From a virus (taxonomy: Duplodnaviria; Heunggongvirae; Uroviricota; Caudoviricetes), in the IMG/VR virus record IMGVR_UViG_3300020045_006153, positions 51,550 to 115,549 of that record: 64,000 nucleotides of DNA; one strand, 5' to 3'. The translations under genes and the position numbers were made by a program. Under the pieces are notes generated by a model that saw only the letters and a list, made by a program, of their open reading frames with translations, was not told the origin of the DNA and made no database searches. This document shows, one piece after another, positions 1 through 64,000 of this stretch. The number at the start of each line of letters is the position of its first letter. Within the stretch, counting starts at the first letter, position 1.

Positions 1-102
1 ATGTTTTAGTTCCTCTTGTGTTGGTAAACGGTTGTTTTGTTCCAAAAAGACTTCAACATATTCTGTTGATACCGAACGGAACTCTGATTTGAGCATACGC
101 AT
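1..102 (-). CDS. hypothetical protein, partial (runs off window start)
   Basis: Reverse-complement frame is open from an ATG (MRMLKSEF...) at about 100-102 to the window edge with no stop. Not in the ORF track because it is truncated. Confidence 0.25.
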   Translation of the reverse strand, partial: MRMLKSEFRSVSTEYVEVFLEQNNRLPTQEELKH

Positions 103-253
103 GTACGACTCTGGGATTTTCTTTTCCCTTTTAAATAATTGTTTTGCAATTGCTAATAACATTGTGTGTCCTGTGTGTTACCTTTAGTAGTTACTAGTGG
201 TTACTAAGTAATGGTTTCTACTAATAAGTATTTAGTATAATATAACATAACAT

Positions 254-643
254 TTGCGGCAATGCAACATTTCTTTTATCCAAATAAAATATGTTACTAT
301 TGATGCAGCGATTAATAAATACCATTACAAAGGAACACTACTTGTGCATAGAAAAACAAAGAGCCTGCTAGAAGAATTAAATGACTTCGCAATTAAAAAG
401 GATAAGGAAACTATTCTAGAAACGCGAGCAGTTCATATTATAGACTCCGCGATTAATATTGTTAATCTAATCAGAGAATCATTTGATCCAGAGACAGCAT
501 ATGAACTTGAGCGCCGCTTTATTAATTCAATTAAGGCCGCAGACTCTTCAAAATTTGTACGAGGTGTTAGAAAACTAAGAGATTCTAAGGAAACTGCAAA
601 GAGCCTTAGGATTATCGAAGGTAATGTCAAAGACACCGATTAA
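254..643 (+). CDS. hypothetical protein
   Basis: 129-aa ORF, no recognisable motif. Confidence 0.4.
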   Translation: MRQCNISFIQIKYVTIDAAINKYHYKGTLLVHRKTKSLLEELNDFAIKKDKETILETRAVHIIDSAINIVNLIRESFDPETAYELERRFINSIKAADSSKFVRGVRKLRDSKETAKSLRIIEGNVKDTD

Positions 644-732
644 TACCTTAATTGAGTATTTTTTGTTATCTGGCATAAATATTTGCACGAAAGTCCGTAA
701 TAGGACAAGTCATAGATCAAGGAGATTATATA

Positions 733-1167
733 ATGACATTTGGAATTAGTCGCGTACACGGTGCTTTAATTAGCCCAAAAAACTTCGCTGGTGTTAGTCT
801 TACAGATTTCACTTTAACTTTCTGGAACGGTGATGCATACGTTCTTGCTGCTGACAGTCTATTGGCTGGTGGCGCAGTTGACCAAGCATTCCGTACTGCG
901 TTAGGTACTGTTGGTTCTGTTAGCCGTGTTGGTACTCTAAGTACTGGTACTGGCGCTGCCGCAAATACATTGCGTTTTGCAGTTGAAATGCTTGGTGTTG
1001 AAGCATCTGATAACGGCGGGTTCTTAGGAACTGGTCCTACAGACGCATCCCCAGCATCTACTGCTCTTGCAATCCAGGCTGCTGTTGCAGCACTTGGAAC
1101 TGTTACAAACAGTGCAGGTGGAGTTGTTCACTTAACTTCCGCTACTGTTGCAACATTTGCATACTAA
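733..1167 (+). CDS. hypothetical Ala/Gly/Thr/Val-rich protein (possibly an abundant structural protein)
   Basis: 144-aa ORF with GGAGA RBS, compositional bias, followed directly by a strong terminator. Confidence 0.5.
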   Translation: MTFGISRVHGALISPKNFAGVSLTDFTLTFWNGDAYVLAADSLLAGGAVDQAFRTALGTVGSVSRVGTLSTGTGAAANTLRFAVEMLGVEASDNGGFLGTGPTDASPASTALAIQAAVAALGTVTNSAGGVVHLTSATVATFAY

Positions 1168-1180
1168 GCATTAGTAAACT

Positions 1181-1208
1181 AAAAAGGGTTCTTAGGGGCC
1201 CTTTTTTT
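1181..1208. terminator. intrinsic terminator (AAAAAGGG...CCCTTTTTTT, bidirectional-looking)
   Basis: A-tract, GC stem and T-tract directly after the 733..1167 stop. Confidence 0.5.
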
Positions 1209-1242
1209 ACGACATAAATACCTATAATAAAATAGGTACATA

Positions 1243-1671
1243 ATGGAAATTATCGAAATTAAAACTCTAGTAGATATTACTAAGCCAAACGTTCAGCGCC
1301 CAGGTCAAGGCTCGCTTCTTGAACAAAGTCAATTTAAAAACTGGATTACATTCCAGCAATGTATAGGCTTGCGTTCAATTATTTCATATGAAGAATTGCC
1401 AACAGTAGAAACAGTTGATTTAAAAGGATTTGGATTTGGAAATAAATTTAAAGGTGAGCACGCAATGTGGACTTTTACATTTTATCCAGATCGATCGTAT
1501 GCATATGAAGATGATAATGGAAACATTGCAGGGTTATTACATCAAGACTTGCATCAAGTTCCGGTTATTGAAAAATTAACTGAGACTATAAATACTGCTA
1601 GAGCGATATTTGATCTAGAAGATCCGCAGTATAAAAATACTATTATCAAATCATCGACTATTATCGAATAG
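1243..1671 (+). CDS. hypothetical protein
   Basis: 142-aa ORF ending in TAG. Confidence 0.5.
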   Translation: MEIIEIKTLVDITKPNVQRPGQGSLLEQSQFKNWITFQQCIGLRSIISYEELPTVETVDLKGFGFGNKFKGEHAMWTFTFYPDRSYAYEDDNGNIAGLLHQDLHQVPVIEKLTETINTARAIFDLEDPQYKNTIIKSSTIIE

Positions 1672-1898
1672 TGAAAATGAAGATACATCAATTACTTGGC
1701 GGCATACCGATTGCTATAACAAACGAAGAACACACCTTTATTAAATCGCACGATAAAAATATATCGCTTTCTGCATTAGACGAACAAGGAATGTGGATGG
1801 CCCAAAACTTAGTTAGGAAAAATGTTTACAAGATAACTAATGATAACAAACATATTGTTATTAACAGTGAACATGAATCTAACCAACCAACTATATAA
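1671..1898 (+). CDS. hypothetical protein
   Basis: 75-aa ORF, start GTG 1671 or ATG 1677. Confidence 0.4.
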   Translation: MKMKIHQLLGGIPIAITNEEHTFIKSHDKNISLSALDEQGMWMAQNLVRKNVYKITNDNKHIVINSEHESNQPTI

Positions 1899-2337
1899 AA
1901 AAGTAACTCACTTAGTTACTGATATTAAAGAAACTTTTCGAACTAAGGGATTAATAATTCCTATTCAGGAAAAAGATGGTAGCATAAAGTTTGAACATTA
2001 TATAGTTGTTAAAAAGAACGGATTTTATTCTATTCTAAATGCATCAAATATTACAATGTTCGAACACATCAATTTACCGCAAACTGCAATTTTACTTGCT
2101 AATAATTTAGCACTAGGTAAATTGATAGACGATAAGTTGCTAACGTGTGATCGACAATACGGATACTGCTTATTTGAGAGTGACCAATACAAACGTGTTG
2201 CTAGTTTAGCAGCAAAAAAGCAAGACTGGAGCAAGTTTGACATTTTAATGGAAAAACAAGATAGGGTAAATATTAAAGCAGAAGTAGCAAAGCATACTAT
2301 TATGAATTCGTTTGAAAAGTTAAGACGAATACGATAA
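1873..2337 (+). CDS. hypothetical protein
   Basis: ORF track 1840..2337. Internal ATG at 1873 reduces overlap with the upstream gene. Confidence 0.45.
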   Translation: MNLTNQLYKKVTHLVTDIKETFRTKGLIIPIQEKDGSIKFEHYIVVKKNGFYSILNASNITMFEHINLPQTAILLANNLALGKLIDDKLLTCDRQYGYCLFESDQYKRVASLAAKKQDWSKFDILMEKQDRVNIKAEVAKHTIMNSFEKLRRIR

Positions 2338-2366
2338 ATAGTTTTATAATTTTTTCGGAATACCCT

Positions 2367-3473
2367 ATGATAACTAATGATTTCAATGTCACAATTTCTT
2401 CAGCAACGCTGAACGAAAATATGTTTAAGAAGTTTGGTACAAAAGTAAACTTTGACAAATACACTAGAGAGGATCTTGAAAACTATAGAAACCTTCTACG
2501 TACAAAGTTAAACCAAACTGAAAGTGCAGCAGGATTTAACGATTTGTTAGCCAACGAAGGCTATCAGAAAGATAAGTTTATGTTAAACTTGTTGAACACC
2601 AAGATCAAAGAAATGCTAGGTGAAAGTGTACTTGCCGAAAAAAGTACAAGTCAAAAACAAGCGAGAACAATGGCCGCAGCAGCACATGATCCTAAATTTG
2701 CAAAGAAAGTAGGAATCAAAAAGAGCGTTGCTAAAGAGTTCAACAAGGCCGATACTGGCACTAAACAATTGAGTAAAGCAATGAAAAATAAACCAACAGA
2801 AAAGAAAGTTAAAGAAGAATTAAAAGGCGCGCAAAAGAAATTAGATGTTTCTAAGCCAAAGGGTAAGTTAGATAAGAAAGACTTTGCTGCTTTACGTTCG
2901 AAGAAAAAAGTTAAGGAAGATACAATGCGAGGTCACTATCGTAATATTCTTGAAGGGTTGCACCGTCTTATTAATGAAGACGAAGAAGGCAAGGCTAAGG
3001 ATATTACTGCCGGATCTGACATGGTTAATGACTTTACAAGTTGGATGCAACGTGTCGGTCAATATCAAACAAAGAGTATGATCGAACTTGCAGATAGCAT
3101 TCGTGCTAACTTTGGCCAAGCTGAAGCCGATGCATTTCGCGCAGCAATTACGCCAGCGTTGCAAGAAGCATTATCAGCGCTCACACAAAGCCGTGAAACT
3201 ATTACCCGCGCAGTTGCAGTACTTGCCGGAGAAGAAACCGGAATTGACCCGATGGGAATGGATCCAGCAGGATCACCTGACGGTATGTTAGATGCAGAGG
3301 TTCCGCCTGCTGACGGAATGGATTCAATGAATGGCGGGGATGAGTTCGGGGCAAGCGATGCAGCCGCAGGCGGTGCTGAAATTACAGGACGTGAAATGCG
3401 TGAAGGGCGACAAGTTGCTCGCGCTAACAAATTACGTGAAGCACACTCTATAATGAGCAAACTTGCAAAATGA
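2367..3473 (+). CDS. hypothetical Lys-rich protein with acidic Gly/Asp-rich C-terminal region (possible internal virion or scaffold-like protein)
   Basis: 368-aa ORF, composition only. Confidence 0.5.
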   Translation: MITNDFNVTISSATLNENMFKKFGTKVNFDKYTREDLENYRNLLRTKLNQTESAAGFNDLLANEGYQKDKFMLNLLNTKIKEMLGESVLAEKSTSQKQARTMAAAAHDPKFAKKVGIKKSVAKEFNKADTGTKQLSKAMKNKPTEKKVKEELKGAQKKLDVSKPKGKLDKKDFAALRSKKKVKEDTMRGHYRNILEGLHRLINEDEEGKAKDITAGSDMVNDFTSWMQRVGQYQTKSMIELADSIRANFGQAEADAFRAAITPALQEALSALTQSRETITRAVAVLAGEETGIDPMGMDPAGSPDGMLDAEVPPADGMDSMNGGDEFGASDAAAGGAEITGREMREGRQVARANKLREAHSIMSKLAK

Positions 3474-3823
3474 GATTATTCGAAGTCGCTAATCGATTCG
3501 TAGATGACTTAGAAACGATACTTAGAAATATTACAGGCCGCGGCGACTCTAAACATGTTCCGCAAAGTCTTACGTATCCTGCACTTAGTCATTTGCTTAA
3601 GAATATGGGATATGGTGAAATATCATTTGATCAGTTTTCGAGAATATATGATGAGAACCCACAAATACAACCGTTAATTCAAGATTATAACGATCAAGGT
3701 ATTGTGTTAGGCACTAATGCTAACGCAGATGCAAGCCAATCACAAATGCAAATACCTACAGGTAAAAGTGTAGATCAAATGGCATCAGCGGGCGCATCTT
3801 CACACCTTGATAGTTTATCTTAA
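3470..3823 (+). CDS. hypothetical protein
   Basis: 117-aa ORF overlapping the previous stop (ATGA). Confidence 0.45.
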   Translation: MRLFEVANRFVDDLETILRNITGRGDSKHVPQSLTYPALSHLLKNMGYGEISFDQFSRIYDENPQIQPLIQDYNDQGIVLGTNANADASQSQMQIPTGKSVDQMASAGASSHLDSLS

Positions 3824-3836
3824 ATCTATCAATAAT

Positions 3837-3866
3837 TTGACATATAGCATGTTGTAGTTGTAAAAT
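3837..3866 (+). promoter_or_regulatory. sigma70-like promoter TTGACA-18-TAAAAT with an inverted repeat GTTGTAA..TTACAAC over the -10
   Basis: Consensus -35 box, about 10 nt upstream of the 3873 start. Confidence 0.4.
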
Positions 3867-3872
3867 TACAAC

Positions 3873-4574
3873 ATGACTATTACATCTCCTCCTCCATTCG
3901 TGGAGCGTTACAAATATAAATCCTGCCAGCAAATTAACGACCCTGTTTTAAAGAAACGAGTTTACTTAACTCCGGATGGCGAAAAAACTCCAAGTGTTAC
4001 AACTATTCTTAGTGCCACAAAGGATATGACAGCATTAAATGAATGGAAGAAACGAGTCGGTCCTGAAAATGCTGCTCAAATTTCAAAAGAGGCAGCGGGC
4101 GTAGGTACTGCAATGCATTCTAATTTAGAACGATACTGTGCAGGAATTGAACGTATGCCTGGTAAGAATCTAGTTCATGTGCAAGCCAATAAAATGGCAG
4201 ATCAAATAATCGAGCAGGGGTTAAGCAAGGTAAACGAGATTTGGGCAATGGAACAAAGTTTATACTTCCCTGGATTATACTCTGGTACAACTGATTTGGT
4301 TGGGGTATACAGTGGTGACCCAGCAATTATGGACTATAAACAAACCAACAAACCAAAGAAAGCAGAATGGGTTGAAGATTATTATATCCAATTAGTTGCA
4401 TATATACTTGCCCATAATGAAGTATACAAGTCAGACATTCGCAGGGGTGTTATCTTCATGTGCAGTAGAGATTTACAATATCAACAATTTGATTTATTGC
4501 CTAAAGATTTTAACAAATATGAAGATATGTGGCTAGGCAAAGTTGAAAAGTACTATCTGAACTATAACAAATAA
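3873..4574 (+). CDS. PD-(D/E)XK family nuclease-like protein
   Basis: Motif order TTDLVGV ... IMDYKQT ... YYIQLVAY fits D / (D/E)xK / QxxxY of RecB/Cas4-like nucleases. No Cys cluster. Confidence 0.4.
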   Translation: MTITSPPPFVERYKYKSCQQINDPVLKKRVYLTPDGEKTPSVTTILSATKDMTALNEWKKRVGPENAAQISKEAAGVGTAMHSNLERYCAGIERMPGKNLVHVQANKMADQIIEQGLSKVNEIWAMEQSLYFPGLYSGTTDLVGVYSGDPAIMDYKQTNKPKKAEWVEDYYIQLVAYILAHNEVYKSDIRRGVIFMCSRDLQYQQFDLLPKDFNKYEDMWLGKVEKYYLNYNK

Positions 4575-4604
4575 TGGCATAAATATCCCATAGAGGATAT
4601 TATA

Positions 4605-7181
4605 ATGGCTATTATTGAGATTGCAAAAATACAGATCAGAAGAGGCGATGCTCGCCAACTAGGAGTAGTACCGGAATTATCAACAGGTGAATTTGGGCTA
4701 GCGGTTGCTGGTACATTGCCTGATTCAGCAGTTCCAGAATTATATATAGGTAATCAACTCACCGATGGTGCAGCAGTCGGTGGTAATTTCAGAATATTAA
4801 CTGAATACGATAGAGCATCTCCAACACTGCAAGGTGTGCTATACGGGCATACTACCGCACGAACAGGCGCATCAACTACTCCTAATTACGGAAATGTAGC
4901 ACTAGGGTATTGTGCTGGAAATTTAACTGCAAGCGGCAGTGCAAATATTGCAATTGGATATAATACATTAAGGCATACTGCATACGGATGCGGAAATATA
5001 AGCGTCGGATATTGTTCAATGACAAACAATACAATAGGTGCTGATAATGTAGGTATCGGGTCCAGCACGTTATGTAATAACATCACTGGTAAGTGTAATA
5101 TTGCAATCGGAATTAATGCATTGTTTAATAATGCAACTGGTAATAATAGTATTGCAATTGGACAAAATTCATTGTATATGCAGGCAGCAACCATTACTAC
5201 CGGAACTGAAAATATTGCGATCGGTACATGTGCACTGTATGCAACTACTACTGGATTTTGCAATGTTGCAGTTGGTATGTTTGCATTAAGTAAGAACATT
5301 ACTGGATATGGAAATATTGCTGTGGGAGCATGCTCGCTATTGGCTAACACTGCGGGATCTGATAATATTGCTGTAGGGTTTGGCGCATTATCAACTAATA
5401 CATCAGGGTATAATAATATAGCGTTGGGAGGGAATACTTTATTATCAAACACTACCGGGTATGGCAATATTGCAATAGGATATAATACATTAAGTAACAA
5501 CACTATCGGAAAAGGCAACATTTCTTTAGGTGATGAGTCATTATCTAGCACAACTACTGGTACTAATAATGTTGCTATAGGTATTAACGCTCTTGCTTTT
5601 AATACAGGAGGCATTAGCAATATTGCAATCGGAAGTAGTTCATTATTTTCTAATACTGAAGGGACTAATAATTTTGCTGCTGGATTTAATGCATTATATT
5701 CGTCAACTGATCTTTCAGATAATATCGCAATCGGATGTTTAGCATTACGATCGTTTGAAGTTGATGCTGACGGATATGGTCCCAACATTGCATTAGGTGC
5801 GTTTGCATTAACTGCTAATATAGAAGGCAGTGCAAATATTGCAATTGGATGTAAAACATTAAGCAGTAGTACTGTTGGATATGGAAATATTGCATTAGGC
5901 AATAACGCAATGTCTTTTAATATTAGTGGACGTCATAATACTGCAATCGGAATGGATGCATTAACAAATAATACTATCGGACGTTATAATACCGCAATCG
6001 GCTCTTTTGCATTATGTGGAAATATTACCGGTGACGATAATATTGCAATCGGATTTAATTCATTAAATCAATTAACTTCTTATGGCAATATAGGAATCGG
6101 TCGATCATCTGGTTCGGATATAACAACAGGAACATTTAATGTCATTATTGGATCTAACTCAGGAGCATCGATAGCAACTGCTAGTTGTAATGTTATAATC
6201 AGTGACGGGTATGGTACTAGCAGAATTGCAATTAATGAAGTCGGGTCAACATGTATTACGTCTAACGTAACTTCTAACAACGTCGGAATAGGAGCACTTA
6301 TAGTATCAGGCGGTACAAGTATTGGAGAAAGTCTGTTTGTTGCAAATACTGCTACTATATTAAGCAATGCAATATCAGCACTAACGGTAGTCGGCGGCGG
6401 CTCGTTTGGCGACGATTTAACTGCACCTGCAATGTATGATGATACTAATAGAGTAATAACCTCAGTTACTCCCACTGCTAGTACAGGGATTGCAATTACT
6501 GCCAGCGTTACTGGCGGCCCAGAATCTAGTTTTACAATTGAAAATTTCGGTGTAGTGCATTTGTCAGGTACTACAAATCAAATAGCAGTAAGCACAAGCA
6601 CAGGAAGTGTAATTGTTAGTTTGCCGAGTTCAATTAATGTAACAACAGGAACATTTGTTAACGTATATGCTACAGGAACAAATATTAGCACATCTACATT
6701 AACAGGAGCAATAGTAGTAGCAGGCGGCGTTGGCATCGGTGGCAATTTGAATGTAGGTGGCAACTTAATTACTCCTAATCGTCCATCATTTAGAGTTATC
6801 GGCAAATCTAACCTGTTAGTAACAGGTACTAATATAATTAATTTTGCAACTGGTGCTGTATTAGATTATACACAAACTTCTGCATACAACACCGGTACCG
6901 GTGTGTTTACTGCTCCTATTGCTGGTTTGTATAGTGTATATTTTAACGGTAAAAGTACCAATACTTCTACGCTTGCAACTGCTATTATTTCCAGAACAAT
7001 TGCATCGACCTCAACTTCAACTGTTTCAATTTGGGAAACTGAAGGAACAACCAGTACTAGCAATTTTGGTGTAAGTTCGATTATTAAATTAGCAGCAAGT
7101 GATACTGTATTTGCCACAGTAACAACAGGTACTGTTCAATTTGATATGAACGATAGTTGGGGCGTAACTTACCTCGGCTAA
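4605..7181 (+). CDS. tail fiber protein with repetitive beta-helix-like NIAIG repeats and a C1q/TNF-like C-terminal domain
   Basis: 858 aa. More than 25 degenerate approximately 19-aa repeats (GxxNIAIGxxALxxNTTGxxN). C-terminal GVFTAPIAGLYSVYFNG matches the gC1q hallmark (F-x-A/C-P-x-x-G-x-Y-x-F). Confidence 0.7.
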   Translation: MAIIEIAKIQIRRGDARQLGVVPELSTGEFGLAVAGTLPDSAVPELYIGNQLTDGAAVGGNFRILTEYDRASPTLQGVLYGHTTARTGASTTPNYGNVALGYCAGNLTASGSANIAIGYNTLRHTAYGCGNISVGYCSMTNNTIGADNVGIGSSTLCNNITGKCNIAIGINALFNNATGNNSIAIGQNSLYMQAATITTGTENIAIGTCALYATTTGFCNVAVGMFALSKNITGYGNIAVGACSLLANTAGSDNIAVGFGALSTNTSGYNNIALGGNTLLSNTTGYGNIAIGYNTLSNNTIGKGNISLGDESLSSTTTGTNNVAIGINALAFNTGGISNIAIGSSSLFSNTEGTNNFAAGFNALYSSTDLSDNIAIGCLALRSFEVDADGYGPNIALGAFALTANIEGSANIAIGCKTLSSSTVGYGNIALGNNAMSFNISGRHNTAIGMDALTNNTIGRYNTAIGSFALCGNITGDDNIAIGFNSLNQLTSYGNIGIGRSSGSDITTGTFNVIIGSNSGASIATASCNVIISDGYGTSRIAINEVGSTCITSNVTSNNVGIGALIVSGGTSIGESLFVANTATILSNAISALTVVGGGSFGDDLTAPAMYDDTNRVITSVTPTASTGIAITASVTGGPESSFTIENFGVVHLSGTTNQIAVSTSTGSVIVSLPSSINVTTGTFVNVYATGTNISTSTLTGAIVVAGGVGIGGNLNVGGNLITPNRPSFRVIGKSNLLVTGTNIINFATGAVLDYTQTSAYNTGTGVFTAPIAGLYSVYFNGKSTNTSTLATAIISRTIASTSTSTVSIWETEGTTSTSNFGVSSIIKLAASDTVFATVTTGTVQFDMNDSWGVTYLG
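4890..6100 (+). repeat. tandem degenerate approximately 57-nt coding repeats inside the tail fiber gene
   Basis: Periodic ggaaatattgcaatcgga-type units at DNA and protein level. Confidence 0.6.
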
Positions 7182-7240
7182 ATTTTCTCGCATAAGTACA
7201 GTAAGGATGTTGCAGTCCTTACATCTATTATCTATTAAAA

Positions 7241-7675
7241 ATGTTTAAACAATCTCTAGAAGAGAGATTAACGACTTGGTCTGAATTCCGCAAGAATTTA
7301 GATACAGATCCAAATCCTCTAAATTCCTTAGCAGAATTTTGGGCAGGTGCGCCGCTCATTATTCATAATCACAACATAGATCCATATAACTATCGAAGTT
7401 GGCCCACACCATGGGAAATAATAAATGAAAACAAATATGATGATTTTACATTAGCGTTAATGATTGGGTATACATTAAAACTTACAAAGAAATTTAATAA
7501 AGATAAAATAGAGGTAAGAACAATGGTTGATTCTACAAAAACAAAACTGTATAATTTAGTTTATGTGAATGATGAAACTATATTGAATTATAATAGGTTT
7601 GCGGCTATTAAAACGCAAGATCTAGATAGTTCGCTTTACTTAGAAAATCTAATCGAAGTTATTTTTCCAAGGTAA
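7241..7675 (+). CDS. hypothetical protein
   Basis: 144-aa ORF. Confidence 0.45.
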   Translation: MFKQSLEERLTTWSEFRKNLDTDPNPLNSLAEFWAGAPLIIHNHNIDPYNYRSWPTPWEIINENKYDDFTLALMIGYTLKLTKKFNKDKIEVRTMVDSTKTKLYNLVYVNDETILNYNRFAAIKTQDLDSSLYLENLIEVIFPR

Positions 7676-7700
7676 ATACCATCTAACACAATAAAGCAGC

Positions 7701-10022
7701 ATGACAAAAATAACAGTAATTAAACGAAGCGGAAATAAAGAACCATTAACCGTTGAAAAATGGCAAATGCAAATTGCAAAAGTTTGCAGTGGTATAGCAG
7801 ATGTTAGCCAATCAATGATTGAAATCAAGGCACAACCTCATTTCTATGACGGTATGACAACTAGGGAAATTGATAGCATTGCATTACGTGCAATGGTTGA
7901 TTTAATCGATGCCGAGTCTAATCCCGATGTAGGACATATTAACTATCAATACGTAGCAGGCAAGCAACGCCTGTCAATGCTACGCAAGGATGTGTATGGT
8001 ACATACGCAGTTCCTCACATTTACGAGATTGTAAAAAGAAACGTAGCAATCGGACTATATACGTCTGAATTGCTAGATTGGTATACAGAAGAAGATTGGA
8101 ATAAGATGGAAGCAATGCTCGATCATTCCAAAGACGAAGATTACTCCTATGCTGCAATTGAACAATTGATTGAAAAATATCTTGTGCGCAACCGCAGTAC
8201 AAAAGACATTTATGAAACTCCTCAAATTAGATACATGGTTGCAGCAGCAACAGTATTTCACAAAGAAGAACCCAATGCTGCACGTATGCGATTTATCAAA
8301 GAGTATTATAACGCTTCTTCAGACGGTCTCTTTACTCTTGCTACTCCTGTTCTTGCTGGGCTTGGTACTCCTACAAAACAGTTTAGTTCTTGTGTACTCA
8401 TTCGTTCGGACGATGATCTTGACTCCATATTTGCTTCTGGTGAAATGATGGCAAAGTATGCTAGCAAACGTGCTGGCATTGGTTTAGAAATTGGACGCTT
8501 GCGTTCATTAGGTGCACCTATTCGTGGTGGCGAAATCATGCACACAGGAATGATTCCATTCCTAAAGAAATGGTTCGGAGATTTGCGTTCTTGCTCACAA
8601 GGAGGTATTCGCAATGCTAGTGCTACTGTATTTTATCCAATTTGGCATCTGCAGTTTGATGATCTTATTGTTCTTAAAAACAATCAAGGAACCGAAGAAA
8701 CACGAGTACGCTTTATGGATTATGGCGTGGTACTTAGTTCCTTCTTTTGGAAACGCTTTAAAAACAAAGAAAACATAACATTCTTTGATCCAAATGAAGT
8801 ACCTGATCTATATCAAGCATTCTATAGTAATATCGAATTGTTTGAAGAGTTATACGTTAAGTATGAAAAACAAGACGGACTACGTAAAAAGACAATGTCT
8901 GCTGAAGAAGTATTTAAGAATGGCATTTTAAAAGAACGCACAGACACTGGTCGTATATATTTGGTATATGCAGATAACGTGCAACGCCAAGGTCCATTTG
9001 ATCCGAAATATCATACAATTTATCAAAGTAATCTTTGCTGTGAAATACTATTACCTACTAAGTCTTTTAAGCGCCTTGACGATGACACTGGTCGCATCGC
9101 TCTTTGCACTCTCGGTTCTATCAACTGGGGTGCATTTCGTAATCCAGAAGATATGCGCAGGGCTGCTCGCATTCTTCATCGTAGTCTCAATAATATTCTT
9201 GACTATCAAGACTTCCTAAGTATTCAATCTAAGTTGAGCAATGACGAAATTCGTCCACTCGGAATTGGCATTACAAATCTTGCTTACTGGCACGCAAAGC
9301 GCAGCCTTAAGTATGGAGAAGCAGATGCACTATCTGAAGTTAAAAGTTGGATGGAACATCAAGCATTCTACTTAACTGAAGCAAGTGTTGAACTTGCTAA
9401 AGAACGTGGTGCATGTGTTGATTCTGCTAAGACACGGTATGGTCAAGGAATATTTCCTTGGGAACTACGTGCCAATGGAGTAAACGAATTAACTGACTTT
9501 ACACCAGAACTAGATTGGGAACCATTGCGCAAGGATATGATCCAATATGGTGTACGCAATGCTACCAATATGGCAGTTGCTCCGGTTGAATCTTCCTCAG
9601 TTGTTATTACAAGTACAAACGGAATGGAAATGCCAATGAGTTTAATTTCTGTTAAAGAAAGCAAGGCTGGGTCACTTATTCAAGTAGTTCCTGAATACAA
9701 TCGACTAAAAAGCAAGTATCAATTAATGTGGGATCAAAAAGATTGCACGGGTTATTTGAAAACAGCAGCAGTAGTTGCAGCATATGTTGATCAATCGTTG
9801 AGTACAAATACGTTTTATAATCCTGCACATTATGCGGATCGCAAAGTTCCGATTACGTTAATTGCAAAGAATTTAATGCAAGCACATCATTGGGGATTGA
9901 AAACATTCTACTATAGTCTAATTAACAAGACAGGCAGCAAAGCAGATGTCGAAGAATTGCCGCCGTCCTTGCAACCAATTGACTTTGACGATCAAGAGGA
10001 TTGTTTGTCCTGTAAATTATGA
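7701..10022 (+). CDS. nrdA: ribonucleoside-diphosphate reductase large subunit (class Ia)
   Basis: N-terminal ATP-cone (VIKRSGNKEPLTVEKW), active-site NLCCEI, C-terminal Cys pair (CLSCKL), 773 aa. Confidence 0.9.
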   Translation: MTKITVIKRSGNKEPLTVEKWQMQIAKVCSGIADVSQSMIEIKAQPHFYDGMTTREIDSIALRAMVDLIDAESNPDVGHINYQYVAGKQRLSMLRKDVYGTYAVPHIYEIVKRNVAIGLYTSELLDWYTEEDWNKMEAMLDHSKDEDYSYAAIEQLIEKYLVRNRSTKDIYETPQIRYMVAAATVFHKEEPNAARMRFIKEYYNASSDGLFTLATPVLAGLGTPTKQFSSCVLIRSDDDLDSIFASGEMMAKYASKRAGIGLEIGRLRSLGAPIRGGEIMHTGMIPFLKKWFGDLRSCSQGGIRNASATVFYPIWHLQFDDLIVLKNNQGTEETRVRFMDYGVVLSSFFWKRFKNKENITFFDPNEVPDLYQAFYSNIELFEELYVKYEKQDGLRKKTMSAEEVFKNGILKERTDTGRIYLVYADNVQRQGPFDPKYHTIYQSNLCCEILLPTKSFKRLDDDTGRIALCTLGSINWGAFRNPEDMRRAARILHRSLNNILDYQDFLSIQSKLSNDEIRPLGIGITNLAYWHAKRSLKYGEADALSEVKSWMEHQAFYLTEASVELAKERGACVDSAKTRYGQGIFPWELRANGVNELTDFTPELDWEPLRKDMIQYGVRNATNMAVAPVESSSVVITSTNGMEMPMSLISVKESKAGSLIQVVPEYNRLKSKYQLMWDQKDCTGYLKTAAVVAAYVDQSLSTNTFYNPAHYADRKVPITLIAKNLMQAHHWGLKTFYYSLINKTGSKADVEELPPSLQPIDFDDQEDCLSCKL

Positions 10023-10306
10023 AAATTAAAACAATAGCAATTAGTATATTAGTGATCGTTGCAACATATATTGTTGCAATTAACCTTTATGATATGTATA
10101 CTATATACGAAGTACTAACACGGCCGGTACCTATGGCAGTAGTAAGTATCGGCGATCAACCGATAACAGGAATGAGCGCCACGGGATTTGGTATAAGTGC
10201 GAGCATTGAAAACGGTGACTCGTGGAGTACAGTTGCAAAATTAATAGCAACAATAATCGGCACATATCTTGGCATCAAACTTATTAACAAATATATTACA
10301 AAATGA
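10019..10306 (+). CDS. small membrane protein between nrdA and nrdB
   Basis: 95 aa, hydrophobic N- and C-terminal segments, overlaps both neighbours by 4 nt. Confidence 0.4.
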   Translation: MKIKTIAISILVIVATYIVAINLYDMYTIYEVLTRPVPMAVVSIGDQPITGMSATGFGISASIENGDSWSTVAKLIATIIGTYLGIKLINKYITK

Positions 10307-11406
10307 GCATCGAACAATACAATTTATCAACTAAGACAGATTACTTAAATCGCAAGATGTTTCTGGATCCAGCAGGCCCTGTTACTATCCAGCGTTTTGA
10401 AGAAGTAAAATACAACAAGATCGCAAAGTACGAAGAAACCGCTCGTGGATTTTTTTGGCAACCTGAAGAAATTTCACTCACTAAAGACGCCGGAGATTTT
10501 AAAGATGCTAGCGACGCAATTCGCCACATTTTTACAAGCAATTTACTTCGCCAAACAGCACTAGATTCGTTACAAGGGCGCGGTCCTCAACAAGTGTTTA
10601 CACCAGTTGTATCATTGCCGGAACTAGAAGCATTATGTTTTAATTGGGGATTTTTTGAATCAAATATTCATAGCAAATCATACAGCCACATTATTCGTAA
10701 TATCTATAATGTACCTAAGGATATTTTTAATTCTATCCACGATACACAAGAAATTATTAATATGGCGTCTACGATCGGTAATTACTATGACAAACTGCAT
10801 GTACTGAACTGTCGTAAAGAATGTGGTATAGAAGTGACTGAAAAGGAGCATATTAAGGCGATTTGGTTGGCATTACACGCCAGTTATGGCTTGGAAGCGT
10901 TCCGATTTATGGTTTCCTTTGCAACATCCTTAGCAATGGTAGAGAACAAAATCTTTATGGGAAATGGCAATATTATTAGCCTAATTCTGCAAGATGAATT
11001 GCTGCACAAAGAATGGACAGCATACATTATCAATCAAGTCGTTAAAGAAGATCCACGATTTGCAGCAATTAAAGAAGAATGTGCTGGTGAAGTTTACGCA
11101 ATGTATATGGATGTTATTCGTGAAGAAAAAGGATGGGCAGATTACTTGTTTATGAAGGGACCTGTTATTGGCTTAAATGCTGCTATTCTAAAAGAATTTT
11201 TAGATTTTACAGCAGCAGATGCATTAAAGCAAATTGGTATTAAGTATCTCACTATTTCTCCTAAGAGCACACCTATTCCTTGGTTTAACAAGCATATGAA
11301 TACATCAAATAAACAAACAGCATTACAAGAATCCGAGTCGACGAGTTATGTCATCGGAGTAATGTCATCGGAACTAGATTACGATGCATTGCCAGAATTA
11401 AAATAA
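10303..11406 (+). CDS. nrdB: ribonucleoside-diphosphate reductase small subunit (class Ia)
   Basis: Ferritin-like diiron motifs (ExxH pairs), 367 aa, directly follows nrdA. Confidence 0.85.
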   Translation: MSIEQYNLSTKTDYLNRKMFLDPAGPVTIQRFEEVKYNKIAKYEETARGFFWQPEEISLTKDAGDFKDASDAIRHIFTSNLLRQTALDSLQGRGPQQVFTPVVSLPELEALCFNWGFFESNIHSKSYSHIIRNIYNVPKDIFNSIHDTQEIINMASTIGNYYDKLHVLNCRKECGIEVTEKEHIKAIWLALHASYGLEAFRFMVSFATSLAMVENKIFMGNGNIISLILQDELLHKEWTAYIINQVVKEDPRFAAIKEECAGEVYAMYMDVIREEKGWADYLFMKGPVIGLNAAILKEFLDFTAADALKQIGIKYLTISPKSTPIPWFNKHMNTSNKQTALQESESTSYVIGVMSSELDYDALPELK

Positions 11407-11415
11407 AGGAATACA

Positions 11416-11766
11416 ATGTTTACAATAGAAAAACTAAAATCACATTATGTAGAATTAACTATGCGATTGTCAGTCGCAGAAGATATATATAAACCAGTCA
11501 TTCAACGAGAAATCGATACTACTATTAAAAGAATCCAGAGACTCGAAGTCGGCGAAAAAAGCATTGAAGTAAGTAAATCTATTATTGCAAACACAATGAC
11601 TAGACTTAACAAAATTCAAGATAAAAACAAATGCGCTCGTGTGCGTTTTCTAGATTGGACTGCTTCGAAAATATTGCACTACGGTACTACATGGAGTGCA
11701 AGTATTCAAAATATCTCAAATAAAATTGATAGCCCATGTGTGATTAAGATGGGAGACCCTACATGA
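11416..11766 (+). CDS. hypothetical protein
   Basis: 116-aa ORF. Confidence 0.45.
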   Translation: MFTIEKLKSHYVELTMRLSVAEDIYKPVIQREIDTTIKRIQRLEVGEKSIEVSKSIIANTMTRLNKIQDKNKCARVRFLDWTASKILHYGTTWSASIQNISNKIDSPCVIKMGDPT

Positions 11767-11987
11767 AAGCAGTACTATGGAGCAAATATAATTGCACATT
11801 TTGTGATCAGGCAAAAGCATTATTAACACAAAAAGGTTATCAAATTGAAGAACGAAAAATCGGCGATGGATATACTAAAGAAGAATTACTCGAAGCAGTC
11901 CCAAGCGCAAGAACCGTACCACAAATTTTTCTCGACGGACAGCATGTCGGTGGGTTCACTGAACTCAAAGCAAAACTCGTGGATTAG
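11763..11987 (+). CDS. nrdC: glutaredoxin (RNR reductant, NrdC/NrdH-like)
   Basis: 74 aa with CTFC redox motif in a thioredoxin-fold context. Stop is TAG-TAG. Confidence 0.75.
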   Translation: MKAVLWSKYNCTFCDQAKALLTQKGYQIEERKIGDGYTKEELLEAVPSARTVPQIFLDGQHVGGFTELKAKLVD

Positions 11988-11991
11988 TAGT

Positions 11992-12357
11992 ATGACTAAT
12001 GAAGAGTTAGATGATTTAATGAAGATGCAGATTGATACAACATTATCAGCGGAAATGTATAAGAATCGCTCCTCTAGTCAAATCGGTACAATTTCCGCTG
12101 CCAATCCTACAATGGGATACATTACTGGTGCATCAGGCACAGGAGCATCTATCAGCGGAGGCAATCCTCTTAAGTCTCGAGTTGAAGAAAAAGTAGAAGC
12201 ATTAACTGATTCGATCGCTGCAATAGAAAAACGATTAGCAATCCTAGTACCCGATCCGACCAAATTAGAACATTTTGCAGCATTGCGTAAAGCATACGAC
12301 CATTATAAAATGATCGAAGCAATGTGTCAAATGCCGGAGAAAAACAATGGCGGCTGA
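11992..12357 (+). CDS. hypothetical protein
   Basis: ORF track 11845..12357 overlaps glutaredoxin out of frame. In-frame ATG at 11992 just after the grx stop is the likely start. Confidence 0.4.
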   Translation: MTNEELDDLMKMQIDTTLSAEMYKNRSSSQIGTISAANPTMGYITGASGTGASISGGNPLKSRVEEKVEALTDSIAAIEKRLAILVPDPTKLEHFAALRKAYDHYKMIEAMCQMPEKNNGG

Positions 12358-12502
12358 TCCGAAGTTAGCAGAACTAGAACGCATTGTGCGTAAGCAAGAT
12401 GCACTATTGCAGATGTTACTAAAGAAAGTATCGTTTTTAGAACGAGAAAATGCTAGGCGCAAAGTTGATATTGTAAAAGTAGAACATGCCAGAAGTAACT
12501 GA
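12347..12502 (+). CDS. small coiled-coil protein (51 aa)
   Basis: ATG 12347, MAADPKLAELERIVRKQDALLQ..., below the track length cut-off. Confidence 0.25.
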   Translation: MAADPKLAELERIVRKQDALLQMLLKKVSFLERENARRKVDIVKVEHARSN

Positions 12503-12866
12503 TAAATTCTTAAAAGATCACGATATTAGAGTGATCGACACAAACAAACGTGCAATTAAAAGAAACCGTGTAGTTGATCTCTTTACGCTTAACAATGACT
12601 ACAACATAATGCAATCCACGCAGCAACGTATGGAAACTGAACGGTTATTTACTGTAGAAATTACAGAAAGTGAATTAGATCGCATTGCATCGTTCGAAGC
12701 AAACGTGTTTAACAACATGAAGCAGCAAGGGCATTATAATATGTTCGAAATGATCATGCAGCAAAAAGAAGAAGAACAGACATTGCGGAACAAATATGCC
12801 GCAGTTAAGAAGTTATATGAGCAATACAGCATGGTGCTGTCACTTGCTAAATCAAACAATATTTAA
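12486..12866 (+). CDS. hypothetical protein
   Basis: 126-aa ORF. Confidence 0.45.
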   Translation: MPEVTDKFLKDHDIRVIDTNKRAIKRNRVVDLFTLNNDYNIMQSTQQRMETERLFTVEITESELDRIASFEANVFNNMKQQGHYNMFEMIMQQKEEEQTLRNKYAAVKKLYEQYSMVLSLAKSNNI

Positions 12867-12874
12867 GGAAAATT

Positions 12875-13162
12875 ATGTTAATTCAAAAAGGGCTCTCCAA
12901 CGGAGAAATAGTAAGTTTAAAGATTGCAAACGGTGATGAACTAATTGCACGATTTGAAGAAGAAACAAGCGATACTATTAAAATTAGTAAACCGCTAGCA
13001 ATTACTGCAAGTGCACAAGGGTTAGGAATGATTCCTTGGGTCTTTCTAGGTGATACTGATACAATTACATTGCAAAAGTCGCATGTGTTTGTAACTGTAG
13101 TGTCAAAAAAGGATGCAGCCGATCAATACCGCCAAAGCACTACAGGTATTGCATTGCTATAA
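12875..13162 (+). CDS. hypothetical protein
   Basis: 95-aa ORF. Confidence 0.45.
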   Translation: MLIQKGLSNGEIVSLKIANGDELIARFEEETSDTIKISKPLAITASAQGLGMIPWVFLGDTDTITLQKSHVFVTVVSKKDAADQYRQSTTGIALL

Positions 13163-13182
13163 ATACTCCAAAGGAGCAATGT

Positions 13183-13503
13183 ATGCCAGCAGTTGCAAGA
13201 AAAAATAGTACAGATACAGTTGCTAGTCCAGACGGAACAGGCGACGAATGCGGTTATCCTACTACACAATCTACAGCAGAAGGTTCCGGAGATGTATTTT
13301 GCAATAATATAGGAGTTGTTAGGGCAGGCGATAAAATGATTACTCATCCTCATCCGCCTAACTGTACTCCACATGCACCTGCACTTAGTTCGTTTAGTCC
13401 TAATGTTTTTGCTAATAACAAAAAAGTAGGACGAATTGGCGATGTGTATGGTGGAGATCATCCTATATCATCGGGCAGCGCAAACGTATTCGCTAATTCT
13501 TAA
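13183..13503 (+). CDS. PAAR-repeat-like protein (T4 gp5.4-like tail spike tip)
   Basis: VVRAGDKM and VGRIGDVYGGDHPISSG motifs plus His/Cys-rich HPHPPNCTPH, 106 aa. Confidence 0.4.
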   Translation: MPAVARKNSTDTVASPDGTGDECGYPTTQSTAEGSGDVFCNNIGVVRAGDKMITHPHPPNCTPHAPALSSFSPNVFANNKKVGRIGDVYGGDHPISSGSANVFANS

Positions 13504-13593
13504 GGATCTAGTAGAGGTAAAGTTGCATAGCAACTTGATATAGTGAGAGGCTATTATGCTCAGCAACAGCAAACATGCTCTATAGATGTTGTT

Positions 13594-13622
13594 TAAGTGG
13601 ACTTAGGTCCACTTACTTTTGA
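13594..13622. terminator. intrinsic terminator (TAAGTGGAC-ttag-GTCCACTTA + CTTTT)
   Basis: 9-bp perfect stem followed by a T-run. Confidence 0.55.
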
Positions 13623-13668
13623 CTAACATTTCTCTTGTATAAATTAAAATATATGCTATAATTACAGC

Positions 13669-14346
13669 ATGGCAATAGACATATATCAAAAAGTTCGCGG
13701 TACTGCATTATGGCCGGTGATTACTGCATCAAGTAAATATTACTTAGTAAATGCAATTTTACGAGAATATCACAATCATCATCATGCATGTATGGTTGTA
13801 CAATATGTTAACTTGTTAACGGAGTACAATCCATCGAATGAATTGCTGATTGCGGCAGAATGGCATGATGCAGTGTATTTTCCTGGTGCAGGAGGTGCTG
13901 CAAACGAAGCATGTTCAGCAGCAGCACTTGGTATTGAATCACGTAGTATCAATAGTCAAGTTGAACTAACTACTGAACAAAAAAATGCAATTAATAATGC
14001 CCAAACATTAATTCAGCATACTTCTGTTGAAGTACACTTACGATGTGATCACGAGGCAATTAAACCAGGTCGTGATCTTGCAATTTTATTAGATGCAGAT
14101 TTAGCGTCATTAGCAGTTGACAAATATTCAAATTTCTTGTATAATCAAGAGTGTATTATTCGTGAAAACGGAGGTATTGTTAATGATGAAACATATAAAC
14201 GGTGTGCAGAATTTCTTGTTAAATTTCTGCAATGCCGTGAATACATTTATTCAACTGAGATGGGAAGACAACTTTGGGAAAGTAAGGCACGAGAGAATAT
14301 CAAGTACTTTTGTTTTCAATATGGTGTGCCAGTATTGGAAGAATAA
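13669..14346 (+). CDS. HD-domain-like phosphohydrolase (tentative)
   Basis: H...HD arrangement (NHHHACMVV ... EWHDAVY), 225 aa. Confidence 0.35.
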   Translation: MAIDIYQKVRGTALWPVITASSKYYLVNAILREYHNHHHACMVVQYVNLLTEYNPSNELLIAAEWHDAVYFPGAGGAANEACSAAALGIESRSINSQVELTTEQKNAINNAQTLIQHTSVEVHLRCDHEAIKPGRDLAILLDADLASLAVDKYSNFLYNQECIIRENGGIVNDETYKRCAEFLVKFLQCREYIYSTEMGRQLWESKARENIKYFCFQYGVPVLEE

Positions 14347-14371
14347 ATAAAATATCGTTGTAATTCCTTTG

Positions 14372-14418
14372 AAATGAAGGCAGGCAAGACGCGGGTTCAA
14401 CTCCCGCCAGGTCCACCA
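14372..14418 (+). ncRNA. ssrA: tmRNA acceptor piece (T-arm + 3' acceptor strand + ACCA) of a permuted two-piece ssrA
   Basis: AAGACGCGGGTTCAACTCCCGCCAGGTCCACCA is near-identical to the E. coli SsrA 3' end GGACGCGGGUUCAACUCCCGCCAGCUCCACCA. Confidence 0.6.
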
Positions 14419-14619
14419 TAAAGAAATTAATGCGTAACTTTAAAGTATTATCTGTAGAAGAATCCCCAGGAGGCCAGGGTCCTGACCGAGCTTAGAAGAT
14501 TCATTACACGGCTTATGTTAATAAGCAATGGAAAACAGATGTGCTTTGGCAGATAGCACGAAACGCAAATCAAGCCCGCGAAAGAGCAATGGCAAGATTT
14601 GGTAAAGTTTCTTTATGAT

Positions 14620-14778
14620 GGGCCTGATCTGGCATTCGATTGCGTGAGATAGTAGAGACGGCAACGCGACACAGATAGTCGTAAAAAGTAAACAAAAACA
14701 ACCGCAAACGATTCAGTTTACGCATTAGCGGCCTAACAGCCGCTTAGGGTAGTTATACCTAGTAACAGAAACTAACAA
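14620..14778 (+). ncRNA. ssrA: tmRNA coding piece (5' acceptor strand GGGCCTG, D-analog, tag reading frame 14704..14736 encoding ANDSVYALAA-stop)
   Basis: GGGCCTGATCTGGCATTCGA resembles the E. coli GGGGCUGAUUCUGGAUUCGA. Acceptor pairs with CAGGTCC of the upstream piece, including a G3-U wobble and a compensatory C4-G change. Tag GCAAACGATTCAGTTTACGCATTAGCGGCCTAA. Confidence 0.6.
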
Positions 14779-14806
14779 AGACCCGCTTCGGCGGGTTCTT
14801 TTTTGA
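14779..14806. terminator. intrinsic terminator (ACCCGC-ttcg-GCGGGT + TCTTTTTT)
   Basis: GC stem, tetraloop, T-tract. Ends the tmRNA transcription unit. Confidence 0.7.
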
Positions 14807-14816
14807 TAAATATTTC

Positions 14817-16052
14817 ATGCGTATAAACGAACTATTTGAAAATATAACCCCACACGAACTTGATCATGTTGAACAAATTGCAGATGCACTTTGGTCAAAA
14901 TTAGGAGTAGATGTTGAATTCACGAGGCATTTTTTTGACAGAGTAAATGATGAGAGAAATGGCAGGCCAATTACTGCTGATGAACTTATTGCAATGTTCC
15001 AAAAAGAATTTAAAACAAACGGCATCCAAATTTCCAACATGCGCCGGCCTGAAGCAGTACTGAAAGACTTACTATCCAGCATTAACATTCCATTTGTACT
15101 TAAACGCAACGGCGACGAGAAAGAATTAGTTGCAAAAACCGTAATGCGCAAGCGCGATTTTAAGAGTCCCGATCCTGCATACATTGTTAAGGAACTATTT
15201 GATAACGGAGTCGTTTCGTGGAATTGGGGATCTAAAACCAAAACTGAAGCAGAAGCACATTTTAAAATAGGTGAATTAGAATACACATTTTATGCATATG
15301 CTCCTATGATCGGGTCGGCATCTAAACCTCGCACCGCATGGGAAATAGAATTTCGAATTTCAAATCCGTTTTATAATGGAGATAGTAGATTTGGAATTGA
15401 AAAAACTGGCAATTCAACCGCAGTTATGTCGACTGTTGTTGCTATTACAAAATCATTTTTAGAACAATATAATAGTAGTATTGATAAATTAATCTTTAGC
15501 GCTGAGGAAGATTCGCGTAAAAAGTTATATGCAAGAATGATACGTAGGTTGTTGCCGACTTGGGGGTATGAGCAAACTGGTGGTAATTTTATATTAACTA
15601 AACCAGTTGCTAATTCGTTAAATGAATTGTTTGATAACGGTGCCGCAAAATGGGGGTGGTCGTATAGAGGTTCAGAAGAAGTCGAGGCTAGTTTTGGAGT
15701 TGAAGATGTAGAATATAAATTTTATGCTTACACGGTACCTAAAGTTGGCCCAGGAGTGTGGGACGTAGAGTTTAGAATTTCAACTCCTGATTACAAGGGC
15801 ACACGGTTTGGAGTTGCAAACACAGGTAACTCCGCAATTGTAATGTCCACAATTGTATCCATACTAAAAGCATTCTTACAAGAATATGAAGGGAAAGTTA
15901 CTAAGTTAATTTTCAGTGCAAAGGAAGATTCTCGTAGAAAACTATACGCAAGAATGGTACGTAGATTGTTGCCTACTTGGGGATATGAACAAACAGGTGG
16001 CAATTTCACATTGACCAAGCCAACTGGTGTAATAAAACCGCAATCTTTGTGA
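14817..16052 (+). CDS. hypothetical protein with internal tandem domain duplication and N-terminal MRINELFE motif
   Basis: 411 aa. Two roughly 135-aa repeats ending in near-identical SRKKLYARMIRRLLPTWGYEQTGGNFILTKP / SRRKLYARMVRRLLPTWGYEQTGGNFTLTKP. Confidence 0.6.
   Translation: MRINELFENITPHELDHVEQIADALWSKLGVDVEFTRHFFDRVNDERNGRPITADELIAMFQKEFKTNGIQISNMRRPEAVLKDLLSSINIPFVLKRNGDEKELVAKTVMRKRDFKSPDPAYIVKELFDNGVVSWNWGSKTKTEAEAHFKIGELEYTFYAYAPMIGSASKPRTAWEIEFRISNPFYNGDSRFGIEKTGNSTAVMSTVVAITKSFLEQYNSSIDKLIFSAEEDSRKKLYARMIRRLLPTWGYEQTGGNFILTKPVANSLNELFDNGAAKWGWSYRGSEEVEASFGVEDVEYKFYAYTVPKVGPGVWDVEFRISTPDYKGTRFGVANTGNSAIVMSTIVSILKAFLQEYEGKVTKLIFSAKEDSRRKLYARMVRRLLPTWGYEQTGGNFTLTKPTGVIKPQSL
15186..16032 (+). 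repeat. intragenic tandem duplication (two roughly 400-nt units)
   Basis: Protein and DNA level repeat within 14817..16052. Confidence 0.6.
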
Positions 16053-16146
16053 GATAAATAATAATGCGGGCACAAGATAGCGTGTCGCTGGATTTGCGTA
16101 ACCAGCATAAAGCACCTATATGGTGCTTTTTCTTTGCCAGATCTAC

Positions 16147-16198
16147 TTGACATTAGTAGTAATACTGATATATAATAGTGTATGACAAACAGTTGTCA
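16147..16198 (+). promoter_or_regulatory. sigma70 consensus promoter TTGACA-18-TATAAT followed by perfect palindrome TGACAAACAGTTGTCA
   Basis: -35 at 16147-16152, -10 at 16171-16176, inverted repeat at 16183-16198 upstream of the OMP-like gene. Confidence 0.5.
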
Positions 16199-16214
16199 TT
16201 AAACTTAAAGGAAA

Positions 16215-16685
16215 TTGAAAATGAAGAAGTTCGTAATTATGGCAGTTTTGGCCGCAGCAGCAATGGCAGCAAGTGCAACAGAAATCGGTACTCGTTACTC
16301 CAGCGGCTTTGCTGCAAGTGGTGACAAGCAAGGCGAAAGTACCGGAGTGGTTGTTAATCAAGCAGCAGTTGTCGGTGGAGTTGGTGCAGAACTATCGTTC
16401 GATCGCTCTGCAACTGGTCCGACTACTGTCGATCGTTACACTGCTTTGGCTACATATGACGTTGCTAAGGTATTCGGTGCTACAGTAACTGCTAAGGCAG
16501 GTGGAGCATATGTTCAGCCAACTAGCAGTACAGACGGTTATGCACTTGTTGCAGGTGTAGGAGTTTCCTACCCAATCTATAAGACTGTTAGCCTTGTAGC
16601 GGATTACTCCTATCAACTTGGTCAAGATCGTATTCAGCATCTTGACGGTAACAAAGTAAGCGTGGGCGTTAAGTTCGGATTCTAA
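16215..16685 (+). CDS. outer-membrane beta-barrel-like protein (OmpW/OmpA-like small OMP) with signal peptide
   Basis: MKKFVIMAVLAAAAMAASA signal peptide, alternating amphipathic strands, C-terminal GVKFGF (terminal Phe). Confidence 0.5.
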   Translation: MKMKKFVIMAVLAAAAMAASATEIGTRYSSGFAASGDKQGESTGVVVNQAAVVGGVGAELSFDRSATGPTTVDRYTALATYDVAKVFGATVTAKAGGAYVQPTSSTDGYALVAGVGVSYPIYKTVSLVADYSYQLGQDRIQHLDGNKVSVGVKFGF

Positions 16686-16704
16686 TCTAACTTAGCATAA
16701 GTTA

Positions 16705-16728
16705 AGGACCTTCGGGTCCTTTCTTTTT
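16705..16728. terminator. intrinsic terminator (AGGACC-ttcg-GGTCCT + TTCTTTTT)
   Basis: Stem-loop plus T-tract after the OMP-like gene. Confidence 0.7.
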
Positions 16729-16799
16729 GACTACAAATGGTAAAATCAGTCGTTGACTAAACTGGTAATATCATATATAGTTAAACAAAGGAAAACAAT

Positions 16800-17120
16800 A
16801 TGTCATCATCAAATACAATTACGGCGTTGGAGTCGTTTTGCACTAATAGCACAGGAAATTCAAATCAATGGTACGGTAACAATGGACAGTACCAATGGAA
16901 TTTAGGGCGACAATCAAAAGATGGCAATATAAACGGAGTTGTACGAAAACTAGCAGGAATAGATGGAGCCGGCATTGCAATTTGGGTTGTAGCAGGTTCA
17001 ATTAAAATTAAACCCACTGGTGAGATCCTAAGGTTTACAGGCATGGCAAAAAAACATCAAAGTATGTTAGTTGGAATTAATGCTGCAACAGTAGTAGAGA
17101 ATGCGGATGTAACTGTATAA
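16800..17120 (+). CDS. hypothetical protein
   Basis: 106-aa ORF with AGGAAA RBS. Confidence 0.45.
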   Translation: MSSSNTITALESFCTNSTGNSNQWYGNNGQYQWNLGRQSKDGNINGVVRKLAGIDGAGIAIWVVAGSIKIKPTGEILRFTGMAKKHQSMLVGINAATVVENADVTV

Positions 17121-17320
17121 TGTCGATCATCCAGTTTATATACACAATACCCGAACTTCAAAAATTAACAGATTTTTGTTGGCCAGATATGGTAATTGCT
17201 GGAAGAGATAATGCACCTAACAATACGCCGTGGTGTGAAATTAGAACAAAAACAGAAACGTATAAACTGACCGAAGGTCAGTATGTTTTGAAAACTAAAA
17301 ATGGATACAGTATAAAATGA
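17120..17320 (+). CDS. hypothetical protein
   Basis: 66-aa ORF, ATGA overlap. Confidence 0.4.
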   Translation: MSIIQFIYTIPELQKLTDFCWPDMVIAGRDNAPNNTPWCEIRTKTETYKLTEGQYVLKTKNGYSIK

Positions 17321-17661
17321 GTACATACGTACCTGATCGTTGGATGATCCTAGAACTTATACACAATGACGAAACAATTATTAAAATATTCAGCGGAGAT
17401 TATGGTGGGTATTTAGGCAGCGACACTTGGAAATTAAGTTCTGAAATTGAAGAGTTTATTCCACACGCTGATCACTACGAATTTAAAAATGCAAGCGGTA
17501 GTGTTTACAAGTGTTATTATAATTGCTATGGAATGTCCGGATATATGACAAGTATATATCGTGGATGGGAATCTAAACAAACAGACGAATTTAAAATAAG
17601 GATAGATGATGCATTCGAACCAACATCAGAGCAAAGAACAGGAATCGATGGACCTTTGTAA
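17317..17661 (+). CDS. hypothetical protein
   Basis: 114-aa ORF. Confidence 0.45.
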   Translation: MSTYVPDRWMILELIHNDETIIKIFSGDYGGYLGSDTWKLSSEIEEFIPHADHYEFKNASGSVYKCYYNCYGMSGYMTSIYRGWESKQTDEFKIRIDDAFEPTSEQRTGIDGPL

Positions 17662-17791
17662 AAAGTTCATCAGAGATCAAGAAATATGGAATTCAGTAGT
17701 AGTATGGGAATCAGATCGAGTAATTGCTAACGCACATGGGTTTATTGAAGACATATGCAACATAGTGGGATTCGAAGATGACTTTAAGTGA
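17606..17791 (+). CDS. hypothetical protein (start uncertain)
   Basis: 61-aa ORF overlapping the previous gene. Confidence 0.3.
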   Translation: MMHSNQHQSKEQESMDLCKKFIRDQEIWNSVVVWESDRVIANAHGFIEDICNIVGFEDDFK

Positions 17792-17963
17792 ATACACATA
17801 TAAAGAGTTTGAAGATTGGTTTAATGAAGTTGAAGGATTTACACTTAGGAGCGAACGCTTTTACGAATCAATGACACAATTTTCAGACAATGCAAAAAAC
17901 GTGAATATAGAAATATGGATGCGAGCAGCATTTGAATGTGGAAGAAAACAAAATGAAAATTAA
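17778..17963 (+). CDS. hypothetical protein
   Basis: 61-aa ORF. Confidence 0.35.
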   Translation: MTLSEYTYKEFEDWFNEVEGFTLRSERFYESMTQFSDNAKNVNIEIWMRAAFECGRKQNEN

Positions 17964-18201
17964 ATCAGCAAACGGCGTAAGAGGATGCCTATTAAACCCT
18001 TATCACAAAGAAGGCGGATGGACCTTCCGGGTGTATGACTACGAGAATCACACGCATACCGATTACGATTTGTGCCATTCGGATCTTTTTGTTATGATCG
18101 ACGATGCTGATGCATTCTTTTACAAAGATTCAAACGGTCCAAATTTATTAGATCATTCGCCTGCGACCTTGGGCAAAGAAGATGACGCCTCTGCAAATTA
18201 A
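17932..18201 (+). CDS. hypothetical protein
   Basis: 89-aa ORF. Confidence 0.4.
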   Translation: MNVEENKMKIKSANGVRGCLLNPYHKEGGWTFRVYDYENHTHTDYDLCHSDLFVMIDDADAFFYKDSNGPNLLDHSPATLGKEDDASAN

Positions 18202-18218
18202 AATCAGTAAGAAACAAA

Positions 18219-18422
18219 ATGAACGAAGAACATCCAATAGATAAAGATGCTGAAAAGATATTTGATTTACGTGAGAGAAATAATCACTTGCGTGATCAAA
18301 TTACATATCTGCAAGAACAGATTTCCATTGTAGAGGGTGAAATCGAAAAAATTCGCGATCGTTACGAATTGATAATTGAAGGACTAGAGCAAGCGTTAGG
18401 CGACGCATTGTATAAGGATTAA
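18219..18422 (+). CDS. hypothetical coiled-coil protein
   Basis: 67-aa ORF. Confidence 0.4.
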   Translation: MNEEHPIDKDAEKIFDLRERNNHLRDQITYLQEQISIVEGEIEKIRDRYELIIEGLEQALGDALYKD

Positions 18423-18428
18423 TACAAT

Positions 18429-18968
18429 ATGACACTTACACCAACTGAAAAAGATTTTGAAAATCATACGGGCAATCTCCGTATCAAGCACATCAGTTTT
18501 GATACCCTAACCCAAATGTGGGAAGGCGCTAGGGACGAATACAACCCGAAAGAAGACGAGCCTCTTGCAAAGTTCTACATCGGAAAGATCGGCAAGTATA
18601 GTGACTGTTCGTATGTTTACAACAACTACATGAGATGCGCTTCTATCTGTGTTACGTTTGCAAACGGCTACGACGTAATGTGTACTCCTAATGATGTTGA
18701 ATTCACTGAAGAAGAAGAATCTTGGGAAGAATATCTTCCCAAGATCCCAAAGCCAGGCGAAGACACCGGTGTTTACAAGCCGTTAACTGATGCAGAGAAA
18801 GAATTTGCTGACAAAATGTTCTTGCAGATGATTGCCGGTCAACATCAGTTACACAACAAGGATCTACGCATTCTGTTGAACCAAGCGATTATTATGACCC
18901 AATTCCGGACAGAACAATATTCACTCAGTTGGGATGTTACATGGCTAAAAGATCTGGAAGAAGAATAA
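18429..18968 (+). CDS. hypothetical protein
   Basis: 179-aa ORF. Confidence 0.45.
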   Translation: MTLTPTEKDFENHTGNLRIKHISFDTLTQMWEGARDEYNPKEDEPLAKFYIGKIGKYSDCSYVYNNYMRCASICVTFANGYDVMCTPNDVEFTEEEESWEEYLPKIPKPGEDTGVYKPLTDAEKEFADKMFLQMIAGQHQLHNKDLRILLNQAIIMTQFRTEQYSLSWDVTWLKDLEEE

Positions 18969-18969
18969 T

Positions 18970-19362
18970 ATGACAATGCATTTACACCACCCGTCTCTCT
19001 CAATGCAAGGTAAGAAGAAGGGCAAGACAAAATTCCGTAATGCTGAAGAAGCACAGAAATCTCGCGAACTAGATGCAAGTTGGAAAGAAATGCAAAAGAA
19101 ATGGGGAGTTGATCTCGAAGAAAAGAAACGCGCTCGTGCTATGGCTGCTGAACCACTTAGTTACAAGTTAGATACTCCTATCGGACGATCCAATACACAT
19201 CATATCAAAAGCGTTGACACAGGAGCAGTGCCTTGTGTAAAATTAGCAGACAAAGTATACACAGGAACAGAGATGTTAGGAATTGGACAATTGCATAAGT
19301 CGAATGCCGTGCCTGTGTTTAGAACAGAAGACGCAGTAGACATTTCAAAGATGAGAAGGTAA
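18970..19362 (+). CDS. hypothetical basic protein
   Basis: 130-aa ORF. Confidence 0.45.
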   Translation: MTMHLHHPSLSMQGKKKGKTKFRNAEEAQKSRELDASWKEMQKKWGVDLEEKKRARAMAAEPLSYKLDTPIGRSNTHHIKSVDTGAVPCVKLADKVYTGTEMLGIGQLHKSNAVPVFRTEDAVDISKMRR

Positions 19363-19363
19363 C

Positions 19364-19858
19364 ATGAATCAGGATTTAATCGAATATGCACTGGCAGGAG
19401 AAGATTTTAGTAAGCCATATACATTAACCGAAGCAGCAATGTTCTTCCATGGAAGAAATCTTATGCACACCGGTGAAGTGCTTGAACAAGCAATTTCCAA
19501 GAAAACAAAGATTCCACAGCAATCTCGGAATAAAATGGGATGTGATTTTCTTGATGGGTCTGAATCAAAATATACCACAGTGTATTATGATAAGACATCG
19601 GCTTACGCAACTATTGGAAATGTTAAAAATAAAACTGGTACTATTCGTGGACTAGTGTACGATGAAAAGAAAACTAAGAAAACATATTACTTTTTGATTC
19701 CATATGAGGTATATTCTCATTACTTTGATACTAAAAGTACAATGAAGATTTTCTTTGACAAAGCAGGCAAACCCAGGATTCCAGAGAAGAATACAAACCC
19801 GAATCTATGGGAATGTAAAGTAACTAAGCGTAAATTCTTTGCATTTAAGCAAAAATAA
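19364..19858 (+). CDS. hypothetical protein
   Basis: 164-aa ORF. Confidence 0.45.
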   Translation: MNQDLIEYALAGEDFSKPYTLTEAAMFFHGRNLMHTGEVLEQAISKKTKIPQQSRNKMGCDFLDGSESKYTTVYYDKTSAYATIGNVKNKTGTIRGLVYDEKKTKKTYYFLIPYEVYSHYFDTKSTMKIFFDKAGKPRIPEKNTNPNLWECKVTKRKFFAFKQK

Positions 19859-19865
19859 ATACTAA

Positions 19866-21236
19866 ATGAAAACACAAACTACTAATAAGTTAATAGCATA
19901 TTTGGCGCTGATCAGTGGACTAACCCTTTCAGTAGTTGCAGAGTACTATAGCATTCTCGGTCTTACAGCAATTTTCTCAGCGGCTGTTATTCCTGTAATT
20001 ATTATGGGCATCTCATTGGGGGTCGGCAAAGTAACTGCGACAGTATGGCTCAAACAGAATTGGGACATTGCTCCATTTTCTGTTAGGACTTATTTGTTTT
20101 CATCCATCATTGTGTTGATGCTTATTACAGCAATGGGTACATTTGGATTCTTAAGCAAGGCGCACAGTGATCAAAGTTTAGTAAGTGGCGATGTATTGGC
20201 AAAGGTAGCAATTTATGACGAAAAGATTAAAACGGAACAAGAGAACATTGTCGCCGAACGCAAGGCAATTAAACAAATGGATGAGGCAGTTGATCAGGTC
20301 ATGGGCCGCTCGACTTCAGAAAACGGTGCCAACCAGGCAGTGGCTATCCGGCGGAGTCAGCAGAAAGAACGGATACGTTTACAAGCAGACATCGCCACTA
20401 GTCAACAAAAGATCGCTAATCTTAATGAAGCAAGAGCACCAATTGCAGCAGAGGTTAGGAAGGTTGAAGCGGAAGTCGGGCCAATTAAGTATATAGCAGC
20501 GTTTGTATATGGGGCAACTGACAATAGCATTCTTGAAAAATCAGTCACATGGATGATTATTGTTATAATTGCAGTGTTTGATCCTCTTGCAGTATTTTTA
20601 TTACTTGCGAGTCAAATTAGTTTTAAAAGCATAAGAGAGCAAGAAGAAAAAGATGCACTTCATGACGAAGTGCAGTATAAACTGCCCGCAGGCAATCCTA
20701 TTCCAGCAGACGTTATTAATGAAGATATTAAAATTAAGCAATTCTTTGAAAACGGTCAAGAAGTTGCACGTAGATTAGACGCAGGAGAAAGCATAGAAGA
20801 GTTACCGAACGTAACAACAATAGAAGACATGCCTGAAGAAGATCCATTACCTGAAATTGATAATAATTTTGCATCAGTTGACGATAGCGAGCATATTGAA
20901 TTACCGTTAGAAGAAGAAGGAATTTTAGATTCACATGAATTTATTCCGCACGAGGATCCTGTTCCGGTGCATGACTTAAAAGAAGTAGTTAAATCGTTAA
21001 CTCCTAGCGAAATGCGAACATTGATTGAAGAACTTAGAGATGTTAAGCCAGATATGTTTCCAACTAACACTAAAACATTTGATTGGGCAACATTACCTGA
21101 AGGAACAGAATATGTAACTATTGATGGGCAAAAAATGAGTGTACGTGCAGGTAAAGCATTATATCCACAGACTCATTACGAACCAATTGATAGTGAAATG
21201 GTTGATTATTCTAAATGGCCATACAAGTCAATTTAA
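19866..21236 (+). CDS. membrane protein with N-terminal TM helices, central coiled coil and acidic C-terminal region
   Basis: 456 aa, about 4 hydrophobic segments, Gln/Ala-rich coiled coil, acidic EEDPLPEIDNN tail. Confidence 0.5.
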   Translation: MKTQTTNKLIAYLALISGLTLSVVAEYYSILGLTAIFSAAVIPVIIMGISLGVGKVTATVWLKQNWDIAPFSVRTYLFSSIIVLMLITAMGTFGFLSKAHSDQSLVSGDVLAKVAIYDEKIKTEQENIVAERKAIKQMDEAVDQVMGRSTSENGANQAVAIRRSQQKERIRLQADIATSQQKIANLNEARAPIAAEVRKVEAEVGPIKYIAAFVYGATDNSILEKSVTWMIIVIIAVFDPLAVFLLLASQISFKSIREQEEKDALHDEVQYKLPAGNPIPADVINEDIKIKQFFENGQEVARRLDAGESIEELPNVTTIEDMPEEDPLPEIDNNFASVDDSEHIELPLEEEGILDSHEFIPHEDPVPVHDLKEVVKSLTPSEMRTLIEELRDVKPDMFPTNTKTFDWATLPEGTEYVTIDGQKMSVRAGKALYPQTHYEPIDSEMVDYSKWPYKSI

Positions 21237-21604
21237 TAACGCCGCCGGATATTTTTCAAAATAATGAACATAGCATAATGCTGATGAACGTTACTAGAAA
21301 AGAAGAAGACGAAATTGCATTATGGTTAACAGATCACGATTCTGATCCTATAAACATTTATTTCTATCAAAACGAGCCAAATGTTCCGTGGGTTTTACAC
21401 TCACTAGGATGCACTGCTTATAAGTACATTAACTTGGATAACTTAACTACTGTCACTATTCATTTGGCAGGATATATCGTTTCCAAACAAAATACTTTCT
21501 ATTTTACTGATGATGCAAATACTGCTGAATTGTACAGCCATATTAATACAAACAGAGTAAAATCAATAACTGACTTTTTGGAAATAACAAGTGGAAAAAA
21601 ATAA
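21215..21604 (+). CDS. hypothetical protein
   Basis: 129-aa ORF. Confidence 0.4.
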   Translation: MAIQVNLITPPDIFQNNEHSIMLMNVTRKEEDEIALWLTDHDSDPINIYFYQNEPNVPWVLHSLGCTAYKYINLDNLTTVTIHLAGYIVSKQNTFYFTDDANTAELYSHINTNRVKSITDFLEITSGKK

Positions 21605-22832
21605 AACACACTCATGCGACTTTTGCGGCAAAACAAAAGATAACGTAGAAAAATTAATAGTCGGAGAGTTCTCCGCAATCTGTAACGAATGTGTAGAATT
21701 ATGCGTTGGAATGCTAGACGATGACAAAGTTAAAAAGTTTCCAATTGGAGACAATAAACAAATATTCAATCCTACTAAAATTAAAGATTTCCTCGATACA
21801 TATGTTATCGGGCAAGACGATGCAAAAATTGCATTAAGCGTTGCAGTGTGTCAACACTTTAAACGTATACACAGCCCATCTAAGGATATTGAAATTGAAA
21901 AAACCAATGTTCTAATGCTCGGGCCCACGGGGTGTGGGAAGACTATGCTTGCGAAAAAACTAGCAGAATATTTAAACGTACCATTTGCGATCTGTGATGC
22001 TACTGGTATTACAGAAGCAGGTTATGTAGGCGACGATGTCGAAAGCGTACTACTACGATTGCTAAGTGCGGCAGATCAAGATGTTGAAAAAGCACAACAT
22101 GGTATTATCTATATTGACGAAATTGATAAACTTTCGAAGAAAGGTGAGAATGCATCTACTACTCGTGATGTGGGTGGAGAAGGGGTTCAACAAGCATTAT
22201 TGAAAATGGTCGAAGGTACTATTGCTCGTTTACCAGCCAGTGATAAACGCAAACATCCTCGAGGCGAAATGTTAGAAATGGATACTTCGGGTATTTTGTT
22301 TATTTGCGGCGGCGCATTTGTAGGTCTTGATAAAATTATCGAAAAACGAGCATCAAAATCGTCAGTTGGGTTTCATGCAGATATGAAAAAGAAAACTGAA
22401 ACAAATTATAAAGATGTTACAACTAAGGATTTAATTACATACGGATTGATTCCTGAATTTGTGGGACGATTTGGACTTATTACAAGTGTCGAAGAACTAG
22501 GAGTTCCTGACCTTGTTCGTATTCTAAGAGAGCCTAAAAATAGTTTAATTAAGCAGTATAAGCACCTATTTGATTTAGACGGTATTAAGTTAGAATTCGA
22601 CGAAAAAGCGTTGCAAATCGTGGCAGAAAAGGCGAAAAAGATGCAAACTAACGCACGTGGCCTCAAGAATATTCTAGAACAAGTATTACTACAGTATCAG
22701 TTCAATGCAGTTGATCTTGTTGAACGCGGGTTAAGCAAAATTGTAATCGGCGAAGATGCAGTTAATGGTAAAGCAGCATCTTTAGTATTCGATAAGAAGA
22801 AGGAAGTTAAGGCTGGTGAAAATACTGCTTGA
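21591..22832 (+). CDS. clpX: ClpX-like AAA+ ATPase (unfoldase)
   Basis: N-terminal C4 zinc-binding domain (CDFCGK...CNEC), Walker A GPTGCGKT, Walker B IIYIDEIDK, 413 aa. Confidence 0.85.
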   Translation: MEKNKTHSCDFCGKTKDNVEKLIVGEFSAICNECVELCVGMLDDDKVKKFPIGDNKQIFNPTKIKDFLDTYVIGQDDAKIALSVAVCQHFKRIHSPSKDIEIEKTNVLMLGPTGCGKTMLAKKLAEYLNVPFAICDATGITEAGYVGDDVESVLLRLLSAADQDVEKAQHGIIYIDEIDKLSKKGENASTTRDVGGEGVQQALLKMVEGTIARLPASDKRKHPRGEMLEMDTSGILFICGGAFVGLDKIIEKRASKSSVGFHADMKKKTETNYKDVTTKDLITYGLIPEFVGRFGLITSVEELGVPDLVRILREPKNSLIKQYKHLFDLDGIKLEFDEKALQIVAEKAKKMQTNARGLKNILEQVLLQYQFNAVDLVERGLSKIVIGEDAVNGKAASLVFDKKKEVKAGENTA

Positions 22833-23488
22833 ACTTTGTTGGACAGTTCATACATACTATATGTATGATAGAACAAGTAAAACAAATTAATATCTCAATA
22901 GTAGCAACATATTTCAAAGACAATATGGATTTTTGTTTATTGCATAAACTCGGATTAGCATTAGGTACCCAACTTAACGAGAGAACCTTACGTTTCCTGA
23001 AGTCCATGTTTATTGAATTTAGTTTCGAAGAATATAGCAATAATACTGTTAAACGGGTTAATGAAAAAGGATGTGATTTAATTATACCAGCATTAAATAA
23101 TGCACGAGTTGAATTAAAATATACAGAAGATGCATTGTATACACCTGTAAAACACCAATTGCGTAAGTCTACTGGTGCTGTTAAACTAATGAATAGCATG
23201 GGAGAAAATATACATAAAACGTTGCCCGATACATACGCAGATTATTTGATGGTAATTGGGTTACATGGGGCTATATTATTCGATAAGGAAACAATTGAAC
23301 AATATATAACAGTAGCAGGGGATGGTATTTCTGCTAATATACCAACTAATTTAGGCATTATTCTCGCAACTCCTTTAGAAATGAAAGGTAATCAATCAGA
23401 AATAGATATGTTAAATGAATTAGAAACATCGATCAGATCTTATATTAAAAAAGTTAAAACATTACATGACAACACACAATACATATAA
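22829..23488 (+). CDS. hypothetical protein
   Basis: 219-aa ORF. Confidence 0.45.
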   Translation: MNFVGQFIHTICMIEQVKQINISIVATYFKDNMDFCLLHKLGLALGTQLNERTLRFLKSMFIEFSFEEYSNNTVKRVNEKGCDLIIPALNNARVELKYTEDALYTPVKHQLRKSTGAVKLMNSMGENIHKTLPDTYADYLMVIGLHGAILFDKETIEQYITVAGDGISANIPTNLGIILATPLEMKGNQSEIDMLNELETSIRSYIKKVKTLHDNTQYI

Positions 23489-24332
23489 TAAATCATGTAT
23501 AACGGGAATGCAAATACACGTAAATAGCAATTCAATTGATTTGATATTTACAGATCCACCTTACGGAATAGAAGGTGATAAATTAGATGTAGTTTATCAC
23601 CGAGACGAATCAAATGTAGTCGCAGGTTATATTGATATACCACTTGATAAATACAAGCAATTTAGCATAGATTGGATTAACGAATGTGCTAGGGTATTGC
23701 GACCGGGAGGTAGCATATACATAGTTAGTGGATATACAAATTTACATCATATTTTAAATGCGTTACATAGTTCCGGTCTTAAAGAAGTAAGCCATATTAT
23801 TGCAAAATACACATTCGGTGTAAACGCATCTAAAAAATGGGTTAGCAGTCACTATCATGTGTTATTTTGGGAAAAACCTTCAAAGGGAAACCAGAAACGT
23901 ACGTTTAATACATTATGTAAGTTTACTGATAACAAAGATAGTTATAACGATAGGCTAACTGTGCAAGATATGCCTAGGGATTATAAACCAGGACAAATTA
24001 AAAATAAAAATCAGTTATCTGAAGAATTTATTGAAAAATTTATAAGGTATAGTTCAAACAGAGGCGATACAGTACTTGACTGTTTCGGAGGAGGATTTAC
24101 AACAGGAAGAACTGCATTACGTTGGGGTCGAAATTTTGTAGGATTCGAACTTAACAAACTTGCATACGATGAATTTGTTCCAACATTAGAAAATGTACAA
24201 GAAATTCAAGATCCAGTGCCTATTGAACCAGATGCTAAAGAGTTGGAAAAAAGAAATAAGATGCGAGAAGGTTGGAGAAATGATAGAACAAAACGTAAAC
24301 AACAAAATATATCTTCGGATTTATTTGAATAA
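23466..24332 (+). CDS. DNA methyltransferase (beta-class, DPPY motif; N6-adenine or N4-cytosine)
   Basis: FTDPPYG (motif IV) N-terminal to the AdoMet-binding FGGGFTTG (motif I), 288 aa. Confidence 0.7.
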   Translation: MTTHNTYNKSCITGMQIHVNSNSIDLIFTDPPYGIEGDKLDVVYHRDESNVVAGYIDIPLDKYKQFSIDWINECARVLRPGGSIYIVSGYTNLHHILNALHSSGLKEVSHIIAKYTFGVNASKKWVSSHYHVLFWEKPSKGNQKRTFNTLCKFTDNKDSYNDRLTVQDMPRDYKPGQIKNKNQLSEEFIEKFIRYSSNRGDTVLDCFGGGFTTGRTALRWGRNFVGFELNKLAYDEFVPTLENVQEIQDPVPIEPDAKELEKRNKMREGWRNDRTKRKQQNISSDLFE

Positions 24333-24350
24333 TCAATAAGAAAGAAAATT

Positions 24351-24881
24351 ATGGCAAAGGCTTTAATGGTAGACTTGGAAACTCTTGCAGTTTCCCCAGA
24401 CGCAGTTGTGCTCTCGTTAGGCGCAGTGCATTTTAACCCTTGGGGTAACGGATACGGTGATAAACTATCGTTTCGTATTAACATCGACGATCAAGACTTG
24501 CTGGGACGCGAAGTTGATCCTAATACAGTTGAATGGTGGTCGAAGCAAGATCCAGTAGTAATGGAAGAAGCATTTAGCCCAGATGACCGTATTCCGTTGG
24601 AAGAAGCAATGGAAAAGTTTCACAAGTTTGCTTGGGGATGCGATACATTCTGGGCACACGGTGCAACGTTTGACTTAGTAATATTGGAAAATATTATGAA
24701 GCAACTTAAAAGGCCATTTCCTTGGTCGTATTGGCAACTACGTGACACACGCACGTTATTTGATCTAGGATACGACCCCGATATGCCCAAAGGTGGGTTA
24801 CACGATGCATTGCAAGATGCAATCCGACAAGCAGTAGGTGTGCAGAACATTTATGCTAAAATGAAAATTCGACCAAAATAA
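24351..24881 (+). CDS. DEDDh 3'-5' exonuclease (DnaQ/RNase T-like)
   Basis: Exo I DLETL, Exo III HDALQDA, 176 aa. Confidence 0.7.
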   Translation: MAKALMVDLETLAVSPDAVVLSLGAVHFNPWGNGYGDKLSFRINIDDQDLLGREVDPNTVEWWSKQDPVVMEEAFSPDDRIPLEEAMEKFHKFAWGCDTFWAHGATFDLVILENIMKQLKRPFPWSYWQLRDTRTLFDLGYDPDMPKGGLHDALQDAIRQAVGVQNIYAKMKIRPK

Positions 24882-24889
24882 AGGAATAT

Positions 24890-25117
24890 ATGACAGAAGA
24901 AAAAAAACTCGAAGTAGTGTTTGCGCCAGGATGCTTTGACAGTTTTAACGGAACACAAGAAGAACTCAATGAACTAATGGCCGAGATTCAATCGCTTGCA
25001 GCATCTGGAGAATTATTTGAGAGTAGCACTCTCATTGATGTTGATGATCTAGATGATGAAGAATATACAGCATTGCAACTATCAATGCAAAATATCGATA
25101 CACGTACATTACAATAA
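24890..25117 (+). CDS. small highly acidic protein
   Basis: 75 aa, roughly one in four residues Asp/Glu. Confidence 0.4.
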   Translation: MTEEKKLEVVFAPGCFDSFNGTQEELNELMAEIQSLAASGELFESSTLIDVDDLDDEEYTALQLSMQNIDTRTLQ

Positions 25118-25125
25118 TGGTAACA

Positions 25126-25151
25126 CTGCCTCTTTACAAGGGGCAGTTTTT
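25126..25151. terminator. intrinsic terminator (CTGCCTC-tttacaa-GGGGCAG + TTTT)
   Basis: 7-bp stem including G-U, then T-run. Confidence 0.5.
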
Positions 25152-25198
25152 CATGTATAATAAATACATGCAGCAAAGAGATAGACTTTTTGCACATA
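25133..25198 (+). promoter_or_regulatory. promoter TTTACA-17-TATAAT plus conserved leader hairpin GCAAAGAG-ataga-CTTTTTGC (copy 1)
   Basis: Same 45-nt element (TATAATAAATACATGCAGCRAAGAGATAGACTTTTYGCACAT) recurs at 35755-35797 with a compensatory A-T to G-C change in the stem. Confidence 0.55.
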
Positions 25199-25217
25199 AT
25201 TTACTTAGGATTTAAGT

Positions 25218-25484
25218 ATGACAAACAAATTTCAAACCCGAATTAAAGAACTGTTTCCTGAAAATGGAGTAATGTGTTTAACGGAAAGTAGTACACCAGA
25301 AGGTGTTGCGTATTACTATTCCGAAGAACAAGTTCAACGCCTTGCAGCATTGATTGTCAAAGAATGCATTGCTATCATCGATGATGTGTACGAACAAGCC
25401 GAGCCAGATCATGGATGCCACGACCGGGCTACATGGGCAACTAGTGACGACATCAAGTATATGTTTGGAGTGCAAGATGAATAA
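25218..25484 (+). CDS. hypothetical protein (first gene of the NadM transcription unit)
   Basis: 88 aa, ATGA overlap with nadM. Confidence 0.4.
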   Translation: MTNKFQTRIKELFPENGVMCLTESSTPEGVAYYYSEEQVQRLAALIVKECIAIIDDVYEQAEPDHGCHDRATWATSDDIKYMFGVQDE

Positions 25485-26505
25485 AAAATACGATACCCTT
25501 GTTCTAATTGGCCGGTTTCAACCAGTGCATAGTGCACACGTAGAAATTATTCAGCGCGCAGTTTCGCTAACAAAAGATCTAATTATTATTGTTGGATCGG
25601 CTGATCAACCTCGAACTTATAAGAATCCGTGGTCTTACAAAGAACGTGCAATGATGTTGAATAACGTGCTAGAGACAATTAATGTTGGCACAACTCGTGT
25701 TCACATCGAATCAAACGTTGATACAATTTATAACGATACTGCTTGGGTACGTCGAGTACAAGGTATTGTTTCTAAGTACAGGTGTCTCGGTGGACGCACT
25801 GGAATTATTGGTCACAAGAAAGACGAAAGTTCGTTCTATCTGGAAATGTTCCCTCAATGGGAATTCGAAAATGTAGATTTGATTCAACCGTTAAATGCTA
25901 GTAACGTGCGAGATCTGTATTTCCGTGAAGATGCAAATATGAATTTCTTGCGCTCTGTGATTCCGCAATCAACTTATCGCATGTTGGAAGGATGGTTTCA
26001 ATCGCCGGATCGTGCGCAAGTGATCAAAGAACGCGAGTTTGTTGCAAAATACAAAAAGCAATACGAATCACTGCCTTATCCTCCGATCTTTGTGACTGCA
26101 GATGCACTAGTTATTCAAAGCGGACACATTTTAATGGTGAAACGGCGTGCCGAACCCGGTAAAGGGTTGTGGGCTCTTCCTGGAGGATACGTAAATGCAT
26201 ATACTGATAAAAGTGTCGAGGATGCAATGATTCGAGAACTAAGAGAAGAAACTGGTATCAAAGTTCCGGCGCCTGTATTGCGTGGTAGCATTGTAGATCG
26301 CAAAGTGTTTGATGCAGTTGATCGCAGCCCTCGTGGCCGTATTATTACGCACACACATAAAATTGTATTGCCCGATGGTCCTTTAATTAAAGTAAAAGGA
26401 GCAGATGATGCTGAAAAAGCAGCAATGCGAGCAATCGCAGATATTCGAAGCGACGAATGCTTCGAAGATCATTATGAAATGGTACAATGGGGAGTAGGAG
26501 CATAA
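25477..26505 (+). CDS. nadM: bifunctional NMN adenylyltransferase / ADP-ribose pyrophosphatase (NadM-Nudix)
   Basis: N-terminal LVLIGRFQPVHSAH (H/TxGH nucleotidyltransferase motif) and C-terminal Nudix box GGYVNAYTDKSVEDAMIRELREETGI. ORF track starts at 25354, but ATG 25477 directly follows the upstream stop. Confidence 0.8.
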   Translation: MNKKYDTLVLIGRFQPVHSAHVEIIQRAVSLTKDLIIIVGSADQPRTYKNPWSYKERAMMLNNVLETINVGTTRVHIESNVDTIYNDTAWVRRVQGIVSKYRCLGGRTGIIGHKKDESSFYLEMFPQWEFENVDLIQPLNASNVRDLYFREDANMNFLRSVIPQSTYRMLEGWFQSPDRAQVIKEREFVAKYKKQYESLPYPPIFVTADALVIQSGHILMVKRRAEPGKGLWALPGGYVNAYTDKSVEDAMIRELREETGIKVPAPVLRGSIVDRKVFDAVDRSPRGRIITHTHKIVLPDGPLIKVKGADDAEKAAMRAIADIRSDECFEDHYEMVQWGVGA

Positions 26506-26506
26506 T

Positions 26507-26758
26507 ATGAAAACTGTTAACGTATGGGATATCCAAATCTGGGACGGCGGCGATAGGTGTAATCACGCATTTTATCTTTCTTCAAACGAAGAAGCGGAAA
26601 AATGGAAAGTCAACAATAAGTTTGATAATGTACAGGAACAAACATTTAAAATTTATGATACTATCGAAGAATACCGCGAAGGTAAATCAGAAGTAACACG
26701 ACAACGTGCACTTGCAAAATTGACACCAATTGAACGTATATCGCTAGGACTAGAATGA
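26507..26758 (+). CDS. hypothetical protein
   Basis: 83-aa ORF. Confidence 0.4.
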   Translation: MKTVNVWDIQIWDGGDRCNHAFYLSSNEEAEKWKVNNKFDNVQEQTFKIYDTIEEYREGKSEVTRQRALAKLTPIERISLGLE

Positions 26759-27072
26759 TCAATCGACTTTTTGAAATTAGTTGTACACCGACTAATAACT
26801 TTCCAGTACTTGCCCGTAATTCTAAAATTATGGAAGAACTCGGTGAGTTCAGTGAAGCACTACTACACAAATTAGGTATGTTGCCTCATAAAGAAATGAA
26901 GGAACCAATTGAAGGCGAAGCCGCAGATGTTATTATCTGCGTAATCGATGCACTTGCTGGAGCATATCCCGAAATGACTGCTGAGGGGTTAACCGGAATG
27001 TTGGAATTTCAACTTGGTAAGAAATCTCTAAAATGGAAAACTGTAATGGAGATACGTAATGAATCTACTTAA
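26755..27072 (+). CDS. mazG: MazG-like nucleotide pyrophosphohydrolase domain protein
   Basis: EELGEFSEA ... EEAADVIICVIDA (EExxE / DxxD all-alpha NTP-PPase motifs), 105 aa. Confidence 0.55.
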   Translation: MINRLFEISCTPTNNFPVLARNSKIMEELGEFSEALLHKLGMLPHKEMKEPIEGEAADVIICVIDALAGAYPEMTAEGLTGMLEFQLGKKSLKWKTVMEIRNEST

Positions 27073-27541
27073 TACACAATCACTTACTTATAAAGTAGGC
27101 CGGAAAACAAAAGGGCTTCGTGCCAAGCCGATAGTAACACTGTTAGTTGATCGCACAGTAATGGCAAAGTTTCTTGTGGACACGCTCGAAGCAAAAGAAC
27201 CAGTACACGCAGACGCTATGTTCTGCATTGGTGAAAGTAATGATGCTTGGCAGCAATCTGCAAAGAAATTGCTTGCAAAGTATACTGTAGAAGCGATCGA
27301 TTCCGACGGTTGGATGATATGCTATCCTAAGAAAGAAAATAGCGTTGAGTTTTCTCAACTTCCGGATACAACATATGGCGGTTACATTCAAGGCAACTGG
27401 GGAGAAACTGTAGAAGACATGCCAAATCTGCAACGCTATAAGCCAGGGGATTTTGTTGTGCGAAATCGTGAAGACCATACTGATACATGGATTGTCGATA
27501 AAAAGATTTTCCTGAACAGTTATACAGAGATTACAACATGA
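27059..27541 (+). CDS. hypothetical protein
   Basis: 160-aa ORF. Confidence 0.45.
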   Translation: MNLLNTQSLTYKVGRKTKGLRAKPIVTLLVDRTVMAKFLVDTLEAKEPVHADAMFCIGESNDAWQQSAKKLLAKYTVEAIDSDGWMICYPKKENSVEFSQLPDTTYGGYIQGNWGETVEDMPNLQRYKPGDFVVRNREDHTDTWIVDKKIFLNSYTEITT

Positions 27542-27621
27542 AAATTCATCAATCAAAAGTAGTGCGCGAGGCAACTGATTTAGATATTGCGGTATTTAAA
27601 GTTTAGCAGAATTGAAGAAAA

Positions 27622-27819
27622 GTGCATAAAACAAACTATAGGCCTTCTCGTAGTCAACAACTTGTAATTACCGAAATGATCAGAAACAAGTATTACGAGT
27701 CACATGACAATATTATTGTACATCATGTTCTCGAAGATTCGTTTCTGCGATTGTATGTTCAAATTGAACGACGCGGTTGGTCAGGTAGTAACATAGTGTT
27801 TGAAAGGTTAGAATTGTGA
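27622..27819 (+). CDS. hypothetical protein
   Basis: 65-aa ORF. Confidence 0.35.
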   Translation: MHKTNYRPSRSQQLVITEMIRNKYYESHDNIIVHHVLEDSFLRLYVQIERRGWSGSNIVFERLEL

Positions 27820-28016
27820 TACACCCAGATTATGTAGAATATGCAAAATATGTCGACGGCAAAAAAACAAACAAGAATCTCGTTGAAGACCTCACCCGGC
27901 TGCGCAATGAAATAGTTAGTGATGCCTTTGAAGGCAATCGTGTAAAAAATGCAGCATTGGCAATAGTAGTTTACAAAATTAACAGTTGCCTTGGTAAAGG
28001 ATATCCTCGGAGATGA
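27816..28016 (+). CDS. hypothetical protein
   Basis: 66-aa ORF. Confidence 0.35.
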   Translation: MIHPDYVEYAKYVDGKKTNKNLVEDLTRLRNEIVSDAFEGNRVKNAALAIVVYKINSCLGKGYPRR

Positions 28017-28339
28017 GTCACAAAGTTAAAATTAATCGTGATCAAATCACAATCGGACCTCAAGATCCGGATGCATTTGAAACAGCCTTTTGGGCTTTTC
28101 ATCTTAAAAAAGAAGGGTACATCAGGACTAGCAATGCATACTGTACAATTAGTCGCCCTGATCGAGATGACTGGATTGATCAATTAGCAATAAAAATGTT
28201 TTGCTGCAATGCTGATTTTTACATGAAAGACGGCACCGGTCCCTCAAAAGTATGGAAAGCACATTACGTAAGATCATATTCTGCTGATAAGCACACCGTG
28301 GCCCCAGAAATTCTTAGGAAAATACCTAGTTCCTATTGA
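28013..28339 (+). CDS. hypothetical protein
   Basis: 108-aa ORF. Confidence 0.4.
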   Translation: MSHKVKINRDQITIGPQDPDAFETAFWAFHLKKEGYIRTSNAYCTISRPDRDDWIDQLAIKMFCCNADFYMKDGTGPSKVWKAHYVRSYSADKHTVAPEILRKIPSSY

Positions 28340-28364
28340 CAAAGTAGGTAAAACCTGTTATAAT
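28336..28364 (+). promoter_or_regulatory. phage promoter class: TTGACA-N5-GGTAAAACCTGTT-ATAAT
   Basis: Conserved spacer element shared with sites near 30766, 39817, 41257 and 53992. Confidence 0.5.
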
Positions 28365-28393
28365 AGTGTATAGAAACAAACGGCGAGAGTAAC

Positions 28394-28651
28394 ATGACAC
28401 ATATGACTGCAGAAGACGCCCGTAAATTAACTGATTACGCGCATTCGATTGATAGCGATTATTTAAAAGAAGACACTGAAAAGATTTTAGAGTTCATTGC
28501 GGATGCTGCCCGGCACGGACAATCTAGTATGACATATAATCATTACGTTCACGATGTTATACGTCAACGCTTGATTAATCTCGGTTATACATATAAGTGG
28601 TATGACGGAATGAATTGGGAAGATACCGGTTATGCATCTATTTCTTGGTAA
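28394..28651 (+). CDS. hypothetical protein
   Basis: 85-aa ORF. Confidence 0.4.
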   Translation: MTHMTAEDARKLTDYAHSIDSDYLKEDTEKILEFIADAARHGQSSMTYNHYVHDVIRQRLINLGYTYKWYDGMNWEDTGYASISW

Positions 28652-28657
28652 TTAAAA

Positions 28658-28855
28658 ATGGTACGAATTGTAAAACAAGACCCACATCCTTCTGTAGTAA
28701 GGGAGGTAGTTTGTCGAAATTGTGGTGCCACACTAGAATATGTGCCCGCGGATGTAAAATCGAAATATGTGCGTGATTATGACGGATGCAGTGATACGTA
28801 TTCGCATATTATGTGTCCTAATTGTAGTAAACAAGTGAGTGTAAAAAATGGCTAA
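28658..28855 (+). CDS. small zinc-ribbon protein
   Basis: CRNCG ... CPNC pairs, 65 aa. Confidence 0.4.
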   Translation: MVRIVKQDPHPSVVREVVCRNCGATLEYVPADVKSKYVRDYDGCSDTYSHIMCPNCSKQVSVKNG

Positions 28856-29084
28856 TCCTCGAGTTAAAGAATTGATTTTTAGTGCTGCGCAATTTGCAGT
28901 AGATCATACTAGCAATAACGCCTCTGCGTATGAAGGTGTATTTTTGAGCAAGTATACAGATCTCATCATTGAAGAATGTTGTGAAGCACTGTGGACTGAA
29001 GAATGTCACACAAGTGACGTTGCATATATTGAATGGCTTGCGCAATGCAGCAAAATTAAAGACTCGTTAGGAGTATTGGCATGA
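28848..29084 (+). CDS. hypothetical protein
   Basis: 78-aa ORF. Confidence 0.4.
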   Translation: MANPRVKELIFSAAQFAVDHTSNNASAYEGVFLSKYTDLIIEECCEALWTEECHTSDVAYIEWLAQCSKIKDSLGVLA

Positions 29085-29680
29085 ATATAGTTGAACTAAT
29101 TTGGGGTGGATTGCTACAAACTACTCCGTTGGAATTATGGGCCAACGGCATGACCGCTGTCTGTATCTTCCTTGCAGGCCGCAATAACATCCACACTTGG
29201 TGGACAGGCATCGTTGCTTGTGTATTGTTTGGTTGGTTATTCTTTGGTGCTAACCTGTATGCTGATGTAACACTACAAGCGTTCTTTGTTGTTACTGGAG
29301 TGATTGGCTGGTACAATTGGGTTAAGAAAACCAATAATGTAGAAACGCCGGTTTCATATGCAAGTGGCCATCAAGTTGCGCGAATGGTCGCAATTGCAAT
29401 CGGAACAGCAATCGGATACGGATGGTTGCTGCATACTTTCACTAATGCATTCGCACCGTGGATTGATAGTACTGTACTCACGTTTAGTATTATTGCGCAA
29501 CTGTTGCTAATGACTCGCAAGGTGCAAAACTGGCCAATCTGGGTACTCGTTAACACGCTAAGTGTGCCGTTGTACTGGAGTCGAGAACTATATGTAACAT
29601 CTGCGCTGTACGCAGTATTTTGGGTAAATGCAATGTGGTCGTGGAAGACTTGGATTAATCTTGCTAAAGAAGAAAAATGA
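29081..29680 (+). CDS. pnuC: nicotinamide riboside transporter PnuC-like membrane protein
   Basis: 199 aa, 6-7 TM segments, Trp-rich (WxxN-type) motifs typical of PnuC. Sits inside the NAD cluster. Confidence 0.65.
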   Translation: MNIVELIWGGLLQTTPLELWANGMTAVCIFLAGRNNIHTWWTGIVACVLFGWLFFGANLYADVTLQAFFVVTGVIGWYNWVKKTNNVETPVSYASGHQVARMVAIAIGTAIGYGWLLHTFTNAFAPWIDSTVLTFSIIAQLLLMTRKVQNWPIWVLVNTLSVPLYWSRELYVTSALYAVFWVNAMWSWKTWINLAKEEK

Positions 29681-29868
29681 ACGAACACATTAAGGCATTG
29701 ATCAATCGATGCACTATAGATATTGAAACATTCGATTCTGAAATGTTTGTGGAATTGATTATGAAAGAATGTGTTGACTGTTGCTATCATATGGATAAAG
29801 ATAGTGGCCCCATTACCGCTGATTTGATTAAAATCAGAATTATGTCTCTGTTTGGAGTTGAAAAATGA
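29677..29868 (+). CDS. hypothetical protein
   Basis: 63-aa ORF. Confidence 0.35.
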   Translation: MNEHIKALINRCTIDIETFDSEMFVELIMKECVDCCYHMDKDSGPITADLIKIRIMSLFGVEK

Positions 29869-30122
29869 AATCACATGAACTAGCAAAGATGCTGCTTGAG
29901 TTTCCTGATGTTGAATTAATCTTGCAAAAAGATTCCGAAGGAAATGGATATTCTCCGTTGCGAGGTGTCGACTTTGATGTTGTGTATGTTGCCGATACCA
30001 CATGGCGCGGTGAAGTGTTTAACACAACACTTAATGCAGATGACAATTGCATGGAGGAAGAAGAATGGGAAGAACTGAAAAAGTCAAATCCCGGATATGC
30101 GGTGTTGTATCCAATTAACTAA
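29865..30122 (+). CDS. hypothetical protein
   Basis: 85-aa ORF. Confidence 0.4.
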   Translation: MKSHELAKMLLEFPDVELILQKDSEGNGYSPLRGVDFDVVYVADTTWRGEVFNTTLNADDNCMEEEEWEELKKSNPGYAVLYPIN

Positions 30123-30132
30123 AGAAATACAG

Positions 30133-30321
30133 ATGATAGATAAAGAATCAGCAGAACGATTAAAAGCGTTCATAACTGCAAACTTCATGGGGATAGCAAA
30201 CTATCGTACAGAAGGTGGGTGTGATACGTGCGGTTGGGGAGGCGACTCGTATTCAGAAGTAGACCTCGAAGGAGCACTATCTTTAGTAGACGAGTTCTTA
30301 AAATCAGAGGACAACAAATGA
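30133..30321 (+). CDS. hypothetical protein
   Basis: In-frame ATG 30133 of track ORF 30097..30321. Confidence 0.35.
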   Translation: MIDKESAERLKAFITANFMGIANYRTEGGCDTCGWGGDSYSEVDLEGALSLVDEFLKSEDNK

Positions 30322-30512
30322 AAATCAAACTCACCTTTAAAAGTCCTGATGCTGTTTCGGATGGTATTCTAGATGCAGGAATTAGTCAACGGACAAATCC
30401 AGACGAATACGACGAGTTGTATGAACAACTATCCGAATGGGTCCGTTACGGTGAATATATTGATGTTGAGTATGATACTGAAACAAAAGAAATGAAAATT
30501 CTAAAGAAGTAA
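30318..30512 (+). CDS. hypothetical protein
   Basis: In-frame ATG 30318 (MKIKLTF...) of track ORF 30228..30512. Confidence 0.35.
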   Translation: MKIKLTFKSPDAVSDGILDAGISQRTNPDEYDELYEQLSEWVRYGEYIDVEYDTETKEMKILKK

Positions 30513-30513
30513 T

Positions 30514-30762
30514 ATGTACAGATTTAAAACTCGCGAAGAAGCCCTTGTTGCTGCTAATGCAGAAGGTGAGGAACTAATGAAGAACGACAATTATGTCGAG
30601 TTTGAAGGTATGAATTGTAACGATTATCTAGATGATTTTTCCATAGAATGCGAGGGTTGGGACGGTGCTAGCCGTAGGTGTGACTGCGGACATCGTCGTG
30701 TTAGTTGGGAACTATTGGGTAGTGATGCATCTGGCTGGGATTATTTTGCTTGTGCATATTAG
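30514..30762 (+). CDS. hypothetical Cys-containing protein
   Basis: 82-aa ORF. Confidence 0.4.
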   Translation: MYRFKTREEALVAANAEGEELMKNDNYVEFEGMNCNDYLDDFSIECEGWDGASRRCDCGHRRVSWELLGSDASGWDYFACAY

Positions 30763-30765
30763 GGG

Positions 30766-30796
30766 TTAACAACACAGGTAAAACCTGTTTTATTAT
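30766..30796 (+). promoter_or_regulatory. phage promoter class variant: TTAACA-N5-GGTAAAACCTGTT-TTATTAT
   Basis: Shares the GGTAAAACCTGTT element. Confidence 0.4.
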
Positions 30797-30862
30797 GATT
30801 AGTGTATCAAAATTCTCAGTAATACACCGGCGATAAGATAGAAGAGCACTTTGGAGTAAAGA

Positions 30863-31219
30863 ATGACTAAAGAAATTACAGTTGATATATTGGACGCAAT
30901 TAAAGTCCAATGGCTGGCGCAGATATTTGAAGATGATTTTCCCGAGCGAGGAATGGTTGCCTGGTTTACAGGAGTAGAGTGGGAAAATAAAAACGAATGT
31001 TATAAACTATATTTCGACTTTAAAGAGTTCGAAGAAGTAAATGACAAATACTTCCGTGAAGTGTACTACTCAAATACTCCTGGAAAGTTAGTAACTGCTA
31101 AAGTTGCAAATCAGTATACATCTAAATATTCGGTCTATTTTAGTTGCGGTGATTTTACAACTCGAAACGATGCTGCATTTGCAGAAGAAATTAAAAAGTT
31201 TTTAAAGGTTATAGAATAA
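30863..31219 (+). CDS. hypothetical protein
   Basis: 118-aa ORF. Confidence 0.45.
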   Translation: MTKEITVDILDAIKVQWLAQIFEDDFPERGMVAWFTGVEWENKNECYKLYFDFKEFEEVNDKYFREVYYSNTPGKLVTAKVANQYTSKYSVYFSCGDFTTRNDAAFAEEIKKFLKVIE

Positions 31220-31413
31220 TGCTTAAAGATCGACGTGCTCTCATGGAGCAAGAAATTGAAAAACAGAAGAAAGCATGTGGAGCATTGTACCTATGCATTA
31301 TCCGAGGCGAATCCGGATTTTCTAATCTATACAATAATGAAAAAGAACGGTTGTCAGAAATGCTAACCGAAATGATAATTGTCGATCAGATGATTAAAGA
31401 CGGGCATCAATAA
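31219..31413 (+). CDS. hypothetical protein
   Basis: 64-aa ORF. Confidence 0.4.
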   Translation: MLKDRRALMEQEIEKQKKACGALYLCIIRGESGFSNLYNNEKERLSEMLTEMIIVDQMIKDGHQ

Positions 31414-31437
31414 TAGAATTAATACACAGAGTAACAC

Positions 31438-31614
31438 ATGTTGAAAATGATTTTAGTATTTTTAATTACATTTTCTGTAATTTATGGAGGGATTGAAATT
31501 GTTCGATCGCTAACTAAATTGAAAAAATTGAAGTTGACAAAGACCGCAGGATATGCTATAATTATAGCAACAGTAACAACACTGTTTTTATCAACAATTG
31601 TATTTTTATTTTAA
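31438..31614 (+). CDS. small two-TM membrane protein (holin-like topology, speculative)
   Basis: 58-aa ORF MLKMILVFLITFSVIYGG...IIIATVTTLFLSTIVFLF, below the track cut-off. Confidence 0.3.
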   Translation: MLKMILVFLITFSVIYGGIEIVRSLTKLKKLKLTKTAGYAIIIATVTTLFLSTIVFLF

Positions 31615-31621
31615 GGATTAT

Positions 31622-32428
31622 ATGAATCGTACTATTAAACTCGCCTTTGCCATTATCTCTGTCGCAATGTTTGCATCTGGCTGCACTCGTATCACTACAG
31701 GCGAAGTTGGCGTTCGTGTTAACGCTTCTAAAGAAGTGCAGGGCGCTGAACTGATGCCCGGATCGTGGAACCAAACATTGGTAGGCGAGGTACTTACGTT
31801 TCCTACTAAAGATATTTCAGTTAGTGTAGAAAATAAAACGCCAATGACTGCAGATAATTCTGCATTGGCAGATTTCGACATTACTGTGGTGTATGGTATT
31901 AATCCGACAAGTGTGTCTGAACTCTACACAACGAAATCGAAAAGTTTCCATACGTATGATGAAAAAGAAAATGATACAATGTTGATGTACAACTATATCA
32001 CTACATTGGTAAACAATGCTGCCTATAAAGTAGTTCGAGAATACAAATCTCTCGAAGTTGCGGATAACCGAGCAAAGATTGAGCAGCAAATTCGCGAAGT
32101 GGTTGCCGAACAACTGAAGTCTGAAAAGTTGGATACATCCATTACGCTAACTGTTGTGCAAATTCGAAATATTCTACCTAATGCAGATATTCTTGCTTCA
32201 GCAACTGCTTATGTTAAGTCGCAAAATGATTTGAAAATCAAGCAGACTGAAGTAGATATTGCTAAAAAAGAATCCGAACGTATGGCCGCACTGAGTGCTA
32301 ATTCAGCACAGTCGATTGCATATATGAATGCACAGGCTGCACTTAACATCTCCGAAGGTGTAAAGAACGGTAAAGTGCAAACCATTATCATTCCAAGTAC
32401 TATGACTGGTTTGATGATTGGTAAGTAA
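31622..32428 (+). CDS. lipoprotein (lipobox MFASGC), possibly SPFH/band-7-like
   Basis: In-frame ATG 31622 with RBS. Signal peptide plus Cys lipobox. 268 aa. Confidence 0.45.
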   Translation: MNRTIKLAFAIISVAMFASGCTRITTGEVGVRVNASKEVQGAELMPGSWNQTLVGEVLTFPTKDISVSVENKTPMTADNSALADFDITVVYGINPTSVSELYTTKSKSFHTYDEKENDTMLMYNYITTLVNNAAYKVVREYKSLEVADNRAKIEQQIREVVAEQLKSEKLDTSITLTVVQIRNILPNADILASATAYVKSQNDLKIKQTEVDIAKKESERMAALSANSAQSIAYMNAQAALNISEGVKNGKVQTIIIPSTMTGLMIGK

Positions 32429-32575
32429 TATCAATTAACTAAGAATAGAATGGCTACGCAAAGAGTAGCCATTCTTATATAGAAATATAAAATGATAGTA
32501 TACGAAGTAAAAGGTTCAACAAGCCTACAGTAAGTGTGAATTTGAAATTGAAGAAAAATACCTAAGAGACAACTA

Positions 32576-33577
32576 ATGAAATATGCAACTGGATTAGTAG
32601 TGGGTAAATTTTGTCCTCTGCACAAGGGACACGAATTGCTAATCAGCACTGCACTAAGCCAGTGCAATCGTGTTGTTATTCTTTCTTACACTTCACAAGA
32701 ATTTGAAGGTTACGAAGTTGAAAAAAGAGAACAATGGATTAAACTCATGTACCCTAAAGCAATTGTAAAGGTATTATCTCCACATGAAGTACCAGATGAT
32801 GATGCGCCTGCAGAATTTCATCGACTATTTTGTGCCGATCATCTCCTTAATGTAATGAATACTACTGTACAGGCAGTGTTCACTTCAGAAGATTACGGAG
32901 ACGGCTTTGCAGAATATCTCAGCAAATACTTTTCAGAAAATCTTAGCACAGAAATCACAGTAGATCACGTGCTTGTAGATAAAGAAAGGATACAGTTTCC
33001 AGTGTCGGGTACTTATATTAGAGAATCAATTGCAAATGGCAATATTCCTGTTACATTACATCCGTATGTGTTTAGGGATTTTGTTAAACGTGTTGCGTTT
33101 TTGGGCGGAGAATCATCGGGCAAAACAACGCTAACAACAGCATTAGGTCGCCGAACAAACATACAATGGGTATTAGAATACGGCCGTGAATTGTACGACG
33201 ATCGTACTGGCAAGTTAAATTACGAAGACATGGAGTTTATAGCCAAGACGCAGATAGGCAGAGAAAATCGGAGCAGGCAAGAACAATATATGTTTTGTGA
33301 TACTACTCCATTGACTACAAAATTCTATAGTGAGCAACTGTTTAACCGTGTCTCTCCCGCACTAGAAAAAATGTCGCAACGCGAGTACTACAAAATTTAT
33401 TTGTGTTCTCCGGACATTAATTTTGAGCAGGACGGCACAAGGCGTGATTCTACATTTAGAACGGTAGGACACAATTGGTATGTTAAGTACTTGACAGCAC
33501 ACAATATACCGTATACAATAGTACAAGGTTCTCTAGAAGAACGCATTGATTTTGTTATGAAAGATTTAGGATTATGA
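32576..33577 (+). CDS. nadR: NadR-like bifunctional NMN adenylyltransferase / ribosylnicotinamide kinase (no HTH domain)
   Basis: N-terminal VVGKFCPLHKGHE nucleotidyltransferase motif and central Walker A GGESSGKTT of the RNK domain, 333 aa. Confidence 0.7.
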   Translation: MKYATGLVVGKFCPLHKGHELLISTALSQCNRVVILSYTSQEFEGYEVEKREQWIKLMYPKAIVKVLSPHEVPDDDAPAEFHRLFCADHLLNVMNTTVQAVFTSEDYGDGFAEYLSKYFSENLSTEITVDHVLVDKERIQFPVSGTYIRESIANGNIPVTLHPYVFRDFVKRVAFLGGESSGKTTLTTALGRRTNIQWVLEYGRELYDDRTGKLNYEDMEFIAKTQIGRENRSRQEQYMFCDTTPLTTKFYSEQLFNRVSPALEKMSQREYYKIYLCSPDINFEQDGTRRDSTFRTVGHNWYVKYLTAHNIPYTIVQGSLEERIDFVMKDLGL

Positions 33578-33903
33578 GCGAACGCCAAATGTTAGTGGAT
33601 GTAGTTACACAATGCAAACTCAATTTGCAACTTGCAGAATCACAATTGTATAAGTTTGATACTTTAGCAGAAAATAATGTATTTGAAACATTAAAAATTG
33701 CTGAATCAAAACTTAGCGATTTGTTGCGTGAACGTGCACACGAAGATTGCGAAGGTGCATATAATTGCGGTGATGAAGAATACAGTCAAGAATTTATAGT
33801 TGACAACGAAAAGTACATTGCTATTGCCACAATTGAGTATAACAGGCACGATAAAACATATTACTATGTTGACTATTTTAATATTAAGATTGAAAAACTA
33901 TGA
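33574..33903 (+). CDS. hypothetical protein
   Basis: 109-aa ORF. Confidence 0.45.
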   Translation: MSERQMLVDVVTQCKLNLQLAESQLYKFDTLAENNVFETLKIAESKLSDLLRERAHEDCEGAYNCGDEEYSQEFIVDNEKYIAIATIEYNRHDKTYYYVDYFNIKIEKL

Positions 33904-34067
33904 ATATTTTTGAAAGAGAATATTCGGGTGAATCTATTATTGATTTATGTGAAGATTTAAGTTGGATGTTTTCAGATGGTAATGGAGCCAAAGTGCCATC
34001 TGACGAATATGGAATTCAGCGAGGTACATTTACTGTAACAGTAACTTGGAAAGAAGATGAAGAATGA
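33900..34067 (+). CDS. small hypothetical protein (55 aa)
   Basis: ATGA-overlapped small ORF filling the gap. Confidence 0.25.
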   Translation: MNIFEREYSGESIIDLCEDLSWMFSDGNGAKVPSDEYGIQRGTFTVTVTWKEDEE

Positions 34068-34654
34068 ATACAACTGAAAAATTAAAATTAGCCGCAGAAG
34101 CAGGCGTTAAATTGCCGCATATTACAAATACAACTAACCCAATTGATTTCCCAATGAACACAAAAGACAGTTATTTAATTCATGATAAGGGCAATTTGCT
34201 CGACCTTGCAGAAGCACATCGATTTGATGTAGTTGTACAAGGTTGCAACTGTTTCAACACAATGGGCGGAGGCATTGCACGAGAAATTAAAACTCGGTAT
34301 CCGCATGTTGCAGCAGTTGATGCAGCAACTGTACGAGGCGACTATAATAAACTAGGCAACTGGACTAGTGAAAGTGTTGAAACTGAAATTCAACAAGGCG
34401 ATCAATTTGATATCATCAATGCGTATACTCAATACGATATGAGCACAGGCGAAGATGTATTTGAGTACGCAGCATTTGCACTAATTCTGCAAAAACTTGC
34501 ACATTGCTATCCAGATGGAACACGCTACGGATTCCCATATATCGGCATGGGACTTGCAAAAGGCGACTCGGTGCTTATTATTAGCATGTTAGAAGATTTT
34601 GCTGAAAAAGTTTCTAATAAAGGTGGGAGCGTTACGCTTGTAGAATTTGCATAA
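34064..34654 (+). CDS. macro domain protein (ADP-ribose binding/hydrolase-like)
   Basis: FDVVVQGCNCFNTMGGGIAREI resembles the macro-domain Gly-rich ADP-ribose-binding loop, 196 aa. Confidence 0.5.
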   Translation: MNTTEKLKLAAEAGVKLPHITNTTNPIDFPMNTKDSYLIHDKGNLLDLAEAHRFDVVVQGCNCFNTMGGGIAREIKTRYPHVAAVDAATVRGDYNKLGNWTSESVETEIQQGDQFDIINAYTQYDMSTGEDVFEYAAFALILQKLAHCYPDGTRYGFPYIGMGLAKGDSVLIISMLEDFAEKVSNKGGSVTLVEFA

Positions 34655-34857
34655 TGCAGATTGTAAAACCATTATTGATTAGAGACTTTTTACATTGGCA
34701 ACATGTCAAAGTCTCTAGTCTGCCGTGGGCATCTCGAGACGCTAGAAAACAGTGGCTATCGGAAAATGGTTCCGATAATAGAGTAGTTTGCGGTTTCACA
34801 CGATATTGGTTTGAAAACGAAAAAGATGCAATGTTGTTTATATTGAAGTGGACATGA
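34654..34857 (+). CDS. small protein of the ...DAxLFxLKW paralog family (distant member)
   Basis: C-terminus YWFENEKDAMLFILKWT. Confidence 0.5.
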   Translation: MQIVKPLLIRDFLHWQHVKVSSLPWASRDARKQWLSENGSDNRVVCGFTRYWFENEKDAMLFILKWT

Positions 34858-35102
34858 TGAACGTTTATTATGAATATGCCCCTGCTGTGACTGCGAGTTT
34901 AGGCATTACCCACTTGTATTGGGCAAGATATAATGTCGATGACGGTTACACTGTAGATTTTACCTCTATGCGATTTTCTAATCGAGTTTGGGTAGAGGAC
35001 GAATTCAAGATCAAATATATCAAATACCGATGGGATTCGCCAGCACCGGCAGTAGACCTAAAAGAATTCATGTGGGTTAAGTTACGGAGCAAAGAATTAT
35101 GA
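34848..35102 (+). CDS. hypothetical protein
   Basis: 84-aa ORF. Confidence 0.4.
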   Translation: MDMMNVYYEYAPAVTASLGITHLYWARYNVDDGYTVDFTSMRFSNRVWVEDEFKIKYIKYRWDSPAPAVDLKEFMWVKLRSKEL

Positions 35103-35494
35103 AAATCGGAATTACAGGTACGCGGCGTGGTATAACTGATTATCAACGCGACGAAATTACTAAACTACTCAACGAATTGTATTCAGTAAACTCGGAATTG
35201 CATCACGGCGATTGCGTAGGAGCAGACGCCACTGTTGCAGATATTGCAAATGAGTTAGGTTACATTATTGTATGTCATCCTCCTACTAAAGACTCTCTTA
35301 GAGCGTTTCGCAGAGCAGATCAAATACGTATACCTACATCGTATTTTTCCCGTAATAGGAATATTGTGAATGACACTGATGTATTACTAGTAGTGCCTTT
35401 TCAAACGTCACCTCAATCAACTGGTGGTACCTGGTATACATATGATTATGCCCTAAAGGTAGGCAAGCCCGTACACATCATTTATCCAAAGTAA
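35099..35494 (+). CDS. Rossmann-like nucleotide-processing protein (SLOG/DprA-like fold, tentative)
   Basis: GITGTRRG ... HHGDCVGAD motif pattern, 131 aa. Confidence 0.3.
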   Translation: MKIGITGTRRGITDYQRDEITKLLNELYSVNSELHHGDCVGADATVADIANELGYIIVCHPPTKDSLRAFRRADQIRIPTSYFSRNRNIVNDTDVLLVVPFQTSPQSTGGTWYTYDYALKVGKPVHIIYPK

Positions 35495-35496
35495 TT

Positions 35497-35739
35497 ATGG
35501 AAGTTATTGTATCTTGTGGCAACGGTGGCGATTGGGAATGGTATAACGACCAGTACTTGTGGCAATTGTGGATTGAACAAAATATAACAACTGAGTTCAA
35601 CACCGGCTCAGGAATTCATGTTAAGGCAGACGAACTTGCAGTGCGTTTTAAAAATCCATCTCACGCAACAATTTTTACTTTAAAGAGGCCAATGTGGATT
35701 ACGCATCACGATGTTATATTACCAAAACCAGTTGACTAA
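35497..35739 (+). CDS. hypothetical protein
   Basis: 80-aa ORF. Confidence 0.4.
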   Translation: MEVIVSCGNGGDWEWYNDQYLWQLWIEQNITTEFNTGSGIHVKADELAVRFKNPSHATIFTLKRPMWITHHDVILPKPVD

Positions 35740-35797
35740 CAATAGTTAATGTAGTATAATAAATACATGCAGCGAAGAGATAGACTTTTCGCACATT
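35732..35797 (+). promoter_or_regulatory. promoter TTGACT-17-TATAAT plus conserved leader hairpin GCGAAGAG-ataga-CTTTTCGC (copy 2)
   Basis: Second copy of the 45-nt leader element seen at 25156-25198; precedes nadV. Confidence 0.55.
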
Positions 35798-35815
35798 TAT
35801 ATAAAGGATTTTTAT

Positions 35816-37276
35816 ATGTCAAAACTTAATAGCATTATAACCGATACCGATTCTTACAAGGTATCAATGTGGAAACAATACCCAGCAGGAACAGAATATG
35901 TCTATTCTTACATCGAATCCCGTGGTGGCAAATATGATCGAACAGAATTTCTCGGGGTACAGGCTCTCGCAAAGTATCTTGCGACACCGATTACGCAAGA
36001 ACAAATTGATTATGCAGAGAAAATTTGGACTCTGCACGGAGAGCCGTTCAACCGCGAAGGTTGGCAATACATCCTTGATCAACATGAAGGCAAGTTACCT
36101 TTGCGGATTCGCGCAGCCAAGGAAGGCCTTATCATTCCGACTAAAAACGTCCTCTGCACAATCGAAAATACTGATCCAAACTGCTTCTGGCTCACAACTT
36201 GGGTGGAAACAGCGGCGCTACGTGCAATCTGGTATCCTACCACTGTCGGAACTACTTCGTGGCATATTAAGCAAGAAATTCTAAACTACCTGGAGAAGTC
36301 TGGTGACCCTACTACTATTGCTTTCAAGCTTCACGACTTTGGCGCTCGCGGTGTTTCTTCTGGAGAAAGCGCAGGGATCGGTGGTGCAGCGCACCTGGTT
36401 AACTTCATGGGCACCGACACTATTTCTGGTGTCCTCTATGCCATGGATGTATATGGTGGTGACGTTTGTGGATACAGTATCCCAGCCGCAGAACACAGCA
36501 CCATCACAAGTTGGGGTCGTGCACACGAAGTAGACGCTTACCGCAATATGGTCAAGCAGTTCGGCAAGCCTGGCGCTATCCTTGCTGTGGTTAGCGACTC
36601 ATACGATATTTACAAAGCCTGTGAAATGTGGGGAACGGAACTAAAAAATGATGTTATCAATTCTGGCGCAACTGTTGTTATCCGCCCTGACTCTGGCGAC
36701 CCTGTGGTGGTTGTGCCTAAAATGCTCAGAATCCTTTCTGAAAAGTTTGGGTATACCACCAACGCAAAAGGATATAAGGTACTTAATAACGTTCGCGTCA
36801 TTTGGGGCGACGGTATTAACAGTGTTAGCTTATCCAGTATTCTTCGCTGTGTAGTTGATGTAGCAGGATACTCTACAGACAATATTGCATTTGGTATGGG
36901 CGGCGGATTGTTGCAACAATGTGACCGTGATACACTGCAATTTGCTATGAAGTGTTCTTCGATTGGTATTCGTGAAGTTCCTGCAACATACGATCCAACT
37001 GCACAAGAAGAAAACACTGACGGTTCTGTGCTTGTATGGCGTGATGTATTCAAAGACCCTAGTACCGACCCCGGCAAGGCTTCTAAGAAGGGTCGTGTGA
37101 CATTGTGGACAAACGGTGCGCCACAAGGTACTGAATACGAAACCGCAGTCGACTGTCCTACACGCTGGACTGACAAAGGATTTGCTTGGAATGATGCAAT
37201 GGAAACGTATTTTGAAGACGGTGAAGTAAAGTTCACACAACCCTTTGAAGAAGTACGGACTAACAGCAATCTATGA
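35816..37276 (+). CDS. nadV: nicotinamide phosphoribosyltransferase (Nampt/NadV)
   Basis: 486 aa, characteristic type-II PRTase length and motifs (GTDTISG-like region, FGMGGGLLQ). Confidence 0.85.
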   Translation: MSKLNSIITDTDSYKVSMWKQYPAGTEYVYSYIESRGGKYDRTEFLGVQALAKYLATPITQEQIDYAEKIWTLHGEPFNREGWQYILDQHEGKLPLRIRAAKEGLIIPTKNVLCTIENTDPNCFWLTTWVETAALRAIWYPTTVGTTSWHIKQEILNYLEKSGDPTTIAFKLHDFGARGVSSGESAGIGGAAHLVNFMGTDTISGVLYAMDVYGGDVCGYSIPAAEHSTITSWGRAHEVDAYRNMVKQFGKPGAILAVVSDSYDIYKACEMWGTELKNDVINSGATVVIRPDSGDPVVVVPKMLRILSEKFGYTTNAKGYKVLNNVRVIWGDGINSVSLSSILRCVVDVAGYSTDNIAFGMGGGLLQQCDRDTLQFAMKCSSIGIREVPATYDPTAQEENTDGSVLVWRDVFKDPSTDPGKASKKGRVTLWTNGAPQGTEYETAVDCPTRWTDKGFAWNDAMETYFEDGEVKFTQPFEEVRTNSNL

Positions 37277-37746
37277 TTGAAATTAAATCCCCTGCTAAAC
37301 TAGAGTGGGATATTTTTAACGGTGCAATCTTTCTGGGAGGCTCAATTGAAATGGGTCTCGCAGAAGATTGGCAACCGAAACTTATTGCAGAACTTGCTAA
37401 TTACGAAATTGCAGTGTTGAATCCCCGTAGGGATAATTGGGATCCAACATGGGTGCAATCAATTAAGAATCCAAAGTTTAAAGAACAAGTACAATGGGAA
37501 CTTAGTGCAATTGATCATGCAAACATTGTTGTATTCTATTTTGATCCTGACACCAAATCACCTATTACCTTAATGGAACTAGGATTGTGTGCAGGACAAG
37601 GTAGTAAAACTATTGTATGCTGCCCCGACGGTTACTGGAGAAAAGGTAACGTAGAAATTCTATGTGAGATGTACAATATTAAATTAGTTGAAACATTTAA
37701 CGATTTTGTAACAGAGATTAAATTAGCACTGCTAGTCATTTACTAA
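37273..37746 (+). CDS. nucleoside 2-deoxyribosyltransferase-like protein
   Basis: IFLGGSIEMG and ITLMELGLCAG motifs in a roughly 157-aa flavodoxin-like protein. Confidence 0.45.
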   Translation: MIEIKSPAKLEWDIFNGAIFLGGSIEMGLAEDWQPKLIAELANYEIAVLNPRRDNWDPTWVQSIKNPKFKEQVQWELSAIDHANIVVFYFDPDTKSPITLMELGLCAGQGSKTIVCCPDGYWRKGNVEILCEMYNIKLVETFNDFVTEIKLALLVIY

Positions 37747-37794
37747 TTAATTTCTATAAATAATAAGTAGAAACTACATTAAAGGACAATAATT

Positions 37795-38112
37795 ATGCCA
37801 GTAACTCTAGGAACACCGTATGTACTTGATAAAGTGCATTTAGATTATCTGTACATCGATATCGAGCAAACTGATCTTGCAAACACCGCAATCAAAGCAA
37901 GGGTGCGATTATATGCGCAAGATCCTGTTACTAAGGTAAAAGTATTTGGAACAGAGATGTGGGACATTAATATTCCAAACGTTGCTGAGTTTGTAACTAA
38001 TCTTGCAATGCAAAATGATATGCGAGGAGTTGAAGCAGATAATCATGTTTCTGCATTAGTTGCATTGTTAGTAGAAACCGGAACTTCGTTAGGATCTACT
38101 ACGGTAGTATAA
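37795..38112 (+). CDS. hypothetical protein
   Basis: 105-aa ORF. Confidence 0.45.
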   Translation: MPVTLGTPYVLDKVHLDYLYIDIEQTDLANTAIKARVRLYAQDPVTKVKVFGTEMWDINIPNVAEFVTNLAMQNDMRGVEADNHVSALVALLVETGTSLGSTTVV

Positions 38113-38127
38113 TGTTAAATGAACCAG

Positions 38128-38155
38128 AAAAGGGCGTAACGCCCTTTTCTTTTGA
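38128..38155. terminator. intrinsic terminator (AAGGGCG-taa-CGCCCTT + TTCTTTT)
   Basis: Stem-loop plus T-tract. Confidence 0.65.
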
Positions 38156-38164
38156 CAATTTTAA

Positions 38165-38653
38165 TTGTTGACAATTAAAATTAGTACTATAACATTAATA
38201 TATATATTACAAATAAAGGCATCAATGGAATATGCAATAGAAGCAAGCAATCAAAAAATTAAATTACTTTTTGAATCAATTATGCCGTCATTGGTTAACC
38301 AGTTAGGATTAACAAATAGTAGAAAAGCAGTCCTAATAAAAGTTACAAACGATACTCCTGATGAGTTTTTAGGATCAACTCTCAATCTCGAGTTTGCTGA
38401 TTGTATGCTTGTGCTAATTCGTCCTCCGAAGCGGACAACGAAAACTGCATTGTTAGACATAGGACTTACGCTTACACATGAAATGATACATGTACGACAA
38501 CTTGCAAAAGGTATAATGAAATTTTTACCCAATGAAGCACGTATGTGGCGAGGTAAGAAATATACTAGAAAAACAAAGTATTTAGATCAACCGTGGGAGA
38601 TTGATGCATTTGCAAAACAAGAAATTATATTTAGGCGAGCAATAGAAAATTAA
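38165..38653 (+). CDS. putative zinc metallopeptidase (HExxH)
   Basis: LTHEMIHVRQ motif, 162 aa. Confidence 0.35.
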   Translation: MLTIKISTITLIYILQIKASMEYAIEASNQKIKLLFESIMPSLVNQLGLTNSRKAVLIKVTNDTPDEFLGSTLNLEFADCMLVLIRPPKRTTKTALLDIGLTLTHEMIHVRQLAKGIMKFLPNEARMWRGKKYTRKTKYLDQPWEIDAFAKQEIIFRRAIEN

Positions 38654-38712
38654 CACTTGACGCACACTATATTTTAACGTATACTTAACACACATTAACA
38701 AACACACATATT

Positions 38713-39768
38713 ATGTCTTATTTTATCAAAAGCGGAAATACTTACAAAGTATCGTCTGAAGAAGCAGTTGATCTACACCACACACTACCCGCAGGTAATT
38801 ACATTATCAAAGTAGATATGTTCGGAGGAATGTTTCTTGAACACATCGACAACTTCGAATTCAAGAGCAAACGCTACGGCGATAATATTAAGAATACCGA
38901 TCGTATCATGAACACATTTAAGTCTCGTGATATGAGCACTGGTATTATGCTTGCTGGAGAAAAAGGCTCTGGAAAATCTCTTCTTGCAAAAAGTCTATCA
39001 ATGGCAGCATACGAAGAAGGTATGCCCACTATTGTTATTAATTCGCCCTATAAAGGTGATAATTTCAACAAATTGATTCAAGACATTAGCCAACCGTGTG
39101 TTGTGTTGTTTGATGAATTTGAAAAAGTGTATGACAAAGACGATCAAGAAGAAATTCTTACTCTGCTTGATGGTGTGTTCCCCTCAAAGAAACTGTTTAT
39201 CCTTACTTGTAACGACAAATGGCGTATCGATTCGCACATGCGTAATCGCCCAGGCCGTATCTATTACATGATCGACTTTAAGGGACTTAGCGCAGAGTTC
39301 ATTACTGAATATTGCAAAGACAACTTGAATGACAAGTCGCACATCGACAAAATTTGTTCCATTGCTTCGTTGTTCTCAGAGTTTAACTTTGACATGCTTA
39401 AAGCGTTAGTTGAAGAAATGAATCGTTACAACGAGTCCCCACAAGAATCTCTGAAAATGCTTAACGCTAAACCAGAATTCGACGGCGGTAGCAAATACGA
39501 TGTTACCTTCGAACTCAACGGTGTTACGCAAGATACGAGCGTTTATGAGCCAGTGACGTTCAATGGTAATCCGCTAAACGGAACGCTGCATCTTGAATAC
39601 TCTACTGGAATTGATGAAAACATCGAATGGATTAACGAAAAACTTACTCAAGAAGACTTAGTTAAAATTATGCCCACACAAGGTGTGTTTGAATTTGCTA
39701 AAGGCAGCGGAATTAAAGTTAGACTAACTAAGTTAAAAGAAAAAGTATTCAACTTCGATGCTTTTTAA
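38713..39768 (+). CDS. AAA+ family ATPase
   Basis: Walker A GEKGSGKS, Walker B VVLFDEFE, 351 aa. Confidence 0.55.
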   Translation: MSYFIKSGNTYKVSSEEAVDLHHTLPAGNYIIKVDMFGGMFLEHIDNFEFKSKRYGDNIKNTDRIMNTFKSRDMSTGIMLAGEKGSGKSLLAKSLSMAAYEEGMPTIVINSPYKGDNFNKLIQDISQPCVVLFDEFEKVYDKDDQEEILTLLDGVFPSKKLFILTCNDKWRIDSHMRNRPGRIYYMIDFKGLSAEFITEYCKDNLNDKSHIDKICSIASLFSEFNFDMLKALVEEMNRYNESPQESLKMLNAKPEFDGGSKYDVTFELNGVTQDTSVYEPVTFNGNPLNGTLHLEYSTGIDENIEWINEKLTQEDLVKIMPTQGVFEFAKGSGIKVRLTKLKEKVFNFDAF

Positions 39769-39785
39769 ATAGCAACGAGATTGGT

Positions 39786-39816
39786 AAAAATAGGCTTTTT
39801 AGGCCTATTTTTTTTA
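39786..39816. terminator. intrinsic terminator (AATAGGC-tttttag-GCCTATT + TTTTTTT)
   Basis: Stem-loop plus long T-tract. Confidence 0.6.
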
Positions 39817-39845
39817 TTGACAACAAGGTAAAACCGTGTTATAAT
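39817..39845 (+). promoter_or_regulatory. phage promoter class: TTGACA-N4-GGTAAAACCGTGTT-ATAAT
   Basis: Conserved spacer element. Confidence 0.5.
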
Positions 39846-39897
39846 TAATACATAAACTAGCAAGTGCGTTGTTAGTAAACATAAAGGAAATATCTAA

Positions 39898-40818
39898 ATG
39901 AAGAAAACACTAATTGCGTTGGCCGTTGCATTTGCTGTGTGCAGTACTGCTTATGCTGGCGGCGGTAATGGCGGCGGTAATGGCGGCGGTAATGGCGGCC
40001 AACATGGCGGCCAACATGGCGGCGGTTTTGGCGGCGGTAGAGAAGGGCATTCTTCACAAGGCACTAGTAATAGTAAATCCGGTGGAGAAGGCAGCAGCAA
40101 GTCAGGTGCCGGTGGTTCTAATGCAGGTGCCGGTGGTTCTAATGCAGGTGCTGGTGGTTCTAATGCAGGTGCCGGTGGTTCCAAGTCAGGTGCATCAGGT
40201 GCTGGCGGTTCTAATGCAGGTGCTGGTGGTTCTAATGCAGGTGCATCAGGTGCTGGTGGTTCTAATGCAGGTGCCGGTGGTGCATCAGGTGCTGGCGGTT
40301 CTAATGCAGGTGCTGGCGGCGGGACCAGGTCAGGTGGCGAGACTAAAGGTCCCGGTAAAGGTAACAATTCTCCAAGCAAAGGAGACAACTGTGAACCTAG
40401 CCATCCAACGACACCAACGACTCCGACGACTCCAACGACTCCGACGACTCCGACGACTCCAACGACTCCGACGACTCCGACGACTCCGACGACTCCGACG
40501 ACTCCAACGACTCCAACGACACCAACGACTCCAACGACTCCAACGACACCAACGACTCCAACGACACCAACGACTCCGACGACTCCGACGACTCCAACAG
40601 TAAGCCGAGGTGGTGGTAATGGCCGGCCGGTTGAAGTTATTGTGTATAACGTACCAGTAGTTGATGTGATTCCTACGGAAGTAATTGCACCACTAGTTGT
40701 AGAAGTTGTTGCTCCTTTGATTGTAGAAGATCAGCCAGCAGTAATTGTCCCAGAAGACATTATTGATGCGATCAGTTTGTCTAATACACCATATGTTGTA
40801 AAACGCATTGGTGAGTAA
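39898..40818 (+). CDS. secreted low-complexity protein with Gly/Ala/Ser-rich and (PTT)n repeats
   Basis: Signal peptide MKKTLIALAVAFAVCSTAYA, about 10 GAGGSNAG units, about 22 PTT units, hydrophobic Val/Ile-rich C-terminal region. Confidence 0.6.
   Translation: MKKTLIALAVAFAVCSTAYAGGGNGGGNGGGNGGQHGGQHGGGFGGGREGHSSQGTSNSKSGGEGSSKSGAGGSNAGAGGSNAGAGGSNAGAGGSKSGASGAGGSNAGAGGSNAGASGAGGSNAGAGGASGAGGSNAGAGGGTRSGGETKGPGKGNNSPSKGDNCEPSHPTTPTTPTTPTTPTTPTTPTTPTTPTTPTTPTTPTTPTTPTTPTTPTTPTTPTTPTTPTTPTTPTVSRGGGNGRPVEVIVYNVPVVDVIPTEVIAPLVVEVVAPLIVEDQPAVIVPEDIIDAISLSNTPYVVKRIGE
40105..40320 (+). repeat. 24-nt tandem coding repeat (GGTGCYGGTGGTTCTAATGCAGGT)
   Basis: About 9 units, encodes GAGGSNAG. Confidence 0.7.
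40399..40605 (+). repeat. 9-nt tandem coding repeat (ACTCCRACG)
   Basis: About 23 units, encodes PTT; likely contraction/expansion-prone. Confidence 0.75.
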
Positions 40819-40841
40819 TTTTAACATGGTAGGTTAGAAGT

Positions 40842-41207
40842 ATGTCTATATTAGTAACATTATCCTTGGCTACCATTTGTTTTTCTTATCAAGGTGCTGA
40901 AGAGTGCTATCCAGTAATAGTAGGCCGCAATAATAGTACACCAGTCGGTGAATATGTGTTGCAGCGCAAACGCACAAAGGCACCTGGATACGGCGGCGAT
41001 GTATTGCAATTTAAAGAAACCGAAACCATAGTTTATGCAATACATCGCGTTTGGCTAATGAAACCGGAACAACAACGTATGCAACGACTTCGAAGTGAAG
41101 TGATTACAGATCGTTTCGTGAGTGAAGGGTGTATTAATGTTGAACCCGAAGTATATACTAAGTTACTTAATTGTTGTTCTCGAGAAAAACTAACAGTAAA
41201 ACAATAG
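40842..41207 (+). CDS. L,D-transpeptidase (YkuD)-like small secreted protein
   Basis: N-terminal hydrophobic segment. AIHRVW ... SEGCINV matches the His ... S-x-G-C-(I/V)-(R/N) catalytic motif. 121 aa; stop is TAG. Confidence 0.4.
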   Translation: MSILVTLSLATICFSYQGAEECYPVIVGRNNSTPVGEYVLQRKRTKAPGYGGDVLQFKETETIVYAIHRVWLMKPEQQRMQRLRSEVITDRFVSEGCINVEPEVYTKLLNCCSREKLTVKQ

Positions 41208-41228
41208 TTTTTCAATCAAACCAATAGA

Positions 41229-41256
41229 AAATAGGAGGTAAAAGGCCTATTTTCTA
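41229..41256. terminator. weak intrinsic terminator (ATAGG...CCTAT + TTTC)
   Basis: Imperfect stem, short T-run. Confidence 0.3.
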
Positions 41257-41285
41257 TTGACAATCACGGTAAAACCGTGTAAACT
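41257..41285 (+). promoter_or_regulatory. phage promoter class: TTGACA-N5-GGTAAAACCGTGT-AAACT
   Basis: Conserved spacer element. Confidence 0.45.
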
Positions 41286-41318
41286 TTACACACATACACA
41301 TATATAGAAAGATGTTTA

Positions 41319-43517
41319 ATGATTATTAATAGCACTCCTACAAATGAAGCAGTTCTGTCTAACGTCGGGCAAATTGGTGAATTTAAAATCCGAAATTCTG
41401 CTAAAGCATTTAGCATTCTGAGTTCGGGATTGTACGCTAACAAAATCCGCGCTATTATTCGAGAACTATCTTGCAATGCAGTAGATAGTCACGTTGCAGC
41501 AGGCAAAGTAGATACGCCATTCGGTGTACATTTGCCCAATGCATTAGATCCGTGGTTTTCAATTCGTGATTTCGGAACAGGTCTTAACAACGATCAGATT
41601 ATCAATATCTACACTACCTATTTCGAATCTACTAAAACTGGCTCCAACGATTTTATCGGCGCCTTGGGTCTAGGTTCTAAGTCCCCATTCTCGTACACAG
41701 ATAACTTCACAGTTACTGCGGTTAAGGATGGCACTAAACGAATTTATACTGCATTCATTAATGAAATGGGTGTGCCATCTATTGCACTAATGACTGAAAG
41801 TGATACTGATGAACAAAACGGTGTCGAAGTTAAGTTCGCAGTTAACGATCGATATGACTTTCCTAAGTTTCAACAAGAGGCCGCTGACGTATATACGCAT
41901 TTTAAACTGCGTCCTGTGATTGCAGGTGCCCACGGTTTCCGATTTATCGATCGTGAATACAGCGATGTAAACATTGTTCCCGGTGTTAGTTCCTATAAGA
42001 ACACAGGATATTACAATATGTCTAGCGTTGCATTGATGGGCAACATTGCGTATCCTATCAATGTACCTAATGCAGAGCAAAACTTGGGAGACTTAGCAGG
42101 GCTATTGAACTGCGGTCTTGAAATTCAATTTAATATCGGCGACCTCGATTTTCAAGCATCGAGAGAAGGCCTTAGTTATATTCCACAAACAATTGCTGCT
42201 ATCAAGAAAAAACTTGAAGAGTTGAATGCACAACTATCGATTCGTCTTGCAGCAGATGCCGATGCAATTCAAAACAAATGGGATCGTGCACTATTCTTGC
42301 TTTCGAAGAAAGATGTTCAATTGTGGAGTGCGTCAGTATCTAAGTATCTCACAGATACACAATTTTCGCTAGTTACACGGGATAATTACGGCATTCGTGC
42401 TAAGGTTTTTAAACTAAGTGCTAACATGCTTGCTAACGATTTTAATATTGCAATGAACGGATTCGATAAGAATCGTGGTTATAATAGTACAGTCCATATT
42501 ATTCGGGCAGGACCAGTGCATGAAAAACGTGCAGACGGCACCGGATATGATATTGTCGATAATGAATGGACGATTACTGTTAGTAAAGATCAATACTTTA
42601 TTGAAAATGATTTAAAAATCGGTGCGATTGAACGTGCAAAATATAACTGGCGCACCGCTCGTAATTCACAGAATAGTTACACAGATTATGTATATATATT
42701 GTCTAAGGCTGATAAGGCCAAGGACATGGACGTTGCAGGATTTTTGAAACTGTTGGAAATGCCGCCAGAAAATCAAGCAATGCTTGCATCGTCATTGACA
42801 GAAAAGCCAAAGATAGCAAAAGCCTCGGGCAAAAATGTTACGATATTGCGTCTTGAGGAAAAGACCACAGGATGGGGTCGTAAAACCGGTGATAGTGTTT
42901 GGAAGGACGCAGGCAAGGCAAGTACGTTTGATAGTAGTGTTACATACTATTATTTGCCGCTAAGTGGTTACTCATTTACTCCATCTATTGCAACTGGCAT
43001 TGACTCTCCCGGCGCATTTTATCATACGTTATCGTTCAGTTCTATTCCTAGTTTGCATAACATTAAAGTTTATGGGGTGCGTAAAACTGACATTGAATTT
43101 ATTAAGACTCAAAAGAATTGGATAAATCTCGAAGAACATGTAGTTTCTGTTCTCAATAAACTCGATGACACATTTATTGTTAGTGTGGCAAGACACGAGG
43201 TTGACAAGTATAGTTTTATCAAGTATAATAATGTTGTAAGTCAAGTAGATAAGAACAGCCCATTTAGTACCCTTGTAAAAAAATTCAGTGGTATTAAAAA
43301 AAGCGACACTTCACTTGCTTCTTTGAAGAATCTTACCACACGTTACGCAATTGATGTAGGTGTTAAGGCAGAGAAGGTTATTAAGGAATTTGCGAATGAA
43401 TGTGGGGCCGTTCGCAATCGGTATCCGTTGCTAGATTGCCTCCGTGATTACAATGTACCTGACAGTGCATTGGCAGAGTATATTAATTTAATTGACGCAA
43501 AGAAAGAAGGAATTTAA
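41319..43517 (+). CDS. GHKL (Bergerat-fold) ATPase-like protein
   Basis: N-box ELSCNAVDSH, G1 box IRDFGTGL, G2 box GALGLGSKS in the N-terminal 130 aa; 732 aa. Confidence 0.4.
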   Translation: MIINSTPTNEAVLSNVGQIGEFKIRNSAKAFSILSSGLYANKIRAIIRELSCNAVDSHVAAGKVDTPFGVHLPNALDPWFSIRDFGTGLNNDQIINIYTTYFESTKTGSNDFIGALGLGSKSPFSYTDNFTVTAVKDGTKRIYTAFINEMGVPSIALMTESDTDEQNGVEVKFAVNDRYDFPKFQQEAADVYTHFKLRPVIAGAHGFRFIDREYSDVNIVPGVSSYKNTGYYNMSSVALMGNIAYPINVPNAEQNLGDLAGLLNCGLEIQFNIGDLDFQASREGLSYIPQTIAAIKKKLEELNAQLSIRLAADADAIQNKWDRALFLLSKKDVQLWSASVSKYLTDTQFSLVTRDNYGIRAKVFKLSANMLANDFNIAMNGFDKNRGYNSTVHIIRAGPVHEKRADGTGYDIVDNEWTITVSKDQYFIENDLKIGAIERAKYNWRTARNSQNSYTDYVYILSKADKAKDMDVAGFLKLLEMPPENQAMLASSLTEKPKIAKASGKNVTILRLEEKTTGWGRKTGDSVWKDAGKASTFDSSVTYYYLPLSGYSFTPSIATGIDSPGAFYHTLSFSSIPSLHNIKVYGVRKTDIEFIKTQKNWINLEEHVVSVLNKLDDTFIVSVARHEVDKYSFIKYNNVVSQVDKNSPFSTLVKKFSGIKKSDTSLASLKNLTTRYAIDVGVKAEKVIKEFANECGAVRNRYPLLDCLRDYNVPDSALAEYINLIDAKKEGI

Positions 43518-43519
43518 AA

Positions 43520-44596
43520 ATGACAAGTTACCCATATATTATTCAAGGTTCAAATATTGTTGTTGTTATCAACAATCAAACCCATACAGTATCTAAGTCT
43601 CATATGACTTATAACACTGTACTCGAAGCAATTAAAGCAGGAGATTGGGATAAAGTAAAAGAATCAATCGAACCCAAGAAAGCAATTATTGCGTACGGTA
43701 AGGGCAACCTCTCTGTACAAGACGGAGAAGTGTACTGGAAGGGAGAAGTGTTTTCTAGTTATCAAACCGGAAAGATGGTTGAAATGCTAGAAAGCGGGTT
43801 CTCTATTGAACCACTTGCAAACTTTACTGAGAATGTGATGAAGAATCCATCTCGTCGTGCAGTGTATGAACTGTATCCTTTTCTAGAAAAAGGCGGAATG
43901 CCTATTACACCTGATGGTCACTTCCTTGCTTACAAGAAAGTCAACGATAACTATTTCGATGTTCACTCTCGTACTGTGCTTAATAAGCCATACGGTTTGA
44001 TGGTTGATAACGATCTCAAATGGATTGCAGAAGGAAGTGCTGGCAAGAAGAAAGAAGTTACTGTTTCTATCGAAAATGGCGTTACTGTTGTTAGCATGGA
44101 ACGTAATGAAGTAAATGATGACAAGGATCAAACTTGTTCTGAAGGCCTGCACTTTTGCTCTAAAGAGTATCTACGTAGTTTCGGTGGAGACCGTACTGTG
44201 ATCCTTAAGATCAATCCAGCAGATGTTGTGAGCATTCCAAGTGACTATAACAATAGTAAAGGACGCACTTGCCGATACGAAGTTATCGGTGAGTTGAATG
44301 AGGAAACTGTACTTTCCCCAGAAAAGGCATTTACTGCGCCTGTGCAAGATAATGCATACGGTATTAAGGAATCGATTAACAAATTGACTCCGTGGCCTTT
44401 TGCAAAGGCAACAGTTGCTCCTGTAGTTACTCGTCAATCTGCCGCTAGCAATGCTGCACAAGAATACGACAAGAAAGGCAATCCACTGTCTATGACAAAA
44501 GATGCAATTCGTAAGCGTAAGGCGCGGGCTGCTAAGAATAGTGTGACGCCTACACCATTTTATGCAAATGCGTGGCCTACGCCTAAAGGCTTTTAA
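43520..44596 (+). CDS. hypothetical protein (partner of the GHKL-like gene)
   Basis: 358 aa, 3-nt gap from the upstream gene. Confidence 0.45.
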   Translation: MTSYPYIIQGSNIVVVINNQTHTVSKSHMTYNTVLEAIKAGDWDKVKESIEPKKAIIAYGKGNLSVQDGEVYWKGEVFSSYQTGKMVEMLESGFSIEPLANFTENVMKNPSRRAVYELYPFLEKGGMPITPDGHFLAYKKVNDNYFDVHSRTVLNKPYGLMVDNDLKWIAEGSAGKKKEVTVSIENGVTVVSMERNEVNDDKDQTCSEGLHFCSKEYLRSFGGDRTVILKINPADVVSIPSDYNNSKGRTCRYEVIGELNEETVLSPEKAFTAPVQDNAYGIKESINKLTPWPFAKATVAPVVTRQSAASNAAQEYDKKGNPLSMTKDAIRKRKARAAKNSVTPTPFYANAWPTPKGF

Positions 44597-44637
44597 TTAA
44601 AAAGAACATGGACTTTCATAAAGTAGTAAAATACATA

Positions 44638-44672
44638 TTGACAGTCCTGTTCATTGTTGCTATAATATATGC
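44638..44672 (+). promoter_or_regulatory. sigma70 consensus promoter TTGACA-17-TATAAT
   Basis: Upstream of 44755. Confidence 0.45.
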
Positions 44673-44754
44673 AACAATGAACACGGACTCAATTAATAGT
44701 ATGCCTGTTCAACCATCTAGTAATACACAAACTAAATTTAACTTGTAAATAAAA

Positions 44755-45684
44755 ATGAAAAAACTTTTAATTGCTTCGCTCGTAGCACTTTCAATAACCG
44801 CAATTGCTGCTCCTGCAGACGGAGCACCAGTAGCAGATTGTGAAGGTGTTAAAGTTGCAACTGGTCCAAAAGGTAAAGGATTTTCTTTGCTGTATACTGA
44901 CATTGCTAAATTGTGCAGTGCTAAAGTAAATATGTGCGAGATTAATACATCAGGCGGACTAGATAATTTGAATTCGTTGTCTACCAAAGAAGCCGATATC
45001 GGATTTGTGTCTCTTGATACGATTAATGATATGAAAAACGGTGACGAAAATATTGCTGCTCTGCAATCTGTTATGCCAGTGAATAATAATTATTTACATA
45101 TAGTTACTTCTACAAGCGGGTATTCTGTACAAGGCGAAAAGAAGTTCGGCATTATTAAAGGTGATGTTACACAAGTGGTTATTAACAGATTTTCAGAACT
45201 ACGTGGAAAGTCAGTTGCGCTTGTAGGTTCTGCACAATTGTTGGGCCGACGCCTAGATAAACAATTCGGTTATGGTATGACATTTGTTGATGTAAAAGAT
45301 GATAACGCTGCTTTTGAACTTGTAAAGAAAGGGCAGGTTGCTGCCGCATTTACAGTTAGTGGTTGGCCAAGTGGTACTGTTAAGGCGCTTACGCAAGCAA
45401 GCGGGTTGACAATGGTTCCGTTTGATGCACCTGTTAGCGACCCTTATAAAGTTAAGGCGCTAAACTATAAGAACATTGCAGTGTATAACAACAATAGTCT
45501 TGCTGTGCAGAACTTGCTTGTTACTCGTCAATTCAGTGGACAACGTGCAACAAATGTTGCAGCAATTCAAAATTGCATTGCCCAGAATTTGACTGAACTC
45601 AAGGAAGGCAGTTATCAACCTGCATGGAATGAAGTTAACTTGTCTACTAATACTGGTGTAACACCTTTTAAGGCTAAGAAGTAA
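44755..45684 (+). CDS. periplasmic substrate-binding protein (TAXI-TRAP / PhnD-like fold) with signal peptide
   Basis: MKKLLIASLVALSITAIAAPA signal. VATGPKGKGFSLLYTDIAKL resembles the TAXI Gly-rich N-terminal motif. 309 aa. Confidence 0.45.
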   Translation: MKKLLIASLVALSITAIAAPADGAPVADCEGVKVATGPKGKGFSLLYTDIAKLCSAKVNMCEINTSGGLDNLNSLSTKEADIGFVSLDTINDMKNGDENIAALQSVMPVNNNYLHIVTSTSGYSVQGEKKFGIIKGDVTQVVINRFSELRGKSVALVGSAQLLGRRLDKQFGYGMTFVDVKDDNAAFELVKKGQVAAAFTVSGWPSGTVKALTQASGLTMVPFDAPVSDPYKVKALNYKNIAVYNNNSLAVQNLLVTRQFSGQRATNVAAIQNCIAQNLTELKEGSYQPAWNEVNLSTNTGVTPFKAKK

Positions 45685-45685
45685 A

Positions 45686-45901
45686 ATGGATAAAACATTT
45701 GTTGCAGGGGCAGTATGTGCTCTTATTGCTGTACTCAGTGCAGTTACAGGAATTACATATGCCAGCGTTAACAAAACAAAGGCTATGGTTGAAATGGTAT
45801 CTAAGGGTGCAAACCCTATGTCTGTACATTGTGCAGTCGATGGTATCAATACCTCAAATCAGCAAGTGTGTGTAACACTTGCTTCTCAGGGAATTAAGTA
45901 A
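45686..45901 (+). CDS. small membrane-anchored protein
   Basis: 71 aa, one TM. Confidence 0.4.
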   Translation: MDKTFVAGAVCALIAVLSAVTGITYASVNKTKAMVEMVSKGANPMSVHCAVDGINTSNQQVCVTLASQGIK

Positions 45902-46335
45902 TGAAAAAATTATTCGCCGCTGCAATTATAGCACTATCAGTTAATGCTAATGCTGCTCCTAAAGAATCTGATCTATGGATTACGTTAGCAACATCAACTG
46001 CAACAGGAACATCATATTCTGTTCTAAAAGAATCAGGTCAGTTTAATAAAAATGACAATGGTGTGCCTGTATATGTAGTTACTGGTCGAACAGTTGATAA
46101 AAACGGAGATATTAGCGCATTGATGTGGTATGTTAAACTCGAACAATGCGTTGCTGGAAAAGGGCATCTTACTACTACAGATCCGTTAGGAAATTTTGTA
46201 GTAGGTACACAGTATGCATTTGGCATGGGGACTGTTGCTTCGCAGATTGCAGAAACACTATGTAACGTAGCCGAAGCGAGTGCTGCTGATCTTAATAAGA
46301 AATCTCCACCAAAGAAATCAAAAGGTACAGTGTAA
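45901..46335 (+). CDS. secreted hypothetical protein
   Basis: Signal peptide MKKLFAAAIIALSVNANA, 144 aa. Confidence 0.45.
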   Translation: MKKLFAAAIIALSVNANAAPKESDLWITLATSTATGTSYSVLKESGQFNKNDNGVPVYVVTGRTVDKNGDISALMWYVKLEQCVAGKGHLTTTDPLGNFVVGTQYAFGMGTVASQIAETLCNVAEASAADLNKKSPPKKSKGTV

Positions 46336-46336
46336 C

Positions 46337-46531
46337 ATGAGCGGGCCTGGCGTTATTATAAATGAACCTCCACAAGTTTGTGAATTGTGTGGAGTAGTTG
46401 ATGAATGTCGCCCTTACGGACCCGACGGAGAGCAGATTTGTTTTGACTGCGGGCAAAAAGATATTGAAACTACAAAAAAGCGAATGTTAAAATATATTTT
46501 TGGGGTTGATGAAAATGGTAACGCAGACTGA
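46337..46531 (+). CDS. small zinc-finger protein (CxxC...CxxC)
   Basis: In-frame ATG 46337 of track ORF 46280..46531. Confidence 0.35.
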   Translation: MSGPGVIINEPPQVCELCGVVDECRPYGPDGEQICFDCGQKDIETTKKRMLKYIFGVDENGNAD

Positions 46532-46760
46532 TTATTTTAATCGTATTGGGTATAAACCAAAATACTTTCTAGGTGATCGTGTATTTGGCCATTACAAAAA
46601 AATTCCGTTCATTGGTACTGTGGGCAACGATACTATTATCTCTGAAATAGAAGGCCCACGGATTTCTATACATTTAGATCTCCCAATGAAGATTGACAAT
46701 GCATATAGAAATGTTATAATAGTTAAACACAAGGATATTAAAAAACTTGTAGAATTTTAA
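46500..46760 (+). CDS. hypothetical protein
   Basis: 86-aa ORF. Confidence 0.4.
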   Translation: MGLMKMVTQTDYFNRIGYKPKYFLGDRVFGHYKKIPFIGTVGNDTIISEIEGPRISIHLDLPMKIDNAYRNVIIVKHKDIKKLVEF

Positions 46761-46761
46761 T

Positions 46762-46838
46762 GCGCTGGTAGCCTAGATGGTAAGGGCAGTTGCCTCTAAA
46801 ACAACAAGTAGTGGGTTCGAATCCCATCCAGCGCGCCA
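46762..46838 (+). tRNA. tRNA with anticodon CUA (amber/UAG suppressor; Gln/Trp-type scaffold, G73 discriminator, encoded CCA)
   Basis: Cloverleaf: acceptor GCGCTGG/CCAGCGC, D-stem GCCT/GGGC, anticodon stem GTTGC/ACAAC (one C-A mismatch), loop CT-CTA-AA with U33, 5-nt variable loop, T-arm GTGGG-TTCGAAT-CCCAT. Confidence 0.75.
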
Positions 46839-46849
46839 AAGGATAATAA

Positions 46850-47110
46850 ATGACACCCGAGTATATTGAATTTAAAGAGCAAGTTAAAAAGCAGCGGGCA
46901 GTGATTGCCCGCAAAGAAGCACTTGTAGACAAGCAACGAGCGATTCTCAAAAAATTAATCGTTAAATGCACACATGAAGAAGTAGTACAAAAAGATTCAT
47001 ATTTCTCGGGTAGTTACGATAATAAAGCATCTACTGATTATTGGATGCAATGTACACTATGCGGAGAGCGCGGTCCTATTAAAACAGTAACGCACAGTTA
47101 CTACGGATAA
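46850..47110 (+). CDS. hypothetical protein with C-terminal CxxC
   Basis: 86-aa ORF. Confidence 0.4.
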   Translation: MTPEYIEFKEQVKKQRAVIARKEALVDKQRAILKKLIVKCTHEEVVQKDSYFSGSYDNKASTDYWMQCTLCGERGPIKTVTHSYYG

Positions 47111-47111
47111 T

Positions 47112-47315
47112 ATGAGTCAATTTTTTCAATTTAAATACCACAATGATCCTAAGCGGCTATACCGAGATTCGTTTCATCAGAGTATAATGAAATTCGCAGC
47201 AACGCCTGGCAATATATATGATTCCAATGATCGAGGTCAACCAGGGCGGTTTAATAAATGGAACAAACTACCAGTTAAAGCCTGGTTGTTGTATTGGCGT
47301 TTCCATAAGAAATAA
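47112..47315 (+). CDS. hypothetical protein
   Basis: 67-aa ORF. Confidence 0.35.
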   Translation: MSQFFQFKYHNDPKRLYRDSFHQSIMKFAATPGNIYDSNDRGQPGRFNKWNKLPVKAWLLYWRFHKK

Positions 47316-47400
47316 ATAGAATTTGTACTAATAGGTAGTACAACTAAACAGAGTTTAATGTGGGCTCTTACTCTGTGGGCCGTTACAATTAGGAAAGAAA

Positions 47401-48333
47401 ATGATGTATAATAATAAACTCGTCGCGAGTATAAAAGCCAACGGTAAAATTCTTCGTGAATTTAAAGACACAGTCTATATCCCCTTCGGGCAAGAATATA
47501 GTTTCCTGTTAAAAAATCTCAATACAAAACGTGCAATTGTAAACATCTTTATCGATGGTGATAATGTTGTCCCTGGCGGACTTGTTATCGATGTAGGCCG
47601 TGAGATTAATCTCGAACGTGCAATTCGTAACGGCAATCTCACAGAAGGCAATAAATTTAAATTTATTGAGCGTACTTCACTAATCGAAGATGGACCACGA
47701 GGTATTAAACTCGAAGACGGATTAATCCGTATTGAGTATCAATTTGAACTATATGCGCCGCAGGTATTTAATATTCACCAAAAATGGGTTCCTGGACACT
47801 ACGAATATGACAAATATCAATTTAACAATGTATGGCGCGGCCTTGATCAACAAGTATACGGTAATCTCGGCAATTCGACTATAGGTGGTGCTTCTGGATC
47901 TATCGATCAAGGTCTAGTAGACACGGGCGGACAACTTCGTCGAGTTGATATGTCAAAGAACGGATCAGCAATGGCGCAAGCAGCATCTACGAATGTTTCA
48001 AATTATTGCGCAGACAATGGCATTAAGAATAGTGTAGAGTTTCACGACGGTAGTGCTACAATGGATTGGTCAGATTCTATGCCAAAGAATGATGTTGGCA
48101 TTACTGTTCCTGGAAGTAAAAGTAGCCAAATGTTTCAAACAATTACAGTCGGTACACTTGAAACAGAAAAGCATACTATCATCTTTAAATTGCTAGGCGA
48201 GACCGGCGATAATAAGCCAGTACTAGATCCAGTCACTGTTACATCAAAAACTAAGTGTACTACTTGCGGAATCCAAAGCAAACGTAACGCTAAGTTCTGT
48301 GCACATTGCGGAACTGCATTGGAAATATTATAA
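47401..48333 (+). CDS. hypothetical protein with C-terminal zinc ribbon
   Basis: 310 aa, CTTCG...CAHCG. Confidence 0.45.
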   Translation: MMYNNKLVASIKANGKILREFKDTVYIPFGQEYSFLLKNLNTKRAIVNIFIDGDNVVPGGLVIDVGREINLERAIRNGNLTEGNKFKFIERTSLIEDGPRGIKLEDGLIRIEYQFELYAPQVFNIHQKWVPGHYEYDKYQFNNVWRGLDQQVYGNLGNSTIGGASGSIDQGLVDTGGQLRRVDMSKNGSAMAQAASTNVSNYCADNGIKNSVEFHDGSATMDWSDSMPKNDVGITVPGSKSSQMFQTITVGTLETEKHTIIFKLLGETGDNKPVLDPVTVTSKTKCTTCGIQSKRNAKFCAHCGTALEIL

Positions 48334-48340
48334 ATACTTG

Positions 48341-48613
48341 ATGCGTATAAATGAACTAATATTGGAACTATCTTTTCAAGGTAGCCCTTGCACTAAGGAT
48401 TGCAGCGGACACATGGCAGGTTATAATTGGGCACAAAAACATCCAATGACACCTGCTGCATCTCCTAGCAAAAGTTTTAATAATGGTGCAGGAATTGCAG
48501 CCAATCAATCAAAGCCTGGTGTGAGACCTAAGATACGTAATGCACAAGGTAAATTTGCTTCTCATCCTATTGTAAAGCCAAAAAGGTTGACTCCTACTGT
48601 ACCCCGTGTATAA
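48341..48613 (+). CDS. hypothetical protein with N-terminal MRINELILE motif
   Basis: In-frame ATG 48341 of track ORF 48299..48613. Confidence 0.4.
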   Translation: MRINELILELSFQGSPCTKDCSGHMAGYNWAQKHPMTPAASPSKSFNNGAGIAANQSKPGVRPKIRNAQGKFASHPIVKPKRLTPTVPRV

Positions 48614-48651
48614 TTAATAGTATGCAAATGTAGATCATTTATCAATTAAGA

Positions 48652-48700
48652 ACTAGCCCACACGCCTATCCATGGAAGCGCAACATTGTGGGCTTTTTAA
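48652..48700. terminator. possible terminator hairpin (GCCCACA...TGTGGGC + TTTT)
   Basis: 7-bp stem with long loop, T-run. Confidence 0.3.
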
Positions 48701-48806
48701 CGACTGAAAGGAAGTATATGTAGATTCATATTAACGGCCCTCCTTAAGTGTATTACTCAATCTAGTCAGTAATCATTTCCAAACACTTAACAATCAGGAG
48801 AAACAA

Positions 48807-49130
48807 ATGGAAAACCAATTTAACATCACTAAAGAACAATACCTTACAATGCTTTCAACTTGGAGAGCAAAAAAGGAACACGATACAGCGGATATTATCC
48901 TTTACAACATTTTACGAACTAAGCCTGCTGATCGCGGATTTATTGCCAAAGGTAAAAACATACAAGGGAACGATCCTTGGTATGCGTACCATAATGCGTT
49001 GTACATTGCGCGTAGTCGTGTGAGGATAACTAACCCCGGTCTTGAATCACGGAAAGAAGCGTTTAAGAAAACTTTTGGGTTCGATGCGCCCGAGGGAATG
49101 GCAGAGAAGTTCGAAGGAGCAAAGAAATGA
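48807..49130 (+). CDS. hypothetical protein
   Basis: 107-aa ORF with AGGAGA RBS. Confidence 0.45.
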   Translation: MENQFNITKEQYLTMLSTWRAKKEHDTADIILYNILRTKPADRGFIAKGKNIQGNDPWYAYHNALYIARSRVRITNPGLESRKEAFKKTFGFDAPEGMAEKFEGAKK

Positions 49131-49429
49131 ACCCATACATGTATTTGTTTATTCGAAGTGACTTGTCAATCCCTCAACAAATTGTGCAAACCGCACATGC
49201 AGTTGATGAGATAGGAATGCGTTATAAATCCAAAGGCACTAACTATATGGTATTGTGCGATGCTGCAAATGCCGATCACCTCAACACAATTGCAGAATGC
49301 CTTGATAAAAATGAGATCGATTACGAAATGTTTTTTGAACCTGATATAGGAGAGTATACTGCAATTGCTACTCGTCCGTTAATTGGAGCAGAACGAAGGC
49401 CACTTCGTAAGTTTCGACTAAAAAATTAA
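49127..49429 (+). CDS. pth2: peptidyl-tRNA hydrolase, PTH2 family-like
   Basis: FIRSDLSIPQQIVQTAHAV and EPDIGEYTAIATRPLIG align with PTH2 motifs (R-x-D-L...AQ..HA and GxT.xxxxIGP), 100 aa. Confidence 0.5.
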   Translation: MNPYMYLFIRSDLSIPQQIVQTAHAVDEIGMRYKSKGTNYMVLCDAANADHLNTIAECLDKNEIDYEMFFEPDIGEYTAIATRPLIGAERRPLRKFRLKN

Positions 49430-49791
49430 CAATGGTCTTCTGTTGGGTCAAACACGTCTAGCAGATTTGTGCAAATATAATCTGCTAGATGTTTTCTCCA
49501 ATTACTACTATGTTTATTATGTCTAGATAATCTAGTAGTAACTAATAATTCTTTAGGAATTTCTAAAAACAAAATTGTTGCTACGAATATATTAGAAAAT
49601 ACATCAAGTACTGCACCAATTGCTACAAATGGTGCACTCAACAGCATAGTAAAAATAGTTAATTTTTTATTAAGGAATGCTCTATATATTCCCATTACTA
49701 ATACGTATGCTCCCCAAAATATCCAAAAATAAATTATAATTATAATAATGTAATTTATTGAATTGTTAAATAAATTTATAGTGTCTAACAT
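49426..49791 (-). CDS. small membrane protein (the only internal minus-strand gene)
   Basis: 121 aa, 3 hydrophobic segments, GGAG RBS 7 nt upstream of the ATG. Confidence 0.45.
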   Translation of the reverse strand: MLDTINLFNNSINYIIIIIIYFWIFWGAYVLVMGIYRAFLNKKLTIFTMLLSAPFVAIGAVLDVFSNIFVATILFLEIPKELLVTTRLSRHNKHSSNWRKHLADYICTNLLDVFDPTEDHC

Positions 49792-49861
49792 CAGTAACTC
49801 CAGTGTATAATATTTATTTCAAATTATCTTTTTAAATAAATAGATACATTAGGGCCACACT

Positions 49862-50647
49862 ATGCGTTTACAAGAATTATTTGAGTCTGCAGAAGAAGAT
49901 AGGGCATTAATCTCCTTAGCAAATGAAGTATATAATAAAATAACACCGTACTTAGGTGATGTTGATTATAATACAATGTATACTTCTCCTGAACAAGAAT
50001 TAATTCAACTCGGTAAAATTGAAAATATAGCAGATACTCCGTTGCATGTATTAAATTCAGTGTCAATTGAACTCCAAGGTAATGATTCATTTATTGAACG
50101 TGCTAAAGATCCCGAAGAAGATGCGTCAATGTATGAAGGCAAAGAATTATCAGCATTCTATGAGGCTGACACAAATACCGTTGTTCTTAATTTAAAATTT
50201 ATAAACAGACATAGAACAAAAACTACAATCACACACGAACTCAGGCATGCATTAGACGAATTCAAATCAGGTTCATATCCCGGAAATGCAAAGCGATATT
50301 TTACTCCAAAGAAAAAGCAACATCAACGAGATGAAAAAGTGGCGTACCTTGCTAAACCTGCAGAAATAAATGCAAGATTTGTTGAGATTCTCGATGTGCT
50401 AACTAAGCGTATTCCTAAATGGTATGACAAACTACCAGAGAACGAAATCCGTTCAAGGTTACAACATGATTTAAATCAAATGTTTATAACATTCGATATT
50501 GCGAATTTATTTCCTGAAAAAACAAAGTCGAAAGATTATCAAAGATTGATCAAACGCGCATATCAATTTATGGAAAAAGAAATGCAACATGTTGAATCTG
50601 AGAGAGCAAGGGCAGGTACACCGAAGATTGCTTCGGGACGTTGGTAA
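49862..50647 (+). CDS. HExxH motif protein with N-terminal MRLQELFE motif
   Basis: ITHELRHALDE, 261 aa. Confidence 0.45.
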   Translation: MRLQELFESAEEDRALISLANEVYNKITPYLGDVDYNTMYTSPEQELIQLGKIENIADTPLHVLNSVSIELQGNDSFIERAKDPEEDASMYEGKELSAFYEADTNTVVLNLKFINRHRTKTTITHELRHALDEFKSGSYPGNAKRYFTPKKKQHQRDEKVAYLAKPAEINARFVEILDVLTKRIPKWYDKLPENEIRSRLQHDLNQMFITFDIANLFPEKTKSKDYQRLIKRAYQFMEKEMQHVESERARAGTPKIASGRW

Positions 50648-50649
50648 TT

Positions 50650-50994
50650 TAATCACTAAAAAGTGTTGACAAAATAAGTAGTTTACTATATAATTAATGT
50701 ATAGCGAAAGTTATACAGTTAGAGTGAGTACCGCAATTTAAATACAATAAATGGTATAGAACGCGGCCCGGTGGGGCTTTATACAATAGAAATGTTGTAC
50801 GCAGAAGGAATATCTAGACGGCAGAATGCCGATATGTGCCGCGCAGACACAATGTGGAGTAGGGTACTGCCGAATCAGTAATATGGTTGTGCTACGAAGT
50901 CCCTTCTAGGGTAGACAAACAACCAAACAATAAATTATTGTGTAGCAACTCACTCTGTTTTTAATTTTACATTTTTACACACAGAAAGAGTTTT
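50650..50994 (+). ncRNA. candidate structured non-coding RNA (unclassified) upstream of the TROVE-like/vWA gene
   Basis: 345-nt ORF-free, GC-enriched region with long-range complementarity (CGCGGC...GCCGCG) and local hairpins (CGGCAgaaTGCCG). Promoter TTGACA-17-TATAAT at 50668-50696. Confidence 0.3.
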
Positions 50995-51522
50995 ATGGAA
51001 TTTATTATGGGTATTCTGCTAGGAATTGCAGTTTATGCACTCACGTGGCCGGCATTGATTGGTCTGCTTATTATCGGTGTTATTTTTGAAGCAAATGATG
51101 CACATGCATGGGCAATGTTTACTGGAATAGTATCAGCAGTAATTGCATACTTCTTCTTCCACATCGATCCTATGTCAATTATCATGTATGTTATTGCATA
51201 CTTTGTAATTGGTTTTGTATGGTGTGCATGGCGTTACAAGCGTTATGCAAATGATATTGTTGAGAAGTTTAAAAACAGTAACAAATACGAACGTCAATCG
51301 GCTGTTGCACGTCTCCACCCAACCCGTATGTTGGATAAGTTGACTACTTGGGTAATAGTTTGGCCGTTTAGCGTAGTTGAGAATTTCACCGGTGATTTCA
51401 TCAAACTGGTTCAAATTGGTATTACTAAGATCTTCAAGGGTGTGTTCCACCGTATTTACGAAGTCGCTGTTAATCAACTGCTTCCTAAAGAAGACGAAGT
51501 AGAAGAAGACAAAGTTAAGTAA
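50995..51522 (+). CDS. membrane protein
   Basis: 175 aa, 3-4 TM segments, acidic C-terminus. Confidence 0.45.
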   Translation: MEFIMGILLGIAVYALTWPALIGLLIIGVIFEANDAHAWAMFTGIVSAVIAYFFFHIDPMSIIMYVIAYFVIGFVWCAWRYKRYANDIVEKFKNSNKYERQSAVARLHPTRMLDKLTTWVIVWPFSVVENFTGDFIKLVQIGITKIFKGVFHRIYEVAVNQLLPKEDEVEEDKVK

Positions 51523-51526
51523 AATA

Positions 51527-51556
51527 TTACTTGACGCAGAATGCAAAGTAGTGTAT
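51527..51556 (+). promoter_or_regulatory. promoter TTGACG-17-TATAAT
   Basis: Upstream of 51659. Confidence 0.4.
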
Positions 51557-51658
51557 AATTTACATTACTTTGTTTAGTAAGGGCACTAACATATACAGTG
51601 CCCTGTTGTATAGGTTATATACAGCAAATTTTTTAATAGTAACCTGAAGGAAAATAAA

Positions 51659-53056
51659 ATGAATAGTTTCGTAACCGCAGTTAACACTGTACCGACCATG
51701 ACACGCACCGAAAACGGTATGCGTACTCTGGAATCCAGCAAGAGCAATCTTGTTGACTTGTTCTTTGCTATTGGCGCAAGCCGTGGTAAGGACTTGAGCA
51801 CCGAGTTTGCTCGTGCACTTGCACAAGACTCTACCCTTGCTTTGCGTATGCTTGCATGGGCACGTGACGTGCGTGGTGGTGCAGGTGAACGTGAAGTTGT
51901 GCGCAAGATTCTGTTGAATCTTGAAAAGACCAACCCAGAAGCGTTGGATCGTATTTTGCCACACCTGGCAGAATTTGGTCGTTGGGATGACCTGTTGATC
52001 TTCAACACAAAGCCAGTTAAGGCTAAGGCCTTTACTATGATCGGTGATGCACTTCGTGTGCGTAACGGTCTGGCTGCAAAGTGGATGCCTCGTCAAGGAC
52101 CGCTTGCTGCAGAACTGCGTACTTTCTTTGGAATGTCGCCTAAGTTCTACCGTAAGTCGCTTGTTGAAATGAGCAAGACTGTTGAGCAAAACATGTGTGC
52201 TAACGATTGGACAAACATTGAGTACTCGCATGTGCCATCCGTGGCTGCATCGCGTTACCAAAAGGCGTTCAAGAAGCACGATGCAGTTGGTTACGATGCG
52301 TACAAGGCTAAGTTGGTTACCGGCGAAGCAAAGGTAAATGCTGCGGCAGTTTACCCATACGATGTTATCAAAGCACATAAGTTCGGTGGAGATAACATTG
52401 TTATTCAAGCCCAATGGGATGCACTGCCGAACTACATCGGTGATGAACTTGTTCTGCCAATGTGTGACGTTTCGGGTTCCATGGGTACCCCAGCTGGACA
52501 AAACGGAAACGTAACTTGTCTTGATGTGTGTTTGAGCCTTGGCTTGTACTTGGCTGATAAGAACACTGGACCGTTCAAGGACATGTTCCTTACGTTCTCT
52601 GCAAAGAGCAAGATCGAAGTATTGAAGGGAAACCTGCTTGCTAAATTGGCTCAATTGCAACGTGCACAATGGGATATGAACACTAACCTTAACTCGGCAT
52701 TTGAAGAAGTGCTGCGTGTTGCTAAGGCTGGAAATGTTAGTGCAAATGATATGCCTAAGTATGTGTTGATCATGTCGGATATGCAGTTTGATCGTTGTGC
52801 AAACTACGATGACTCTGCGATGCGTATGATCGAACGTAAGTATGCAGATGCTGGATACGTTGTCCCTAACATCGTATTCTGGAACTTGAATTCCCGTGCA
52901 GGACAATCTCCTGTGGAGTTCAACAAGAAGGGTGCTGCATTGGTCTCCGGATTCAGCCCAGCAATCCTAAAGAGCATTTTGGCTGCTGAGGATCTTGATC
53001 CTACCAGCGTAATGCTGCAAACTTTGAACAGCGACCGTTACTCTGTAATTGTCTAA
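51659..53056 (+). CDS. vWA-domain protein with N-terminal TROVE-like (Ro60/DUF2828-like) region
   Basis: MIDAS motif PMCDVSGSMG. N-terminal LVDLFFAIGASRG...ALRMLAWARD resembles the Ro60 TROVE helical repeats. 465 aa. Confidence 0.55.
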   Translation: MNSFVTAVNTVPTMTRTENGMRTLESSKSNLVDLFFAIGASRGKDLSTEFARALAQDSTLALRMLAWARDVRGGAGEREVVRKILLNLEKTNPEALDRILPHLAEFGRWDDLLIFNTKPVKAKAFTMIGDALRVRNGLAAKWMPRQGPLAAELRTFFGMSPKFYRKSLVEMSKTVEQNMCANDWTNIEYSHVPSVAASRYQKAFKKHDAVGYDAYKAKLVTGEAKVNAAAVYPYDVIKAHKFGGDNIVIQAQWDALPNYIGDELVLPMCDVSGSMGTPAGQNGNVTCLDVCLSLGLYLADKNTGPFKDMFLTFSAKSKIEVLKGNLLAKLAQLQRAQWDMNTNLNSAFEEVLRVAKAGNVSANDMPKYVLIMSDMQFDRCANYDDSAMRMIERKYADAGYVVPNIVFWNLNSRAGQSPVEFNKKGAALVSGFSPAILKSILAAEDLDPTSVMLQTLNSDRYSVIV

Positions 53057-53070
53057 GCTGGCAAAGACAA

Positions 53071-53096
53071 AAAGGCCCTTTGGGGCCTTTTTTATT
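53071..53096. terminator. intrinsic terminator (AAAGGCCC-tttg-GGGCCTTT + TTT)
   Basis: Strong GC stem plus T-tract. Confidence 0.7.
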
Positions 53097-53129
53097 GACT
53101 TAAAGTTCTGTAAAGCGTAAACTATAGAT

Positions 53130-53348
53130 ATGCGTTACGTTACACCAAACGACAAGTGGAAATATTGGAGGAGTTTGAGAACGATCTCAAACAACGCAGG
53201 CTTTAAATTCGCCACAAAATCACATAATGATCTTATGATCAAACAATATGGAATTGAATTAATGTTTAATGATATAGGATTTATGGTAAATCAATATAAA
53301 GTTGTAGACGAAGCAGCGTATCTAATATGGTTATTAAAGTATGCGTAA
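53130..53348 (+). CDS. small protein, possible divergent LKW-family member
   Basis: C-terminus VVDEAAYLIWLLKYA. Confidence 0.35.
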   Translation: MRYVTPNDKWKYWRSLRTISNNAGFKFATKSHNDLMIKQYGIELMFNDIGFMVNQYKVVDEAAYLIWLLKYA

Positions 53349-53523
53349 AATAAGAAAATGGTGCAGTCACTGCATGTCTAAAACTCATAACGATTATGAG
53401 TGTTGGAGTACAAGGGTTGTAAATAACATTCCAGCATATATCGCTCGTCCAGCGGAAGTGCCTCCTTTTTCGAAATCAGCACTTACTATAATTTGTTACT
53501 TAGTAGCGCATAACTTAATTTAA
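53341..53523 (+). CDS. small Cys/His-rich protein
   Basis: 60-aa ORF, CSHC...C. Confidence 0.3.
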   Translation: MRKIRKWCSHCMSKTHNDYECWSTRVVNNIPAYIARPAEVPPFSKSALTIICYLVAHNLI

Positions 53524-53990
53524 AATACACATTTACAACAGTTGCTAGCGTCGGCTTACATCGGGCGCCTATGATAACAGGACCTCGGGTCACTGGGACA
53601 GCAAATCTCCTCGGTTGAAAGGAGTACTTGGTCACTACCCTGCGGGATGATGATCGGATACGCCTTCGTACAACCGATTTGACCATTTGAAAAATTAAAA
53701 CTCAAAAGGCTAAAGAAGGGAGAAAAACCCTACGCTACATTGCTTGCTAGCATTAGCAATGTAGCCGCCGTCGTATAAAGACGCAACTCGAGGTACCGGA
53801 CGACCGCCTCTGTAATTGTTGTAATGCTGTGACTGTAAAGAACTCGGATAATGTTTTCTTGATTTTATTTTTGCCCTTTCTGGGCAAAGAGTGACCATTG
53901 AATCTGGATAATATCTCTCTAATCTAATATGTGTTGAACCGCAGGTGAAAACACATACGAGCAACGCTCGTATTATACGATAGTCTTAAA
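53524..53990 (+). ncRNA. candidate large structured non-coding RNA (unclassified)
   Basis: About 470-nt ORF-poor GC-enriched region with multiple perfect hairpins (GCTACATTGC-12nt-GCAATGTAGC; TTGCCC-tttct-GGGCAA; ACGAGC-aac-GCTCGT; ATCGG...CCGAT). Confidence 0.3.
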
Positions 53991-53991
53991 G

Positions 53992-54020
53992 TTGACAGCG
54001 TAGGTAAATCCTGTTATAAT
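53992..54020 (+). promoter_or_regulatory. phage promoter class: TTGACA-N5-GGTAAATCCTGTT-ATAAT
   Basis: Conserved spacer element. Confidence 0.5.
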
Positions 54021-54040
54021 TAAGTTAAGAAAGATAACCT

Positions 54041-54877
54041 ATGACTAAATTTAATCTCGTATCAGACATGCATTTAAACTTCGGAGACATTGTAATGCCC
54101 GGAGGTGATTGTCTCATTATGGCCGGTGATATCATGGAAGCAGGTGACCTGCGTTTAGCAGACAATGCACAGAAAAATGTATTCATTGCTGATAGGTACC
54201 GCAGGTTTATCAAAGAAGAACTCAGCAAGTACAATAAAGTAATCTATGTGCTAGGTAATCACGAGCACTACGATAACGCATATCAGAATACGTTAAGCCG
54301 CCTGCAAGATGAAATGCCAATGCATGTAGAAATTCTTGAGGGCACTTCTACAACATTTGACGGAGTGCATGTATTCGGTGGTACTTTCTGGACTGATATG
54401 AACAAAGGTGATCCTATTACTATGCATACTGTAGAAGAAGGTATGAATGATTTTAATTGCATTCGTCATGAAAACGGTACTAAAGTAAAAATTGCATACG
54501 GCGGAAGTTACTATACTAACAAGTTTAAACCAGCGTTTGTTAAGAACGTTTTTCATGAAACTGTTGCAAAACTCAGCAAATTTTGTGAAGAACATGCCGA
54601 AGATAAGGTGGTTGTTGTAAGTCATCATGCACCTACTGAACTAAGCCTAGATCCTATGTATAACAAACAATATCATATGAATGGTGCTTATCATAGTAGG
54701 TTAGGTGATTATATTATTGATCGCCCTTGCATTAAAGCATGGGTACACGGGCATGTGCACACGTTTAATGATTACAGCATGGGCGAAAACTGTCGTGTTA
54801 TTAGTAATCCTCGAGGATATCACGGATATGAAGTACTTGCTAATAGTTTTGATCCAACATTTAGTTTCGAAGTATAA
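54041..54877 (+). CDS. calcineurin-like metallophosphoesterase
   Basis: GDIMEAGD and GNHEHYD motifs, 278 aa. Confidence 0.7.
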   Translation: MTKFNLVSDMHLNFGDIVMPGGDCLIMAGDIMEAGDLRLADNAQKNVFIADRYRRFIKEELSKYNKVIYVLGNHEHYDNAYQNTLSRLQDEMPMHVEILEGTSTTFDGVHVFGGTFWTDMNKGDPITMHTVEEGMNDFNCIRHENGTKVKIAYGGSYYTNKFKPAFVKNVFHETVAKLSKFCEEHAEDKVVVVSHHAPTELSLDPMYNKQYHMNGAYHSRLGDYIIDRPCIKAWVHGHVHTFNDYSMGENCRVISNPRGYHGYEVLANSFDPTFSFEV

Positions 54878-55206
54878 TGTTTGTAGACTATGATGTTAAT
54901 AGTATGTATGCTAGTATTCCTCCATCTGCACTACCTGAACAACGAATGGAGTTAGGAGAAACATATGTAAACGAAGCTTCGTCGTATGCTACTGAGCAAG
55001 ACGAAGTTGAGTTTTATTGGGTAAAGCCTGCTTGGTCCCTTACTAATTGGGATTACAATGCATCTATATACGATTGGTGTGTTAACAAGTTTGGAAAACC
55101 TGAATGGAATGTAAGTAAAGGGTATTCTAGATGGACAGGTAGTGATGGTAAATTTTATTTCAGAGATGAAAGAGATCGTACTATGTTTATTTTAAAGTGG
55201 TCATAA
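54877..55206 (+). CDS. LKW-family small protein 1
   Basis: ...DWCVNKFGKPEWN...GKFYFRDERDRTMFILKWS. Confidence 0.55.
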   Translation: MFVDYDVNSMYASIPPSALPEQRMELGETYVNEASSYATEQDEVEFYWVKPAWSLTNWDYNASIYDWCVNKFGKPEWNVSKGYSRWTGSDGKFYFRDERDRTMFILKWS

Positions 55207-55415
55207 TGATAAAATATAGATTGCCCTCAATAAATGATCCTCTTTGGACACAATATGCTTACTTAGGGTTTAGTGATTCAGGATACATCGGGTTTAGAAA
55301 ATTTGTAGAGGCCAAAGTCTCAGGTGCAAAAGTAGAAGGAACAACTGCTCGCGGTCTTACGCTATACTTTGAAGAAGAAAAGGACTTTACACTATTTGTA
55401 TTGAAATGGACATGA
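55197..55415 (+). CDS. LKW-family small protein 2
   Basis: ...LTLYFEEEKDFTLFVLKWT. Confidence 0.55.
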   Translation: MVIMIKYRLPSINDPLWTQYAYLGFSDSGYIGFRKFVEAKVSGAKVEGTTARGLTLYFEEEKDFTLFVLKWT

Positions 55416-55492
55416 CTATAGAATGTACAGATTTTATGACAGTGTTTGATACATTGGAAAAGGTAAGTGGCATAAAGTTTCGCTGAACACCA

Positions 55493-55630
55493 TGTATTAC
55501 AATCATAATCAGATCATTGAATGGCTTAATGCAAATGCTAAGGGCAGTGTACAGTTCCATGCTGCATTATTTTTGTTTGAAAATAAGCAAGATGCAACTA
55601 TGTTTGCACTAAGATGGGGTCATGTATGAA
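55493..55630 (+). CDS. LKW-family small protein 3 (45 aa, unlisted)
   Basis: MYYNHNQIIEWLNANAKGSVQFHAALFLFENKQDATMFALRWGHV; coordinates +/-1. Confidence 0.4.
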
Positions 55631-55823
55631 ACTTGTTTTTCCTTATAGTGTAAAATATCCTAGGACACAAAATTGGTACAATGGTGATTGGAGAAAATTA
55701 AGTAATTGGTGCAACGGCATTGGCAAGTGTGCAGTAGATTGGGAATACATGAATGAATGTTTCCTTTTTACTCGGGAACGAGACAAGATGCTGTTTTTAT
55801 TAAAATGGGGAGATTTACATTGA
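55614..55823 (+). CDS. LKW-family small protein 4
   Basis: ...WCNGIGKCAVDWEYMNECFLFTRERDKMLFLLKWGDLH. Confidence 0.55.
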   Translation: MGSCMKLVFPYSVKYPRTQNWYNGDWRKLSNWCNGIGKCAVDWEYMNECFLFTRERDKMLFLLKWGDLH

Positions 55824-56149
55824 CTACTTTTAAAAAACTATTAACGCAAGGTGTAGCAACTAGTTCTGAATTAACTATTCTAGCAGGAAGCAATCGATCC
55901 GGCAAATCGTTTTATGCACAATCTTTCAAAGAATGGAATAAACGAAATCAAGTTAAATTTAAAAAAATATCTGAAGCAATAGTCGACGGAGAGCAATGGT
56001 ATACTGTAAGTATAGGAAATGATTTATTACCTTGGCTTAATACGCATCCTGCTAATCGATATTATATACACCCAGGTACCCGCTATATTACAACAATAGT
56101 AGATTTGCATTATTCATTATATACAATCGGATTAATAAAATGGAGTTAA
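55757..56149 (+). CDS. hypothetical protein with P-loop-like GSNRSGKS (start uncertain; possible TTG start near 55820)
   Basis: 130-aa ORF, ends IGLIKWS. Confidence 0.35.
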   Translation: MFPFYSGTRQDAVFIKMGRFTLTTFKKLLTQGVATSSELTILAGSNRSGKSFYAQSFKEWNKRNQVKFKKISEAIVDGEQWYTVSIGNDLLPWLNTHPANRYYIHPGTRYITTIVDLHYSLYTIGLIKWS

Positions 56150-56610
56150 CTCATTTATCGGATAATGAGTTATTGAATTACCTTACTTTATTTCATACGC
56201 ATGATCCTATAGTAAATAGGCTTGTTAAGATGTTAAGTTCGTCTGTTATGCAGGACCAAGTTGACGAGTTAGTTAAAATAGGAATGAACTTGCAAACATG
56301 GGAATTAGATTATGAAGGTATTGATTATCCACTTAACGAATATATCTATAAACTTGAAAGAGAGATTGGATATCGCGATGAAGAAATGGTTGAATACGAA
56401 AGTAAGTTAATCGAATTAAAGTTAGAACGTGATAGTTTAAAAACCCGAGGAGTTGCAGAATTAATCAGCGAACTATATGGAGAGATATCATTTGCAGACC
56501 AACGCATTTCTAAAGTAAATCAAGAACTTAATGTTGCTAGAAGAAACGAAGAACTTGCAATGAGTAAGTTAAAGATGTGGACATATCTCAAAACAGATAC
56601 TGCTGTATGA
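56140..56610 (+). CDS. coiled-coil protein within the array
   Basis: 156-aa ORF. Confidence 0.45.
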   Translation: MELTHLSDNELLNYLTLFHTHDPIVNRLVKMLSSSVMQDQVDELVKIGMNLQTWELDYEGIDYPLNEYIYKLEREIGYRDEEMVEYESKLIELKLERDSLKTRGVAELISELYGEISFADQRISKVNQELNVARRNEELAMSKLKMWTYLKTDTAV

Positions 56611-56945
56611 TACATTTTAGACTAACGCCAGAAGAACAAAAGATTAACAAAAAACTATGGTTGAATGAAGAATACGGCCGTATAATATATGCAGATCATT
56701 ACATCGCAACTAGGTTCCCTAGGCTAATGTCTAAAAAGAAATATACATTCAGTCGCGCTAAATGGTACATAGCAGAGTTTAATGTCACTTGTTACTTCGA
56801 AGTAGATAAATGGTGTGAAAAACAATTCGGAAAACATGACAACCGTCCAAATGCTTGGAGTCGATGGTGGCATAGGTATGAATCAAGCATTCACTTCCGC
56901 GATGAGAAAGATTACATATTGTTTGTACTGCGATGGGGCGGATGA
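56577..56945 (+). CDS. LKW-family small protein 5
   Basis: ...DKWCEKQFGKHDNRPNAWSRWWHRYESSIHFRDEKDYILFVLRWGG. Confidence 0.55.
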   Translation: MDISQNRYCCMIHFRLTPEEQKINKKLWLNEEYGRIIYADHYIATRFPRLMSKKKYTFSRAKWYIAEFNVTCYFEVDKWCEKQFGKHDNRPNAWSRWWHRYESSIHFRDEKDYILFVLRWGG

Positions 56946-57154
56946 CAAACTGGAATGGCATGGAATGGAAGAAGGGGGCTTGGCATAAATGGTTTGCTTG
57001 GTTTCCTGTTAAGTTATGTGGGAAGTCTCAATGGTGGTACAGATGGAGATGGCTAACTACTGTATATCGTCGAGAACTACTTACACGAAGTGATATGGAA
57101 ATTTACAGTTTGTGGATATACGGTGATCTTTTTGATGTATTGAGATATGAATGA
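56933..57154 (+). CDS. Trp/Arg-rich small protein
   Basis: 73-aa ORF. Confidence 0.35.
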   Translation: MGRMTNWNGMEWKKGAWHKWFAWFPVKLCGKSQWWYRWRWLTTVYRRELLTRSDMEIYSLWIYGDLFDVLRYE

Positions 57155-57408
57155 AGAAACCTAAAAAACAAAAACCTAAAGTTATTACACCAAATTCGTT
57201 AATAGTTGATTACGGCTTAAAACGTGTAATAATGCCACATCGTGTATCTCTTATGCTATTCTATGATCATGAATTACTAGAAATTGATAAGTGGTGTCAG
57301 AAAACATTTGCAACTGATACATGGAAACGTTCGGGTATATTTCCCGGATATATACACTTTGTACATGCAAAAGATGCTACAATGTTTACATTAAAGTGGG
57401 CAAAATGA
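57151..57408 (+). CDS. LKW-family small protein 6
   Basis: ...DKWCQKTFATDTWKRSGIFPGYIHFVHAKDATMFTLKWAK. Confidence 0.55.
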   Translation: MKKPKKQKPKVITPNSLIVDYGLKRVIMPHRVSLMLFYDHELLEIDKWCQKTFATDTWKRSGIFPGYIHFVHAKDATMFTLKWAK

Positions 57409-57605
57409 AAACACTGCCAGTAGTAGATCTTTGGAAAACAGAAGCATGGTGTTCCAAAATCATAAGTCGTAGAACATATTGGTTGCATAATAAATTAGGT
57501 GGCAAGGGCTGGAAAATTATAAGACGTAATAGTGTTTGGGAATTAGAGTTGCTTGATGAAAAACAAGCATTGCTCGCAATATTAAAATTTAGCGACAGCA
57601 AATGA
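57405..57605 (+). CDS. LKW-family small protein 7 (variant ending ILKFSDSK)
   Basis: ATGA-overlap start 57405, in frame with track ORF 57321..57605. Confidence 0.45.
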   Translation: MKTLPVVDLWKTEAWCSKIISRRTYWLHNKLGGKGWKIIRRNSVWELELLDEKQALLAILKFSDSK

Positions 57606-57835
57606 AATTTTGGAATAAACAACATGAAGTTAGAAAACAGTTCTGGACAAAAGTCTTAGGGCCTGCGCCTGATTGGCCTTTTCCACGTAGAGATAATTAT
57701 AGCATGGATGCAAACACAGCAAAACATATGTGCCAAAATATGCGTAGTAAGGGCAAATTTTATTTCAACAATACTGCATGGTATTTTGAAAATAAGCACG
57801 ATGCAACTATATTTTTATTGAAGATATCAAAATGA
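57602..57835 (+). CDS. LKW-family small protein 8
   Basis: ...NTAWYFENKHDATIFLLKISK. Confidence 0.5.
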   Translation: MKFWNKQHEVRKQFWTKVLGPAPDWPFPRRDNYSMDANTAKHMCQNMRSKGKFYFNNTAWYFENKHDATIFLLKISK

Positions 57836-58104
57836 GCAGAGCAGTAAAAATAACAGAAAATCAATGGTTTACAATTCAGTTAAAAATTGCAACTCATTAT
57901 CCAAAAAGTGTATTAATGATTCGTGAGAAGATGAAAAAAGTTTTAGGATTTACAACTAGAACTAATCGATATTACGATGCAAATAAGTATGAATGGATAG
58001 AGGAAATTTATCTAGATTTCTTCAATGAACCTAAACGAACTATGTTCCTACTAAAGTACTCAGATATTTTAAACACAGAACCTATTGTTCTTAGGCAAAT
58101 ATGA
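57832..58104 (+). CDS. LKW-family small protein 9
   Basis: ...FFNEPKRTMFLLKYSD... Confidence 0.5.
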   Translation: MSRAVKITENQWFTIQLKIATHYPKSVLMIREKMKKVLGFTTRTNRYYDANKYEWIEEIYLDFFNEPKRTMFLLKYSDILNTEPIVLRQI

Positions 58105-58355
58105 CATACGATGAACAATATGCACAAGCGTTAAAGAATTCTTCAAAACGAATAGCGGACAGTATCGATGCTGAAATTTTATTTGCAATACTTATAAGTG
58201 CAGGCTGGACTAGTGTTTATGTAAAAGGGCGTAATACTAGTGAGATAGAAACATGGGTTAAAAAATACTGCGTTGGAAAATACAGGGTAACAACTGATTT
58301 CTATCTTTTCGAGAAAGAAAAAGATGCAACCTTGTTTATCTTAAAATGGGCTTGA
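58101..58355 (+). CDS. LKW-family small protein 10
   Basis: ...FYLFEKEKDATLFILKWA. Confidence 0.55.
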   Translation: MTYDEQYAQALKNSSKRIADSIDAEILFAILISAGWTSVYVKGRNTSEIETWVKKYCVGKYRVTTDFYLFEKEKDATLFILKWA

Positions 58356-58380
58356 CAACTTAACAAAATTCGTGTATAAT
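58346..58380 (+). promoter_or_regulatory. promoter TTGACA-17-TATAAT
   Basis: Upstream of clpS. Confidence 0.4.
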
Positions 58381-58406
58381 AAATATATCAACTAACAGAG
58401 AAACTA

Positions 58407-58709
58407 ATGGCAAATACAGATATCGCACAACGTGAAACAACTAAGATTAAACTCAAAGAGCCTAGCAAGTATAAAGTACTTGTGATAAACGACGATTATA
58501 CTCCTGTAGATTTTGTTATTGTTATGCTTATGGAAATTTTTAAACATACTGACGAATCTGCGGTTGCATTAACAAAGCAAGTGCACGAACAAGGACGTGC
58601 AATTGTAGGTACATATACTTATGAAATTGCAGAACAGAAATGCATTGAATCTACTAACTTAGCACGTGAACATGGTTATCCATTAGTGATTAAAGTAGAA
58701 GCGGTATAA
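58407..58709 (+). CDS. clpS: ATP-dependent Clp protease adaptor ClpS
   Basis: YKVLVINDDYTPVDFVIVMLMEIF matches the ClpS core (VxLxNDDYTPMxFVxxVL), 100 aa. Confidence 0.8.
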   Translation: MANTDIAQRETTKIKLKEPSKYKVLVINDDYTPVDFVIVMLMEIFKHTDESAVALTKQVHEQGRAIVGTYTYEIAEQKCIESTNLAREHGYPLVIKVEAV

Positions 58710-59452
58710 TTATATTTTTTGAATCCTTCTTCTAATCCATTAAAAGGTAAGTTGAAGGATTCAAGTATAGTACTATCACCAATTAAATCATCTCCTGTTC
58801 TAGGAGATTCGATAACTGTCTTAACTTCATTAAGAACACAAAATCTCATTGCTTGTTCTAGCAATGTAAACTTTTCTTTATACACGATATCAAAATTGTG
58901 TTCTTCTATTGTTTCGTTGATTACTAAATCAACAATAGGAAAAATATCCTCAAGATTAAAATAATCAAATTTCCTATTTTCTCCAATTACAAATCGGTCA
59001 CTCGCATATAAATGCTTAAAGAAACGAGAGTTGTTTTCACTGTGATGATAATTTCCAAATATTCTTAAATTATAAAAATTCTCAGTCATTAAGCAACTAT
59101 ATTTGATTAATTTCTTAGCCATACCATATTGGGAATTAAACGCATCGTATGCACTGCCAAAATGAATTAATTTTTTAAATAAATGCCGTTGATCTCGAAT
59201 GTTATTCCACATTTGCATTGCTACTGTGCGATACATTGGATCCGCAGATCCTAAGTTTTCTCTTCCTACTAATGCAGTATGTATAACAATATCAACTGTA
59301 TGAGTATTAAAGAAATGCTCAACTGCTATTTTATCTAAACAATCTAAATCTATTTTGTTAGGTGCATATACTGTATGTTGTGCAGACAAATAGGCGGTAA
59401 GATGTTTGGCAATAAATCCATTACCGCCTGTGATTAAAATATTCATAAGCAA
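58676..59452 (-). CDS. NAD(P)-dependent sugar epimerase/reductase (SDR family)
   Basis: N-terminal ILITGGNGFIAKHL Rossmann motif, 258 aa. Confidence 0.6.
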   Translation of the reverse strand: MLMNILITGGNGFIAKHLTAYLSAQHTVYAPNKIDLDCLDKIAVEHFFNTHTVDIVIHTALVGRENLGSADPMYRTVAMQMWNNIRDQRHLFKKLIHFGSAYDAFNSQYGMAKKLIKYSCLMTENFYNLRIFGNYHHSENNSRFFKHLYASDRFVIGENRKFDYFNLEDIFPIVDLVINETIEEHNFDIVYKEKFTLLEQAMRFCVLNEVKTVIESPRTGDDLIGDSTILESFNLPFNGLEEGFKKYNYTASTLITNG

Positions 59453-59973
59453 GGGTGTCCTTGATCTTTTTTACTAATAATAGGCTGAGGTGAAGATACA
59501 GGCCAATTAATTTCAAGTTTCGGGTCATTCCAAAAGATACCTTCATCTAATTCAGGAGAATGATAGTGTGTTACCTTGTAATTAACTGCTGTATTAGGTT
59601 CTAATGTTAAGTACCCGTGATAACATCCTGGCGGAACTAATAACATAACTGGTTGATATTCAGCTATCGTTAATGTTACACATTGTTTGTAAGTTGGACT
59701 ATTTACGCGTCCGTCGACTACTACGTCAAATATGCTACCATTAAGTACTGATACTAACTTATACTGAGGTACTGATAATCTGTGCAAGCCCCGTATTGTA
59801 TCTGTCATGTCATTCCACGATACCATATCTTGTACAAACCGATCATGTATTCCTAAATCAGGAGCCCATTCGTCGCGCCAACTTTCATTTATCCATCCTC
59901 GTTGGTCTGTATACCGTGTAAGTGAAAATAATTTAACACCAGAAATATCAAATTCCTGTATATCTTTTACCAT
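59443..59973 (-). CDS. RmlC-like cupin sugar-nucleotide 3,5-epimerase
   Basis: 176 aa, cupin fold signature around YHGY; adjacent to dehydratase genes. Confidence 0.55.
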   Translation of the reverse strand: MVKDIQEFDISGVKLFSLTRYTDQRGWINESWRDEWAPDLGIHDRFVQDMVSWNDMTDTIRGLHRLSVPQYKLVSVLNGSIFDVVVDGRVNSPTYKQCVTLTIAEYQPVMLLVPPGCYHGYLTLEPNTAVNYKVTHYHSPELDEGIFWNDPKLEINWPVSSPQPIISKKDQGHPCL

Positions 59974-60914
59974 ATAAAGTTTTTAGAATAGTAACGGACA
60001 ATACTTTTTAATTCAGTATCAAATAGCGCTTCGGGCCTCCATCCTAATCCTTGCAGTTTGTTGTCATTAATTGCATAACGTACATCTTGTCCTTGACGCA
60101 TAACGCTTAGGTCTAAATATTTCTGAGGATTGCCAGGTAGTTTCATTAATTTAATAATTTTCTCAGCAACAATAATATTTTTCTCTTCGTAGTTCCCTGC
60201 AATATTAAAAATCTCATTCTTAACATCCATGTCGATAATTGTAAGTACAGCATTTGCGGTATCACTTGCATGTAACCAAGTTCGGCGCGGAAGACCGCAA
60301 TCGTGTAGTGGTGCTAATTTACCTAACGCAAGATGTTTAATTGTGTGCGGAATAAACTTTTCAGTATATTGTCCAATGCCGTAATTATTTGTAGGACGTA
60401 CAATAATGTAAGGTACTCCATAAGTGCGCGACCAAGCAGTAATTAGCATGTCTGCTGCTGCTTTAGTTGCACTGTATGGATTGGAAGGCTTTAGCAAATC
60501 TGTTTCAGAATGCGAACCAGTTACAATATCTCCGTACACTTCGTCTGTGCTAAAATGCAATAACGTAGGCATTTTAAATTTGTATTTTTGTTTGATTAGT
60601 TTAAGCAAATTGTGCACACCATCAATATTACTTTTTACAAATACATCAGACGATGCAATTGAATTGTCTACGTGAGTTTCTGCTGCTGTATTAATAATGT
60701 AATCACACTCGTAAAGGGTACTCATATCGTTAATATCAATTTGCTCAAATGAAAAGTTATCGTACCTTTCGAGTTCGGGCAACAACTTCACATTAGCAGC
60801 ATATGTAATTTTATCAATACCTCTAACATACCATCCTCGTTCTAAACATGCTTTAGTAACATGATATCCAATAAATCCTAAACATCCTGTTACATATACT
60901 ATCTTCTTACTCAT
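59967..60914 (-). CDS. NDP-hexose 4,6-dehydratase-like extended SDR
   Basis: VYVTGCLGFIGYHV Rossmann motif, catalytic YSATKAAADML (YxxxK), 315 aa. Confidence 0.6.
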   Translation of the reverse strand: MSKKIVYVTGCLGFIGYHVTKACLERGWYVRGIDKITYAANVKLLPELERYDNFSFEQIDINDMSTLYECDYIINTAAETHVDNSIASSDVFVKSNIDGVHNLLKLIKQKYKFKMPTLLHFSTDEVYGDIVTGSHSETDLLKPSNPYSATKAAADMLITAWSRTYGVPYIIVRPTNNYGIGQYTEKFIPHTIKHLALGKLAPLHDCGLPRRTWLHASDTANAVLTIIDMDVKNEIFNIAGNYEEKNIIVAEKIIKLMKLPGNPQKYLDLSVMRQGQDVRYAINDNKLQGLGWRPEALFDTELKSIVRYYSKNFIW

Positions 60915-61708
60915 TTATAATTCCTAATACTTTGCTCTAAGCCTGCTAATTTTATATTTTCGATTGTTAATCGGTTAGCAGCACCGGTATAATTTGTTCT
61001 CGAAACATCTACTATGTTTACTTGTGCAGTTAAACGATGAATATCAATAAACTTATTCAACACCTCGCTCAATCTTAATTTTTCTGCATAGACACAATTA
61101 AGGTCTTTGTATAATAACTTGCTATTTAAGCAGTATATAACTACTCTACAAAAATCCTCTGCACTAAAGAAATCAAAATCTTTGTCAATTACATCAATTG
61201 ACTCGTTGCGCATTAATTTTGCAAACAATCTATCTGCGTGTTCTGATTTATCAAAACATCCAAATAGTCGTAGTGTAACAAACTTAGGATTGTCCATGCA
61301 TAATCGAGCAATTACATTTTTAACATATCCGTAATTATCAGAAGGGACTTGATCTGCAATTGAATTTTCACATCTACAGTCTATATCAGTTTCTCTGTCA
61401 AATTCCGCACCTGATCCAATGTTAATGTACTTTGTAAACAATCCTTTTAAATTATAGAAGTTTAAAAATATGCCAAGTATGTTTTTAACATCATTGCTGT
61501 CTAGATTATCTATCTTTGATTTCTCGCCTGGCATTGCACAATTAATAACTGCGTATGGATTCTCTTTAATAAGCAAATTCATAACAGAAAAATAATCATT
61601 AAGATCTACATCGTCTCTTGTAATAGGAACAATGTTAACTCCGTGTATATTGTTTACTAGATATTTGCCAATGAATCCATTAGCACCTAAAATTAAAACT
61701 TTTTTCAT
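60911..61708 (-). CDS. NAD-dependent epimerase/reductase (SDR family)
   Basis: VLILGANGFIGKYL, 265 aa. Confidence 0.55.
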   Translation of the reverse strand: MKKVLILGANGFIGKYLVNNIHGVNIVPITRDDVDLNDYFSVMNLLIKENPYAVINCAMPGEKSKIDNLDSNDVKNILGIFLNFYNLKGLFTKYINIGSGAEFDRETDIDCRCENSIADQVPSDNYGYVKNVIARLCMDNPKFVTLRLFGCFDKSEHADRLFAKLMRNESIDVIDKDFDFFSAEDFCRVVIYCLNSKLLYKDLNCVYAEKLRLSEVLNKFIDIHRLTAQVNIVDVSRTNYTGAANRLTIENIKLAGLEQSIRNYK

Positions 61709-62238
61709 TTTCCATAGTCCGGGAATTCAACTAGAATAGAACTCGTATGATGATTATATGCTTCTTGATATTGTCTAAAAATTTGTCTATGATCCGTAAG
61801 TTCAACTATATTAATTGTTTTGCACATTAAACGAAATGCTTCTGAAAAATTACCTTTATGTTGATCTTGTGGATCAATTGGATTTTCAGATCCAACGGCA
61901 ACTCGAATAATAACTTTTGGATTACAATGTCTGTTAAACATTATTAATTTATCAAGATGGTTAACAATTTGGTCTGTTGCACTCAAGAGAAAATTCCAAC
62001 GAGGCACTACGCTAATTGGAACAAATCCATTTAATGCTAATCCTGTGCTAACGCCTATTTGAAAGTTTTCTGCAACAGGAAATTCTATCTTCTTATCTGC
62101 AGGAACTTCTACCAAACTCTCATAACACCCTGTTCCTGCATAGGAAACAGATTGCCCAAGAAATATAGTATCTCCTTGTTCAGCAAGCCAATTCATTGAA
62201 CGCTTTAGTTCATCATTGTATTCTTTGTTTAGTGACAT
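61705..62238 (-). CDS. transketolase-like TPP enzyme, C-terminal (pyrimidine-binding) subunit
   Basis: 177 aa, adjacent to the N-terminal subunit gene. Confidence 0.45.
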   Translation of the reverse strand: MSLNKEYNDELKRSMNWLAEQGDTIFLGQSVSYAGTGCYESLVEVPADKKIEFPVAENFQIGVSTGLALNGFVPISVVPRWNFLLSATDQIVNHLDKLIMFNRHCNPKVIIRVAVGSENPIDPQDQHKGNFSEAFRLMCKTINIVELTDHRQIFRQYQEAYNHHTSSILVEFPDYGK

Positions 62239-62861
62239 TAAAATTGCACCCTCTTTCCCGCGCCAGCGTGTGGATACTTTAGATTTTTGTACTTGTAGTA
62301 AATGAGATTAGTACCTTCGTACCATTGTCTGTTTTGATGGGGCAAGTACCATTTATCAGATCCCCATACTTCTTTAGTAGGAGTCATTACACTAAGTTCG
62401 TTATCCTCAACTACAAATGTAATAGGTAATTCTTGGGCTACTGCATACTTGTATGCTTCTGCCCAAGCACCTGTTTCTGCAGACATATCACCTGTCCAGC
62501 ACCATACATGTTCGCCTGTTCCTTTTAACTTTGCAGCAAGTGCTATACCAGTTGCAATACTAGGGATACCGCCGACTATGCTTGAACAAATAAATTTATA
62601 TTCTGGCAAGTTCATTACCATGCTTTTACCTTGCATGATCTTTTCCTTTAGTAGGTCTTTAGGAATTCCTTTTAATAAGGCCTGATAATGATTGCGCCAT
62701 GTACAGCAAACCCAATCTTTCCCAACATTTACTTTTTCAAATACGCGCATAATATTTTCTTCATTATTTGCATATAAGTGAATAGGGGCTTTAATTTGTG
62801 CGGTATTAAACAGATCCCCTATCTCTGTTTCGAAGTCAATTAGTTCTTGTGCAGTTATCAT
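62238..62861 (-). CDS. transketolase-like TPP enzyme, N-terminal (TPP-binding) subunit
   Basis: GDM...27 aa...DN thiamine-diphosphate binding motif, 207 aa. Confidence 0.45.
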   Translation of the reverse strand: MITAQELIDFETEIGDLFNTAQIKAPIHLYANNEENIMRVFEKVNVGKDWVCCTWRNHYQALLKGIPKDLLKEKIMQGKSMVMNLPEYKFICSSIVGGIPSIATGIALAAKLKGTGEHVWCWTGDMSAETGAWAEAYKYAVAQELPITFVVEDNELSVMTPTKEVWGSDKWYLPHQNRQWYEGTNLIYYKYKNLKYPHAGAGKRVQF

Positions 62862-64000
62862 AGATATAAGGACATGAATCCGTCAACTTTCTCACCGATG
62901 TATGCAATTTGTTCTGGAGTAATAACAGGACTGCATCCATGGAAGAAAGTATTACGCATTGTATGCGTTGCAACTGGAAAATTATCACGTGCATCTGCAG
63001 GATTCATTAAATGACTGTAGGCTGGCTGCAACATTATGTTCCCTGCAAAATATGGACGAGTTTGAATCAAGTTTTCTTCTAGGTAATCTACGATGTCCAT
63101 ACGCTTGAAAGGAGCATCTTCTCGAATAGTTAATGGAAACGCAAACCAACTAACGTCTGCCTTATCCTGTGGCCGAGGGAGGTGGAAGAATTGTTCGTAT
63201 TTCTCATACACTGCAAACAGCAAATTATAATTGCGCTGACGCAAAGCGTGTATCTCCGGAAGTTTCTTAATCTGTTCAAGACCCATAGCACTTTGGATCT
63301 CAATAGGCTTGAGGTTATAACCGATTTCATCATATACATATTTGTGATCAAAAACTTCACCGGGCATTTCAGGAATCCATTCTTGGAAACGCTTGCCACA
63401 ACTACCGCATTTTAATTTGTTTGCTTCGGGACCTACACAATAGCAACCACGTCCCCATTCACGCAACGAACGCACAATAATTTCTTGTTGTGAGTCGTTC
63501 ATTGCAACAAATCCGCCTTCGCCCATTGTCATATGGTGTGCTGGATAAAAAGAGCAAGATGCAAATGTACCAAATGATCCCAGTGGCTTTCCATCAAACG
63601 TAGAACCAAGACCATCACAGCAATCTTCAAGCAATACAAGATTGTACTTGTTTACAAGTTCCATAACCTTATCCATATTTGGAGGATTACCAAGAACGTG
63701 TGCAAATGTAATTACTTTGATATCTGGATCAGCAGCAAGGATCTTTTCTGCGTGATCTAAGTCAATGTTTAGTGTATCAATTTCGATATCACAGAACACA
63801 GGAGTGAAGCCAACTTGAATTGTTGGGTTGAGTGTAGTAGGAAAGCCTGCAATAGGCATTAATACTTTTGTTCCCTTGGGAAAGTTATAACCACGTTTGC
63901 TAGTAAGTGCAGTCATCATGAGCAAATTAGCCGATGATCCTGAGTTAGTTAAAACACCTTTTGTTTTGCCAAATTGCTTTGGAAACTGATGTTCAAACTT
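62858..64000 (-). CDS. DegT/DnrJ/EryC1-family PLP/PMP-dependent NDP-sugar 3-dehydratase-like enzyme (ColD/E1-like), partial
   Basis: SFYPAHHMTMGEGG has His where the DegT aminotransferase Lys sits (as in ColD/AscC dehydratases). Cys-rich CYCVGPEANKLKCGSCG. Reading frame stays open upstream of M63925 to the window end (…TNSGSSANLLMM). Confidence 0.55.
   Translation of the reverse strand, partial: KFEHQFPKQFGKTKGVLTNSGSSANLLMMTALTSKRGYNFPKGTKVLMPIAGFPTTLNPTIQVGFTPVFCDIEIDTLNIDLDHAEKILAADPDIKVITFAHVLGNPPNMDKVMELVNKYNLVLLEDCCDGLGSTFDGKPLGSFGTFASCSFYPAHHMTMGEGGFVAMNDSQQEIIVRSLREWGRGCYCVGPEANKLKCGSCGKRFQEWIPEMPGEVFDHKYVYDEIGYNLKPIEIQSAMGLEQIKKLPEIHALRQRNYNLLFAVYEKYEQFFHLPRPQDKADVSWFAFPLTIREDAPFKRMDIVDYLEENLIQTRPYFAGNIMLQPAYSHLMNPADARDNFPVATHTMRNTFFHGCSPVITPEQIAYIGEKVDGFMSLYL

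Follow-up and report, generated by a model that had tools for sequence, protein, structure and literature searches.

A CUA-anticodon tRNA family of XacN1-like jumbo phages, conserved in DNA that reads TAG as a stop codon

Phage suppressor tRNAs are usually explained by stop-codon recoding. The locus described here, in a 64,000-nt stretch of phage DNA (the window), raises the question of what a tRNA able to pair with UAG does in a phage whose own genes, as far as sampled, follow the standard code. A preliminary description of the window had reported a 77-nt tRNA with anticodon CUA and an encoded CCA end. This was confirmed by both ARAGORN and Rfam. ARAGORN returned exactly the same span, with the anticodon cta at gene position 35 (window 46796..46798), and Rfam RF00005 matched 46762..46835 at 61.9 bits (E = 5e-11), the gathering score being 29. 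The label 'Pyl' given by ARAGORN was due to the CUA anticodon alone. The features discussed below are collected in Table 1.

Table 1. Position of the tRNA gene and of the other window features considered in this work.
Feature	Position	Strand	Basis
TAG-terminated gene, tandem stop TAG-TGA	1243..1671	+	
Glutaredoxin, ends TAG-TAG-TAT-GAC-TAA	11763..11987	+	Pfam PF00462, E = 3e-13
Permuted two-piece tmRNA, tag ANDSVYALAA, UAA stop	14326..14827	+	ARAGORN; Rfam RF04321, 106.9 bits
ClpX-like AAA+ unfoldase of the phage	21591..22832	+	Pfam zf-C4_ClpX, AAA_2, ClpB_D2-small
TAG-terminated 82-aa ORF, in-frame TGA 12 codons on	30514..30762	+	
TAG-terminated YkuD-like (L,D-transpeptidase) gene, next stop TAG 9 codons on	40842..41207	+	
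Sigma-70-type promoter, TTGACA-16 nt-TATAAT with TG extension	46693..46720	+	promoter scan, 12/12 match
tRNA, anticodon CUA	46762..46838	+	ARAGORN, Rfam RF00005, arm-by-arm parse, covariation across 31 homologues
86-aa ORF, Cys pairs resembling a zinc ribbon	46850..47110	+	ORF list, sequence
310-aa protein, C-terminal zinc ribbon, homologue of XacN1 ORF366	47401..48333	+	sequence searches

Direct reading gave GCGCTGG TA GCCT-AGATGGTAA-GGGC A GTTGC-CTCTAAA-ACAAC for the 5' half of the tRNA and AAGTA GTGGG-TTCGAAT-CCCAT CCAGCGC G CCA for the 3' half. The acceptor stem is paired at 7/7 positions, with G1-C72 followed at the 3' end by G73 and the encoded CCA; the anticodon loop has U33, A37 and A38, and the variable loop is 5 nt long. 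The molecule thus has the acceptor stem, G18G19-containing D arm, T arm and 7-nt loop with U33 of an elongator cloverleaf. It departs from the elongator type at 31:39, where the anticodon loop is closed not by a Watson-Crick or G.U pair but by a C31.A39 mismatch, a feature overlooked in the preliminary description. Among 31 homologous CUA tRNAs, 17 of the 21 stem pairs had changed on both sides and all four helices covaried; paired cells made up 91.5%, as compared with at most 41% when the 3' partners were slid. Since the stem pairs 28:42, 29:41 and 30:40 covary, the register of the anticodon loop is fixed, and the alternative of a register shifted by one base was found to be unpaired on direct reading. 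In its canonical register the anticodon 5'-CUA-3' is complementary to UAG, so that the tRNA should read this codon, as first proposed. These data show that the CUA tRNA gene of the window is genuine and kept by selection.

We then compared this tRNA with those of other phages. No exact copy was found in IMG/VR, and no close DNA relatives of the window were found in INPHARED. A family pattern consisting of the conserved loop, the T arm and a CGC-N-CCA 3' end matched at least 119 IMG/VR contigs, and 118 distinct CUA tRNAs of the same build were obtained from related IMG/VR jumbo-phage contigs and from Xanthomonas phage XacN1. Among 185,579 cellular genomes, a stricter CUCUAAA pattern retrieved five short MAG contigs, one of which also carries a phage-type tmRNA. 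The family was therefore shown to be nearly confined to phage DNA, namely that of XacN1-like jumbo myoviruses and of their many environmental relatives, and the window tRNA joins a large phage family already noted in XacN1-type jumbo phages. Five further loci (L001-L005) were rejected as relatives: they share with the window only an NMT1-like protein (44755..45684), through which they had been found, and their missing tRNA therefore carries no meaning.

The family consensus has the acceptor pairs G1-C72, C2-G71 and G3-C70; position 73 is usually A, the CCA is encoded, and the loop YU-CUA-AA is invariant in 115 of the 118 distinct tRNAs. With its G73 the window copy belongs to a minority (14 of 117 CUA tRNAs ending in CCA), and its closest relative, 83% identical, has A73. 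A T arm of the form GYRGG-TTCGANT-CCYRY is shared by the window tRNA and both XacN1 copies, as seen by alignment and parse. The characters of the XacN1-type Sup(CUA) family, namely a YUCUAAA loop carried by a short anticodon stem, an open 31:39, an encoded CCA and an XacN1-related jumbo-phage genome, were all found in the window. The mismatch at 31:39 is a family trait: it was seen in 79 of 118 CUA tRNAs, but in 21 of the 475 other tRNAs from these loci (Fisher p = 2e-48); in the family it is C.A in 49 cases, A.C in 22, C.C in 7 and U.C in 1. Position 8 is not U in 47/118 CUA tRNAs versus 56/475 other tRNAs (p = 4e-11), and 27:43 is mismatched in a third of the family. Neither the mismatched 31:39 nor the frequent loss of U8 is usual in an elongator tRNA that works efficiently, and they could reflect a different job.

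The scaffold had been likened to Gln or Trp isoacceptors, an assignment that did not survive. Isotype profiles were built from 475 tRNAs of the same loci with the anticodon masked (81% cross-validated accuracy), and none of the 118 CUA tRNAs was assigned to Gln or Trp. Mean scores over the 118 were 26.7 bits for Arg, 26.6 for Gly, 24.8 for Met, 16.3 for Trp and 13.0 for Gln, the last being close to the lowest of the 20 isotypes; the top profiles for the window copy were Asn (33.8), Arg (31.8) and Met (31.3). The E. coli GlnRS identity set consists of a weak 1:72 pair (U1-A72), G2-C71, G3-C70, G73, G10, U35, A37 and U38. The tRNA-Gln genes of the same phages have U1-A72/G73. The window copy agrees with the set only at G73, G3-C70, G10, U35 and A37, while its G1-C72, C2-G71 and A38 go against it, and a tRNA-Gln-derived suppressor was rejected. 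Derivation from tRNA-Trp (su7 type) was also rejected: the Trp profile came top for 0/118, and the shared G73 is a minority state. No consistent parent isotype emerged from pairwise identity or from the profiles, in which Arg and Gly were ahead by a few bits. The results show that the window tRNA did not arise from a tRNA-Gln or tRNA-Trp of host or phage by a recent change of anticodon. A tRNA-Pyl was discarded since the window fold is canonical; in addition, no pyl genes were found among the annotated window proteins (part of the window ORFs being scanned).

Does the phage itself read TAG as sense? All three TAG-terminated genes listed in the preliminary description (glutaredoxin, the YkuD-like gene and the gene with stop TAG-TGA) are real, and the 82-aa ORF is a fourth case. 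Their proportion, given as about 1 in 10, had to be corrected to nearer 1 in 20 (~5% of window genes). A greedy gene call gave 108 stops, divided into 66 TAA, 36 TGA and 6 TAG, two of the six TAG calls being doubtful antisense ORFs at a Polynucleobacter-1 RNA locus; TAG was also the rarest stop in conserved families (4.2%). Readthrough of the glutaredoxin stop had been considered harmless, which agrees with our finding that passing the window TAG stops would add at most 11 residues. The opinion that the genome is not fully TAG-recoded was borne out by coding density and readthrough screens for the sampled DNA, that is, 64 kb of a ~353-kb genome and 4-20 kb pieces of its relatives. When TAG was read through instead of as a code 11 stop, the coding density of the window went from 0.903 to 0.907; over 168 loci it went from 0.846 to 0.864, a gain no larger than that of control readthroughs (taken from the first 81 sequences). 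The interrupted conserved genes and restored density that mark a code-15 genome were not observed in the sampled DNA, and two virion-protein genes in the window are intact under the standard code.

The readthrough screen was confined to called genes; a six-frame version was swamped by conserved non-coding frames. Homology-supported readthrough was detected for 0 of 175 TAG-terminated genes. In a larger set, 7 of 279 TAG candidates appeared to have such support, and all were rejected on inspection. Four of these hits (L038, L162, L205 and one in L170) were adjacent genes in the same frame; in the gene pair of L162 and L170, the following ATG is preceded by a TAG stop in two relatives and by a TAA stop in L140. 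The hit in L140 and the second one in L170 were low-complexity antisense frames, and that in L128 lay where the fetched piece ends, with weak similarity after the TAG. No stop-crossing was seen among 78 family hits, nor any conserved extension in the family most often ending in TAG (5 of 8 members). No in-frame TAG or TAG-linked frameshift survived in the 64-kb window and 1.94 Mb of tRNA-bearing loci, late-gene regions lying mostly outside them, and no phage gene gated by the tRNA was found in the sampled DNA.

The surroundings of the gene were analysed next. The tRNA begins 1 nt past the stop of ORF 46500..46760, and the ATG of the 86-aa ORF comes 11 nt past its end. It is a single copy, with no other tRNA detected by ARAGORN in the 64 kb, and rIIA-rIIB is located 2.2 kb upstream; no ribozyme or other Rfam RNA was found beside it. 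The predicted promoter overlaps the 3' end of ORF 46500..46760, its -10 hexamer ending 41 nt before tRNA nucleotide 1, and the predicted leader is ~34 nt long. Of 115 distinct CUA-tRNA genes, 48% had a promoter matching at 10/12 positions or more in the 120 nt before them; for the other tRNAs of these loci the share was 8%, and for random positions it was 6%. The 86-aa ORF, for which no Pfam or PHROG family was found, is probably co-transcribed with the tRNA, and only a weak terminator-like site (+ strand, 47270..47286) lies downstream of it.

The 310-aa protein encoded further on is 36% identical to XacN1 ORF366 and has 4126 homologues in the protein database. Its family is the second commonest neighbour of the CUA tRNA (38 of 118 distinct loci), and most of the 75 IMG/VR loci found with it carry a CUA tRNA 0.3-2 kb upstream. 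No significant PDB sequence match was obtained, and the AlphaFold model (mean pLDDT 51) was too poor to use. The 'tail tube' position that its XacN1 homologue occupies, directly behind the sheath gene, does not recur in the environmental clade. The commonest neighbour, found at 51 of 118 loci and absent from the window, is a protein of ~177 aa with no assigned function. No synthetase, release factor or modification enzyme was found among the neighbours at the 118 loci.

The window also encodes a tmRNA and a ClpX-like unfoldase. ClpX recognises ssrA-type ...ALAA tags. A tmRNA was present in the same fetched piece at 25 of 118 distinct CUA-tRNA loci, within 4 kb at 19 of them; in the window the two genes are 32 kb apart, and the linkage is not strict. 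The tmRNA may possibly be a functional partner of the CUA tRNA, and an association of ClpX with the tRNA is suggested in the same way. The adjacency in relatives could have its origin in shared ancestry instead of function. Readthrough caused by suppressors has been documented to generate substrates for tmRNA (Ueda et al. 2002, as cited in PMC3985003).

The interpretation that we cautiously prefer, and hold to be just on the probable side, is that the gene encodes an early-expressed, probably weak, general UAG-readthrough tRNA, whose target would be the host or a phage gene outside the DNA sampled. As infection begins, the consensus sigma-70 promoter of the gene would be used by host RNA polymerase, giving a transcript that the two downstream genes may share and that would be trimmed to the encoded CCA. 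Charging would be performed by a host aminoacyl-tRNA synthetase. By the established identity rules of E. coli, U35 points to Lys when nucleotide 73 is A and to Gln when it is G, but a G1-C72 pair suits GlnRS poorly. The charged tRNA would compete with release factor 1 at UAG, and the conserved 31:39 mismatch should give modest, not efficient, suppression. The messages chiefly affected by readthrough would be those of the host that end in UAG, or else those of a few phage genes beyond the sampled DNA, and ribosomes reaching the 3' end of an mRNA would be rescued by tmRNA, the phage supplying one with a ClpX-type ...ALAA tag as well as a ClpX. The phage proteome would be largely shielded, because the standard code is used, TAG is rare and a second stop lies within 12 codons of the window TAGs. 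Since the sampled DNA yielded no target, the case for action on the host is made by elimination.

An extended form of this proposal, which we consider rather improbable, unites the CUA tRNA, the phage tmRNA and the phage ClpX in one early-expressed host-takeover module. A weak suppressor, tuned by the open 31:39, would push ribosomes past host UAG codons to the 3' ends of messages, the phage tmRNA would tag the aberrant host proteins, and the phage ClpX would pass the tagged proteins to proteolysis. Such a module would break the host proteome down to amino acids and set ribosomes free, and TAG-poor phage genes with a second stop close behind the TAG would escape it.

Other explanations have to be weighed against a general readthrough tRNA. 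Partial recoding of the code-15 type, in which a subset of late genes outside the window, for structure or lysis, would contain in-frame TAG and an early suppressor would act as timer, appears unlikely to us. Such timing of late genes has been proposed for crAss-like, Lak and other recoded phages. In the model of Borges et al., suppressor tRNAs are made early from standard-code genes, and rarity of TAG stops is regarded as a precursor state (10.1101/2021.08.26.457843). The predicted early sigma-70 expression and the rare TAG stops fit this model, and ~290 kb of the genome lie beyond the window. However, in-frame TAG is absent from the window and the 1.94 Mb of tRNA-bearing loci, the virion structural and tail-spike genes of the window are intact, and reading through the 18 amber stops of the complete XacN1 genome revealed nothing (PMC5852040). 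Moreover, TAG-to-Gln is the sole reassignment reported for such phages (10.1101/2021.08.26.457843), and the scaffold is not Gln-like. We regard as distinctly unlikely that the molecule does not decode at all, and serves as a tRNA-shaped decoy or sponge for a synthetase or a tRNA-targeting defence nuclease of the host, as a substrate of non-ribosomal aminoacyl transfer, or as a structured 5' processing element of the operon that follows. The mismatched 31:39, the non-U8 in 40% and the 27:43 mismatch in a third of the family break elongator norms, and the gene is isolated with its own promoter, apart from the main tRNA arrays of the phage and directly 5' of conserved protein genes; furthermore, phage tRNAs with altered anticodon loops are reported to interact with tRNA-targeting defences (PMC10264068). 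Yet the canonical G18G19, T loop and encoded CCA are constraints expected for ribosomal decoding, and a fixed anticodon would be needless for a mere processing element. All seven loop nucleotides, including U33 and A36-A37-A38, are invariant in 115/118 members, and a run of A36-A37-A38 is typical of tRNAs reading U-starting codons.

A weak suppressor could also serve as insurance, buffering the amber mutations that so large a genome acquires, or could be an almost neutral passenger that persists because it costs little. Either would account for the absence of a specific target from the sampled DNA, and since TAG stops are rare the cost to the phage would be low. We find this decidedly improbable: the loop has been kept through more than 100 diverged lineages with compensatory changes in the stems and a dedicated strong promoter, which argues for direct selection and not drift, while buffering one of three nonsense codons is a weak advantage. 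The conserved non-pair at 31:39, where C.A exchanges for A.C, also suggests an expanded 9-nt loop (N-Y-U-C-U-A-A-A-N) that would read a four-base codon such as UAGA and programme +1 frameshifting; the loop contains UCUA, and engineered tRNAs with a UCUA anticodon read UAGA. However, natural frameshift suppressors have 8-nt loops, and a homology-supported continuation in the +1 frame was found for 1 of 32 TAG candidates, in an unrelated phage, as compared with 13 of 354 TAA and 7 of 150 TGA. With such similar rates there is no TAG enrichment, nor was any seen when +1 and -1 continuations were considered, and we judge this explanation highly improbable.

A CUA tRNA conserved in more than 100 jumbo-phage lineages that read TAG as stop, in the DNA sampled, argues for a second use of nonsense suppression. 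If the general readthrough tRNA is indeed directed at the host, interference with translation termination is one of the means by which phages take over the cell; hidden TAG-containing genes, should there be any, would instead place this clade at the very beginning of recoding. Annotation pipelines label the gene 'tRNA-Pyl' or 'Sup', and such a label is no ground for switching a genome to code 15. The confinement to phages, the open 31:39, the frequent private early promoter and the frequent tmRNA neighbour offer experimental handles in cultivable relatives such as XacN1.

With tRNA-Pyl, the window tRNA has only the anticodon CUA in common. tRNA-Pyl has a 6-bp anticodon stem and a 3-nt variable loop and is devoid of G18G19 and T-psi-C, whereas the window tRNA has a G18G19 D loop, a canonical T loop, a 5-nt variable loop and an anticodon stem of at most five positions. 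The classical amber suppressors supE, supF and supP of E. coli and psu1+ of T4 are single-base anticodon mutants keeping the body of the parent tRNA. They share with the window tRNA a CUA anticodon with U33, A37 and A38, the loop context favouring the reading of UAG. In contrast to them, the window tRNA comes from a separate family of long standing for which no parent isotype is clear, and its 31:39 is mismatched; anticodon-arm studies of suppressor efficiency would predict that such a mismatch lowers activity. Phages using code 15 (crAss-like, Lak, Jade/Sapphire) resemble the window in having a CUA tRNA, low GC, TAG avoidance and an early-type standard-code context. In the window, however, there is no in-frame TAG and no drop of density under code 11, and the scaffold is not Gln-like. 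Theta/HDV-like ribozymes are described beside suppressor tRNAs of gut phages (PMC10879173), and the window tRNA differs from these in having no such ribozyme at its side. A tRNA-Sup(CUA) is also carried by the Ralstonia jumbo phage RsoM2USA, for which the authors only noted that UAG was abundant (PMC8504454).

The nearest known system is that of XacN1, a phage of related lineage that uses the standard code and in which in-silico readthrough of all amber stops found no targets (PMC5852040). Its region 265-300 kb holds, as does the window, RNR alpha/beta, a metallophosphoesterase, an L,D-transpeptidase and an ATPase. It has two Sup(CUA) copies per terminal repeat, in tandem among other tRNA genes, whereas in the window the single copy stands alone behind its own promoter. 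The acceptor stems also differ, being GGCCCGT/A73 and GCTTTCG/G73 in XacN1 and a GCG...CGC stem with G73 in the window. The XacN1 Sup tRNAs nevertheless have an anticodon arm of the AGAGC-CTCTAAA-ACTCC type, with a C.A mismatch at 31:39, and a T arm that match the family of the window tRNA.

ARAGORN predicted two RNA genes in the window, one of which was a tRNA with anticodon cta at 46762..46838 (+), the only tRNA found by this program within the 64 kb. The Rfam tRNA model matched positions 46762..46835 with 61.9 bits (gathering score 29, E = 5e-11), and an arm-by-arm parse gave the arms listed in the table. The gene occupies the gap between an ORF at 46500..46760, with 1 nt to spare, and an ORF at 46850..47110, with 11 nt to spare. 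The preliminary description of a phage tRNA with anticodon CUA in an intergenic gap is thus borne out by ARAGORN, Rfam and the parse; it had missed that 31:39, the closing pair of the anticodon loop, is a C.A mismatch. No ribozyme or other Rfam RNA was found beside the tRNA in the Rfam scan.

Coordinates of features in the window and in related loci (L handles denote fetched loci, mostly IMG/VR jumbo-phage contigs)
Feature	Position	Details
CUA tRNA, acceptor stem		GCGCTGG/CCAGCGC, 7 bp, perfect
CUA tRNA, D arm		G18G19
CUA tRNA, anticodon loop	46796..46798 (anticodon CUA)	C-U-C-U-A-A-A; U33, A37, A38
CUA tRNA, variable loop and T arm		5 nt; canonical GTGGG-TTCGAAT-CCCAT
CUA tRNA, 3' end		discriminator G73, CCA encoded
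Promoter of the CUA tRNA	46693..46720	TTGACA-16 nt-TG-n-TATAAT
310-aa protein	47401..48333
Permuted (two-piece) tmRNA	14326..14827 (+)	Rfam match 14356..14736; tag ANDSVYALAA, UAA stop
ClpX homologue	21591..22832 (+)	zinc finger, AAA+ domain, D2-small domain
NAMPT and two NMN-adenylyltransferase/NUDIX-type proteins	25354..26505, 32576..33577, 35816..37276	NAD-salvage set
rIIA and rIIB	41319..44596
Ribonucleotide reductase and glutaredoxin; virion structural and tail-spike proteins		gene content of the window
Second extended sigma-70 promoter	44638..44666 (+)	12/12
NMT1-like gene	44755..45684
DUF2828/DUF7788 protein gene	51659..53056 (+)
Polynucleobacter-1 RNA (RF01718)	53543..53688 (+)	full-length, 96.7 bits
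Sugar-nucleotide enzyme block	58676..63925 (- strand)	DegT-type aminotransferase, two epimerase/dehydratases
Strong promoters, -10 end 8-9 nt from the tRNA	L013 9842; L010 9835; L011 9131	about 27 other loci
Short Leu-anticodon tRNAs	L020 18240..18317; L025 16457..16533 and 16688..16765; L045 4016..4093; L075

The window belongs to a large phage genome, and its NAD-salvage set agrees with descriptions of jumbo phages. No close DNA relative was found in INPHARED. The 310-aa protein encoded just downstream of the tRNA has a counterpart with 30-36% identity in jumbo phages of Xanthomonas and Stenotrophomonas (XacN1, Xoo-sp13, CM1 and RAS14). Full-length homologues (43-61% identity) were present on 75 IMG/VR contigs of at most 524 kb, and a 353-kb JGI contig encodes a protein identical to this product. 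Further downstream, a Polynucleobacter-1 RNA, which may hint at the host lineage, lies about 490 nt beyond the DUF2828/DUF7788 protein gene; by analogy with Ro60 and Y RNA, this protein could possibly partner the structured RNA. The GC skew reverses at the sugar-nucleotide enzyme block.

In most of the 75 IMG/VR loci, ARAGORN placed a CUA tRNA 0.3-2 kb upstream of the 310-aa-protein homologue, yielding 31 distinct sequences that carry no pattern bias. Searching IMG/VR with a DNA pattern made of the family's conserved loop, T arm and CGC-N-CCA 3' end returned at least 119 further contigs, and the combined tally was at least 118 distinct CUA tRNAs; counts out of 118 take in the 31 synteny-found members and the pattern matches listed. 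Two annotated "tRNA-Sup" genes of XacN1 have the same anticodon arm and T arm. Among 185,579 bacterial and archaeal genomes, a stricter CUCUAAA pattern matched five stretches only, all on short MAG contigs, one of which also bears a phage-type tmRNA. Contig CAZCDW010000126.1 (L086), binned as Bifidobacterium, carries both a phage-type CUA tRNA and a phage-type permuted tmRNA, and three short bacterial-MAG contigs (L084, L085 and L088) carry a phage-type CUA tRNA; all four are probably phage contigs binned wrongly. In the databases searched, the family is thus almost confined to phages. In the 31 synteny-found members, both-sided changes occurred in 17 of 21 stem pairs, paired cells amounted to 91.5% versus at most 41% in slid controls, and the observed covariation score was reached by no shuffle. 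All seven bases of the loop YUCUAAA were present in 115 of 118 copies. These covarying stems and the constant loop indicate purifying selection on a tRNA fold whose CUA anticodon is fixed.

We then considered whether TAG is sense or stop in these phages. The 108 stops of the window comprise 66 TAA, 36 TGA and 6 TAG, so that TAG ends about one gene in 20, and not 1 in 10 as previously estimated. The three TAG-terminated genes already named were all real: 1243..1671 terminates TAG-TGA, the glutaredoxin gene (11763..11987) does end TAG-TAG-TAT-GAC-TAA, and the next stop of 40842..41207 lies 9 codons past TAG. A fourth such gene, 30514..30762, has a TGA 12 codons further on. Coding density of the window was 0.903 under the standard code versus 0.907 with TAG read through, and in the first 81 sequences the gain from TAG readthrough was no larger than that from TGA or TAA control readthroughs. 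In a test restricted to called genes, readthrough was scored when a homologue from another locus aligned across the stop. None of 175 TAG-terminated genes in 1.33 Mb had such support; 11 TAA and 2 TGA stops qualified, mostly artefacts. Seven of 279 TAG-terminated genes qualified initially in 1.94 Mb of tRNA-carrying loci, and all were rejected: they were neighbouring genes in one frame, antisense frames of low complexity, or a gene truncated where its piece of sequence ends. No gene family examined combined a retained TAG stop with a conserved extension, and frameshifted (+1 or -1) continuation was not enriched at TAG, which accounts for 8.7% of called stops overall and for 4.2% of those in conserved, dereplicated families. 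For the complete XacN1 genome, reading through all 18 amber stops gave no extra similarity (PMC5852040). Our survey covers the 64 kb of the window and segments of 4-20 kb from relatives, and few late genes could be recognised in either; throughout this sampled DNA the phage reads TAG as stop. Within it, coding density and the homologue test agree that the genome is not TAG-recoded, and the interpretation as an amber-suppressor tRNA, predicted from the anticodon, in a standard-code phage holds.

The other part of that interpretation, a Gln/Trp scaffold, had to be abandoned. G1-C72, C2-G71 and G3-C70 are near-invariant in the 31 synteny-found tRNAs, 29 of which carry A73 and two G73 (the window copy and L078); in the larger set, G73 occurs in 14 of the 117 copies ending in CCA. 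The closest relative of the window tRNA among the matches listed (L009, 83% identical) has A73. The tRNA-Gln genes of the same phages show the classical U1-A72/G73. Anticodon-masked per-isotype profiles, derived from 475 further tRNAs in these loci (cross-validated accuracy 81%), placed 0 of 118 CUA tRNAs with Gln, Trp, Lys or Tyr. Mean scores were led by Arg (26.7 bits), Gly (26.6) and Met (24.8), Trp (16.3) and Gln (13.0) being near the bottom; as the leading margins are small, no parent isotype can be named and the inserted amino acid is not predictable. Position 31:39 was a non-pair, mostly C.A or A.C, in 79 of 118 CUA tRNAs versus 21 of 475 others (p = 2e-48), and position 8 was not U in 47 of 118 versus 56 of 475 (p = 4e-11). 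Six loci (L083 at 36047..36205, L107, L135, L142, L164 and L178) contain two CUA tRNAs separated by a few hundred bases or less, one with the family-type A73 (U73 in L142) and the other with G73. The G73 copy of L107, L135 and L164 has U1-A72, a Gln-like acceptor end, and the profiles do not group it with Gln. These pairs of copies suggest that some phages may carry two suppressors of differing amino-acid identity. Related phages also have Leu-anticodon (CAA, UAA) tRNAs of only 74-78 nt, without the long variable arm that a bacterial tRNA-Leu should have.

A perfect extended sigma-70 promoter is located 41 nt ahead of the window tRNA. Matches of at least 10/12 within 120 nt upstream were found for 48% of distinct family members, against 8% of the remaining tRNAs in these loci and 6% of positions picked at random. 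At 30 of the 115 loci with a CUA tRNA, the end of the -10 hexamer is 8-9 nt upstream of nucleotide 1, placing the predicted transcription start at or beside the mature 5' end; in those 30 loci the tRNA may be leaderless and RNase P possibly dispensable. Family CUA tRNAs are located away from the main tRNA arrays of the phages. No strong + strand terminator was found downstream of the window tRNA, which may thus head a transcript spanning two downstream genes. A second perfect promoter precedes the NMT1-like gene, whose product shares 64-82% identity with copies on otherwise unrelated phage contigs (L001-L005), suggesting a mobile auxiliary gene.

The window phage carries its own tmRNA, with a tag ending in ALAA, and its own ClpX, which recognises this ending; no ClpP was identified among the window proteins scanned. 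Similar tmRNAs occur in related loci, some with much longer tags (for example AKTSTFKFMQVNVDVASNDSAFALAA), and often no more than a few kb from the CUA tRNA: the distance was at most 4 kb in 19 distinct loci and is 32 kb in the window. Readthrough by suppressor tRNAs has been documented to generate substrates for tmRNA (Ueda et al. 2002, cited in PMC3985003).

The CUA tRNA of this phage is conserved and well folded, and it has a promoter of early type. We propose that host RNA polymerase would make this tRNA early, and that it would be matured to its encoded CCA, then charged by a host synthetase. In published studies of E. coli amber suppressors, U35 attracts LysRS in combination with A73 and GlnRS in combination with G73; for GlnRS, however, G1-C72 is unfavourable. 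The charged tRNA would compete with RF1 at UAG, with an efficiency that the open 31:39 pair should reduce. The phage's own genes would be shielded from readthrough, since TAG stops are rare and another stop is always close behind; readthrough would then burden host messages that end in UAG, or phage genes outside the sampled DNA.

ARAGORN labelled the window tRNA as tRNA-Pyl, to which it is unrelated. In the published accounts consulted we found no description of confinement to phage DNA, the open 31:39, a private promoter or tmRNA adjacency for this family. Unlike the suppressors of phages that read TAG as Gln (code 15), the window tRNA is accompanied by no recoded genes in the sampled DNA and its scaffold is not Gln-like. 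The equivalent tRNA of Atu_ph07 has a UCA anticodon. The closest known counterparts come from two jumbo phages, XacN1 and RsoM2USA, whose CUA "Sup" tRNAs were reported without a function (PMC5852040 and PMC8504454, respectively). The window gene, which is real and strongly conserved, is a further member of this kind already on record.
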